DNA from: Amoeboaphelidium protococcarum X5
Lineage: Eukaryota; Fungi; Aphelidiomycota
Direction of reading: 5' to 3'
Assembly: GCA_023515725.1 (NCBI GenBank)
Contig: JALDTO010000215.1
Coordinates: 1 to 64,000 of the forward strand
DNA: 64,000 bases
A program made the translations under genes and the position numbers. The notes beneath the pieces were generated by a model, which was not told the DNA's origin, did not search any database, and was given only the letters and a program-made list of their open reading frames with translations. Below are positions 1-64,000 of the stretch, piece by piece; within the stretch, counting starts at the first letter, position 1; the number at the start of each line of letters is the position of its first letter.

Positions 1-152
1 ACCCTAACCCTGCCTAACCCTGCCCTAACCCTGCCATAACCCTGCCTAACCCTAACCCTGCCCTAACCCTGCCTTGCCCTAATCCTGCCCAAACCCTGCC
101 AACCCTGCCCAATCCTGCCCTAACCCTGCCCTGCCTACCCTGCTACCCTGCG
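1..152. repeat. Telomeric repeat tract, mixed CCCTAA/CCCTG units (G-strand approximately TTAGGGCAGGG)
   Basis: Window starts with accctaaccctgcctaaccctgccctaaccctg...; C-rich strand at the 5' end, increasingly degenerate inward. Confidence 0.9.
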
Positions 153-550
153 CTGACCTTCTTTCCCAATCTATCATTACAAGTAATCTCAATCATTGCT
201 CAGTGATTGATTGTCATCGCACTAAAAAGGAAAAGAACTTTGTAGCAGCGCGAATATGATGTGTAGATCTAAATTTTTGAATCTTAAATCGTAAAGTATA
301 GCTCAATGACCAGTTCACTGCTGGTAAATGCCGACAGCTTACCGTAAAATTTAATGCCTATATTGTATCAATTAAGTTGCATGTTCAGTATCCAAGAAAC
401 TGATTACGCGATGAAGTTACGCTCTCGCGCTATCTTTTGATGGTAGTCAAGTCAAAATGTTGTTGATTAGATTAGATTATTCTCAACGATTGTCAAATGT
501 CTGAAGTTGAAACAATTATAAAGTAACTCCCCTCAAATAGAATAATTAGT

Positions 551-1423
551 ATGCCAATAATTTTAAGATCTACAGAAGATACTTCCGCTGAAAGACCTCA
601 GATTGTGACTCAGTAATCTTACAAGATTGCTCAAGTACCGTTGGGTACCAGATTACTGCTGATTGTGTGCAGCTCATTGTTCATCTTGCAGACAATAGTG
701 CCTGCTATCGACACTGATGTTGATTTAACGTTCAAGATGTGTCTTTCTCCTTACAATATTGGCAAGCATGGCTCTGTGTGGAGATTATTTACATTTTCGT
801 ATGCTCATGCTAATATTATACATTTCGCAATGAACATGATCAGCCTGGTGATGCTTGGCAGTCTGATTGAGAAAAGATACGGTACATTGGTGTACTTGCA
901 TCTGGTGTTTAGTCTGTCCACCTTGGCCGGAATATTACACACGTTCATTGTATGGATGGTAGTGGTATCGGGAGCTATTACGTAGAATAATCACTGGTTA
1001 CAGGGAGAATGTGTTGTGGGTATTAGTGGCGTATTGTTCTCTTTTCTCTTTATTGAGATGAAAACTCACCCGGAACAAGATCGCCGACTGTTTGGTCTCT
1101 TCTCGCTGCCGGCAAAGTATTACCCGGTCGCGTTGTTGCTCTTCATCCAGATCCTGTTCCCGGGATCATCCTTCATTGGGCATGCGTGTGGTATCGCTGT
1201 CGGGTACAGTGTTGCTCTACTGGAGGCTCAATTTCTTTACCCGTGGTTCTTGCGTAAACTGGAAGAACATCCCTGGTTGAAAGATTCACAACTATCGCAG
1301 AACTCTGCGTATGTTAAGATGCCTGACGTGCCACTAAGTCCTGGTGGTCACGCGCGCGCCGTCTATCTCAATAGCGAGTAAAGCGATCCCATTCTGAAGA
1401 ATAATAACAATACTAGTGCATGA
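551..1423 (+). CDS. Rhomboid intramembrane serine protease (RHBDD1/Rbd2-like)
   Basis: ATG 551 in frame with ORF fragments 641 and 1016 through TAA/TAG; WRLFT, HANIIHFAMNM, catalytic GISG and GH motifs; TGA 1421-1423. Confidence 0.88.
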
Positions 1424-1686
1424 GGTATTACTGCATTTGGTAGAATGAATGAGAGAGACATAGAGAGAGAGAGAGCGATGTTTTGTTCGAATGATTGTTT
1501 TAGGTGATGACTGTCTTTTGCATTTTGGAAATTGATGAATATTTTTTTGTTTCAGTTGAAATATTTCTCTTTTGTTCTTTTTGTTCCCTCTCCTTCTTTA
1601 TTGCGTTTGTTACTGATTATATTACTTGTATCAATTCAATAGTGCCATCTCGCTGGTATATTCATTATATAGAAAGTATTATTATC

Positions 1687-4515
1687 ATGTTCTTTACTGG
1701 AGAGGCTAGCAGAAAGAGGAATGTGAATTTGGCTGGTAAATAGTCTCAGTAATTGTCAAGGGATGAAGTTTTAAAGCGTGCCCAGGTGGAGAGAGAAAAG
1801 AGGATGGAAGATCGTCGGAGGTTTAATGCTGCCATTGTAATTCAGAAATACTTTCGATCATGGAGTGTTTTAAAGGTATTCGGTGGACAGATTATGAGCA
1901 AGTGGACAATATTCGTTGATGATACCAACTCAGTTAAAGCTTTAAGAGTGGATGAGTTTTTAAAATTTCGCGTCTATTTGTCATAAAGCGAGTAGACTAT
2001 AAAACTAAACTAGATTGTAAAAGTACTCAATGATTCTGAGTTTAATTAGATAAGTGTGAAGGAATGGAGTAGAAGATTAGGAAAGTTGACTCGAGTGGTT
2101 CTATCTGGATAGTTTGAAATGGATTTAGTGCAGCGATATCTAAAGTTTATTTTGCTCCTGGGCAATGATGAAGTATTCAGCTCTATATTAAAGTTTATGA
2201 ATGATACAAATCTACGTACATTGTAATAACTACAACAATATGATGATCAAGTGGTGACTGATATAATCATGCGCCTTATCCCTTACTCTTAGAGTGCCCA
2301 GTAGTTGAAGAGATTGCTCTAGATTGTCCTGAATTCTGAACAGTTGAAAGGCGTTAGTATTGCAATCAGCTACAATTAGTATGAAAGTATTCGCTCTGGT
2401 TTATTAAGTTTTAGAAGTGATTTAGACTTTACTGTTAAAGAATTGACCTTTGTGCTTTAACTGCTCTTACTTTGTGTTTAAATAGTCACAAAGTAGAAGC
2501 TCATTAAGCGTGAAGATTTATAGCTGTCTTCATTACTATTCACCTAGTATCAGACTATATCAACTTTGAATTAAAATTTAAAGAATGGAAGCTCAGCCAA
2601 TGGTGATGTTGATTAGGTAGATGGGAATATTTCTTAAATGTTGAGCTTTCTGAAAGCTGTTATGGTGAAAGGGAATTTTGTTAAATTATTGACTTCAATG
2701 CCCTTAAATGATAAAGCTGATCTTGCTGAGTAAATTATAGCTATTTTTCAGATTATATCAATTGATGAGAGCATGCAAGATGAAGTATTCATTTAATTAA
2801 TCTATGGCTCTAGTGGTCGATACTTTTCTGAATTGTATTCACTCCTGAGAAGTTCAGAGTTAATTAAGTTGGTCATTGATGGCCAGGTGGAAGGTGTCGA
2901 TGTTACGCAATAAGAATTCGAGTAGACTTACATTGTGCTTTATATGCTTTGTGAAATGCTGAGTAGACTCTTATTGGTTTATGGAAGTGAAGAGTTTTAT
3001 GGGGAGAAGAATGTATTCGGGTTGCAAAGGTTGGTTGAATTTACGTCGATTCTAAAAAGTTTGGCGTTTAAGCTGACGATTAATGTTCAGGGTGTGTCTT
3101 CTATGAATGGCTCTGCATTTAAGATTATTAATCTTGGATAGATAAGGAGTGTCATGTACAAGCTTTTGAATCAAATCGTCATCAGGGACAGCTAGCGATA
3201 GTTTTGTCCAGACAAGTTCTGGATCATGACGGATGATTTTGACTTTGAGAGGTTGATGGTGGCAGCTTTAGATTATGAGAATAGTCTCAAGGTTGGATCT
3301 GATATTAATGGGTAGTTGTCGCCATATTAATAAATACTGCAACACATGCCGTATATCATCTCCTTTGAGAATCGTGTGCGCTTATTTTAACAATATCTCT
3401 CCATTGACTAGAAAGATAATCAATATATGGGGTTTCCTCGACATAGAGTTACTATTAGGAGGTCTATGTTGTTGGAGGATAGTTTTAATAAACTGAATCA
3501 GCTTGGATCTCAATTGAAAGACCGTGTCGGCATTACATTTATTAGTGAACTCGGTCTGGAAGAAGCTGGCATTGATGGTGGTGGTGTGTTTAAAGAGTTT
3601 CTGACTACACTGTGCAAGTTGGCTTTCGATCCTAATCTTGGTCTATTCACGTATACTCAGGAGCAGCTTATTTATCCTAATCCGCATGAGTACGCTGTTG
3701 AACCATAACAGTTGGAGTACTTTGGTTTCCTTGGCCGAATTATGGGTAAGGCGTTGTATGAAGGGATACTTGTATAGGCATCATTTGCTCCCTTCTTTCT
3801 TAACAAATGGCTTGGGAGACTTAATTATTTGGATGATCTGCCATCTCTGGATCCTGAATTGTATCGAAATTTGATGTTCTTAAAGAATTATGATGGTAAT
3901 GTTGAAGATCTATCTCTGACGTTCTCTCTGAGCAGCGATGAGTTTGGCACTGCAAAGACTGTGGAACTTATTCCCAATGGCAAGAATATTGCGGTCACCA
4001 AAGAGAACAGGATACGATACATTTACCTGGTGGCACACTATAAGCTGAATAAGCAGATTCAACTTCAAAGTCAGGCCTTCTTTGCCGGGCTGTCAGATTT
4101 GATAAAGCCGCGTTGTTTGCAGCTGTTCAATGAGAAGGAGTTACATGTCCTGATATCTGGTGCCCAAATTCCCATAGATATTCAAGATTTGAGGGATCAC
4201 ACTGTGTATGATAACGTCTACTCTGACTCTCATCCTACCATACAAATGTTCTGGAGAGTATTACAGTCGTTTTCTGAAGATGAAAAGTAGGCGTTTGTCA
4301 AATTTGTCACTTCATGCTCTAGACCACCTCTGCTTGGATTTAAAGAGCTGTAGCCTCAATTTAGTATTAGATTTGCTGGCACTGATAAGGATCGACTTCC
4401 AACCACGTCCACTTGTGTTAATCTGCTAAAGTTACCTCCTTATGCGGACGAGTTTACTTTAAGGTCCAAGTTGCTTTACGCGATTAAATCTGGAATTGGC
4501 TTTGAACTTAGTTGA
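1687..4515 (+). CDS. HECT E3 ubiquitin ligase, UBE3C/Hul5 type (~942 aa)
   Basis: [18 protein letters not shown]-terminus, IQ motif (IQKYFRSW), [30 protein letters not shown] with catalytic Cys, terminal GFELS-TGA; one frame with TAR=Gln. Confidence 0.93.
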
Positions 4516-4615
4516 ATAGTCTGCTGTACTTGTTAGTGGTAAGATGGACTTTATTATCTGGCGTATATAAAGATGTAAAGTTCTATCGATATAACAATCC
4601 AATACATTACATTCA

Positions 4616-6586
4616 TCACCTCATATTCTGCATTTACTTTATCAACTTCTCCAACTCCTGGCCATAGTGTCTGATTTGAGCATCTTTATCAGCAATCAAT
4701 TATCTAAACTGATCAATGTCGTACGTTGATAAAAGACTTTTAATCTACTACTCCCTGACCTTTAACCCACGCTCCATTTTCTCAATTTTATTCACCAATT
4801 TAATGGCTGAAGACTTTTTGGGAGAACCAGATTCAATATCACTGTACAGTTGAAGCTTCTGGGACAGCTCAATCTGCTCCGCTTTCATCTAATCAATCAA
4901 TCCATTCAGCTGATGCAAATCATCATTCTTCTATTGAATTTACTTCTCTTGAGAATTCAACTTTTATCTTAAATCGTGAGCGAGTACTTTAAATTAATCA
5001 ATCTCCATTACCAACTACTGATTCTCCACCTGCTTCAACTACAAATCACTGGTGAGAGATTTCACCATCTACTTGAGACTTGACAACTCCAAATTCTCCG
5101 ACTTTAGTTTAGCGATTTAAGATTGAGCATCAGCATGTGATCTTCGAAGAATAACCAGCTCCTGCTAAAGATCATGCGATTGAGGACCAGAGAATTTAAC
5201 TTCATCCAACTTTTTGGTGAGATCAACGATGCGCTTCTAGCATTATTACTCCGACTTGAGCAGGCCTCTATTCTGCACTTCCAATGACTAATAATCCAAT
5301 TCTATTTGCTGCAGCTTTCTTTACAGCGAGGACTTTTCCAAAGATATCTTGTTCTTCTCTTTACTAAACTTGTCATAATCTCTGCGCAACTAGCCAATTT
5401 CACTCAACCTATTACCAAGTTATAGCTAATAATCTTTCATCTACATGTTGCCGTTACTACCACCTTGATTACCAGATACACCGTGCCGTATAGCGTCACT
5501 CAGCTACTATTCAAGAATCAAATTGTCATCTTTTAAAGACTAAATTTCATCTCTCAACTATTTCAACTACTCGGCTTACTTGAGAGACTTTACTGGAGAT
5601 AGTGATCGATTTCTTTTGGGAGATTGTTGACCATCCGCAGAGTAAATGTTGATAAGAGACTCAAAAGTTGACTCGGTTGGACGCACAGACTTTTAAGGTG
5701 ACCTTGACTATCTCTAGCTATTCATTAAATTTTACACTTATTGCTACAGTTGTCTCTTCTCCTGTTCATGCTACTCCTATTGCAGTTACAACTTCTACTT
5801 GAGCTTATTCACTTCTGAATTGATAATTACACTGTCCTAATCAACAGTGTTCTACTTTTATTCAGTTAAGGACTCTGGCTATTGAGGAGGCTTCAACGCG
5901 ACAATCTATTACTTTTACAATCGCAACTTCATCTGCTGTTACAAGTCCTTCATCTCCTATCGCAACTTGACATTATCTCTATGAGCCTCATCCAACATTT
6001 TCAGAGTCAAATCCAATTCATCCTAAACATTCATGTTATTCTAACTATGTTATTCATCTACTACTTTACTTAAATGGGAATCCTTTCCAAACTTCTTATT
6101 CTGATAGTGAATTGAAGACGATGATGATGGAGGAGCAAAAGAGGAGGAGTATCGAGTCTTCTTACCAGTCTACTTGTATTATTTAAAATCTGGCTTCGAT
6201 CCAGGAAGTACAGAGAGTGAAGTACGCTTCAAATATGGTTTCTTTACCACCACCTAATTCACATTATAATCATTTTGATTATCGTTATTTAAATAGTTAT
6301 TGTTCTTCTTTGTCTGTTTAGCACTTTATTACACAGAGTATGGAGTAGGTGTAGGTGCATTAGGAGTATGAATCGTATTCTCAGCATCCTCACCCAGAAT
6401 TCCATCACCACCACCATTATTATTATTATTATTGCCACCATTAAATATGTGCTAATCAAACTACAAGTCTCCGCACAGAGAACTTTCCAGCAGTTCCAAA
6501 TCACTCTTTATGCCACTCAATTCATCATCAATATACTAGAGATTGGTCAACTTGTCCAGATCAACTGAACCACTATGAGACTACAT
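4616..6586 (-). CDS. Long coiled-coil protein of unknown family (~656 aa)
   Basis: ATG 6586 to TGA 4618-4616 in one frame; Q/E/K/L-rich heptad-like sequence with a low-complexity N/S-rich N-terminus. Confidence 0.65.
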
Positions 6587-7072
6587 GATAAAAATATTAT
6601 ATATGTTTACGCTCTCTTTGTACAATGACAAAAAGTATATTCATACCTGCTACATTATACACCAAGACTAAATTATTTTTAACCACCAGTATACTGTAGT
6701 TATTGCTTACTTAATGAAGACTGAGTTTCTTACGGAACGAGCAGGAAATTGAAACGAGAAAAGTCACAAGAAAGCGCGGCGTATGCTATGAATTGCATTT
6801 ACTAGCTGTTGGACATACTGAAAGTCTACCGAGAACTGATAAATTAATATTAGATTTTATCATCATTATCCCTCCGTTGTCGCATCAAAAGTACAATAGC
6901 AATCATAGCCTGGCCTCGCGATAGTAACAGTCAAACACGCTTTGTCATCGCATCGTCTGTATTTTCATATAAACATATTTTATAATCGCTATCAGTTTCG
7001 CTGTGATTATCCCTGACTTTCATACTTTCTACCTACATCTTTGTTTATCGCGTCATATATTGTGGTAGTGCA

Positions 7073-7882
7073 ATGTCATATTGTGAAAGGTGCGATAGAT
7101 GGTTTGGAAGTTATGAGGCCAAGTAGCAGCATATCAAGAATAGCAGCGCCCACTTCTGGTGTGATCAGTGTGATCGCGAGTTTGTCAACTACAATGGTCT
7201 GCAGTGTCATTTGAAAACGTCGCGCAGTCATGCAACTCATACCTGCTCAATTTGTGATGACTACTTCTTCTCTTAGACTGAATACACCTCGCATCTACGT
7301 GAGGAACACAACTGGTGCTCGGAATGTGGTAAATGCTTCAGTAATTGGAATGCACTGCGTAATCATGAGTAATCTGATGTGCACAAGTAGCGATCTATCA
7401 CATGCCCGCTGTGTCGTTAATTGACATTTAAGACACTGTCTGCTGTGGCTGCTCATGTTGAATCTAGTCGTTGTAATGGCTTCAAAGGTTCCCGGTAAGA
7501 CTTGCTGAACTTGATACGGAGATGGGAGGCTCAAAGTGGCGCACCAAACACGTTTACACGTCCCGCTATCGAATATCCTGGTCATAGCGATAGATCAATG
7601 GCTGGTCGTTGCACTATTCAGTTGGCACAATAATGTTACAATAAGTATTATGATGAGTATCAGTGTCCGCTGTGTGATAAGTGCGTTGATGCACCAACAT
7701 AGCTGGTTGCTCATTTGAATTCAAGGATCCACGCAGACTGTGACTATCGCTGCCATGCATGTTCAAGTACATTTGTAAGTCTTACTGGTCTAGTTCAACA
7801 TCTAGAACGTACCTAATGCAGAACCAAGAAGACTGATGATATCGCACGTTTAACTGGAGCCATTCGCACTCTTAGATTTTGA
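7073..7882 (+). CDS. Multi-C2H2 zinc finger protein (~269 aa)
   Basis: MSYCERCDRWFGSYEAKQQHIKNSSAHFWCDQCDREF...; repeated CxxC..H..H units; ends TGA. Confidence 0.85.
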
Positions 7883-8081
7883 ATATTATCAGAATACATT
7901 TATTTTATGAGCTTAGTATTTACTAAAATATGTTGACTTTCATTATACATCTTGATATATCGCGTAAATTAGCAGTGTAAAGACCGCTCGTTTAAATTAT
8001 CCGCTGCACTATCGCCTTATCCCTCTTCTCTTCAGCGTGAAATCTTGTTGCAACAACAACTATAATACTGAAAACGTTGTA

Positions 8082-8657
8082 ATGTCTCGATTATCAAAAT
8101 TATTTGACTTTGAGGAGTAGCTTGCGTTCTATGCCAAGTATCATAATACAAAATGGAATTAAATTGTTCATTTTGTATTTGTGCCTCTTATTTTCTGGAC
8201 CGCTCTCGTTTGGGCCAGCAATTGGACAGTGATTGATCACACCCCAATAACTGGCTCCTATGTTGTGACTCTGGTATATGCCTGTTACTATATTCTACTT
8301 GAACCGATGGCTGGTGCTCTGTATTCTCCTCTGCTATTTGGACTAGCGTATGGAGCGAACCACTTTCTACTGACATATGGCAAGAAAGATGCCAACATGT
8401 ATGCTCTGTATCTGCACGTATTCAGCTGGGTGGCTCAGTTTCTGTCTCATGGCCTGGTGGAGAAGCGAGCACCGGCACTCAAAGAGAATCTCACACAAGC
8501 TCTTCTACTTGCTCCATTCTTTGTGTGGTTTGAACTGCTCTTTGCCCTTGGCTATCGACCGCAGTTAAAATCGCGGTTAGAGTAGAGAATTAAGGCAGAG
8601 TTACAATCTATGGATGGCTCAAAGGTCAAGCTTAATAATGTTAAGAAGTCTAAATGA
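8082..8657 (+). CDS. MPO1: Mpo1/DUF962 family membrane protein (2-hydroxy fatty acid dioxygenase-like)
   Basis: FYAKYHNNKWNQIVHFVFVPLI, WVAQFLSHGLVEKRAPAL, APFFVWFELLFALGYRP motifs. Confidence 0.88.
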
Positions 8658-8786
8658 TTTATGACTTTAAGTAAAGTAAATGTTTATATCCGCCATTTAT
8701 TATGTTCTATAGAGTCGTCGATAAATTCAAAAAAAAATCAAGTCTAAAATGACAATAATTTGCCCATCTATATCGACACACTCACC

Positions 8787-9779
8787 TCATAAACTCTCCC
8801 TTACGCCGACAATGGAGAACTCTGCAATCTTCCAGCCATTGGAGAGAGGCGCATCTTCAACGTTGGAACGCATCAGAGCCCACGCGTAATACACATCATT
8901 TACCACGTTCTGGTCACCAGCGATAATCTCATTCGACTTGGCATCACGCACCACCTCTGTCTACTGCGCCTTGAACGTGACAATCAGCACTGGCATATCA
9001 TCGATAATCTTGGCCATGTTCAATTCGACATTGCGCAGATCCAACAGACGTCCTTCAATCACGCCACCCTCCTGATGCAGCTAATCACGCGATTACTTCA
9101 GCACGGACATTACTCCATCAGTGACGTACTACTTCAGCTCCTTCTCATCCCAGTCAATGAAGGCCTCCAGAACCTCTGGCACCACAAATTCACGCAGATC
9201 CTGAACAAAAGTGTCAACATCAAACGCGGGATCGCTCACCTTGATCTCTGCAATGGCCACTGCATGTTCATTCTCATCAGTCAGAGAGCCAAACATATCC
9301 TGCAGACGGTACGTGATATTACGCGTCAGATTGACAAAAGCATTATCGCTCTGCTCGTATGTCCTCTTGATGTCATAAATTCTGGATACAATCGGATTAT
9401 TATCCTTCATATTCTCCCAAGCCTGCTTCCACTTGCTGTCTTTGTGCATGACAATATTCGCGCCTGCATCCTTGTTCTCTTCCACAGTGCCGACATTATC
9501 AGCATATCCGGCCACTCCCTTCAGCCTCATGTCTTTGATCCTACTCCTGAACTCTTTACTCGTAATACCGCCATATCTTGTAGCATTATCATCAATGAGA
9601 TTCTTCTTTGTCGCGTCAAGAGATCCTTTAATATCCTGCACCAGATTCTTTGGCACACCTTTAGGAACATATTGCTATGCTCTATCCTTGATCTGATCAA
9701 ACAAATTCTTTTTTGCACCCTGCTACGATGAATTGTATCTAATCGCTGCCTTATAAAGTGCCTATCTAGATCTGATCAT
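8787..9779 (-). CDS. TIM44: Mitochondrial import translocase subunit Tim44
   Basis: Arg-rich presequence MIRSRQALYKAAIRYNSS; WKQAWENMKDNNP, DPAFDVDTF, VPEVLEAF, C-terminal GWKIAEF; TGA 8789-8787. Confidence 0.85.
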
Positions 9780-10477
9780 GTTTTAATTAGACTCGCTATA
9801 AATGAATTGGTTAAATTTTTTTAAAGATTTAGCTGTACTCTTTTGAGGATGAAAATTTGATTGACTAAAAGCAACGAAATAGAAAACGCGTCAAAAGTTA
9901 CATAGGCATTCAATAGAAAGTCCGTACAAGATGGCTTTAAAATTACTGTACATACAGCGCAAATTAACTGATTTCATATAGCCAGTCAAAGTGCAAAATA
10001 GATAAGAAAGTAGAACAGAAATAGAGAATCAGAATTAAGTTTGGTAGCGGATGTTTTGTACAGCATGGCACTCTGGATCAGTCAAAATAACTTTGACTAT
10101 TGTAAAGTGCACTCTGACAAATGCCAAATTCATCACATTCTCTAATACCGAATATTGAGCAGCTAATGATCATTTATACGTTACATGTAGTATAAAGAGC
10201 ATTAAAATATTAAATGGACGCGTTGACTACACAGTCACATTGCTTTAAATGCTATTCATAAAAGTTTTGTTCAAAATGAAGAGAATTAAAAGAAGTCAGA
10301 TTCCACCGACAACCGAACGTCTCCGAGCGACGCAAAGCGCAAAGGTTCATTTAGCCGACTCTCAAGTGTTTGAACATACGCGTTTCCGCCACATCAAGAT
10401 TAGTGTAACTCAGAGGGTATAAGATTCAAATATCAATTATCAACCAACTATCAATATATTATCACAGTATCAATCAA

Positions 10478-11968
10478 TCACTTCTGGATGCATTGAAAGA
10501 GAGCCTACTTGATGGCTTCCAGAGTGGTTTCGACGTGCTTGCGTGCCGTCTCAGTGACAGATATTCCCATGTGACCAATACGAAAGTACTGCGGTGCAAT
10601 ATCCTTGTGTAGACCACCAGCTAAAACTACACCATTCTAACCAATTTTGGGTAGTAGATCGCCAGCCTTGACGCCCTGAGGATAATACACTGCGGTAAGA
10701 GTATTGGCAGCCACTTGGCGATTGACAGGAACCAGTTTCAAGCCTAATTCACCGGTCAGAGTATCCTTAATCTTTGCACTTGCAGCCTCATGACTGGCAA
10801 AACGCTTCTCCATTCCCTGAGCAAGAATCTACTTCAAAGACACGTTCAAAGCCATAATCAAATTAACTGCCGGAGTGGCGAAATAACTCGGCTTCCTACC
10901 TTCGTACGACTGCATAATCGGGATCCAATTCTTCCAAGAGCAGTAGTAGTTTTACACATGAGTCTTACGATTCTGAAATACTTGGATGGCGCTCTGTGAA
11001 GCAACAAATATACACAATCCAGCGGGTACACCAAGAGCCTTCTAACTTCCAGTCATCACAAAGTCAACGTCCCATTCATCCATGTAGAATCTCTCACCGG
11101 CAAGGGAGCAGACAGCATCCACACAAACAACAGCATCAGGACACGTATCTCTGACAGCTTTCACAATCTCCTTGATATTAGATACCACAACACCTGTGGA
11201 TGTATCAACATGAGTAATGTTGACCAACTTGTAATTCTTACCAGCCAGAGCCTCGCAGATAGACTTTATAGATGGAACGTCGCCAATTTAAGGTGCACGG
11301 ACATGTGTAGCCTTGAACCCGTATGACTCTAAACAGTCTCCAAAGCTATCACCAAAATAGCCGGTATTGATCACCAGAGCTTCATCTCCAGCCTCCATCA
11401 AATTACATACGGCAGAGTCCCATCCAAGCGTTCCACTTCCACTAAGAATAAACGGTTACCCAGTCTACACAAATTAACCATAACGGACTTATCATATATA
11501 CGATGTCATCATGGACGTATCAACACTGGCATAAAACTTACCTTGGTGAACACAACCTAGCGCAGCATCTCCAGCGACTCGCCAAACATGTCAATAAAGT
11601 TTGGAGCCACATGAGAAGTTCCATAGGTAGCCATCGCAGCCAGCACATTTTCATGGAACTCAATCGGGCCTACACATTACATAGCGAAGATATATCGATC
11701 ATGATATGCATGAGGCCAGAAAAATAAACATACCAGGAATCATCAACAACTTTTTACTCTGCTGAGTTCCACCATTATCATTAATATTGCTAGTCATATT
11801 TGCTTTGGGTAATATATTGCAAATAGTTTTGAGATGAGAGCGATGCAAATCTAGATTCAGCGGAGATGAATAATAACAGCGATTGCCAACAATTAGAGAA
11901 GATCTCGGGATGGATGAAAGTTGACGGCGATTCCTTACTAAAGTAGACCGACACCAGAGTTGAAACAT
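10478..11968 (-). CDS. AGX1: Alanine-glyoxylate aminotransferase (class V PLP enzyme), 2 introns
   Basis: LLMIPGP, GSGTLGWD, NTGYFG, THVDTSTG, VDAVCS, TGSQKALG (Gln encoded by TAG next to the PLP Lys), YFATPAV, FRIGHMG; GT-AG introns ~11670-11733 and ~11465-11541; alternative start at 11797. Confidence 0.9.
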
Positions 11969-12398
11969 TTTGTTTTCTCGCGTTATAAGAGAGAGTGAGA
12001 GAGCGTGAGAGTATAATATTTGCATGAGAGTGAGAGAGAGAGATAGAGGAAAAGCAAATAAAATCAGAGAAGAAGCTTCGATATGATGCTGAAGATTGAT
12101 GGCGTGGTTGTACACTAATCAAAGTTGATTTGATCTAAAATACATTCTATATTCTAGTTTGAATTAGAAATAATTTTAAATATTGTGTTCTGGATAAATT
12201 TCAGACTCATAACTACAGTAGTCGTTCCGTAATGGAGTGTTATAACTTTCAACACGCTGAGGCATGACACATCAGTCGTGATCAGGAGTCATGATCAAAT
12301 TTTCAAGGAGATGATGATTACTTCTAGCTTTTACTTGGTTTTACTGACTTTGTCAAAAATAATTCTCTTTTAATTTGCTCATAAAGATTGAATAGATA

Positions 12399-13967
12399 AT
12401 GTCAGATTAATAGTAATAGGTGGAGGTGGAAGAATAGTTACCAGAAGTGTCTATAGATTAAAACACTTTGGCGAGATCTATATCGAATCTATCGCTGGAC
12501 GCGTCATCAGGTACTGCTGAGAGCATAAATGGCTATCAGGATATTGAGGTTGCATAGAAAAGTAATGCTAAATAGCGATCTCGAGTAGGAGGTTTTTGTG
12601 GGTGCTATTCAGGTAGATACAAATGGTTTTATATCATCATCACTGTTCTCATCATTCTTCTAGTGATCACTGCTGTGGGATTTCTCGCCATTTGGCAACT
12701 GGTGCCTTACATGTTTTAGAGGGCTTTCGCCACTCCTCAGACTGGTCCATATCCGCCGTGTGTATTCAGTGACTTTACTGAGAATGGCTTTACTCTGAAA
12801 GTGAATACTTCGCTTGGCTTTACGAATTACGTGTGGACAGAAATTCATTTCAAGACGCCGATAACTTTTCGCTATCTTGGCTCTTAAGCGCGCGGTGGTA
12901 ATATCACAGGCCATGATGGAATGGAGGGAATTCTGGTGGCCAAGATGCCATTCCCCGATGTCGCGTTTGGACGCACTGCATATCAACTAGATACCATCCT
13001 GGACTCGCAGCTGTAGAACACTACGCTTTTCGCGCATCTGTGGAAGGTGTGGATTGCTCACTCTAATTACATCAAGACTCCGGAGAAGTTTGTTAATGCG
13101 CCTGAGGAAGTGAAGGCTGATACATGGTGGTTGTTATAGACAAACGTGTCCGTCAAAATGGCTGGCTTGTATTGGGACCATATAACTTTGTCGCGACGCT
13201 AGATTTGGAATGGCGGTCTTGATCAGAGTGGGAAGTACGTGGAAGTCAATGTCACAGGAACTTCACTGGCCGGCTCACCTGTCAATCCTCAGTTGAAGTT
13301 GGATTTGAGTTACACTAATTTTGGAGTGATGGGCGTTAATCTGTCCTCACTAGCATTCTCATTGTACACGCTTTATCGCTCTCCACTAAGAGAGAGAACA
13401 CTGCCCGTCAGAATTATGGACAGTAAATGGAACAATTTCTTTTACAAGCCTGGCAATCATAATATCTCGGCTTAGAATTATCTGAACATTAACAAAGTTC
13501 CGTACACTTTAAGGGCGGCAACTCAGCTGGCTACCAATTTTGCGACGAATAGATCCATGATATTGGTGCTAAATCATTTCAGAACGTACAAGCAGTCAAA
13601 TGTGTCCACACAAGATTTAAGCAACTTAAAGCCCAGCGGGGAAGATGGTGTTGGATGGCTGAATGAGGCATTGTCGAGCGTGTCTTTTGTAGTGACAGTT
13701 TAGAGAAGGAAGACGCTTTTAGGCACTCTATTCAGCTATGTCAGTCGAAATAACAAGTCCAGTCCCGATTTAATGACCACCATTAATCAGGTTACAGATG
13801 TATCAAAGACCAACTCATCTTTGCTAAATGATGAAGATGTGGTGGTGGCCAAAGTTCCCACCGAGACTATAATTCAAAGCGGTGATTTAATGGGCCTGAA
13901 CGGCGTGAATGTTGATGGTTTTACTGAAGATGAGAAGGTGGCTTTATTAAGCTTGTTCTAGACTTGA
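12399..13967 (+). CDS. Single-pass type II membrane protein with beta-rich luminal region (LEA2/DUF3712-like, tentative)
   Basis: One frame ATG to TGA; basic/Cys segment, then TM WFYIIITVLIILLVITAVGFLAIW, then many N-glycosylation sequons. Confidence 0.65.
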
Positions 13968-14197
13968 ACGGATATACAGCAAAGATGATTGAGTTTGGCA
14001 CAGTAATAGATGCTCTTTATTATATCTTTTGAAATATTTCTATCCCCTATTAGATAAATTGAAATGATCATTTATAGCTTAACAATTTTCAAGTAGGCAA
14101 TATAATTATATTTTACACATTATCACTTTCATAATCCATCCTCCAGGGAGTAAGTTGGCTTGCCAAAACTGACGCATTACAGTATTTAAACATATGC

Positions 14198-15673
<1,476 letters not shown>

Positions 15674-15926
15674 GAAACTTACTTTAGTCTTTATTCGTAG
15701 TCATTTTTTAATTAAATGCGTCAAAAATTTGTAGAATTGAATCAACTATTTAAGGTTTACAGCTTTCGTAAAATGATCCGATGGCTTAACGTGAGTGGCT
15801 GATGAGCGATTGGTGTTGAAAGTTCAAAATCAGCCGAGCACTTCAAGATGAAACAACCTGTAGTTTTTAAAAGCAAATGACAAATTCTATATTGAAATAC
15901 TGTATGATAACTGCACATTTGGGCAA

Positions 15927-17033
15927 TCAATCGTCGCTAACGACATTATAATTGTAATCAGTTCCGAAAGCTTTAGCTTCCTCATATAGCCACTCATCCA
16001 TGGGATCGTTCTCACTTTAAAGAAATGACACGTCTGGATCAGCAGAGATATACCTCTCCTCATTAGCATGGAGGAGTGGGCGCCGCTGTGAGTTGGCGTC
16101 AAACAGGTCATTGTATCGCCTAAAATCAGTTCCATGGACAGTGTGCCTGAATTCCACAGACAAGTCTTTAGTGCCAAACGAGTCTCTGATGGCAAACTTG
16201 AGTGGCAGGCGACAGGCGCTTTTAGGCAGCGATGAGAATTCAGCTGTACTAAACGCGGACTGATGCGCTACGGCAGCGATCATCATCTCCAAGCATATAA
16301 TCCAATGTTAAATCTAAGACGCTGATCCATTGGATATAACATCAAGCTTCACCATTATAGAAATGACCACAGACTGCCAGAAGGAGAAGAAAAGCACCGC
16401 TTTTATGCATAGAAACTTTGGCCATGGTCGGAATGGCTCTAGATCAGGGCGCGCACTCATATAGAACATTACAAGGCTATACATGGATAACATGACGCTC
16501 AAGTTATACAATAGAGCCAGATAAATATATCCATTATCAGCAGCTATTAAGCCTTCTTCATAAACGCCATTAAGACGCAAAACAATTACTATAACAACAT
16601 GAATGGGTTTTACAATCACAAATTGAAGTATTCCACGCTTGAGAAGTATAAAATTGCCAAGTATTGAGAAATCCACAGGATTAAGAATGAGATTAAATGG
16701 AAAAGGATGAGGTGTTGGAAGTCTACCATCGTCCAGTTTCATGAGCAAAGCCACCTCTCCATCCAAGTAGCTCATCATCAAATTGAAAAACACCCACAAC
16801 ACAAACGCTTCGTAACAATCTCGTATAGGATCAAGAAATATAGATGCTTCATGGCTCCCAAATGATATCCAGGATGTTACTGCATAAATAAGCGGCATAA
16901 GCATTATCCTGACAATGCATCTTTGGACTTCAGGTCTTTTGTAACATTTCCATTGACCCCAGATACCATGCAGAGATATGACTAGTGCAGCGATAGCAAA
17001 TATTCCGGCAATCCAAAATGCTGCATTAACCAT
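15927..17033 (-). CDS. TMEM184/organic solute transporter alpha family protein
   Basis: RIMLMPLIYA, RDCYEAF, GILQFVIVKP, KFLCIKAVLFFSFWQ; continues through TAG/TAA to TGA 15929-15927. Confidence 0.88.
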
Positions 17034-17720
17034 TCTATACAGTATTGCTAAAATGGACGCTTAGTGAGAGATATATCTGATAGCTAACCGCAGTATCTAA
17101 ATAAGTGAAACAAGAAGGTAAAGAAACGCGAGAACAAAACACGACAAGAACGATTTTATAGAGCTCTCTGGCTTGTTCAATGATGATATGGCGTACTTAC
17201 CCTCACTCTATCGAACACCGTTCTTTAAGGAATCTAGTATCCACTGAGGAGAGACAATGTACAGCTGTTTTCCTTGAGCAAAATCACCGTGAAGTTTATG
17301 CATTTTGTTTTACGCAAGTTGAGTGCATACAATGTGCGTTACTGCTTCTTTTGAGTAGAATGATCTGACTGTACCTCCATTTTCACTTAGAGCATGTTTC
17401 AAGTCGTAATCTCGTACATTAGGCCCAAGATATCCTACATACTTGCACTAGTTAACAGTACTGATGATTGAGATTGAATACAATTAAGACTTACCGGTGA
17501 AATATACATAGACACCGCTGAATATTTTAGTTGAAGCGGGAGTAACTTGTTTACGCAGTTTTACTTGACGATCTTCAAAGTGCTTTCGCAACTTTATCCT
17601 TGCCTATCCGTTGACACGTTCTTCCGCTGAAACGTTGGTAGGATTATGGTAAACTTCCAGAGGATATTGCAACTAAGCCTGAGCTTTCGCGACTTTACTT
17701 GGCGTTCTATTTCTTCGCAT
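17034..17720 (-). CDS. Rev1-type single BRCT domain ORF, 1 intron; no TGA before the TMEM184 ATG
   Basis: HFEDRQVKLRKQ...IFSGVYVYFTG, intron ~17494-17435, ...ENGG...VTHIVCTQL...IVSPQWILDSLKNG..EGKY; start at 17720 (or 17801). Confidence 0.75.
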
Positions 17721-17866
17721 TTTAGTTGCAATGCTGGCAGAAACGGCAAAGTTGTAAAGCAGAGAGATTTTTCTGAATACAAACGCCATCGTTAGTTTCA
17801 TCTCGTGACTGTCATTTTTAAGTGCTCGCGAAAGAGGTTCATAATAAGTAGATCAACTGTTCAATA

Positions 17867-19085
17867 ATGGGAAATTCTACCAAGGTTTCGACAGCTATAG
17901 ACTTGGCTAGGAATACCGATGATCTTGATCTGAGCTATTGCGAATTGAAAAAGATGCCCCCTTAGGTACCATCGCCGTTTGGAGCGTGATGCGTTAGAAT
18001 ATGGTGATCTACAGTGTGCTTTGTATTGTAGGCATTCCTTTTGAAAAAAGTCAAAGTAATTAATGTTGCTGGTAATAAAATTAAAGACTTGACACAAGCT
18101 AGATTGGACAAATTTAAGCACTTAATCACGCTAGACGCTGCCGGTACTGTCCCAACGCTGCATTTTATAGTGATAATCATCTTATTCATTCACCTAGCTA
18201 TGTAGGAAATTGCATTTAGGAATTTCCCGCGTCTTTGCTGAGTGTCAAATCGCTGGTAACTTTGAATCTTGCATTCAATCAGATCAATACTCTTCCCACC
18301 GGGATTGGAACGTTGAAGCAACTAGTTTCGCTGGACTTGTCTGGCAATGTTTTGACATCTATTCCAACTGAAATCTCTTAGCTGTCTTCACTACAAGTTC
18401 TCAAGTTGGAAAAGAATCGTTTGACATCTTTACCTGCCTCTTTGTCATAGTTGACTGTAACTTGCTCCTTGCCGCTGTTAGTAAGCAGTAATCCATTTAG
18501 TGCATTATGTATGTAGGCCCTGTAAAAGTTGACGTTGCATGAGAATCAATTCTAAAGCATCCCAGCTGTCCTGGCGCAACTCAAATTATTTGAAATAAAC
18601 TTACAATAGAACTTGATATCCACCTTGGAGGTAATTTTAATTCAATTTGAACGCGTAATTATATTGTTAGATTGTAGCCTCAAATCGTGTTGGACTTGGC
18701 TAAATGCAAAGAAGTTCATGTCATAGATCTCAGGTATGTGATTTTCCGTGTTCCTCATCAAAACGGTATAAATTTGTGTAGTTATAATCGATTAAAAGCT
18801 GTGCCTACTGAAATTACAGAGTTGTTTCAATTGCGGGAATTAAATCTAATGTGAGTACTTCAAGTCTTCCGTATTCAATAGTAACACATCAATGTTGTCT
18901 TTGTAGGGGAAACAAGATTGTAACGTGGCCAAACAATACAAAGTCGCTTTTGTTTATCAAATATCAGTTTGAAGACGAGTAGGCACTAGATTAAGATAAT
19001 GTGAAATTCACCGTTACTGTTTATATGCTCTATGCTGTAGGAATAAGGAGCAGCTGTGGAGCAATTGACAGTGAGCATCCTGTGA
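17867..19085 (+). CDS. Leucine-rich repeat protein, LRRC57-like, about 7 short introns
   Basis: MGNSTKVS (myristoylation-type start), LDLSYCEL, LNLAFNQINTLP, LDLSGNVLTSIP, LKLEKNRLTSLP; 3' end approximate. Confidence 0.75.
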
Positions 19086-19210
19086 ATCTGATTGAAGGCC
19101 AGCAATAGAATGCCCCCTCGGTCACGCGTTTACAGTGTTTTACTTCTTTCATTTCAAACAATATTCAGTCATTTTACATTATCAATATATATCATATACC
19201 ACACTAATTA

Positions 19211-19816
19211 ATGAGCTCAATAGACGCAAAGATTGTGATAGTCGGGTCTGCATCGGTTGGCAAGTCTTCTATTGCGAAGCGATTCGTACGAAATGAATAC
19301 AGTGGGGATCGCGTTGCCACCATTGGAGCTGCATTGCTTACAAAGACTCTTAATCTGTAAGGCAATATTATAAATATGTAAATCTGGGACACTGCTGGGC
19401 AGGAACAGTATCGATCACTTACGCCACTATACTACAGGAATGCGATGGGAGCTATAGCTGTATTTGACGCGAGCAAACCAGAGACTATAACTGATTTGCG
19501 ATATTGGCTACGGCAGTTGGCAATTAATCAAATTCCTATAGTGTCAATAGTTGGTAATAAATGTGACCTCATAGACACGGATTAATAATTGGATATTGTT
19601 TAGAGTGCCAAGGATTGCTTACGGTTAGAGGAAGATCAAAAAATTTATTTTACATCAGCATTGACAGGAGAGGGCGTTGAATAGATATTTTTAACACTTG
19701 CATAGCTGATATGTAAGAAAGAAGGTGTGACTCTGCGCGAAAGCTAAAAGAATCTTTAAATTGTTGATCTTTAGAATACACAGTAGAGTGACAAGACGCG
19801 TTGCTGCTTCCTGTGA
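19211..19816 (+). CDS. Rab family small GTPase, divergent Rab5/Ypt5-like
   Basis: GSASVGKS, TIGAA, WDTAGQE, YYRNA, GNKCD, TSA; C-terminal CCFL-TGA. Confidence 0.9.
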
Positions 19817-20543
19817 TAACAACCTTTAGTGATCAGACTGGTTAACGATTAAGATGTGATGAATTCAATAAATGTCGTTATTGCACAGAAAGACTGTGTG
19901 TATCTGCTTTGACCAACGATAGCTTTATGCACGAAAGTACCGTAACAATGGCAGAAATTTTATTTTGGTCGAAAATTTGAAATTGTAAATCATAGATGGA
20001 CTGCAATTACTAAAAATTGACCTTTGTTGGGATGAAATGAAAGAATCGCGCGATCTAATCTCTTGTCAATCGCTCAGTATAATGCACGCAACGAGCCTGG
20101 AGGCTGACAAAGTAGTAGGAGGCAGTGTAACGGGATCGATAGTTATGCCAATTATTAATTTAGTCTAAAGGGTCATTAGGAAGAGAATAATGGCGTTGAT
20201 CGATCTGCGCCGCTATTGCCACCAACAATCCACAGACTAATGAAGGCAAACTATGCCGATCAAGAAATCAAGAACCAACGGATAGACAACACAACGCGAT
20301 GAACTTGCAATCTTTTAATAACATACGGTAATTGCTGTGGTTTAATACTTACAAACATACTATTATTTAAAGACGCCACTGAGAATATACTTTGACTCGA
20401 CGAAACGCGTATAAGAAGATTGATTCTTCGCTTATCCACAGCAAATTCTGTGTAAAGACTGCATCGTACCAAAAATAGCGTGGAATACCGCGTCTCAAAT
20501 AACACCGTAAGTCCTATAAATCAAGCAAACTGCTTTTAAATTC

Positions 20544-20549
20544 AAAAAA
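20544..20549 (-). terminator. RNA polymerase III oligo-T terminator of tRNA-Glu
   Basis: T6 run on the minus strand 3 nt downstream of the tRNA 3' end. Confidence 0.7.
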
Positions 20550-20552
20550 TAA

Positions 20553-20624
20553 CTCCCAATCGGAGAATCGAACTCCGGCCACTTCGGTGAGAGCGAAGGA
20601 TCCTAACCACTGGACCAATTGGGT
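20553..20624 (-). tRNA. tRNA-Glu(CUC)
   Basis: Cloverleaf ACCCAAT-TG-GTCC-AGTGGTTA-GGAT-C-CTTCG-CTCTCAC-CGAAG-TGGC-CGGAG-TTCGATT-CTCCG-ATTGGGA-G; anticodon at 20591-20589. Confidence 0.93.
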
Positions 20625-21199
20625 AACTGCTTTTCGATTGCTTTGTATTATACCGAAGCAACTATCGTTGTTGATTGAAAATCCTCACTGTTGAAGCCTC
20701 ATGTTTCAGCCAAAGCCTGTCCTCTTTTGCTTGTCATGTACTGCATGTATGAACTCTGCTTAGGTGTCCTTACCGCCTCCAAGCGTAATAATAGCTCATC
20801 TGGTGGTAACGATAGAAAAATGATATAGCGCGCTTCATCAATGTCATGTTATGTAGTAATCACGATTATGGCACTACATCATCGATTATTAATGTTGTCA
20901 TCTGAGGAGCGGTGTAACTGCATGCGTATTCTAATCTCAGATGACAGTAACACAGAGTGACTATGAGCCAATAGACTATTCTCATTTCGATCGGAATCTC
21001 TCAATGATCGTATCTGACACGATCATCCACTATTCGGTGTAACTTGCTGTGTAACATGCAACCTGACATGACTTGTGGTATAAATTGAGCAGATGACTAT
21101 TCTCACTTCTCTTTTCTATATAAATAAATAATATAACTTATTAATATCAAATATATACGTGATATACTAATATACTATACAATACAATCTATATATAAA

Positions 21200-21652
21200 A
21201 TGAGAGTTTAACTATTTGCAACTGCTATTCTGTCTCTGTCCGTTTATTAATGCGCGCCAATTATCGGTGGTGATCTACTGTCTAATGTGTAAAATCTGGC
21301 TGGCGGTGTGACTGGTGGTGCTTTAAAGCCTAATGGAGGAGGAATGGGTGTACCTGGCGATATCACTGGAGTTGCCGACAAAGTCCTCGGTAATTTCCAG
21401 TCCTATCTCAGTCACGGTGGTGTCAACTCGTTGTAACAATTACTGGGTGGCTAGTAGGGAATGGATGCATGGGGCGGGCTGTTGTCTGGCCTTAGTAATT
21501 TATTGACCCAGCAGGGTACTGGTGCTGCAAGTCCACAAGGCCTTCTGAACGGATTGACGTAGCAAGGTCCAGCTGCTTCAGCTGGAAGTTCCGCCAATTC
21601 AAAGTCACCTTCCACTCCTCCTCAGAACGCGTATGCTGCTTAATCTGCATGA
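21200..21652 (+). CDS. Small secreted Gly/Gln/Leu-rich protein SP1 (150 aa)
   Basis: MRVQLFATAILSLSVYQC-APIIGG signal peptide; open to TGA with TAR=Gln; absent from the ORF track. Confidence 0.8.
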
Positions 21653-22112
21653 TTGTCAGATTCAGTTTATTTTGAATGATGACTCAGAAATACATAGTTT
21701 TTTAATCAATACTTTTAAATCTTGATCGATTTTTCTAACAGATCGTGTTGTTTCAACTTTTGCATGTTTGGAGCGTTGTCGATTAAAGTTCAATTGGTTA
21801 AAATTTGGTTGAGCACAACACTATCAATTCTGGCATCCTGTTAAAGTTTGGTAGTTGAAGCCAAGGTATAGCAAAGAATTTGTCAGTGCCTTAATAAGTT
21901 TTGCAGTGTGCACCGACTAGGTGAATGTGATCTTACTAGAGACTTACAGTAAATCAATTCTTGTGTGACAGTCTTGGTCACATTAATATGAATTGTATCC
22001 AATCAAAGGGAATATGATCTATTAAAGATTTAACTATCCCATGGCTGCTGTTTCCTCTCTTCTCTGTATAAGTTTGATTCCAGTCTATATCTGATATTAT
22101 TCCACATACAAA

Positions 22113-22799
22113 ATGAAAGTGTGCATTATTGTTGCGTCCTGTCTCCTGTACTGTGGCGTCAATTCTCTCCCTCAAAGTTTACCTGCTCTTGGCGAGTCAA
22201 TCCCCGGAATTGTTAATGGTGCCGTTAATCGTGACTGGGGTAGTATGACTTCATCAATCTTAGATACTGTATCCAATGGTATGGCAGGTGGTGGCATCAA
22301 ATCTGGTGGTTCAAAGTGGGGCTCTGGCTCTGGCTCGGAATCAGGCACTTAAGCTGAGTCTATGGTGCAAAGTATGCAGGACGCGGCTGATGCAAGATTC
22401 TCTGGAGAGCCCTTTTCCTCGTCTGCAGGCTAGACTTCACGCTTTGATGCAAGCGCGGGTGCTCAAGCAATGGCCACTGGTATTGAGGACATGTCTGAGA
22501 GCAGATTTTCTGGCAGTCCATCTTCATCTCCTAGTTTCGGTATTGATGGTACTTCATCTGCTGCAGATGGTGTCTCCGGCATTGAATCTCGCGCAGGTAG
22601 TAGATTTGGCGATTCTGACTCTGGGTCGTCTCCTTCGAGATCTTCTAGTCTTGGCTCTGACTCATCTTCTTCAGGACTCGGCTCTGGCAGTCGTGGATTT
22701 GATGGTGGGTCTGGTGATGGAGGATTTGGCGGGAGGTCAGGCGGAGAATCAAGCGGCGGTGGCAGCGGTGGAAGTAAAGGCGGCAGATTTTCGGACTGA
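22113..22799 (+). CDS. Secreted Ser/Gly-rich repeat protein SP2 (family A)
   Basis: Signal peptide MKVCIIVASCLLYCGVNS-LPQ; three ~30-aa repeats ending ARFS/SRFS/SRFG; paralog of 24679. Confidence 0.85.
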
Positions 22800-23641
22800 A
22801 GATGTGATTAAAAGGAAAATCATCTTTGTAATTAAGACTAATAAATATCAACATAATTTTTAATAGTCTCAGCTTTAGATACTTTAATTATTGCCATTTC
22901 TGCAGGCTCTCTCTCTCTTATTTTTATTGAAAGGTGACGCGTGAATAGCGAAATAATTATAGAGTTTCTCTCATATTTTACAAAGTGTAACGTCTCGCGA
23001 TGTTCAGTAAAGACACACAAAAGTTAGTGAGATGAAGATGGCTTTGGCATTTATCACCTTGGCTGCGGAGATTGTCTTTCAATGCAAGGCCCTACACAAA
23101 ATATTTACGATAACTAATTCGTCATTGGTGTTTTGTCGTTAGAGTCTCTATGGCGTTGATTATGTGTTTGGTGATATATTCTTCACTGTGGCGTATCTAG
23201 CGGTACGCAAGGGTACGCACAGTGTACTAAAAAAATTGGGATTAGACACTTCTACTAGCCAATTTTCTACCTGATTCTGGATATCTCTTGGGATAAACTT
23301 TTTTTACGTGGGTGTGCGTACCTGGATATTGAAAGCTAGTTACGCCACTGATTCTTCATATGCAAGTCTACAATGTGATAGTTGGGTATGGTTATTACAT
23401 GAATAGTATCTGCTTGGAGATTTTGGTCTATGGCGTGTGAGATGCTACATCGATTCAATATAAACTCACTTACGATTGGCTTGGATGATTTGTGTAACGT
23501 TCTTAGGTCTGTAGCACAAACTGTATCCAATCTCCGTATACCTCGGCACACTTTAAAAGCATCCTGGCTACCAAGTATCTCTTCTTCTTCAATTAAAACA
23601 CATCTATTTATCCTATTTATATCTGCTATCTGAAACTGGTC

Positions 23642-23989
23642 ATGAGATTGTCTATCATCATTGTGTCTGCTCTGTTGGCTATCGGCGTGCAATCTATACC
23701 GCAAAGATCTGGTAGTCGCGGTCGCACTAGTGGTAACTCGATGCAAAGGGGAATGTCTGGTGGAAGGACCGGAAGCGCTAACTCTCGTACGACGCGACCC
23801 AGTGCTGATGCAGGAAGTATGGTTCGAAGGATGGAGAGTGCTGCCAACGACAGATTCTCCGGAAACTCAGGATCTCTATCTGCAAGCAGATCGTCGAGAA
23901 GCTCTAGTTCAAGGCCTAGTGGTGGGTTTTCTTCCGGTGAAAGTGGTGTTTCTTCGATTGCGTCTCGTGTGAGCAGCAGATTTGATTGA
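23642..23989 (+). CDS. Secreted Ser/Arg/Gly-rich protein SP3 (family A, short cationic member)
   Basis: Signal peptide MRLSIIIVSALLAIGVQS-IPQ; SMVRRMESAANDRFSG and GVSSIASRVSSRFD match family A repeats. Confidence 0.85.
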   Translation: MRLSIIIVSALLAIGVQSIPQRSGSRGRTSGNSMQRGMSGGRTGSANSRTTRPSADAGSMVRRMESAANDRFSGNSGSLSASRSSRSSSSRPSGGFSSGESGVSSIASRVSSRFD

Positions 23990-24678
23990 TGCCGATTGAT
24001 TATGTTGTCAAAATGATACCCTTGAAATTAAAATTTAAAAGTAATTCTTGTATTTCAAATATATACTACGATGACCCATCAACGTTTTTATTCTGTTTTC
24101 TAAAGATTCTTTATATGATACTTCGGAAGAATATGAATTACAATCCGGTAGTATGTGCTGGTTTTTAGTGCAGTTTATATCTGCCAAATTAAGAGTAGAT
24201 GTTTTCTGGTGCTACGTTAAGACTTAACTTTGTAATAAGCACTTAAATATGACGTGCCACAGCGATACATTTGATATATTACTTTGCAGATGCTCTCTCT
24301 ACTGTAATTATCAAGTGTGTGGTAATACGCGTGAAACTACTAAATAAATCAATGCTCTTCATTTCGTCTACTTCACTTGTATAGGATAGTAATAGCGCGT
24401 AAGAGGATGATAATTTAGATTGTGGGCACTATAGCGTCTGATGGTATCGTAGTTGACTCCTTGGTATGACAATTATTACACTTAATTGCACAGGATGGAT
24501 TTGTATTCAGTTCGTGCTACGTGGTGTCATTGCAAATTATTTACCATTGGGCAAGCATGATTTGCACAACCTTCTAAGACACGGATCACACGCTGCAATT
24601 TGTGCTCAAAAGCATCTGGGCTATTGAATTACTTCTATTCTCTGAGTTTAATCATACTGTATATTTAATTTAATAATC

Positions 24679-25605
24679 ATGAAATTGTCAATAACTATTG
24701 CTTCTGTGTTAGTATCCCTGGGTGTGTACTCTTTACCTCAAGGACGGGGATGGGGCGAGTCCATATCTGGTATTCCCGCCGGGGCTATGTCGCAGGATTG
24801 GGGTGGTATGAGCTAGTCCATTCAAGACACCGCGTCCAATGGTATTTCAGCTTAAGGTACCTCTGCTACGACTACCGGTCAGTAACAGTCTGATTCTCGA
24901 GCTGCAAGCATGGTTCAAGGTATGGAGGACGCTGCTAATGCAAGATTCTCCGACAGTCCAGCATCTCAATTCGCTGGCAGGCCATCCAGCTTCGACGCCT
25001 CTTCAGGTGCTGAGTCTATGGCAACTGGCATCGAGAATAGTGCTGGATCTCGATGGTCGGGTAGTCCGTCTGGGCCCTCTAGTTTTGGTATTGCAGGCGC
25101 ACCATCCGCAGCTGATGGCGTGGCTTCAATTGCATCTCGTACTGGGAGTAGGTTTGGTGACTCTGATCCAAGTAGCGGAAGATTTGCGTCATTAACATCT
25201 CGCGATTCAGATTCATCTTCAGGATCTTTTGGTCCCAGCTCAAAGCCATCATCCTCGTTCTCATCAGATGGCCCCAGCTAAAATGTAGGCAGCAGTGATA
25301 GTAAAGCAAGTAGTGCAGTGGTGAGTAAAGGTGATAGCATCGGGGGCACGAAAGCATCTTCATCATTGTCATCAGGAGGTCCTCCAAGCAGTAGTAGCGG
25401 CATCTCTAGTTCAAGTACAGGCTCTGGCCCGGGAAAGAGCGCAAGTTCTAGTATTGGTGGCGGATCTAGCCCAAGTGGAAGCCCAAGCAGTAGCGGGTCA
25501 GGAAGTGGGTCAGGAAGTGGATCGGGAAGTGGATCTGGAAGTGGATCTGGTAGTGGGTCTGGAAGTGGATCAGGAGGAGGTAAAGGCTCCAAAGGCGGGG
25601 ATTGA
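24679..25605 (+). CDS. Secreted Ser/Gly-rich repeat protein SP4 with (GS)n tail (family A)
   Basis: Signal peptide MKLSITIASVLVSLGVYS-LPQ; SMVQGMEDAANARFS repeats; joins ORF fragments 24910 and 25318; TGA 25603-25605. Confidence 0.85.
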
Positions 25606-26123
25606 ACTCAATGTGCTATGTAATTAAAATTTATTGTAAGTTTATTAATGGGATATTGTTTTTACTGGTATTTTTTAACATTTTCGATTGAACTATAAGT
25701 TGGGAGAGTTCAACTAAAGTTTTCAAGTACAGTGGTATTGCCGTTGTCCCATTTTACCAATGCTCGGTTAGCACTGTGTCTAGATATGATTCGTCCATTT
25801 TGGCAATTCTATGATTGAGACAAAGCTTATTCTAGATGTATGTTTAACACTGCAATTTTAGTAAAATGGGCTCAAATACAAGAGTTGTAAAATTGCGGAG
25901 TGAACCGTGTTTGAAGATGCCAAAGTGTCATGATCGCATAGCATGCACTCTTATCAGGCCATTGAAAAATATTTTGGTCATATTTTAACCATCTACTACC
26001 TTATGATAGAATGCAGTGCATTTGCTGTGGCTTCTTACCACCTGCAACATGCCAAGGCTCGGCTGTCACGCGTGCCTCTGCCCGACTCGTGTCGTTGACT
26101 GATCATCTATGCGTGCTGTAGCA

Positions 26124-26150
26124 TGTAACTTTGTCGAATTGCTATAAAAG
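26124..26150 (+). promoter_or_regulatory. TGTAAC + TATAAAAG core promoter of SP5 (same arrangement upstream of SP6-SP9)
   Basis: TGTAAC starts 19-21 nt before TATAAA/TTTAAAAG at 26124, 28724, 30395, 31508 and 33641. Confidence 0.6.
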
Positions 26151-26253
26151 GCGGCCTATGGTATGAAATCTTTTATTCCTCTTACCTATCAATTTAATTA
26201 ATATCTAATCTAATTGTACTATTGTTAATTCATACCTATTCCTAATCTCGAAA

Positions 26254-26679
26254 ATGAAATTGTCTGCTTATTTAATTGCATCTGTTTGCGTCCTATCAAC
26301 TTCTGTTATGTCCGCTCCTACTCTGGGCCATTTGTGGCATGGAGGCCTGTGGCATGGAGGAGGCCATGGATCTCTGAACATTGACATCAATGGCGGCGGA
26401 GGCGGAGGTGGTGGATCTGGCAGTGGAGATGCGAATGCCTAAGCCGGTGCTTCTGCATATCAATCTGGCAGCGCGTCAGCTAATGCACAAGCCTCTGCTG
26501 GCCCTGCCCCTGCTCCTGCTGCTGAAGCAAGTGGTGGAGGAGGAGGAGGTGGATCCTTCTCTATCAGCGGTGGCGGCGGCGGTGGTGGCGGCCTCGGTGG
26601 AGGTGGCGGCGGAGGATCCCTATCGATTAGTGGTGGTGGCGGTGGTGGAGCAAGAGCAAGCCCATATGGCCCACACTGA
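26254..26679 (+). CDS. Secreted Gly-rich, His/Trp-tipped protein SP5 (family B)
   Basis: Signal peptide, APTLGHLWHGGLWHGG, poly-Gly blocks separated by SLSIS, C-terminal SPYGPH-TGA. Confidence 0.85.
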
Positions 26680-27049
26680 TTGTCCTCTTAAAGCGATGTC
26701 ATTAATGAATGACCATGATTTAAATAATATTTTAATTTTAATCTTGTGATATCTACTATGTAATCTTCTCCATTATTTTTCGTAAGCTGTAACTCTTTTT
26801 ATAACTGATCAACGCAGGCTTCAGGGATAACCTTTTATGAACAACAGTCTTTTTACTGAGAAACTGTTGAGCTGAAACCGTTTTGACGCGTTTCATTCAC
26901 TTACTCGCTCTCTTTATCACACAAGACTTGAAATAATTGTAAATATACTTGTTTATACTAGATGGTGACAATTTTTCAATGATAGTTCCTAGAAATGCAA
27001 ATAATTAGTTTTCACCTCAGTCTGAGTGCTATGTGACTCGTAACAATTG

Positions 27050-28255
27050 ATGGAGCTATACAGATAGTAACAACTAATTGCCGGGATGTCGCTGAGTAGC
27101 AGCTTATCAAGAACTTATTAAGTAATGTGTCTGCGTGAAGCTTACGCTTGGAGTTAAATGAATGGTATTCGAACGGTGAACTAATGGAGCAGTAGGGAGG
27201 GAGAAACGTTGGCTGGATATCTTGGCTTGAAGATTGATGGTGGTCGTCTTCAATTGCTTAAAGACTTTGATCCAAGAATTGCTAACTAGAAAGATTGCCA
27301 GCTGCACTTCACTTACCAATGGTTTAGTTCTAAAGGCTCATTGCATTATTACTAAGTAGTCCAAGCCCAGTTGAGCGTTTTAAATGTGGTCCTCGCTCTT
27401 TCCTCCAAGGCGTTGAAGCCACTAGAATGAAGATTCAAAGGAATGTCCCTAATCACGTGCCAGAAATTGAGCTATCTGGCTACTGCATTTGCTGCATTGA
27501 TTGATACCTGGGACAGGTATACAGTGGATGCGATGGCCGGGAAAGGAGCGGGCGAAAGTCGTCGATTGACGGCGATCACTTGCGATTAACATTGGACGAG
27601 CCCAATTGGAATTTTATAAAGTGAGTTGGCGAGAGATCTCTTACGGTTGAGAATGCCGAACGCTCTCTCTGTGGAACGAACGTCTATAGGACGAGTAATA
27701 ATTGAACTATTGGGTTCGTTATAAAGCAACACATCTCGAATTTTGAGTTTACTACAGAAGTCGATGGAAAGAGCTTATTATGATACGAAAGGAGTAAAGA
27801 GTAGAATATGATCGGGCTACAAATGCTATATCAGAAATTATGGATGGTAACATTAACTATAAATGTCGCGGCAAAGTTGAATTTGGTCTTGATGATGCGT
27901 AGTTTGAGAGTAAATAGACTATTCAACAGTCTTTTGTAAGTACTTCATGGCAAACGTTAAGAGTCTATGATATCCTGTCATCTATCTAAAACGAATACTT
28001 AACCTCCGAAACTGCTCTATGCTGCGGCCGAAATGTGCGAAAGCTCTGGTTGGCGTGTAAAGTATTGTAGATACTCATAAGTTCTTTCACAGTGATATCT
28101 TGGCCGTGGAGAATTTGGTGAATGACACTAAAGCTATAGTAGCAGGGCTTCAAAGACACCCTTATCTGTGTATCAATGCTAACGGCAATATCAAGAGGGA
28201 AGGAGGATTTACGCAGCTTGGCAAGCGCGCAATTCAGTTACAGAGGATATCGTGA
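27050..28255 (+). pseudogene. Degenerate coding-like segment of unknown origin between the SP5/SP6 duplicates
   Basis: Several 70-130 codon open stretches in shifting frames, broken by TGA; higher GC than intergenic DNA; no recognised motif. Confidence 0.3.
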
Positions 28256-28855
28256 GGATTGAGTTCTTGTATAACAAAAGTGACATGTCTCCATGTGCTT
28301 GATAAACACTTTATCTGAGGACGATTTTCGTGATCCTCCTCTTTGACAATTCTACGACAAAGACAAAGCCGGTTGTGGATGTATGCTCAACACTGTAATA
28401 TTAATAAAAAGAGTAAATACAAGATAGTTTGAATGTTAAAGCGTTGTTAAATCGTCAAGTGAGTCGTGCTTGATTAGGCTGATTTATCATTGAACGCATC
28501 GCATGCACACTTATGAAGCTCTTTTGAAAATTGTCGCTGTCTTAGAGCCTTTGGATTCATCCCAAATGTATTCCCCCGTTTGAGTATGTATGTACACTAC
28601 TTTATCATAGAATGTAACGCATTTTCTATGGCTCCTAGGCATTGCTACATGCCAAGGTCCGCCTGTTACACGTGTCTCTACCCAACGCGTACTTTGGACG
28701 AATTATCAATGCGTGATGTAGCATGTAACTTTGTCAATTAGCTTTAAAAGGAGCTTTATGGTATGAAATCTTTTAATCCTCTTACTCATCAATTTTATTC
28801 AATATCTAATCTAATTGTACTATTGTTAATTCACATACCTATTCCTAATCTCGAA

Positions 28856-29275
28856 ATGAAATTGTCTGCTTATTTAATTGCATCCGTCTGTGTCCTATCA
28901 ACTTCTGTCATGTCAGCTCCTACTCTGGGTCATCTGTGGCATGGAGGCCATCTGTGGCATAAAAGTTATCTGAACATTGACATCAATGGCAAAGGCGGCG
29001 GAGGTGGAGGTGGGGGTAGTGGTGGTGGTGGATCTGGCGGTGCCTAAGCCGATGCATCAGCTCAAGCATCTGGTAGCGCGTCAGCAAATGCACAAGCCTC
29101 TGCTGGCCCTGCTCCTGCTCCTGCTGCTGAAGCAAGTAGTGGAGGAGGTGGAGGTGGATCCCTCTCTATCAGCGGTGGCGGTGGAGGTCTAGGTGGAGGT
29201 GGTGGCGGAGGATCCCTCTCTATTAGTGGTGGTGGCGGTGGTGGAGTAAGATCTAGCCCATATGGCCCACACTGA
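28856..29275 (+). CDS. Secreted Gly-rich protein SP6 (family B, recent paralog of SP5)
   Basis: Identical signal peptide MKLSAYLIASVCVLSTSVMS-APTLGHLWHGG; ends SPYGPH-TGA; flanks homologous to those of SP5. Confidence 0.85.
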
Positions 29276-30518
29276 TTGTCCTCTCGCAGCGATGAAATTA
29301 ATGAATGAAGATGATCTCGGTGATTTAATGAATGCTTTGTTGTTAATCTTGTGATATCTAGTTTCAACTCTTCATCATCTTTTTCGTATGCAGGCACTGG
29401 GAAAGTAAACGCACTTTGTAAGCAGCAATCTTTCTACTGAGAAACAACTTGCAACTTATTAAAGAACTGATATATAGTGCTCTTCGTACTTGATGGTTAC
29501 AGTTTTAACGATAGTTCCCAGAAGTTAAATAACTATCCCATTTTGACAATGAACGCACGCGTCTATGTCGTCAACATTGGCATTTGTTAGTCTTGATATT
29601 ATTTGCCCGATTAATTGAGCATTATTCTGCTATTAATATTAGATAGAAATCATTCCACTTGATATTGTATTGCTGAGTAGAATATGGTGCATTTAGTTTT
29701 CTCCATTAATACTGAAACCAAAATCGGTAAAAGCATAAATTTTGGAGGCAATTTCGCGAATTGTAAAGTATGTGATCAATAGTGAGAATATCGTGTCAGA
29801 GTCTACGCGTCCCGTAAGGACAAAATTAAAACGCGGAGAGTCTTGCCATGAGCGGTCCAATAACTCCTTACCAACGATCGGCTGGGTAGCTACCTCTGCT
29901 CCTCCCGGTGTTTATCTGCCTGCATGAGTCAATGCAGCGCCTGGCCCATTTCGGTGTCTGGTGTCGTCATCTGTGCCCTTGGTTAACCGCCTGTTTTAAT
30001 TACGGCGATCGCGTCACCGGGAGTTATCTCTAAGGTATCCTCTCATAATAAAGATTTTACTGGTTGTGAGCAAAAGGTGATTGTCAAAGTTTAAAAATGG
30101 GATTGTATCTACTAAATAACTAAGCGTATTTCTCCACTTTTGATAGTGTATACATATGTTCACAACGCCATAGTTTGAACATCAATAGATGCATTGTCGA
30201 ATTCCCTTTAGCCCCCACTTTTTACTCGTTTAATGCACCTACGTCATTTGTATCTAAATCTTTAACTAGAGTTACAACGTCATCGATCGATGATTTCGTA
30301 ATACGTGATCAATATCACTGGGTGTAGTATCGCGTACGTTTACTGATTTGTGACCACTACAGAATAGTCACTGGACGGACACAAATCAGTCAGATGTAAC
30401 AAGCTTCAGTACCCGTATAAATTGCAGGATTTTAAATAATTTTTCTTTTTCTTTTTATAATCAATTAATTTTTAAGTTAATCTAATAACTATTATCCTAT
30501 TTGTAACTGAACTGAAAA

Positions 30519-30737
30519 ATGAAATTATTATTGTTAATCTTGATTGTAGCTGTGTTGTTTCAAGTAACGCTGGCGACTCCGACCAAACTGAAGCACTTGA
30601 AAAAGGGACACGGTGGTGGCGATGGTGATAAATCTGGTGGTGGTGACTGTGGTGATAAATAAGGTGGTGGCGATGGTGACGGTCACGGCAAGTGGAAAGG
30701 CAAGCACAAGGGCAAAGGCTACAGTCACGGCAAATGA
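30519..30737 (+). CDS. Secreted Gly/Lys/His-rich peptide SP7 (72 aa)
   Basis: MKLLLLILIVAVLFQVTLA-TPTKLKHLKKGHGGGDGDKSGGGDCGDKQGGGDGDGHGKWKGKHKGKGYSHGK-TGA; one internal TAA; TATA at 30416. Confidence 0.8.
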
Positions 30738-31636
30738 ATTGCCAATTGCTGATGCTATTGCTACTTGCCATCAAGACACCAGGCTAATAGTGACATTTAA
30801 CGTAATATCTTGTATTTAATATAATGAAATTTTATTCCTTACAATTATATATTTTTATTTAACGAAGACTTACGCGTGGGCTGAGCGAAAGTCCTTGCAA
30901 TCTTGATCCACTATCACGCATCATCCATCTTCAAAATCAATGTATCTAGAACATCAACGCCGAAGCTGATGCTTAAATTGACTTGGTCATTCGGAGTCTG
31001 TCGTACAATCATAGATCAGGTTGCTTGAATTACACACGCGGACTGACCAGCTACAGTATACTTGTAATGTGATATCGCCTACTGCTGTAGCTGGACAGGG
31101 TTGCCCTAAAATCAAAATCCTGAGAAGTTTCACTGCTATATTGTGCAATAAAAAAATATGAAGATTCTGCTTTCAAGTATTTGATAACTGCTTCAAGTAA
31201 ACTCTGGATTGCAAGCAATGTAAAAAAACGCTGCCAATTTCGTGCCTCATTGCTTTTGCTAAAGGTAAAGTGTTACATACCAACCTCAATCAGTATATTA
31301 CGTGCAGATGGTGTATTTGACTGTGAAATTAAACGCTGGTGATGATGTACTCTAACATCGACTCTCTTAGTGCCAAGACTTTAGATATTAACTGGCTCCC
31401 AGTTACAGAATTTAATGTAACCTATGAACACAGGGCCATCTAATCAGAGCAATGCTGTAACTGCTGCTGACCCGGTCACAAACTTTAATTGGCATTGTCT
31501 GGGATGATGTAACGCGGTTAGTATTCACTTTAAAAGCGGTTATAGCGTACATTCTCTCTATTCCTCCACTACAATCAACTAATAATTAATACTCTAATAG
31601 TCTCAATAATCTATCTTAACTAATACCTATTACAAC

Positions 31637-32059
31637 ATGAGAACTACTATCTATATCATTGCTGCTCTTTCTCTGATCTCTAGCTCCTTGGCTGTTCCAA
31701 CTTTTGGTCATGGCAAAATCGATATTGCAGGTAAATTGTCCCTGAAATTGTGTAAGCTCGGACTTGGTCATTGTCCAGATGACGGAGGCTGCTCTACTGG
31801 TTCATGCGGTGCTAGTGCTAGTGCAAACGCGAATGCCAATGCCAATGCAAATGCTAATGCTGGTGGCAGTCCTTATGGAGCGCCTGGTGCAAACGCGATG
31901 GCAAGCGCTAATGCAGGTGCAAGTGCTGGATCTGGTGCTGGTGGCTGTGGCAGTAGTGCATGTCAGCCATCTCCTGCTCCTTCTCCACCATCTCCTGCTC
32001 CTTCTCCGCCATCTCCTGCTCCTGCTCCATCACGTCCATCACCTTACCAGTCCATGTGA
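31637..32059 (+). CDS. Secreted Cys/Ala/Pro-rich protein SP8 (family C)
   Basis: Signal peptide, CKLGLGHCPDDGGCSTGSCG, (AN)n, SPAPSPP repeats, SPYQSM end. Confidence 0.85.
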   Translation: MRTTIYIIAALSLISSSLAVPTFGHGKIDIAGKLSLKLCKLGLGHCPDDGGCSTGSCGASASANANANANANANAGGSPYGAPGANAMASANAGASAGSGAGGCGSSACQPSPAPSPPSPAPSPPSPAPAPSRPSPYQSM

Positions 32060-32200
32060 GCGTGTTGAATGATATCGTATCTAAAATATAACTAATATTA
32101 TTGCAACTAATCTATTCACTTGCCTTGTTTGAGTTTCATCGTGCATCACAAGCTCTAACGCCTGAATTTAAAAATATTAAAATTTTATATAGTCAACAAA

Positions 32201-32779
32201 TCACGCCAGCTACTCATCTTTAACACGTTTGTGTTTATGCTTGTGCTTAACCTTCTTCGGTTTGACAGTGGCTTCAGTCTTGATGGTACCAACGATTGAC
32301 AAGTTACCAGATGATGCTTTTACATTAGTGATACTGAAGCTTAGAAGAGTTCCAACTTATATTTGAACTTCATTATCTTCATCAGACACCCAGCATGACG
32401 CGTCAGCATCCCATCGATATCGATCAATCTACCTTGCTGGTATCACAGCATTTACCATGCCCATGACAGTGAGCGCGATGTAATCTTAAGACTGCTTCTT
32501 CACCTTAGCCTGTACCATATCACCGGACTGTGGGGAGAATGAGAGCACTCGGCAGTAGAACGATAATTACATGAATGGACAATCTTTCAAAATACGAGCC
32601 TTGTTGGATGCTAATTTGATATCACTGTAAGCCAAGATGATACCATTAACGCGCTCGTCATACTTTAGAATCATCGTGTTCAGTTTCTTCTGTATACTTC
32701 CTAATATATCCCTACTACAACTTGGAGCCAAATGCATATCGAAATGCACAACACTCTCTGTAAGCCCGTTATTGAGCAT
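32201..32779 (-). CDS. RPA43: RNA polymerase I subunit RPA43
   Basis: MHLAP...KLNTMILKYDERVNGIILAYSDIK...CPF...FSPQSGDMVQAKVKKQSQDYIALTVMGMVNAVIP; Lys-rich tail; TGA. Confidence 0.85.
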
Positions 32780-33762
32780 ATCGGACAATTTTTCAGATTT
32801 TCAATTTTTGTTTGAAGTGATAAATTCGCCGTTAAAGATTGGCGATTGGATCCAATGGAATGTGTTATGATCATTCGGCGCCGCCTGTCTGTCTTAATAA
32901 TGTAGTCGCGATGCCGTGATAGAAGTACTTCAATATTTAGATGACAGCATGTTTATTTGGGAGTAATTTAAATATTCTGATATCCTGTCGCCGCTGTAAA
33001 CCGTAAATGAGAATTTCGGCCACAGCGATGTTGGCGCCCGTAATAATTGAATTAATTTAAAGCCTGTTCAAAGATGGTTATATCTATTTTTTAAATTTGG
33101 CACTGGACGCTGTATTGCGTTGACCTCTATGAACGGCCAGTTTGTCTTATTGTCAGTCTCAAAAGTCTTTCCCTAATTAACTGTAACTGCAATAGAAAAA
33201 TTATAGGGCCGATCAAGTCCAGCAGAGCACCCTTTACAAGTCGTAATCACGCTGACATAACTGCTATAGTATGAATCTGAGCACCGCTCGTTAAATTGTA
33301 CGCTGGTAATGCATGGTCAACATCTGCCTTTCCTCAATGTAAAATGATACTAATGTGACCATCAAGACTCAATGTTACGCGTTGACGAAGTAGTTGGCCT
33401 AATCATCCAACGCTAATGTACCATTGTCAGTATTAATGCCATTAGCGGATATACATATGTAAACTATTGTAATTCTAATACCTCCATGCAGCTCACGCGT
33501 AAAGTCTTCGTTTAATTGCTATTTTGACTAAATCACTTGTATTCCTTGTGTCGCTTTGTGACCAGCGAATGGTCTAGTCAAATCCATGCCGAGCGAATGC
33601 TGACCCCGGTCACAAACTATGATTGGTATATTAATAAAAATGTAACGCTGACTAAACACCTTTAAAAGCTGGTACAGCCTTCTGATTACTTCTTCCTTTT
33701 ATCAATTAGTCTAATTACCAGTAATAATTAATCATCTGCATTCTAATCATAATTTTTTAAAC

Positions 33763-34323
33763 ATGAGATCCACTATCTATATTATCGCTGCTCTGTATCT
33801 GATTTCAAGCTCTCTTGCGGTTCCTACACTTGGTCATCATGACAAAGGCCACCATAAGGACCTTAAGGCTATGAAGATGTGCAAGCTTGGACTTGGACCT
33901 TGTCCAGGTGACGGTGGTTGCTCTACTGGCTCGTGTGGTCCAGCGCCAGCTCCTGGCCCAATGCCTGGTCCAAAGCCCGAACCAATGCCTGGCCCAATGC
34001 CTGTTCCTATGCCTGGTCCTGGTCCTGCTCCTGGTCCAATGCCTAATCCTGCTCCTGGTCCTGCTCCTGGTCCAATGCCTAATCCTGCTCCTGGTCCTGC
34101 TCCTGGTCCAATGCCGGGTCCTATGCCAGATCCTATGCCGGGTCCAATGCCAGGTCCTGCTCCTGGTCCGGCTCCTGGTCCTATGCCTAAACCGGCTCCT
34201 GGTCCAGAGTGTGATGATAAAAAAGGTGGCAAGAGCCCATATGAACCGCCAAAGTAAAAGCCGCAACCAGCTGGTGGATGTGGTGCTGGTCCTTGCCCAC
34301 CATCTCCGTACAAGTCAGGGTGA
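33763..34323 (+). CDS. Secreted Pro/Gly/Met-rich protein SP9 (family C, paralog of SP8)
   Basis: Same signal peptide type and CKLGLGPCPGDGGCSTGSCG head; (PAPG/PMPG)n repeats; SPYEPP and terminal SPYKSG-TGA. Confidence 0.85.
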
Positions 34324-34509
34324 GTGTGTTTATTGATAAGCAACTTGAATTATATTTGTCATGATATTTCATTAAGTCTAAGCATTCTTCTCATTACTTC
34401 ATTACTTCAGTCACACAATTGCAATTTAATGCACGACTTCAGGGCGTGACACACGTGTAACATTTAATGCGCAAAAACCGTCTTCACTAAAATCATACTC
34501 TGGCCTTGA

Positions 34510-34840
34510 AGAAGCTTACCAAAGTTTCCTCCTAAATTGCAATTGACGCTTCACCAGTAATTCCTCAACATAACGCGTAGATCTTCCGTGAATATTAATC
34601 ATATATTGTACAGATGCCATAACGTTGCTCATACCCTTGGCCGTGAGCGCGATGTTGTCTCAATGTTGTCTCAAGACGAATCCTTCACCTTAGCCTGCAC
34701 CAACTTGAGGGCAGAATGCGACACACAGAGCAATAGAATGATAAAAGTATGAATGGACAGTTTTATTAATACACGCCTTGTTGGATGCTAATGTGATATC
34801 TTAAGTCAAACTGATGCAGTTAACACCCTCTTCATACTGG
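34510..34840 (-). pseudogene. Decayed duplicate fragment of RPA43
   Basis: cttcaccttagcctgcacca, atgaatggaca and gccttgttggatgctaatgtgatatc match 32498-32622, with deletions and a small internal duplication. Confidence 0.75.
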
Positions 34841-35184
34841 TGAAAGCATAATTATCGCTGGTTTTCAAAACTTTACCGCGTAACATTATAGCTGCCAAGA
34901 TGCTCTTAGAGCTGGGTCAAAAACGGTGGTCCTCACAATTAGATGGCGTATTCAGTTCTTAATGTCTTTCTATCCTTTTTGTTTATATCCTCTAATTTCT
35001 ATAGTGCTAATGACTAGTGGAATTCCATGGTCATTTAGATTCAGGCAACCGTGAGCTAAAAATATCTCGGGATATCAACCGTTTCCACTTTAGTTAAATG
35101 ACCACCTTTCATCTTGTATTTAATTCCTCATTATTAGTATTCATATCGAGCTGAACTTGATATTAAAGTCGAGCCTGAACATTT

Positions 35185-36471
35185 ATGCATTCCTCGTCCC
35201 TGTTAGCTATTGTTGCTGTGATTAGCGGCTAAGCGCTCGCTGCAAACGTTGTGATCTCCAACACTGCAGTTGGTAAGTTTGCCTATATTCAGAATTTCTT
35301 TGGTCCTGGTAGCTGTTCTGGTCAACCGGACTCTATTATCGCTTATGCCAATTATGATTATGCATGTCCGGCTGATGTTTGTAATGCATTGACAGCCACC
35401 CTTGGTAATCGTGCTTCTGTTAATTTCACGCAAGTGTCCAAATGTGCATCAAATGGCAAGATGTTTGACACTTCTGGATACACCGAGTAGTATGCTGTTA
35501 CATCCACTTTTGCAAGTACAGATTGCAGTGGTGATGCTTATCAGCTGAGCGCTTCAAAGGCTAATACTTGCATTCCAGTGACTGGACAACCGCTGCCTTA
35601 CGTCTATCATTCCTGTAACTCGACCGCGTATGATTTTAAGACATGCCATGACAGTGCTTGTACCAACTGCACTGCCGCATAAACCTTTACGCACAAGTGT
35701 CAGCAACTAGCTACTAGCTCATTTGCCACAGTATGTCTTGGTCCCAGTAACGGATTCAGTGCCTCTGTTCCATTGGTCCCTGCACCAGTATTCAATCCGA
35801 TTACTGATACTGCTAATAAGACCAATATCAAGAGTGCTTCGCCTGACATTTCTTACTTCTTTACTGTGCCGTAGACATTGAGCAGGAACTTTGTTGCTTA
35901 GAATGGATTTTTGACCAGCAATTGCTCAGATACGTAGCCCGATTTTGTTCTGTCTACCCCTACCAACGGTACCTGTGGAACTGTGAACGCTTAATGCTCA
36001 TCTCTGAATGTGACGAGTAACTCCACCGCCCTAGCGTATAGAAGCGCATCCTCCCAGTGCTCTACTAAGAAGGTGTTTAACGTCACTGGATGGTCTGACC
36101 GTGTTGCAGCCACTTTTATTTATGAAAAGTCTACCAAGTGCCAGGGTGATCCAGACTATGTGACTGTTGTGAAAGCCGGTGTCTGTCTGCCTGCTCCGTC
36201 TGGTATTTATAGTTATCAGAAGTATGACTGTAAATACTCGCAACTGGTATTAGCGCAATGCTTTGATAACATGTGCCGCAATTGCTCTGCCACTAGTTAC
36301 TCTAACGGAAGATGTCTGGCAGCAGGTGCTAGCGGATCTATCGGAGCTGTATGCTTGGATCAGAGCTCACAGTACAGATCTCCATATTATGGTACTTCTG
36401 ATGGTGTGCGCGTAAAGCTGGTGTCTGCGTACACGTTTGTGGCCATGCTCTTGTTCGTTTTGATCAACTGA
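35185..36471 (+). CDS. Secreted Cys-rich protein with internal domain duplication, likely GPI-anchored (family D, 428 aa)
   Basis: Signal peptide; repeated CSG(Q/D)P..., KAxxC.P, C.D..C.NC motifs; many NxS/T sites; hydrophobic C-terminus AYTFVAMLLFVLIN. Confidence 0.82.
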
Positions 36472-36787
36472 GACTGTTTACATGTGATGAAGAGGTATAT
36501 GAATGAATGATTGAATGAATGAATGAATAGTGTACAGAAAATTTCTAAATGTCGCATTACTCGTAGACGATCATTGTTTTAATCATCCCATTAAGGTACT
36601 ATCAGATCTCACCGAGCAATTTAAAAATAGAATATTCGAATTCCTATTGTATCCACGATGGTAACAGATTTCTTGTGATAGAGTTTTATTTTACTGTAGT
36701 GCTTCAACCTCTTAAGACCCTTTTACCTTCTGTAAAAGGCACTACACCTACAGGATTAGCTTAATAATTATAAAGCAATTTTGTAAA

Positions 36788-38068
36788 ATGTTTATCTGTG
36801 ACACGGTTGTGATAGCTATAATGTTTGGTGTCTAAGTTTCATCTGCTAACGTGACTTTGTCCGCCTCAGCATTAGGCAAGTTTTCTGGTATACTAACATA
36901 TTATGACTCAGATAAATGCTCTGGTTAGCCGTCTTAAATTCTCGGATATTCCATCAATATGAACGACAGCTGCCCGAGCAACACCTGCTTGACTGGCGCT
37001 TCTAACCTGACTAACAAAGCACCTGTTGATTACACTTTGGTGACCAGATGTGCACCTGCTGGTAAAGTCTTTGACACCGATAACTTCACTCAACCATTGG
37101 CCATGACAAACTCCTATGACAGCCCGGATTGCTCGGGCGATCCATATCTTGTGGTCGCGTAGAAGGCCAACACTTGTGTCCCTATGCTTGGAAACGACAT
37201 TCCGTATTCTTAATACTCGTGCGATGATGATTCTTATCAGTACAAGGCATGCTATGATAGTGCATGTACCAATTGTACTGCGCCGACAAACGTGGTGTAG
37301 CAATGCATTTCACTAGGTTCTAGCTCTTTAGGCACTGTGTGTTTGAACTCTGGCAGCAACTTTACCGCTTCAGTCCCGTATCTATCTTTCCCGCTACTAG
37401 ATCTAGATAAGTATATAAGACCTAGCATCGCTTATATTCTTGCGGTACCTAACACTGTCTCCGGTACATACAAATAAAGTAATGAGTATTTGAGTGGCAA
37501 CTGCTCAAGTGCGTAGCCTGATTTAGTCGTGACTTCAAAGGTAAAAAACGCTTCTGCTTGCGTAATCAACGGTGACTATCAGTGTAAATAGTTGAATAAA
37601 ACCAGCCTTAACACTTTGGTTAGTTATAACAGTAAGTCCGAGTAGTGTGTGAGCTAATAGGTGATGAATGTAACTGGCTGGACTGAGCGCGTCGTGGTTA
37701 TTTACAAGTTCGATGCGTCTTACAAGTGCTAAGGTGATCCTGATCAAGCGACAATTGTCAAGGCTGGGCTCTGCTTACCAATGGTATCTGGTCTATACAC
37801 CCACTAGAAATACGAGTGTGGCCAAACCAATGGTCTCACCTTGTCCAAGTGTTTCGATAGTCAGTGTAGTAATTGCAGCGTGTCTCCTATGGGCAATTAA
37901 AATTGTGAGCCTTAAGGTTAAGTTGCATCAGTGGGAACTGTGTGTCTAGACAGTTCTTCGCAGTACAAAGCTCCATTCGTTCCAAAATCTGGCGCTACAC
38001 TGGTTCAAGCCACTTTAGTATCCACGTATTCTGCTGTGGCTTTGACCATTATGATGGTTTTGATGTGA
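36788..38068 (+). CDS. Tandem paralog of the family D Cys-rich putative GPI protein (426 aa)
   Basis: Colinear Cys pattern with 35185; CSGDPYLVVAQKANTCVP, NVTGWTERV, CQGDPD; hydrophobic C-terminus; TGA 38066-38068. Confidence 0.82.
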
Positions 38069-38377
38069 GTTAAGCTAATTCTGAACATGTAGTGAAGATT
38101 TAAAGTAGATGTACTAGTTGTTTATATGGTTTTCATTAAGCGATTTAAGCCTCTCATTACAATCATTGATTACTAGACATACACCGGGCAAATTTCACTT
38201 TTATATAGCGATTGACTTCACCATGAACAGTCGCTTGCATTGTGCGCCATTTAAGTTTTGATCGTGATCAAAATCTATTTTCTCTTTTTCTCTCCATTGT
38301 TTCAACAAGCTTTCGGTAACAATAGTCCCTAAAAGTCTTTATCAACTACAATTAGACATAAACTACCATTATAAATT

Positions 38378-39988
38378 ATGTCTATTGATCAGATTTCAAA
38401 GGCAGTTTGGTAGAATGATTTAAAAAAATTAAATGATCTACTGTAATAGGATAATCTTGAATTTTATGATCAGAGTCGCATCGATCTTAATGACTGGGAT
38501 AGCCGAGGCAATAGTCCACTCCATCTAGCGCTGATGCTAGGACGGATTCAGGCTGCGTAAATTCTGATATAGAACGGATCTAAAGCCAATGCATTGAATG
38601 CAGACAATAGTTCTTGCTTGGACGAGGCTATATGCTTGGGGAATCGGTAGTTGATAGCTGAGCTTTGGAAACGGAGCTGGTTGGAGCATTTGAATGATTT
38701 TCGTAATGATGCAATTCTGGTGTCATGTTTATAATCTATCGCTGATTTTGACATGGAAATATGCGTTAAATTGAAAAGTAAAATACCTGTACTGGCTCAA
38801 GTCTGCCCCAAGGAGACAATACTTGTTAGTAAGAGACGTGACATGTTGCAAGTACAATGGACCATATCAAAGATAAAAGGTGCCAGAATTAGCCGTGCGA
38901 AAATGTCCTTGATCATTAGAAATAGAAATGGTCAAACTGAAGCTATTATTATAAATCATGACGCAAAATAGTATTCGAATTTACTACCAAATGTTTCCAC
39001 TGGTGTACTACATTCAGGGGTTGACAATTTCATGTCAGAAGGCGTGGTAAAGAACGAGTTTACTTTTAATGACTTCGTGGTGGAGCCAATTTTGGCGGCG
39101 AATAGTGGCGCTCAATTTCAAAAAAAGTTGAAACATGGTGGGTGGAATACTGTTAGATATACCGTTAGTAATCTAGGCTGTATTCAAAGCTAAAGATCAC
39201 CTGCTGATATAGAATAAGAATATGAAGATTGTGATAATTAATGCATGAATACTTTGAATGCTGATGAAAGCGTGGAGTAATAGCAAGTTTAGTCTCTAGA
39301 TTTACTAGCCGCGATTAGTGAAGATGATTTGGTTGCAGATTTAGATAGTCGGCTCTCTATTGAATCAATCACGACTGAACGTGCAGACTCTAACAATTCA
39401 GATGCGTATGTTCAAGAGGCGAATGAAAAGATCAAGGCTAAATTGCCTTCTTTAATGCAGAAATTGAAGCTAAAGTCTGAGTAGTTTAATGTTAGAAGAA
39501 ATGAAACTACTGATAGAAGAGTCGCAGAGAATCTCCACCCCGTACACATCAAGGATCTTGCAATTCCTTAATTAGAAATCTCTGAAGCTGAGTATTTTAA
39601 TTAGTAGTAGTAGTAGTAAGATGACTTATCCTAAATTGGCTAAACATGTTCTATAGGGCGACGTTGTATATACAGACAATAGCAGTATGTGAAGCCCCAT
39701 CCGGTCACAGTCTACATGAGTAAGGATTTCCCAATGGATATCGCGTAGTTGAGACCATTATTATATTTCATCCTTCGCGATTACTGTCAGAGTGAGAAGG
39801 AGTTGAATGAGTTCCTGGGCAAGTTTGGCGAGGGATTTCCCGTGAGAATTGAAGTTCCTATAAACTCCATTCTGCTGATGAAGGCATCAGTTACGCGTTT
39901 CACTTAGAAGAACTTGCCGGCTGTCTCTAACAATATGCCTCCACCTGATTACAAAGAGGGAAACATATTGCCAATTGTAGAGTTTTGA
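38378..39988 (+). CDS. ANKRD13-family ankyrin repeat protein
   Basis: DSRGNSPLHLALMLG, LDEAICLG, KSKIPVLAQVCP, VYMSKDFPM, GEGFPVRIEVP; contains a poly-Gln tract written TAG x5 TAA. Confidence 0.8.
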
Positions 39989-40252
39989 AAACTGTTTGAA
40001 AAATACTGTTGTTTTGCTCATACTTATATATTAACTGTAATGTTTTAATCCCACATTTACTCTTTATTCTTCTACCAACTACAAGTCACGAGCCACCAAG
40101 GCCGTTCTCTCGCACTCTATCTCTCTCCATTAGCTCGTTCTTCATCGTCTTTCAATTTCATCGTTCCTTTCACAGTAGTATCTTTGCCAATATATTATCA
40201 ATATTTTAGAAGAGCTATATAAAGCAGAGAATATATAGAATTTATTCTGGAA

Positions 40253-41201
40253 ATGGATGAACAAGATCAAGCTCCACCACCTAAATTTGAGATTACTGAA
40301 TTGACTGAGGATTCTATGAAATTCACATTGTCCCATGCTAATATTCCATTGGCAAATGCTCTGAGGAGAATAATGACAGCAGAGGTACCCACGATGAGCA
40401 TAGATCTGGTGGAGGTGGAGAATAATACATCGTGTCTACCCGATGAATTTATTGCGCATAGACTGGGCTTGATTCCTTTGATTTCACACTCTGCTGAATA
40501 ATTTAGATACACACGCGTAAGATTTACTACTGTTTATGAGTTACTTGATTAACACACACACACCTCATGTATACTGTATGTATCGATAAGTGTAGGATTG
40601 CGAATGTTTAAATTCTTGCGTGAGATGTGCTGTGGAATTTAAATTACATGTCAAGTGTACAGATGATCATGAAATTCGCCAAGTGACGAGCAGAGATCTT
40701 CTCTCAATGAATCCAAACGTTGTACCAGCTCTGTAGAATGATGAAGATCCTGGCATTCTAATCACCAAGTTGAGGAAGGATTAGGAGTTGAATATTAAAT
40801 GCATAGCCAAAAAGGGCATTAGTAAGGAGCACGCTAAATGGTCTCCAGTGTGTGGTGTCACGTACGAATATGATCCAGATAATCTTCTGCGGCATGTAGA
40901 CTATTGGGCTGAGGAAGATGCGCGCAGCGAGTGGCCCAAGAGCGCGTACTCTGACCCGAATCTACCTCCGAATCCACCGTATGATCCCAATGCAAAGGCT
41001 ACCAAGTTCTACTTCAGCTTTGAGACTGTTGGCTCTCTGCGACCAGAGGAAGTTGTCCAGTCTGCCATCAAAGTGTTGTCGAGCAAGTGCGGAGTTATTA
41101 TTAATATACTCGAGTAGGAGGTGTCTGCTGAAGCTGAGTAGGCCAGACGAACTGCTGCCCATTAAGCGTAAACTGGTGCTTATTCTCAACACTTACGCTG
41201 A
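40253..41201 (+). CDS. RPB3: RNA polymerase II subunit RPB3, intron 40517-40595
   Basis: ANALRRIMTAEVPT, DEFIAHRLGLIPL, RDCEC..C.RC, KLRKDQEL (Q = TAG), AKKGISKEHAKWSP. Confidence 0.95.
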
Positions 41202-41329
41202 ATTATAATATTGAAGCGGTTGATACAATAGCCGGTACTACTAATGGTACTTGACATGTAGTTTCAATAAAATCAAGAATTTATTTATAATGAATTTTAA
41301 TTAAATCTATTTGATGCGCAGCAACGTAA

Positions 41330-42694
41330 TCATGCAAACTTAATGTTGGGGATCCAGCCGCGGAGTATAGACTTTTGATCTACAATACCTTTGGATAGGG
41401 GCGAGTCATAGAGCCATGTTGCATATATGACACACGCGCATCCCAGTATGAACATTACGCCAGTGTCCGCTGCGTCATCAGTAAATAAGAAGATGGATAC
41501 CACACAACTGATGATGATCGATATAGAGGTTGCGAATCCTTTCAAAATATTATCCGCATACTTGACCACCATGGCCACCAGAAGACCACCAGTTGCCTGC
41601 GCAGTAATAACAAGCCACGTAAAGAAGTTGTAATTCTAAAAGAATCCATCTTCACTAATCCTCTCACCATCTTTAGTATAACAACCGACCAGTGCAAAGA
41701 TTATACTAAAGAATGCCAGTTAAATATTGCGCTCCCAAATGGTTGGCGGTAACTTTTAGTTGGTGACCGACAGCGGAGATTATTGTCTAGAAGATTACTA
41801 CGATGATGATGATACTGATGAAGCCGCCTGTGGTGATAACATACCATTGCTTACATTATCATCACTATCGTGCGCTTTATTATTGCTATTATTGCCGAAA
41901 GCGAATTATTACTAATTCTATACTTAATGTTGTTATTGAGACGGTTAGGCAGCAGTAGGCTTCTTCAAAATCTTTTCAAAATACACACCAGCTATACCGC
42001 TGAGACAGCACGCAGATAATACAGCGAGTAGACCGATGAATTTATTTCCAACTTGTACTTTACTGCTATTATCAGTTGCAGAAGTGGATGATGATGATGA
42101 TGGCATCTGTACAAGAGCTACTCCAAAGGTGAGTATACACAGAGACACCCATTGGATGCCACCAAGTCTGCGACCGAGCATCAGTACACTGAATAGAGCA
42201 GTGGTGAGAATCTTGAGCTGATATGTGACTTGGAATGTAGCAGCATCCAAATTACTCACCGCCAAGTACTGCAGATTATTCTAAATGGTATACAGAGTGG
42301 CTGGAATGGCGAGTTTCCACGCCTCGCTCTCAACTGAAAATAGTTTACTAAGCCATTATCGCACTAGTTTGTACAATGATGATCTTTGCCTCCATGCACT
42401 ACCGCTTCCATTACCAATACTGTTACCGTTATTATTATTACCATTATTGGTAGACAAGCTCGTCTCATAGCTCAATCTTTTCATCTACTACAACTCCAAT
42501 CGGATGAACACCACAACACAGATGATCAGCTTCATCAGCTCAGACATGAACACCGCAGTAGATGATAGATAGAGCGGCTTGGGCAGAGTCCTGCTATATC
42601 GCATCATCAGGATGAGGAAGCTATTCTGAACAGACAGTGTGACCAGAGAGATTGAGCGCAGAGACACTCCATAAAACGACTACTCTGCTGCCAT
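41330..42694 (-). CDS. SLC35A nucleotide-sugar transporter (UDP-Gal/UDP-GlcNAc type)
   Basis: [73 protein letters not shown]. Confidence 0.92.
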
Positions 42695-43054
42695 TGTTGC
42701 TTTTACTCAATATTAAAAGGCTGACACTAAATTTATTGATTATAAATGCCAATGGGAAAGAAATGCGACTAATGTCCACCAGAATTATAAACCGCAGAAT
42801 TGATAATGAAATTAAAAGATGAAGCTCCTCTCCACCTCCTCTTCCTCTTCATGAAGAGAGGTTTTCAAGCTGCGGCGCGTTAAAAATCGTGAAATATCGA
42901 GCGCTCAACGGCGATCGATTTCTCTCCTCGTCGATGTGAACTGCACGAGTTATGGACCATCTCTGCTGATGCGGGGGAAATAAAGCTACCAGAACATCTA
43001 AATAAAAAACAAGTAACAGCTTATTGTCCATGTTCAATTACTCTATTTGAATTA

Positions 43055-44515
43055 TCATTACGTTTAAAATGACGAGACAAAATATTAACACCACTTTTAA
43101 AGTTTAGGCGAAGATTACGCTACTAACAACTATAACTACTCAAGGTGATGATTGAGATCTGCTGCCAAAATCTGATCTTTTCTCATAGGCAGCTACGACA
43201 CAGAGCGGAGATTCACAATATCAGAATACTTAAGTAAAGTCAATGACCTGTAGAATTAAGAACAACAGCATAGCCAGACGCACAGGAGAAACTTGACATA
43301 GAGCTGCTTCTTTTAGACACCGATCGAGTTGAGACGCGATTAATCAATTGTGAAATCCACTTGACTTAATAAACTGTGATCAAAATACAGCATTTCGTTT
43401 ATATATTGATACCATGGTAGGCACACGAATTGAGCCATATTTACAGACTTATTAGGGATCTTGGCTTATGTGACGCTGCGCACTGTATATAGAACGTCAA
43501 AATGCAACGCATCATCATAACCAGTTATGGACTATCCAATGATTCGATCCAGTTTAATTAAAAGATTATTCATCTCAAAGCTTACTGGACTGAGTAACGC
43601 GAGATTGCTCTTTTAATATTGCACCTGGCATTAAAGACACCAGACGATACTAGACGCGCGATTTAGCACAGATAGGTAACCACATTGTTGACATAGCTCA
43701 AGATTAGCGGGATCAATGACTCGCGAAGCACATAGATCACACTAGCAATTAAATCCCTTCTTTCTACATGCAATCTATCGATCTTCAAATAACTAAAATT
43801 CCATATCATGGTATGAAATAGTTAATTCCTCCTCAGGCTCTATCGCCGTGAGTGATCGAAGCAGTATATACACGCAGTCATCATCTTCGTTGTATTCCAA
43901 GTCCACTTCAGCATTAGGGATACACGAATGCTACATCATGGATGAGACTATGCCGACAGCTATCAGTTCCTCTTCATCGTTATACTCACTAGTAGAATAT
44001 AATTCTACCAACTATGAGCCAGCGACATCAGAAAGCCGTCTTGAATGACAATTGGTCTCTACTATCATTAGAATCTTCTTAATTGTACTAGCAGAAATTT
44101 AATTAAAATTAAATTGCTCTTTATTAAGGATAGACGCGATAATATCTGATTAATTTGCCAGAAACGGCTCGACCTCCGGATCCTCACTCTTCGCCACATG
44201 GCTTTCCACACCATCAGTGCTCAACGTATTATAAGCTGTTTCTGCGTCGTGATCACCATACGTACTTGATAAAATCCAATTAACAACAAGGCGAAGAGTA
44301 TCACGCTCCAGCTCAGTAACATCATAAAGAGTTTGCACAATGGTGTCGACGCGTCTTCTTTCATCAGGATCGCGTTTAGGCAAGGATGTCAATGCTGTCC
44401 TCTCTCGCAGTATTACCTGGCCAGCAGTGAAGCTTTACTCTGCCACTAGATATCTCTAAGCAGTCTCAGCACAAGTCTTGACTGACACCAGTTTACCAAA
44501 TGAATTTTGCACCAT
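43055..44515 (-). CDS. SET-domain (SMYD-like) lysine methyltransferase, ~486 aa
   Basis: RYLVAEQSFTAGQVILRE, SMMQHSCIPNA, EEELTISY, post-SET GFNCQCDLC, extra CxxC pairs; mostly absent from the ORF track. Confidence 0.8.
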
Positions 44516-44992
44516 CTCAGAGATGTGAATTGCTAGTAACTAAGCGATTTTCTATCAAAGTAACGCGATCAAGAAATACGGTCAAAATCTGCTTGATTGG
44601 CAAAGTTAGAGACTGAATGGAGTAAATTAAGGTGTATTAGGAGTTTAAAATATGAAATTTCTTGAAGAGCTATAGCGTGTGCTAAATATCAAGTATAGTG
44701 CGTGGAATCATGATGAACGTGTTAACCACAGTGGTGACGCTTCATGGTGTTTCCGTAATCAGTCAGTCTCAGTCACTCATCGAAAGATGAGCGCGTTTCA
44801 GACCAGACTGTTTCAACATTCAGTCAGTCAGTCAGTCAGATTTTGATGAAGAATATCAATGTTGTCTTTCGCCGAGTGGAGTGGAGTTACAGCCTTGTTT
44901 ATAAAGCTTTACCGAGTCGAAATCACAGGTATAAAATACCAAAGCCCCATCATATAATCAGCGTTTGAAGTGGCGTATATTAAAGAACTGTA

Positions 44993-46006
44993 ATGTCTGC
45001 TGGTAAAGATTTAGAGAGTGGTAGTGGGACGCGCTCTTTAGTTGTCACAGAGACCTACTCTAGCCATGTCGTTATGCTTGTCGTGATGAGTATCCTGTCT
45101 TCTGTCCTCCTGATATTAGGCAACAAGTATTTACTGGTCACTTACTAGTTCAATTATGTGCTGACATTGTCTGCATGCCATTTTCTGTTCACCTCCATAT
45201 TCACTAGAGTCTACGGCCGGATGGGATACTTTGAGCCAAAGAGAACCGTCCCGTAGCAAGTTATCACACAGATGGCCTTATTTGGCGCCTCCTCTATTGT
45301 ACTGATGAACTTTAATCTCAAAACCAATTCTGTTGGGTTTTATCAGCTAACTAAATTAATGTGCATTCCATACATGGTGATATTCAACAGAATCGTTCAT
45401 GGAAACAAGGTGTCACTGGAAATGGCCCTCTCACTGCTGTTGATTCTCTCAGGAGTCGGCCTTTCCACACTGTCTGAAGTTGAGCTTAATTTTATCGGCT
45501 CCGTTATAGGTGTCCTATCAGTCGTGGTAACTGCGTAGTTTCAGATCTGGTAGGGATCCAAGTAGAAAGAGTACATGCTGAATCCACTACAAATTACAGA
45601 CATTATCATGCCCACATAGTTGATGGTTACCGCCACTTTTGCTATACTGTTTGAATTTAATCCGCTCTTACTACAGTGCCCAGTTCTAGATTTTGAATGG
45701 TCCATGTAGTTGAGTTACAGCATACTGTTGACATGCGTGGCTGCGATTGCTGTGAATATTCTGACTTACGCCTTGATTGGGAAAACGTCAGCGGTAACTT
45801 ACCAGGTGGTTGGTCACTTGAAGACTATTCTCACGTTAATGGGCGGCTATTATCTGTTCCCTCAAAGTATGCCCACGAATGTGTATGGCATCGTGATTGC
45901 TCTCATTGGAATATTTCTGTACAGCAACATTAAAGGATCGCCGATGGGTCGATCATCTCTGTGTCAGTTGACTGGGGCAGAAAAACTTTGGACACGAGAG
46001 GTTTGA
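44993..46006 (+). CDS. SLC35E3/UXT-like nucleotide-sugar (TPT family) transporter
   Basis: ILGNKYLL, NLKTNSVGFYQLTKL, IGKTSAVTYQVVGHLKT. Confidence 0.88.
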
Positions 46007-46358
46007 TCTGGTGATGGTGTAAAGTGATCAGTCTTTTTTATATATTGATATTTAGCAACGTAATTTATTCATTTAATATACATATGGCTATGTGCATTAC
46101 AGTGTTACTAAACATTTTCTGAATCTCACGTCTCATGTTGTTGTTATCCAAAAAGAGTTCTTTATATTGATGTACTGTACGGTAGAAAGACGATCACTTG
46201 AACGAGTAACTGAGCTAAATCGATCTTTGCAATTGCAGCAGAGCAAGTAACTATGGCTGAAAGTTAATTATAAAATGTCTCAGACATGAGATAAATATCA
46301 TTTTTATTATTATTTGAGAATGACACATATCGACAAACTACAACTTACTGGGACAAAA

Positions 46359-47363
46359 TCATCTGCTTTTTGTGGTTACAATAGAGGCAATCTTCAGAGT
46401 AAAGGTCATTATCTCATCCTTTAACACGAATAATAGAGCCTATGTCAACACAGCCTTGATAATCTAAGCTTCCATCCCGCGATACATTCCAGCCGGACCT
46501 TCCTCTCTTACAGCTTCAAATAGGATACCAAGAGCGGATTTCTTGGACATTTCAGCCTTCTTCTACTTGGAAGTCTGAGCTTACAATCTAGTCTTGGCCA
46601 TGATGTAAGGATAGGTGACCATAGTGGCTATAGTCTTACACATCATCCCAATAAAGAAGATGTCCAGCGATGACAATGGTTAATCGCCTCTAAACTTACT
46701 CAGTGCAGACTTGAGTTTCTCAAAAAGTCCATAAGTTATGGCAGGATTCACAGTGAGGATCAAAGCTGGCCTGATTCCACTCCATAAACCTTGGACACCG
46801 TCCTCTTTGATAATACTGAGAGCGGTGGCAAGAATATTCTACGCTTTAGAGGAAACTTGCTGGTGAGTGGTAATCACAGATATTGGGATGGTGATCAGCT
46901 AAGCACATCCACCAGCCATAGCACCAACCAGCAGCTCAGTACCAACACCCAATTAATGCTTCGGATCCGTACTTAATCTTAGCGCCCTACCCCGAATGAC
47001 AGAATACCACCAGAAATAGGCAAAGTTGGTGAAGAAAGTGCCCAGAACGGCTGACGGAAGACCATTGTAAAGTTTAAGAAGTTTCTACACAGTGACACGC
47101 TTGTCAACATCACCACCGCGGCCAGCAGAGGTGAACTCTTCCCCACCATGCAGAATCTCATCCACAGCCCGTCGAATGTCATCTATAAAGTTGGATACCT
47201 CCTGAGATGATCCCGCCGCCGCCGCTGCTGCTGTTTATCCATTCTATTTACGCTGTTACACTTGCAATCTGGTTTTAGTAATGTCCAGAGGATAGCAGAT
47301 AGACAGAGCAAGACTAGCTCCGACAGAGCCCGCAAAGGCATTAAACAAAGCGCTATCACTCAT
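46359..47363 (-). CDS. Mitochondrial carrier family protein, peroxisomal adenine nucleotide transporter type (ANT1/PMP34-like)
   Basis: YPLDITKTRLQV, FAYFWWYS, IRPALILTVNPAITYGLFE, TYPYIMAKTRL, KAVLTQALLF. Confidence 0.85.
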
Positions 47364-47623
47364 ATTGCTCACTTTCCGTAACTACTAAAATAAATTCTGA
47401 ATGACTTTTGCAAAAGTTGACGTTGTCTCAACCGCAGTACGAAGCAAATGGGTTTCTTATTCCGGTGCAAAAAGCAAATAGAGACAGACTGAACAGGCAA
47501 AACAGAGCGTTGGAAAGCCCGATCGGTATTTTGAAGCGGCTGATGTGGGCATCGTCAGTCGGAAAAGGTTAGACAGGTTAAGTAAAAAAAAGAGGGGGGG
47601 GGGAGACCATCCCAAGTATGGCC

Positions 47624-47933
47624 ACATCTTCACGATGCAGGAACTCGATCCAGAGCGAGGACATCTTCACGATGCAGGAACTCTTTCACAGAGCGAGGAA
47701 CTCTTTCACAGAGCGAGGGACTCTTTCACAGAGCTAGGAACTCTATCCAGAGCGAGGACATCTTCACGATGCAGGAACTCTTTCACAGAGCTAGGAACTC
47801 TTTCACAGAGCGAGGAACTCTTTCACAGAGCGAGGAACTCTTTCACAGAGCGAGGAACTCTTTCACAGAGCGAGGGACTCTTTCACAGAGCTAGGAACTC
47901 TATCACAGAGCGAGGACATCATCACGATGCAGG
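47624..47933. repeat. Minisatellite of ~20-bp units (GAGGAACTCTTTCACAGAGC) interspersed with ACATCTTCACGATGCAGG variants
   Basis: About 15 head-to-tail units visible directly; no unique spacers. Confidence 0.9.
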
Positions 47934-48106
47934 AGCATTGTCGCCAATGCGGAAATTCTCGATAAGAAAAAGGAGGAAGAGAAGAGGAGTGAACCAAGAG
48001 TCGATGGGAATGTGTGGAGGTGTGAACAAACAAACAAAGCAACATTAAACAAACAAACTAACTCGGCAGCGACAACGACGCAGCGCACAAGACAATGGAC
48101 AGGTAT

Positions 48107-51100
48107 ATAATAATAATGTAATCTATATAACACACTCAATTCACTTTTATCCGAGAACACAGCAATATTTGACTCTTCCAGAGGAGCTTTCTTATCACTG
48201 TCAATTGGCTATAGCCAAAAGGAATATCCAGCAACGTCCCGGACATGCCGACCAAGAGGTTCAGTTCCTGTCGACCCACGACGTAGAGCGGCTCAGCGAC
48301 GCAACGCGACGGGGCGGCTCATAACTGAGTCTGCTATCCGTCTTCCTAGTCAGGTGGTTTTCTCTTCTTGCATCCTTCAACTTTACGCGTCTCAAAGTCA
48401 TGGCTGTTTATATCGGGCCTTCGCATCTTTATTCGAATATATATAGGTGGTCTGGTCGCAGGTGTGATCTTGATTTTCTTGATGCAACTTTGTGTTTCGA
48501 CCCGCTTTCTTTTAACATTAATCTTGTTTGTGACAGTTTGTTTCGTGATATGAATTTTGCCATTGGACTGGCTGGCTCTGTATCTCGAGTGTTTGAAGGT
48601 TATAGTTTTCAGGTTTTTGGTTATATTTTGGTTTCTAGTCTAAAGTTCCTCGTTTCTGTGGCACCAGATATTCTTATAGATGGCCGAGTATAGACAATCG
48701 CACGCGTATCGTAGCCAAGTTAGTGCGTGCGAGTTGTTAATTGTAGTTATCGCTTGATGCAGATCGTTGTCAGTTATTATCATATTGTGGATGTTGTGCG
48801 CGCCAAACGTGGGTGTATCGAGTTTCAGCAGATTTATGAGCGTTTGAGGTGGAGGCATTTATATATTTTGAAGTTTCCTCCAGTGTCGACTTGTCAGCTT
48901 TCTGGTTTGTAGTATCGCAGTCCATTCCTTGATTATGTCTTCTTGCACTGAGATAGTGTGCGGACATTTTAGGATGTGTTCATGTGTCTCTTCGTTAAGA
49001 TTGCATCTAGGACATAGGGTGGAGCCATATTCTAATTTAAATTCTCTTAATACATCTAATGTCGGCAGTGTCTTGTGCAGAAATTTTATTCTGAATGCTA
49101 TTTCTTTAGTGTTAGATGCATCCAGAATGTTTTCTGAGTCTAGACCTTACGTTGCAGTGGTAATTGTGCTCTACACATTGATGTCGTCTATATTCTGATG
49201 AAGACCAACTATCTGGAGAGTGCATTGCTTTTTCATATTCTCTAAGTGCATGATTTTGATATGGCGACCAGGGTAGAATTAAATAGGCCTATTTTGCCAG
49301 TGCATCAGTTTGATAGTTATGTGGTGAGCTTAAGGAGTATATTACATGGTGCGATCTTGACTAGCCGCAGCTTTTGCATTTTCCATCATGTCCTTGTATA
49401 AAGATTGATTGCGGCATTCTTCGAAGCTAGGAGTAAACTCAAACTCTTTAAATAGATTGCCAATACTGTGTAGGATATCGTGATTGTCTTATTTAAAGAA
49501 TGATCTAGAGGGAGTCTTCATTTCAGCGTTGGAGCAAATGAGTTTACTCGTAGTTGAGTCGATTCCAGTAATTTCGATGACCTGGTTTCTCTTAAGCTGG
49601 TTCACGGTGACATAGATGCCCATAAGCTGGGCTCTCTGCTTGGTACCGAATGTAGTCTTGACTTGAAACGCGTCAGTTTAAATTTCTTCGCACGTGAACA
49701 TATCCTCTGTAGTCCAGGCTATTCCTATGCGAGAGTCCTTCATCTAGTGGACCGCTATAACTATAGATACATGTGAACTAATCGCTTGCTTCTGTATTAC
49801 GTCTTGCTTTTCTTTACCAGATATTTCTCTAATATTAAAGCTTGCATTAATGTTATCAAGCTGTTCTATGTCCATATCGTAACAATGACTACTTAGAATA
49901 CTTCTATACCACAGCGGAGTCTAAAATTCTTATATAAGTTTATCTCTAAGCTTAGCATTCTTGCAATTGTCAGCCAGTTGAGCAAACGGTATTGACGTTC
50001 TAGGATTTGTCGGCAGTCTTATATCGTTGATACTTTTTATCTACAATTATTCGTAGATCCTACAGTGCGTATTGTAATCTTCAGCAGGAATCCGTTCGAA
50101 GAAGGAGTTATGCTTTAGACTGTAGTCCTTTACAGATAGGCCATGCTTTTCCAGAGTTTTCGCAATTCCCACAAGATAGTATCCTGTGATTCCTTTTAAT
50201 TTCTTGGATGGGAATCTTTCAGTGATACAGTACTCCGATTTGATTTTCGATTAGATGGCAGAGAGCATGATTTTTATCATTTGGGATTAGTTATTATCAC
50301 GATTGATCCATACTATAAAGTCGTTTAGAGCCCTTCTTTCCCTGACCATACCTAAATTCTGGAGATTAAAGTTATACCATTAACAGTATAGAATTTATGT
50401 AGCAGCTGTACGAGGTAGTTCTGATTTTTGCTTAATAAGGCTCCTAATTTTGGAATCCCATTAGGCGATTTTGGTGTCTGAAACGTTTGAGAGCTATAGT
50501 TAGTATGCAATAAGCGGAATTATTTTGCAATTGACGATGTATACATCTTAAATGCCACGAGTTTACTATCCTCTCATTGAACGAAGGCAGAGATTGAGAC
50601 TTTAATTTGCTAACTTAGTAGCCTTTGTAGTTGACTTTACCAATGACCATTTCGCTCCCAAGTATCTGACCACTTCAGTCTTCCCTATAATCTAATCTAT
50701 AATCTATCCATTGATTTTTAAAGTTGGCTTACTCTGTTAGGTGAAGCTGATATTTGTGTGCACATAGCTTTTCTTGGCATTCACCTTCATTTAGTGGCAC
50801 TTCAGGAACGATCCAATCAAGTTTAGTTGCTTTTAGCAGTCCTCTGCAGTTTCACTGATTGGAGCCAAGTCGTCTGCGAATCCAGTAGAGGTAATTTTAA
50901 GGCTTTCATTGAACTAAAGTCCTTCTGTTTAATCTTCTATTGCGATTTATAGTGGGTCGTAGAATATAATAAATAGGATTGGAGACAATGCATCGCCTTG
51001 AGCCACTCCTCTCTCTGGCTTAAAAGGTTCAGTATGGCCTGCTACCGTTTAAATAGTAATCTCTCTTTAAACCAGTAGTGCCACTATTAGTTAGATCAGA

Positions 51101-52802
51101 TCTTCAGGAGTTCCAATCCTTCGCAGAGAGTTGACATTACCTTCTATTGGTACAGAGTCAAAAGCTTTGAATACATCTGCTCCAGCAATAAATAGATTTC
51201 TTTTTTTCATGTGGGCATAGTCCATTGCTAATTTTATGTCGAGTAGAGAGTCCGCTGTAGAGCGGTTGCTTTTAAATCCATTATTGTTAGCTTTAAGAAT
51301 TTAGTGTTAGTTCAGCACCTTGTTAATTCTCTTAGTCATGATTGAGCTTAGCAACTTTTTCAGCGAGTCAATCAATGAAATAGGCCTAAAATTTCCCAGT
51401 TTGCCTTAATGGTTCTCTTTCTTAGGCAATAGAACAATTTCAACTAGCCTGTCGACTTACGGGACGGTTTTATTTTCGATGATGCAGTTTATGATGTCCA
51501 GAATCAGTTGGAGTACAGATTATGCGGTCAAAAGTTTGAAAAATTCGTTGGTGATTTTAGACGGTCCAGCTGCTTTACCATTTGGGAGCATATTTATACA
51601 TTACTGTAGTTCGTCCATACTAACATTGCGCATTATGTTTTCATATATACTTGGATTGACTTCTGGGAGAGGGCGAAAGTATTATCCCCATTCTGCCTAA
51701 TATTCTATCTCTTCTTCTTGTGTTGGTGCTTACCGTGTCATAATACTTTGCCAAAAACGTTTGTGTTCTTGTTTGATTCCATCAGGATCATTTATCAGAG
51801 TGCCATCGTCTAGCATTACATATTGCAGTTCATTTGACACCATCGGGTTAAATATGTTCTTCATTGTAGCTTTTCGGTTAAGAATGAATCCTTAATCCTT
51901 CATCTATTGCGCTTTCTTCCTTTATTCTAACGCTTTCTTGTTCAGGTATTGGTTCATCAACTTGAGGCAGGCTTTAATTCTTTATATTAGGTTATCTTTG
52001 CAAATTACTTGAGATTCATTAGTGTCCGTGTCAAATTATTTCAGATATTTTTACACCAACTCGATATCGTTTTATGATATTGTTCCAGTTTTCGCACGAC
52101 GCTCTATATCTTTCAGTTGAGCATAGTATTTAACAGACTTGTAATCATAACGTCGTGTTAGAATGGATGTGAGACTGAGACAAGGGGCACGCATAGGCAA
52201 GCATCTGATACTTTTCTTAAATGATGAGTTCAGGAGAGTCCTGACCTGATCCAAATTGCTCAGGTTGACAGGTGGGGCAGTTATCAGTTACGCAGCGAGT
52301 TTCTCGTTATATGCTTGGATGTGTTTTTACTGCGCTTTTCTGAGGTTATTTCTTATAGCCTCGGCATTTTGCTTTCGCGTATATATGATATCTCTATTAA
52401 AGTCTATCTCTAGAGTTAGCGTGATAGCCTTATGATGAGTATTCGACCCCAAATTAATGTTCTTACTGATATTACATTCTCGGACTTTTGCTATACTCTT
52501 TTCGTTAATGAGAAAATAGTCAATTCGTGATTCCGATTTAATGCCTTTACCAATGTATACAGAATGGGTGTACTCTCTCTTGCTTGGATTGAGTAGTCTC
52601 CAAATGTCAGTCAGCCTGTGCTTCTGTTCGTCGCTAATGATTTCACGCATTATCTTAACCTCAGCTTTGGTAGAACATTGGCGAGGTCTACTATCTCCTT
52701 GTGCTGATCTGTCTATAGATGGATTGAGAGCGCAATTCCAGTCACCTCCAAAGATAGTGTGCATCGAGTTGTCAGGTTTAACAAGAATTTCTTCCATCTT
52801 GT
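48107..52802 (-). mobile_element. 5'-truncated non-LTR retrotransposon (APE-RT, L1/Tx1-like) with 13-bp TSD
   Basis: Direct repeat aatggacaggtat at 48094-48106 and 52803-52815; short (TTA)n tail at the 3' end; RT and endonuclease motifs inside. Confidence 0.9.
48319..52797 (-). CDS. LINE ORF2: partial AP endonuclease, reverse transcriptase, C-terminal Cys/His knuckle (~1490 codons)
   Basis: GGDWN, SRIDYFL, KAAGP, NFRPISL, KAFDSV, GVAQGDALSPILF, GFADD, YLG, CPRC...ETHEHILKC; fragments at 52327, 52072, 48640 and the TGA at 48319 share one frame (not every codon checked). Confidence 0.88.
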
Positions 52803-53514
52803 AATGGACAGGTATGTAAAGTAATCCTTCGCTTTAGTTTCAAATTCCATTGTACCGGCGACTACTAATAGTACAGCTGACAGGATGAATGAAAGCTAGA
52901 CTACAGACGATGTTCCAGGTGCGTTTTCACTGGACAATACGAACGCTTCTAATGTATTGGGGATGTTGACTGACCCTTGTGACTGCAAATATATGAAATG
53001 ATATTCGGAAGATTAAAATTTGCGGAGCAAACACTCACAATTATTCACTTGATATATAACACTGTGGAGTCTTTGTATCTTCTGCTCGTGTGCTGACAAT
53101 AGACTCAACGGGTAGGCCACTTGGTCGATTCTCCCCTCACCTTGCTCCTTCGTTGGAGTTGATCCCTCCGCTTTATATTCCCATCTTCTCCTTTCCTTTT
53201 CTCTCTCTCTCTCTGTGGTTAGTGGATAAGCAAAATGCCTTTGCTAAGCCATTTGATACGCAGCAATTTGTCGATGCCAGTTGTAGCTTGAGTTCTATAT
53301 CTATATCTATTGTTCCATCCTGATCAAACTATAAAGATCATCGAACGGCAAAGCGAGCGGGTGTGAAGATAAATTTCTAACGCGTTGCGTGTTGAAGTGG
53401 CATGGGTGAACAATGTCTATAACAATGAGACATCTGACCTCACCGTTGATACTTAAAAAAAATATCCATTAAACAATTAAAATCTATTATAAATACGGTT
53501 CACTCATGATAACT

Positions 53515-54408
53515 TCAGTATGCGTAACCCATGGCAGGGCGGTTCCAGTATTGCGATCTAACGGACTAGCGATGAGGGACTTGGCGCAGATGATTAGGAC
53601 GTTGAGAGTTTCCGCTGTTATAAGGCGTTCCAGACCTGCCCGATAATGAGGATGCAGTAGCGCGTTACTTTGCATGAGATTATTGCTACTAACGGCTCTT
53701 CTCATCGCGACTAGCAATTCCTGTCTACTACGGCTTATACTGCTTAAATTCACCATTGAATCGAAGGCCGCTTTTACTCTTCTGAGATCTCGCTGCCCCC
53801 TACTGTTGCTATTACTACTTTTATTTAGATCGCTACTACTCCCTCCTAAACTCACTTAAGTACCCATCACCAGCAAATTCAGCTTTAGAAGTCACGCCCG
53901 TCACAGCAGTGCCAGCGAGGACTGCAGCACCAGCAGCTGTACCAAGATAAGCAGCCGCCACCTGGGGAGCAAAAAATGTGGCACCCACCTGTGCAACATA
54001 TCCAATACCTTCACCAACGCATTCTGCCTTTCGATACTTTGGGCATGGTGCACGAAGTTTATTAATCATGCCTTTGATGGATTACCTCGGATTTTTGGCT
54101 GCATATTTAAATTTCCGCCAAGTGCCTTTATAATCTTTAGCAGAGTTAAACGCCACCTTGGTGGTCGTTACGAAACTATTCACTGCGCCTTTGGCTACAG
54201 CACCTATTTTATTCAGAATTCCACGCTTGGTCAGTGTGTACAGATACGACGAATCTCTGTGATTATTTTAATCATCTAATAATGAATGGTACATGTCGGC
54301 TCCCAGAGAAGCAACAGCATTACTATTAGACGGTGTTTCTTGTTGAGCAGAGATCAGCGCGCAATATAATAGCAGACTCAAAAACGCCAATTACACTACT
54401 CTTCGCAT
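53515..54408 (-). CDS. Secreted preproprotein with Kex2 site, cationic amphipathic segment and Gly/Ala hydrophobic helix (297 aa)
   Basis: MRRVVQLAFLSLLLYCALISA signal, acidic pro-region, LTKR|GILNKIGAVAKGAVNSF, VAAAYLGTAAGAAVLAGTAV, Gln/Arg-rich tail, TGA. Confidence 0.8.
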
Positions 54409-54845
54409 TTATACTACTATACTAATTTTATAATATTTTAAAAATCAGCTGAAAAATGAATTAGACGCGAGCTTGTTGTTAAAGAGACGCCGCGAATATG
54501 CTGCACCGTAAATACCCCTTAAACAAAGGGACGCGTGATCTGGGGCACTTTGTTCGCTGCTTCGCTGGATGTATGCTTTTAGCTGGAGCATTTTTATTAG
54601 AGCTCCTAGCCATCAACAATCTACCGGGAAAAATTAACTTGACTTGAGCAATAGCAAATTGTATTTGAGATAACCGCTTCAGTAACAGTTCCCCTCGTTT
54701 CATAACTATGAATGCGCCGTTCAATAATCTCGTTCACTTTCTCTCGTTCAAATTCAACTTGATTACTGCACTTGTGTTAATTACAATTCAAGAGACTGAC
54801 TAGTTGAAGCATAATTAAAGTTTATCTTGTTTGAATACTCTTCCA

Positions 54846-57221
54846 ATGGAAACGATGATGACAGCTTCGTTGTAGTAATAAAAATAATAATCGTCCAAGA
54901 GTAGTAGTAGTAGTAGTAAGAACTACCAGTACCATAAACCTCTAGTTGGCGGTGAAAAGTATCAGACTGTGATCAAGTGTCATCATCACTTGGAATAGAT
55001 GGTCTCTATAGATATTGTCTCCCAGTTGACTCAATTGGTAGACTTGATGGAGAATTTTGGATAATAAAAGTTATTAGTTGAACAACAACATGATAATACT
55101 TTTGTGGATGCTGAAGATGGCGACGTGCTTTAGTATGCAAGAGGGTTCCAGTGTCTGCTATAGATCTAAGATGAACTTGCATAGATCCAATTGAATAACC
55201 ATATCTCTGAATCTCATTCACTTGTAGTAGAACTGGCTGTACTGCTCCTCATTGCTGTGCATCTCTAACGCGTACTATCTCCTCATATCAGTGAAAGTCT
55301 ACTTGAAAGCGTATCCCCTGTAGATGTTCAACTGTGGACAAATAAACTCTCTAAACTACTCAATTAAGATACAGTGTCTCTCTCAACCAAGTGCAATATT
55401 ATTCTTTCAATGTGGTTATTAAATCCAGACGTGAATCCATTAAAGTTGTATTTGGATTCTTAGTTAACTCATTTGTCAATATAGACCGTCTTAAAACGGT
55501 CAGAATCCATACTAGATTCAGTTGATAAGCTATTCAGTAACAGTGGTGGTTTAGTCTATAAAGCTGCCTATTAGTTGAGTCAATAGAATGTAGTCGAGAT
55601 AACTCAGAGCAGGTTCAAATCAGTGATACTCAGCTCTATATCGTCCACTCTATTGACTGATTTCAATCCTACTGCTCATTTATCCTAATAATCGGCATCT
55701 GGTACTAGTAGTACTGATGATGTTTTACGCGAGTTTATTGAGTAAGTTGTCACCGAACTGGAGTAATAAAGTCTGCATTTTGAATCCGCATCCTTACTGA
55801 TTGATTATGTATCTGATAATGTATCTCTGGCTTCCAACAATAAGTTCCTATAAAAGATTTGGGATACAGTATTGAATGAAAAGGTTCACTAGCAATGCAT
55901 ATAGATGATATAAACTCAAATTGGAAAGTATTATGAACAGCTGCTGGGATATATAACAAGTACTTTGTAACAATTTTAACAGCAAGTGACTAATGCATTT
56001 TAGGACAACAGGGCCATTTAAGATATTAGATAGTGTCTCTTTGAATTACATTAAAGTCATTGGTCTGATTTGCAGTTGCTGATTAAAGATCAGAGACTTG
56101 GTGGTAGTGATCTGTAGAGTCATTGCGACAATTCTATGCAGCAATGTGTGAAGAGATTTCTGGAAGAATTGAAGAGGCAGGTTGATGATATGGTTAAACG
56201 TGATGCGACTATGCTTGGTACTTTATACTTTATATGCCGTCAAGTGTCACAACGGGATAATGCATTAATCAATCGCGAAGAATTCCACCTCTTCTGTGAC
56301 CATATAGTCTAATAGCTCTGTCATATTTAGTCTTAAAAATTGCTTTAAAATCTGCTTCAGTTTTATACCGATACTCAATTTGGAACTGATTTGTCCATTA
56401 GTTTCACTGCTAACGGGTAAGGCGGATAGTGGGAAGTTATGAAAGATGGTGCGGAGGTGGAATAGAATGTTGTGACATCTCCTTCTCCTCAGATGATAGC
56501 GGCTCTAGATGAATATTTGTCTTTGGATTACATGCTTGAAGTTACATTGCCTGTATATTTGGATTTTTGTAAGGCTGCTTTACAATGCATTATCTAACTG
56601 ATTGAGAAGGTTGACAGCTTAGATTTACTAGAATGTGTTTGGATTCAGCTGTATTTTGATATCATGTTTTGTTACAAACTATTTAAAGGAACTTTGAAAG
56701 GACAAGAGTCTACTACATACTTTAAGTAGTTTATCAAACATGCAGATTCCGTCAAGTAGAAAATTGATATTGTGTACGTGAAATCTGTAAATGATCGCAT
56801 CTTGTAAAATGTGGATGCTGCCGTTTAGAAATACATACTAATGTTTAGTCCTGCCTTTGTACTGAGTAGTAGAAAGTCATCAACATCCTCTGGTGCGGCT
56901 AGAAAGTCGTCTAATCCTAGTAGCTAGTAAAAGAGCCTGCTTCAAGAGTCGTTCTACTCGGACATGCTCTTACAACCGTCTTCGCGTTTTATCACCATTC
57001 CGTCCTATCTCTCATTGGATCAGTGTATTCATGATGAAAAGAAGAGATTGGCGCAGGAGAAATAATAGTAATAGTAACAGAAGAGAATGGCGTCTGCTTA
57101 AAAGTCAGAAGCCAACAGTGGACAGTAGTAGCGGGTGTCTTCATCCTAGTTTGATTAGAAAGCATTCCAATTTCCTCAATCTATCTAGACTGGACTTAAT
57201 AGACTCGGGAAATTCTTCTGA
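54846..57221 (+). CDS. COG1-like (conserved oligomeric Golgi complex) helical protein, ~791 aa
   Basis: One frame with TAR=Gln; LVGGEKYQTVI (cf. LVGERYRDLI), IQLYFDIMF, KID...NVDAAVQKYILMF, SRFITIP; divergent. Confidence 0.6.
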
Positions 57222-57342
57222 TATCATTGTTTACTGAGTAGCCAATGCTGATGTATGAAGAAAAAGCAATATATGACTCAGTGAGTGAAACATTTATCTT
57301 CTTTTATTAACACTAACCAACTTTTATCGCCTTACTCCGTTC

Positions 57343-58550
57343 TCATTCAGATATCCTTGGAATGTATGCAACGTAAATTCCACAAACCACTTCATTAGCT
57401 TAAACTTGCTGTTTCAGTATAACACCGTGATCAGTATTGACATCTACATCTCATATGGCATTAAAACTTGGATTCGCTATTGAGATATTATATCATACTC
57501 AGTGTAATCTCGTTAGATGTTGTATTATTCTAGTGGTGTATGTTGAGTGCTTTAGACAAAGCTCGCGAGTCAACATTCACGATATCATACATTGAATTGG
57601 GCTCTTCCTCCGCTCGCTATTCTCCGGAACATTACCCGCGATCCTCATCACGCCGATGTACACCAATTTCTACAATAACTATGGTAAGTAGATGCCCTTT
57701 AGAATAGATGGATGATCATAACATTACAACTTACCACTTTCAGTTGATGCTCTCAGCTAAGAGAAATGGCTGGTGATTTGCACTGATGCAGTTTCAACTC
57801 GGAATTTGCAGTCACCTTCTCTGTTAACGGCAATTGTTACATCGTGGCTCAATCCTTTGACGCCATCAATCTGATTACGGAGCTTTTTCAGGTCTCGAAA
57901 AGTTAATGATGTGCTCATTGGATGCCACAGTATCTCTGATCCAGAGATTTGATCTTCTACGGGAATAACGCGACATGGGACATCTTGACTGACATTGACA
58001 CGCGATCCGGATTCACTCTACAGTTTTATGTGATATAGAATATACAGATATATATTTAAAGCAAACAACATTAGAGACTTACATAATGAGAGCATATGAA
58101 TGATAAACATGGAAGATCGAATCGTTTAGTTAATTTAACTTGGACTTGAATCGCCGTTTCAGATGATTTTAACGCGCGCAGTAAGTGATCGCCAGGACAC
58201 TCCAAGGCAATTTGATTATCAGCCAAACTTTCCACCACGTATGACTCAAATAGACATTTCTACACCCAATGCCTATTCATAGATAGACTTATTTATCAAT
58301 TTATGAAAATTACCGCATGGAATCTGTATCTGATGCAAGGGAACGCTGAAGTAGTTTGCATTTGATCCAGAGGAGATGGTGCCAGAATAGACAGAAAATC
58401 TGGTCTAAACACCAGAACAACATTTTTGCTCCACTTAGCACTTTCAATACTTTCTACAAAATAAAAGTAAAAACAAATTTAGTCCAATAATAAAGATTTT
58501 TATTTACTAGTGACGATTTAAGCTTATGAAAACTTGAATTTTAATCTCAT
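57343..58550 (-). CDS. HUS1: 9-1-1 checkpoint clamp subunit HUS1, about 5 introns
   Basis: MRLKFK, NQIALECPGDHLLRALKS, VKLTKRFDLPCLS, VSQDVPCRVIP, GLSHDVTIAVNREGDCKFRVETASVQITSHFSQL, terminal YIP; absent from the ORF track. Confidence 0.8.
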
Positions 58551-58717
58551 TTCAATTTCACTTTGTATGCGGACAGTGTAAGGCGTGCGTAGGAAACAAG
58601 TTGAAACAGACGCGTCAAAGCAAGTGATATGATAGATGGAATGAAAGATATCATTGCGAAAATACAAGTAAAAAGTAAAAAAAAGTAAACATATGGAATG
58701 CAAATAATATAAACAAG

Positions 58718-61700
58718 TCACATATTGGTAATATCTGGTTGAGAATCAGGAATGACATCCTAAGTAGAATCAACTTCCATTGAACTATCCTCCACTTCTA
58801 TGACAGCGGGCAAGCTTACAGTAGGTGCAGACTCAACCACCATTGCATTATCATCCAAATTTTAAGACACGCTACCAGCATCAATCTTCTCTTATTAGAT
58901 AGGATTAAAGTCTTACTATGCAGCGGCATCAATCTTGTCATCCGTATCTCTAACATCATCCGGTTCGTCAGCCGTCTGCTTAATCTTTTTGCATTTGCTC
59001 TTCATGGCTCTAATCAACGCGGTGGCTCTACCCAAGATCATTTACTTTTCAACCACATTCTCAGTGACTACGTCATCTGCATCATTTAACAAAACAATGT
59101 TAAGCCTCTGACAAAGCTCTTCCACTGGAACATGCAGATTAAAGTGCACAGTCTTCTAACCTTGGATGATTCTTCTCAACGATTTCAGTAAACGCTTAAG
59201 TACGGCTTCCAAGTGCATATCAGCCCTTTTTACTTAACTCTACGCCGACTGAGAGACATCGAAATCGTCCATCACAGACACTTTATCGACTAGTATACCA
59301 TTTAATAGGCCATATCTGACATACAAGTACGAGTACAAATTTACACAAATGTCGTCCAATTTGCTGATGCTTTGTTCCAGAATCAATGACTAACCATTGC
59401 TTAGCGATTTTTACACTTCATTTGAGCATCTCTTGACAATGTCCGCCACGTTCTTGTAGAGTGTCAACAAGTCACCGATATTCACGCCATCATCAACCAA
59501 ATCAATCCGCCGAGATTCACACAGCATCGCATCGTCAGGCAATGGAGACCAGAACAGTTCAGAGTTGTTGTCACTACAAAGCTGGTAAAGCGGCATGAGA
59601 CTAATCATTATGAATTACTCTGCAGCAACATTAGTCTTTGTAAACTAAATTCTCGTCAAATTCATCGCAAACTACCACCATTTAGGTATTCCAATGAAGA
59701 GATTAATGAATTACTCATAAAAGTGATTGATCACAGGAACGAGGCAATTGGAGAGAAGCTAATCAGAATGCCAATAATCTTTAGAGTTTATACTCTTACA
59801 CAATGAAATAAGCACTTCAATATCCAACTACTTTGATGCCAGATCAATAAACAGACTCGTATACTTGGACAGATTTCTAACATCTGCAAAGGGCTTCTCA
59901 TAAGGCAGGTGCTTCAAATATATCTAACCAGATTTAGAATTATACAAAGGCGACATATACTGGTAAGCAAAAGCATAGAGCTACTTCGTATTTTCAAATA
60001 TATTCGGAGCCATGGAGCAGTTAGCAAGTCTTAATAAGAAAGAGGCAAAGGAATACCTTGACGGATAATAGTCAGGATATACAGCGATGTGACTCTAGAA
60101 TAAAAAGCACACACGCAAAATGGCCATCTAAATATTCAGAATAACGTCTTCTTAAAAAGGCAACTAAAGTACATCAATATCACCGTCAAAATCGACAGAC
60201 TACTTCTCGCTTAAGTTCAAAACCAGAACTGAATTCTTTAAAGCATCAAAAAGCAATAACTTGGCCAGCCATTTGATGTATGAATAAGATGCATAAGCTT
60301 TTGGTAAAGTATATTCATCGCCGACAACATCAATTAACTTGCAGTAGTTGGTGTGAAGCACTGGGCAATCATTAAAGCCATAATCAACAAAAGACAAGCG
60401 GAGCTGGGATAGTGATAGCGAATTCTCTGACGGCTGCAGTTAACATTACCTATTGCAACGCGCATAAAACTTATCAATAACCACCACCGGACGCCCCAAT
60501 TTTCTAGAACATTTAGCCAACATGAATGACCACTCCCATGGCTCTTGAATCCTAAAATGTTTCAAGTCGGCAAAATTAGTCACCCGCACATCCTTAATTA
60601 AAGTGATACATTCAGTAAAACAGAATGCCGCAAACGACAACATACGCTGCTTGATAATCTGCTATTAGTCACTAAAATCACCGAGCCCAGCCCCATCTTT
60701 AAACACTTCTAAACGCGCCAAATAAAACTCGTTCTAGCCTCTTAAACTATCCTAAACAAGTTAATCACCTCTTACACCAGACGCGAGATCATATGCAACA
60801 TGGCCCAATTCAGACAAGGCACAAATAGTTTTAATCAAGTCCGCCTAGCTAGTAGAAGCAGACTAAATAGCACAGCTTACAGAATATCTATAACACTAGA
60901 AGCACTTGTATAGAACAGAATTCAAACGCTTAATCTCATCCAAATCATCAGTGTCTGTCAACTGGTTGAAACAGGCAGATCCTAGTATGTACCACACGGC
61001 AAAGTCGAAAGGATTCAGGCACAAATGATTATGAGCAACCTTGATCAACTTTTCGTTAAAATCATCATATTACTTCTCAGTAGGAGGAAAAGAATCTCTA
61101 TAAGTCAGAAGCATGATCACCAAATCTTTGTAAATACGTCTCAAGGCTGGTGGCAACGTTTAATTTCGATTCAATATATGTTCGCAAGGCTAAAGTCTAA
61201 AATTCACCACTAGCACCAGATCATTTAACATATCAACTGGACTTGATATAGTGTTCTCAACAATAGTCTTATTCATTAAATAAAGCTAATCTTGCTGCAA
61301 TAAAGAACCGACATCTTCTTCAATAATACCAGTGATATTCTCAAGAATCGATATCCAGTAATTGATTGGCGATAAATGGCCCTTTGCTTTGAACCACGGC
61401 TAGAGAGCTATGTCATAAACTTAACCAACTTCAGAGGCTGAGAGTACACGCTTGGCGGGCATCAAATCCTTTTTTAGTGATGAAGTATGAGGCAAAATAT
61501 CGTAACAAATAGTCTTGCAATTAAGCCCATAAGCACACTGACAACATTGCGAAACTTCAATAATCAGCCATTGGACTTTCCTAAACTCAGCAGAGGATTG
61601 CTGTTGAATCTAAATTTACTTGAGGGACAACTCAATCAGTCGCTTAAGCAGATCAAAGTTAAATTGACAGATGCCGACTTGACCGCACTCTGCATGATGC

Positions 61701-64000
61701 TCTACAAGAAATGATAATTCTCGCTCATTATCATCACACTAGCGATTGAACTGACATGAATGTACCATTCTCCATCCGTATACACAACCATACAACGCCA
61801 GAACTTATTCAGATTCTCGTCGCGTATCAAGAGTTAAAGTTTCGAAAGTGGCAGATAATTTGGTGTAACTAAGCTCGCCATACGCCAAATCGAGATACCT
61901 TTTGAGCTCTTTAAAATGGATGGTGAACTCAAAAGTCAGAATAAAGACTCTCATCATCACATTTCGTTACCAATCTTGTAATTACACCAAATGTTCTTTT
62001 TGCTTACAAAGTTGTGCAGCACAGTACCAAATGAAACTTAATGATACCAACATTTTACTATTATAGACGCTATTAACTACCTTATCCAGCAGAAACTGCA
62101 TAAATCTCCACACAATACGAGTGTGTTTCTCAACTAACGAATCCTTGGCATATTTCTACTCAAACAGCTAAAAAATCCCAATAGCTTCATCATAAAAGTC
62201 CAATTGATTCAAGACTTGATGAATATCATCATCGCGGCACTCCAGCATTGATAACTCAAACATTTTGCAGAATCCATCAAAAACTTTCAATACTTTATAT
62301 GAATGTAACGCAGCAGACATTTCAGCCTTCAGAACTGTCAATTTCTCCATTTGCATTAAACTGTCCACAGAAATAATTTCTCGCAATAGAATAAATTCAA
62401 CAGACGCATTAAGAGACTAGAATGCCAATTTACACTTTTAAATCAACTCTGAATGCCATGACACTTGCGTAGGATATACCTATGAGGCCATCTTGTAAGC
62501 GAGCCAATAATATACACAAGCCAGACGTTGATCACCAGATTCAAGATATCTTTTAAATATATGGCAAAGATAGCTTTGAAATTACCCTATCACTTAAAGC
62601 CAGATGTCGTCATTCTCCAAATGTACATCATCATTGGAACTAAAATGTATCATTACTAAAAGGAACGCTTACGATAGCCATGTGAGAACTTTATCATCGT
62701 CAAGCTTAAGACGGATTCCTCTGTCAGAAAGTTATCGAACAAACTCAGCAACTTTCACACAATCACAATGAGGCAGCACAGTTCTTTGATTAATCAGAAG
62801 CCTCACAGTATCAAGAAATACCTAAAGAATCGATTTATCTCCATCAATAAAAGTAAAAGACTGTAAATGCTCTGAGGAGAGTAGAATATCACTCTGCTGA
62901 GATAGAAGACCTTACCATTCAGCCATCTAAATCTAATCTTTCTAGGAACCTGCATCAGATACCGTCACATGTTAAGATCTCTCGATATGATAAAAGTACT
63001 CTCTGACATTGAAATATAAGTCTTTTTCAATGTCCTCGTTACTCAGCTAAAGAGACTCCACCAAAGCTTCGCTCAGATAATAATGCTCCAGAAGATCATC
63101 AAGCTTCTACTTTCTCTTATTAGGACGATTAAGAGTTCTTCTAGACTATCTGATACTTTGCCCCTCCTCGTGAGGATTATCTTCCTACTACTCAGGTATA
63201 GTCTCATCAACAATGGCCATAACATCTTGCACTTCCACACTAAGAATAAGCCGGCAGTTCCCGTTCTACTCAAATAATCTAATGAGAGATTCTAATAAGG
63301 AACTTAATGAATTAGGCAGAGTAAAATCCAATTTCACGTTATGATGCTCAACAATGCCAACGTCCACTGGCATGACATCGCTCAGAAATTCACCGTGTTA
63401 ATGCAACTGATCTTTATCATCGGTAAGCATAGCTGCAATATTGTAACATTGGATTGATAAAGCTTGCATTTTCTATTTCTGATAGTGTCTAGATAGGAGG
63501 AGCCACGACTCAATATTAGCAGTGTTAGATTGGCAATACTCAGTCAGAATTTTTTCCATGACGGTAGAATCTACATCATCCTACAGCTGCAGTAATGAGA
63601 TGTACTTTTTATATGCCAGATACCGTAACAGTTGAAGCTCGTTAGTGTACACCTGGAGATAATCATTAGATACAACATGAGGGAGACTACGGAAATGTTC
63701 AATCACTGCACGAACCTTCTTCACATCATTACCACTATCTTTAAAGAGTTTAAACACGTTCACTTGCACTTAATCTTTCTTTTTAAGTTACGTACTTTAA
63801 GTACTTGATTTCTCAATTTAGTTGAGCACTTTCATTCTATTGTCTAATGTCTGACAAGTAGATTGAGGATAATCTCTACTGAGATGAAGAAAGAAATGCC
63901 GATTTTGCAACGCGTCTGAAACGAAAAAGTTATATCGTCCTTACTGCTCTTCCACAGGTTAAGAGCCAACAAACTTTAAATAGTACTGAGCGCTTGCACT
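58718..64000 (-). CDS. Large helical-repeat protein, HIR3/CABIN1-like (5' end outside the window)
   Basis: Five ORF-track fragments and the TGA at 58720-58718 share a frame; LNPFDFAVWYILG, WEWSFMLAKCSRKL, LPYEKP..KYTSLFIDL resemble Hir3/Cabin1 C-terminal motifs. Confidence 0.55.

Follow-up and report, generated by a model that had tools for sequence, protein, structure and literature searches.

What are eleven genes with signal-peptide-like N-termini, set one behind another on the plus strand, doing in the genome of the algal parasite Amoeboaphelidium protococcarum? Here, we lean towards the view that positions 21200-38068 of the 64,000-nt stretch of DNA analysed (the window) hold a lineage-specific cluster whose products, exported through the ER, would build or decorate one of the parasite's extracellular layers. 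A first-pass annotation had described the locus as a module of novel secreted proteins for cyst wall, adhesion or infection, an interpretation that is partly supported by the analysis. The features are as follows.

21200-21652, plus strand: SP1, 150 aa, a secreted-type singleton rich in Gly, Leu, Ser, Ala and Gln
22113-22799, plus strand: SP2, 228 aa, Ser/Gly-rich, with five repeats each ending RF(S/G/D)
23642-23989, plus strand: SP3, 115 aa, Ser/Arg/Gly-rich, of the SP2-4 family
24679-25605, plus strand: SP4, 308 aa, Ser/Gly-rich, also of the SP2-4 family; its tail is (GS)n
26254-26679, plus strand: SP5, 141 aa, 41% Gly, with a His/Trp head and C-terminal SPYGPH
26900-26953: 54-bp short repeat in the SP5-SP6 spacer, at least 15 copies
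27020-28275 (about), no strand assigned: 1.25-kb dispersed repeat in the SP5-SP6 spacer
28853-29275, plus strand: SP6, 140 aa, tandem paralog of SP5
30519-30737, plus strand: SP7, 72-aa peptide precursor rich in Gly, Lys, Asp and His
31637-32059 (coding; poly(A) site 32106), plus strand: SP8, 140 aa, with a Cys head, Ala/Asn repeat and Ser-Pro tail
32201-32800, minus strand: RPA43, an RNA polymerase I subunit, the sole housekeeping gene within the array
33763-34323, plus strand: SP9, 186 aa, SP8 paralog with a Cys head and (Pro-X)n core
34630-34838, no strand assigned: decayed RPA43 fragment in the SP9-C1 spacer, 70% identical to 32456-32664
35185-36471, plus strand: C1, 428 aa: a signal peptide, two beta-rich domains of 12 Cys each and a tail like a GPI signal
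36788-38068, plus strand: C2, 426 aa, tandem paralog of C1 (41% identical)

All eleven are uninterrupted ORFs if TAA and TAG are read as Gln. TGA is the sole stop in this genetic code, as is illustrated by a minus-strand ORF at 58718-63835 that holds 75 in-frame TAA or TAG among its 1706 codons. From SP1 to SP9, then C1 and C2, the array genes carry 8, 2, 0, 4, 1, 1, 1, 0, 1, 7 and 17 such codons, so nine of the eleven are broken under the standard code, much as had been remarked of most members. Several are already GenBank entries, named 'hypothetical protein'. Spacers between array genes (about 320-2170 bp) are, as previously noted, longer than those of the flanks (about 80-1000 bp, mostly below 300). 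Beyond the SP and C genes, the interval contains only RPA43, its decayed fragment and the dispersed repeat. RPA43 has a PF17875 (RPA43_OB) match at 32363-32533 on the minus strand, which scores 34.8 bits with same-frame neighbours included and lies above the cut-off, and an N-terminal piece at 32570-32800 on the same strand; the decayed fragment, with no long ORF left, is co-duplicated with SP8/SP9. The earlier statement that only RPA43 and relics interrupt the array is correct for the gene between SP8 and SP9 and for the relic between SP9 and C1, but the SP5-SP6 spacer contains no such relic; it holds the dispersed repeat, six copies of which, at about 80% identity, are found on four contigs.

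Are these ORFs genuine genes? A second, diverged copy of the array (the homeolog, on contig C264) has 81-92% nucleotide identity and retains 10 of the 11 ORFs intact; SP3 has no intact copy there, a 42-aa C-terminal match remaining, and is identical as a protein in another strain. Against the homeolog, the ten testable genes have dN/dS of 0.07-0.67 (pooled 0.22, at dS about 0.23): SP1 0.41, SP2 0.17, SP4 0.33, SP5 0.11, SP6 0.07, SP7 0.67, SP8 0.18, SP9 0.27, C1 0.07 and C2 0.32. In nine of the ten, the annotated sense frame has the lowest dN/dS among the six frames. The homeolog copy of SP2 is 93% identical as a protein and that of SP7 81% identical, while that of C2 corresponds to GenBank KAI3630583.1, in whose model the start lies 12 codons further on. 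The array genes are real and conserved under purifying selection, and the eleven plus-strand genes originally drawn stand where they were placed.

SP7, SP8, SP9 and C1 are transcribed and unspliced, which accords with the intronless genes of the first-pass annotation. RNA-type contigs cover SP7 (30517-30704 in X6, 30540-30780 in X9, 30482-30728 in X14), SP9 (33753-34040 in X9; 33725-34205 in X14, with a 36-nt repeat-length variant) and C1 (34507-36372 in X9, 34177-35822 in X6). SP8 is covered by an X9 contig (31620-32080), and in X6 a poly(A) tail of 21 non-templated A's follows position 32106. The X6 and X9 contigs run colinear with all four genes. A freshwater metatranscriptome (X15) contains coding pieces of SP8, SP9 and C1. 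Per-contig depth is hundreds to thousands for genes, about 8-10 for spacers and 75-140 for RPA43 (X6, X9). As assembled contigs, they can neither order the genes by expression nor separate life-cycle stages. Across the SP9-C1 spacer, transcription is as deep as over C1. Runs X6-X9 probably come from a dual RNA-seq study of infected Graesiella emersonii of the same year (PMC8657485).

Every gene had also been credited with a signal peptide, and all eleven N-termini are signal-peptide-like by a crude heuristic filter plus inspection, the basis of both the signal-peptide and the GPI calls. A hydrophobic core starts at residue 3-8 (best 8-residue Kyte-Doolittle mean 2.1-4.0) and a small-x-small cleavage motif lies near residue 18-21; about 4 of 24 other long ORFs of the window pass the same filter. 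The GenBank model of SP3 (KAI3632757.1) begins 68 codons upstream, thereby hiding the signal peptide. To judge from their sequences, all eleven products look exported.

How was such a cluster assembled? Every family is restricted to the locus and its homeolog, except the Cys-rich domain of C1 and C2, of which two further copies, each a single domain, lie elsewhere. The only other copy of SP1 is in the homeolog, SP2 has paralogs at the array locus only (apart from one weak match on contig C235), and the sole match to SP4 beyond this genome comes from Logan and is a fragment of SP4 itself. No relatives of the low-complexity families were found outside the species within reach of the searches. 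These results support families clustered at the locus and not dispersed, as had been proposed. The segments 25995-26787 and 28596-29391 (SP5/SP6) form a tandem duplication, 81% identical with the promoter included, the heads of SP8 and SP9 are 74% identical in DNA and 69% in protein, and one 5' module is common to SP5-SP9. The common module leaves fewer independent groups than the four paralog groups and two singletons counted earlier. No sequence is shared between C1/C2 and the SP families, whose adjacency may be accidental.

Six of the eleven genes share a promoter module. The pattern TGTAAC-N(10-26)-TWTAAAW has six matches in the window, all on the plus strand (0.55 in shuffles), and these sit 122-150 nt ahead of the ATG of SP1 (21050-21086), SP5 (26124-26150), SP6 (28724-28750), SP7 (30395-30423), SP8 (31508-31536) and SP9 (33641-33668), and nowhere else in the window; all six elements are kept at the corresponding homeolog positions. 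A stricter pattern has 35 matches genome-wide, 11 of them in the two locus copies (6 in the window, 5 in the homeolog). Since SP5/6 and SP8/9 are duplicates, the module is partly shared by descent, which leaves about four independent promoters, and because the 24 matches outside the locus compare with 25 for a control pattern genome-wide, no wider regulon is defined. Of the proposed co-regulated kit, six genes carry this locus-specific module, and SP2, SP3, SP4, C1 and C2 are without it in its strict form.

Could the genes then share no function, the region simply being prone to tandem duplication and low-complexity gene birth, its members adjacent merely as duplicates and C1 and C2 unrelated passengers? 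Duplication would largely explain both the co-orientation and the sharing of the module, the region has acquired repeats and a decayed RPA43 copy, SP3 was lost in the homeolog, and with TGA as the lone stop long ORFs arise easily, many overlapping antisense ORFs among them. We nonetheless find this quite unlikely: four families with no relation to one another lie side by side and all carry signal peptides, which against a signal-peptide background of about 17% is improbable by chance, purifying selection acts on all ten testable genes, and SP1 carries the promoter module although it shares no coding sequence with the other genes.

In light of these features, which known systems does the array recall? 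Smut fungi of the Ustilago maydis type have clusters of co-oriented, small novel secreted effectors, arranged in tandem paralog groups and expressed during infection. The aphelid locus is likewise a row of same-strand signal-peptide genes with tandem paralogs in a parasite genome, probably expressed during infection. It might encode host-directed effectors that suppress algal defence or remodel the algal wall or contents, and not parasite structure. The co-oriented small secreted orphans, paralog groups, long spacers and repeat insertion all fit, as do families restricted to the species and expression in runs probably from infected cultures; up-regulated putative effectors have also been reported (PMC8657485). 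Unlike smut effectors, however, the aphelid products are extreme low-complexity and GPI-type glycoproteins under moderate to strong purifying selection (dN/dS 0.07-0.41 in nine of ten genes), with any induction by infection or role in virulence hypothetical. There is no sign of the diversifying selection that marks many effectors, and extreme Gly, Ser and Pro content with GPI-type tails favours wall or surface material over in-host proteins. In addition, the aphelid trophont takes up host cytoplasm by phagocytosis, so that translocated effectors may not be needed. On balance, we regard an effector cluster as unlikely.

Microsporidia, a lineage related to aphelids, encode the polar-tube proteins PTP1 and PTP2 in a tandem gene pair. 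Their PTP and spore-wall genes resemble the array in signal peptides, tandem same-strand arrangement and, for SP8 and SP9, a Cys-flanked, Pro-rich repetitive core; both sets of proteins are fast-evolving and defined by composition, and both life cycles include an infection tube. They differ in that the array proteins have no sequence similarity to them (no Pfam match), and an aphelid transcriptome was reported without microsporidian PTP or SWP homologs (PMC6299283). Composition, too, resembles that of structural extracellular proteins: the 38-41% Gly of SP5-7, the Ser-Pro repeats of SP8 and the (Pro-X)n rod of SP9 (34% Pro) recall plant and algal glycine-rich proteins, extensins and proline-rich proteins as well as trypanosome procyclins, but this likeness is compositional, with no homology and no GPI tail on SP1-9. 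The weak Trypan_PARP match of SP9 (E 0.0014) is likewise due to composition.

What of C1 and C2? Each protein has 24 Cys, 12 per domain, and N-x-S/T sequons are numerous (10 in C1 vs 5.7 expected; 11 in C2 vs 5.3 expected). Their hydrophobic C-terminal tails are preceded by small residues and lack any extension into the cytosol, and a gene for Gpi16, a subunit of the GPI transamidase, is present in the genome, in agreement with the Cys-rich, GPI-like pair first described. C1 is a GenBank 'hypothetical protein' with near-identical A. protococcarum entries (KAI3648208.1, KAI3630582.1). The domain matches nothing in Pfam or PDB; the best structural match of its model is a PF11912 (DUF3430) cluster at TM 0.61, with an oomycete cluster at TM 0.60, and that oomycete cluster is also the top feature-based match. 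By sequence, membership of C1 and C2 in PF11912 is rejected, as the Pfam model matches none of the four aphelid domains; among 29 relatives it matches one, below threshold. Like the Dictyostelium BadA-C proteins of PF11912 (CfaA_B_C) and the related Phytophthora family, C1 and C2 have a signal peptide followed by an all-beta domain, about 170-200 residues long, that is rich in Cys and aromatic residues and bears [YFW]xxxxC motifs (PMC7886984), but they have two 12-Cys domains and a GPI-like tail, and the C-domain resembles Dictyostelium DUF3430/Bad proteins in predicted fold only. The nearest of its homologs whose context is known are carried by giant-virus-like metagenome contigs. Novelty, claimed for the whole array, applies to the low-complexity families as far as the searches reach and is only partly true of C1 and C2, given their metagenomic relatives and DUF3430-like predicted fold.

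The DUF3430 members BadA to BadC are bacteriolytic (PMC7886984), and SP5-7 with Bad-like C1 and C2 might accordingly kill or restrain bacteria competing for the dying alga. Mature SP7, a cationic Gly/His/Lys peptide of 53 residues and net charge +6, would suit such an antimicrobial kit, as would the fold match of the C-domain, and an opportunistic bacterial response to A. protococcarum infection has been described (PMC9343445). Yet C1 and C2 fall outside PF11912 by sequence, a GPI anchor is ill-suited to a soluble lytic factor, and the Ser- or Pro-rich SP2-4, SP8 and SP9 have an acidic or neutral character, unlike known antimicrobial peptides, which makes this reading distinctly improbable.

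Returning to an exported cluster that builds or decorates an extracellular layer, we envisage that it was built mainly through tandem duplication. SP1-SP9 are small, probably disordered low-complexity proteins, enriched in Gly, Ser, Pro, Ala/Asn or His/Lys, with signal peptides that would be cleaved. SP5-SP9 may descend from one ancestor, having retained its promoter, signal peptide and PT(x)xH start; four of the five also keep SPY, placed three residues before the C-terminus, and their middles were apparently swapped for differing simple repeats in all five. C1 and C2, each with two beta domains, would be surface proteins rich in disulfides and N-glycosylated, most likely GPI-anchored on the plasma membrane. 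Leaving the cell via the ER, the low-complexity SPs could serve as matrix or glue, possibly Tyr- or Cys-cross-linked, with C1 and C2 as membrane-bound components of a zoospore or cyst surface, cyst wall matrix, penetration tube or sporangium lining.

The array products are good candidates for the surface, wall or infection apparatus of the parasite, and may plausibly serve in the cyst wall, in adhesion or in infection.

The eleven plus-strand genes of the array (21200-38068) make up what is well supported as a cluster of predicted exported and surface proteins. In Amoeboaphelidium protococcarum, TAA and TAG are documented as glutamine codons. TGA is the sole codon behaving as a stop, with one ORF of 1706 codons (58718-63835, minus strand) containing 75 in-frame TAA/TAG; the assembly that holds the window comprises 23.6 Mb in 346 contigs. 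All eleven plus-strand ORFs of the first-pass annotation are present where it had placed them, and its description of genes broken under the standard code applies to nine of the 11, which contain in-frame TAA/TAG. The low-complexity genes (SP1-SP9), the Cys-rich two-domain genes (C1 and C2), and what lies between them are as follows:

21200-21652, plus strand: SP1 ORF
22113-22799, plus strand: SP2 ORF
23642-23989, plus strand: SP3 ORF
24679-25605, plus strand: SP4 ORF
26254-26679, plus strand: SP5 ORF
within 26900-28275, SP5-SP6 spacer: dispersed 1.25-kb repeat (six copies at ~80% identity, on contigs C214, C233, C264 and C98)
adjoining the 1.25-kb repeat, SP5-SP6 spacer: short 54-bp repeat (at least 15 copies across the genome)
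28853-29275, plus strand: SP6 ORF
30519-30737, plus strand: SP7 ORF
31637-32059, plus strand: SP8 ORF
32363-32533, minus strand, between SP8 and SP9: PF17875 match of RPA43 (N-terminal piece at 32570-32800)
33763-34323, plus strand: SP9 ORF
34630-34838, downstream of SP9: RPA43 relic, 70% identical to RPA43
35185-36471, plus strand: C1 ORF
36788-38068, plus strand: C2 ORF

A signal peptide had been claimed for each gene, and a crude filter does find a signal-peptide-like N-terminus in 11/11, while passing about 4 of the 24 other long ORFs of the window. The n-region is short in all eleven proteins (one Lys or Arg in nine, none in C1 and C2), the hydrophobic core begins at residue 3-8 (best 8-mer Kyte-Doolittle mean 2.1-4.0), and a small-x-small site lies near residue 18-21, as in VNS/LP, VQS/IP, VMS/AP, TLA/TP, SLA/VP, and ALA/AN. 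The GenBank model of SP3 (KAI3632757.1, 183 aa, window 23438-23989) begins 68 codons ahead of the signal-peptide Met, so that its N-terminal extension crosses the SP3 promoter and buries the signal peptide with which the 115-aa form opens. This is a practical trap, as an N-terminus drawn too long can conceal the signal peptide and so reduce the number of proteins predicted to be secreted; because TGA as the only stop lets models such as that of SP3 start too far upstream, the predicted A. protococcarum secretomes are probably too small.

Proteins with in-frame TAA/TAG were queried in databases only in pieces or through the entries P0001 and P0002, whereas the code-6 read-through served for describing them, for dN/dS, and for tree building. 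The protein collection lacks the exact SP8 protein, the sole match to an SP4 piece in a length-windowed homologous-protein search was a Logan fragment of SP4 itself, and a Pfam scan of ten pieces together with the full C1 and C2 proteins gave noise only.

The paralog groups proposed earlier (SP2-4, SP5/SP6, SP8/SP9, and C1/C2) are all borne out. SP2, SP3, and SP4 have in common repeats of the type A-x-S-M-x-x-G-x-E...SRF(S/G), SP5 and SP6 are a duplication (81% identical, promoter included), SP8 and SP9 have a Cys head in common, and C1 and C2 are 41% identical. SP5-SP9 form one superfamily, because their 5' modules align with one another from the promoter across the 5'UTR and signal peptide to the opening residues PT(x)xH; in the middle they have diverged into different simple repeats, and four of the five end in SPY plus three residues. 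The array had been described as interrupted only by RPA43 and relics, which holds for RPA43 and one relic, the SP5-SP6 spacer holding a dispersed repeat instead. The relic downstream of SP9 indicates that the SP8-RPA43 unit was duplicated and that the second RPA43 copy then decayed, and the 1.25-kb and 54-bp repeats may be the relic of a mobile element. The length of the SP9 repeat differs among strains: its Pro-rich stretch (window 34016-34053) is 36 nt shorter in RNA-type run X14, with 6-nt insertions nearby in runs X6 and X9.

As opposed to being dispersed across the genome, the SP families cluster at two copies of the locus: in a six-frame search of the whole genome, SP1, the SP2-4 family, SP5/6, SP7, and SP8/9 are confined to the array and its homeolog, the sole exception being a weak SP2-like match on contig C235. 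The homeolog is a second copy of the entire locus at C264:1830000-1866000, with 81-92% nucleotide identity, a dS of about 0.23, and two additional insertions of 3.9 kb and 7.3 kb. Ten of the 11 array ORFs are intact there, SP3 being the one that is not. The gene for the GPI transamidase subunit Gpi16 is likewise found on two contigs (C155 and C214), and both duplications fit a hybrid or duplicated genome. A hybrid genome has reportedly been found in A. protococcarum.

Comparison of the window with the homeolog (Nei-Gojobori, code 6, ten genes) gives a dS of 0.17-0.36 and a pooled dN/dS of 0.22, with individual values of 0.41 (SP1), 0.17 (SP2), 0.33 (SP4), 0.11 (SP5), 0.07 (SP6), 0.67 (SP7), 0.18 (SP8), 0.27 (SP9), 0.07 (C1), and 0.32 (C2). 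Among the six frames the annotated one has the lowest dN/dS in 9/10 genes, the exception being SP7 with its 72 codons. Where antisense ORFs overlap SP2, SP4, and SP9, the signal peptide and the lower dN/dS both belong to the sense frame, and the antisense ORFs were therefore discounted as genes. Selection that is purifying and not diversifying is one reason to suggest a structural extracellular role for the array products. They might instead be host-directed effectors; infection-induced effector clusters consist of at least three adjacent secreted-type genes of unknown function, in paralog groups, and the array has this same arrangement. Such clusters are further defined by co-induction during infection and a virulence phenotype; what is seen for the array is the presence of four of its genes in assembled RNA-type contigs.

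Transcription was assessed with assembled contigs from four runs placed on window 30480-36475, which spans SP7, SP8, SP9, and C1. Two of them, X6 and X9, come from one 2021 study under one organism label, and X6-X9 probably derive from the Graesiella emersonii / A. protococcarum dual RNA-seq study (PMC8657485). Their contigs are colinear with the gene models of all four genes and have no splice joints (SP7 30517-30704 and 30540-30780; SP8 31620-32080; SP9 33753-34040; C1 within 34507-36372). One X6 contig runs to 32106 and then into 21 A's absent from the genome, a poly(A) tail that lies 47 nt past the SP8 stop and establishes the strand. Depth was 860-1750 for SP7 and SP8, 280-5650 for C1, 75-140 for RPA43, and 8-10 for spacers, and as it is a single figure per contig it is read only as transcription well above background. 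A freshwater metatranscriptome (X15) and a probable RNA run (X14) also contain coding pieces of SP7, SP8, SP9, and C1. The 860-bp SP9-C1 spacer (34330-35185, with the RPA43 relic) is covered at a depth equal to that of C1 (X6 34177-35822, X9 34507-36372), and may represent a long 5'UTR, overlapping transcripts, or a non-coding RNA.

Upstream of part of the array lies a promoter module, TGTAAC-N(10-26)-TWTAAAW, with six matches in the 64-kb window (0.55 in shuffles), all on the plus strand and each 122-150 nt ahead of the start codon of SP1, SP5, SP6, SP7, SP8, or SP9. All six are kept in the homeolog, and the proximal 200 nt of most array promoters are 85-100% identical between homeologs, exceeding neutral expectation. 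SP1 has this element in common with SP5-SP9 and no coding similarity to them. Another reading is that the array genes have no common function. The element is absent upstream of SP2, SP4, C1, and C2; in SP3, TGTAAC lies ~52 nt from a TATA-like box, farther apart than in the other six. A stricter form of the module has 35 matches genome-wide, 11 of them within the two locus copies. As a marker of a wider regulon the module was rejected, with 24 matches outside the locus compared to 25 for a control pattern.

C1 and C2, of which near-identical C1 entries stand in GenBank as A. protococcarum 'hypothetical protein' (KAI3648208.1 and KAI3630582.1), each consist of a predicted signal peptide and two homologous domains of ~180 residues (the C-domain) with 12 Cys per domain. 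Of the Cys columns, five are invariant and a further seven nearly so, each C-domain has 1-4 [YFW]xxxxC motifs, and N-x-S/T sequons number 10-11 compared to 5.3-5.7 expected, counts reached by 20 and 2 of 500 shuffles. A GPI-anchored protein is recognised by an N-terminal signal peptide and, at the C-terminus, a small omega residue, a short polar spacer, and a protein-ending hydrophobic tail. The C1 and C2 tails read ...GTSDGVRVKLVSAYTFVAMLLFVLIN and ...KSGATLVQATLVSTYSAVALTIMMVLM, are hydrophobic (Kyte-Doolittle mean 2.4 over the last 12 residues), and end without a cytosolic extension, and homologs have like endings. The genome encodes Gpi16 (PF04113, E 6.5e-49) at C155:651472-652497 and C214:354286-355320.

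Scanned in full with HMMER, 1.84 billion cluster representatives yielded just ten proteins. Two are the aphelid C1-type and C2-type entries, and most others have a single domain, a length of 200-246 residues, and the same architecture. A profile search added ~20 further relatives, none with a Pfam domain; searches for related loci found no relatives of P0023 (one of the database relatives) in IMG/VR and none of C1 in JGI metagenomes, and a sequence profile search of the PDB gave no match. Of two AF2 models (pLDDT 76.5 for the first), the second is an 11-strand all-beta structure (pLDDT 85.2, pTM 0.81), and no solved or viral structure matched (Foldseek with the first model against the PDB and with the second against a viral library; VIA-align with both models, best Z 4.1). 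Among predicted structures, the first model aligns best with an amoebozoan PF11912 cluster model (TM 0.61 over 143 residues), and an oomycete cluster, also the top feature-based match, reaches TM 0.60.

These likenesses raise the possibility that the array is an antimicrobial kit, as the DUF3430 (PF11912) proteins BadA-C of Dictyostelium are secreted, Cys- and aromatic-rich, and bacteriolytic (PMC7886984). The hallmarks of DUF3430 are a signal peptide, at least eight conserved Cys, and several Y/FxxxxC motifs, and a Phytophthora family has been noted as related (PMC7886984). C1 and C2 resemble DUF3430 in their signal-peptide-like N-terminus, Cys count, and [YFW]xxxxC motifs, but differ in the Pfam sequence score: neither they nor their pieces match PF11912 (gathering score 28.6 bits), and one of 29 C-domain family members (P0004) scores 21.6 bits (E 2.4e-4), under the threshold. 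A six-frame whole-genome PF11912 search found nothing, its controls likewise giving no signal. Since sequence membership fails, C1 and C2 were rejected as DUF3430 members and are filed as an unnamed family with DUF3430-like architecture.

The genome contains ten C-domain copies: four in the array, four in the homeolog, and two in nearly identical single-domain genes elsewhere, which look like a segmental duplication inside contig C264. Each of these two adjoins a hybrid histidine-kinase/response-regulator-like ORF. The single-domain genes and the metagenomic relatives are located as follows:

C264:228590-229093, minus strand: single-domain C-domain gene
C264:1179004-1179507, minus strand: single-domain C-domain gene
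L016:10001-10690: metagenomic relative
L018:10001-10669: metagenomic relative
L020:10001-10702: metagenomic relative
L021:10001-10645: metagenomic relative
L022:10001-10567: metagenomic relative

In the nearest non-aphelid homologs, a signal peptide is followed by a single domain and a GPI-signal-like tail. All five relatives on long contigs (P0018, P0023, P0026, P0027, and P0035, from soil or forest metagenomes) lie in dense, intron-free neighbourhoods, which are giant-virus-like in that they encode a D5-type primase-helicase, AEP_C962R with DUF5906, DUF5760, SUI1, NMT, and a Frag1/PGAP2-like gene; the NMT-Frag1(PGAP2-like) gene pair is conserved in three of the five loci. In an ML tree, these five fall within a single clade of 21 metagenomic sequences (97/98), which is sister (99/97) to an aphelid single-domain gene and two metagenomic proteins, with the C1/C2 domain clades outside; as the tree is unrooted, it carries no direction of transfer. 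The C-domain defines an unnamed family common to C1/C2 and uncultured giant-virus-like contigs.

What might the array products do? Besides the mode of selection, a structural extracellular role is suggested by their sequences because of composition (38-41% Gly in SP5-7, Ser-Pro repeats in SP8, (Pro-X)n repeats in SP9), because terminal Cys and Tyr could cross-link, and because GPI-type tails are present. A far more specific version, which we consider improbable, is that the array encodes jointly switched-on components of the cyst wall and penetration tube. SP8 and SP9 (as Cys-capped Pro or Ala/Asn rods) and SP5-7 (as a Gly/His matrix) would then fill the roles that polar-tube and spore-wall proteins have in microsporidia, the TGTAAC-TATA module would be dedicated to switching wall and tube genes on together, and C1 and C2 would sit on the cyst membrane as GPI-anchored organisers or adhesins. 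Microsporidian PTP1 and PTP2 differ from SP8 and SP9 in having no sequence relationship to them, a Pfam scan of SP8 and SP9 pieces finding no PTP family, and homologs of microsporidian tube and wall proteins are reported to be absent from an aphelid (Paraphelidium) transcriptome (PMC6299283).

Aphelids, the sister lineage of Fungi, are also pests in the mass culture of algae. To our knowledge, descriptions of their cyst, adhesive, and penetration tube come from microscopy only, and we know of no aphelid wall or tube protein. Given this, and the reported absence of the microsporidian homologs, the array is useful as a short list of conserved candidates, exportable by prediction and transcribed where tested, but the functional claim stays hypothetical.
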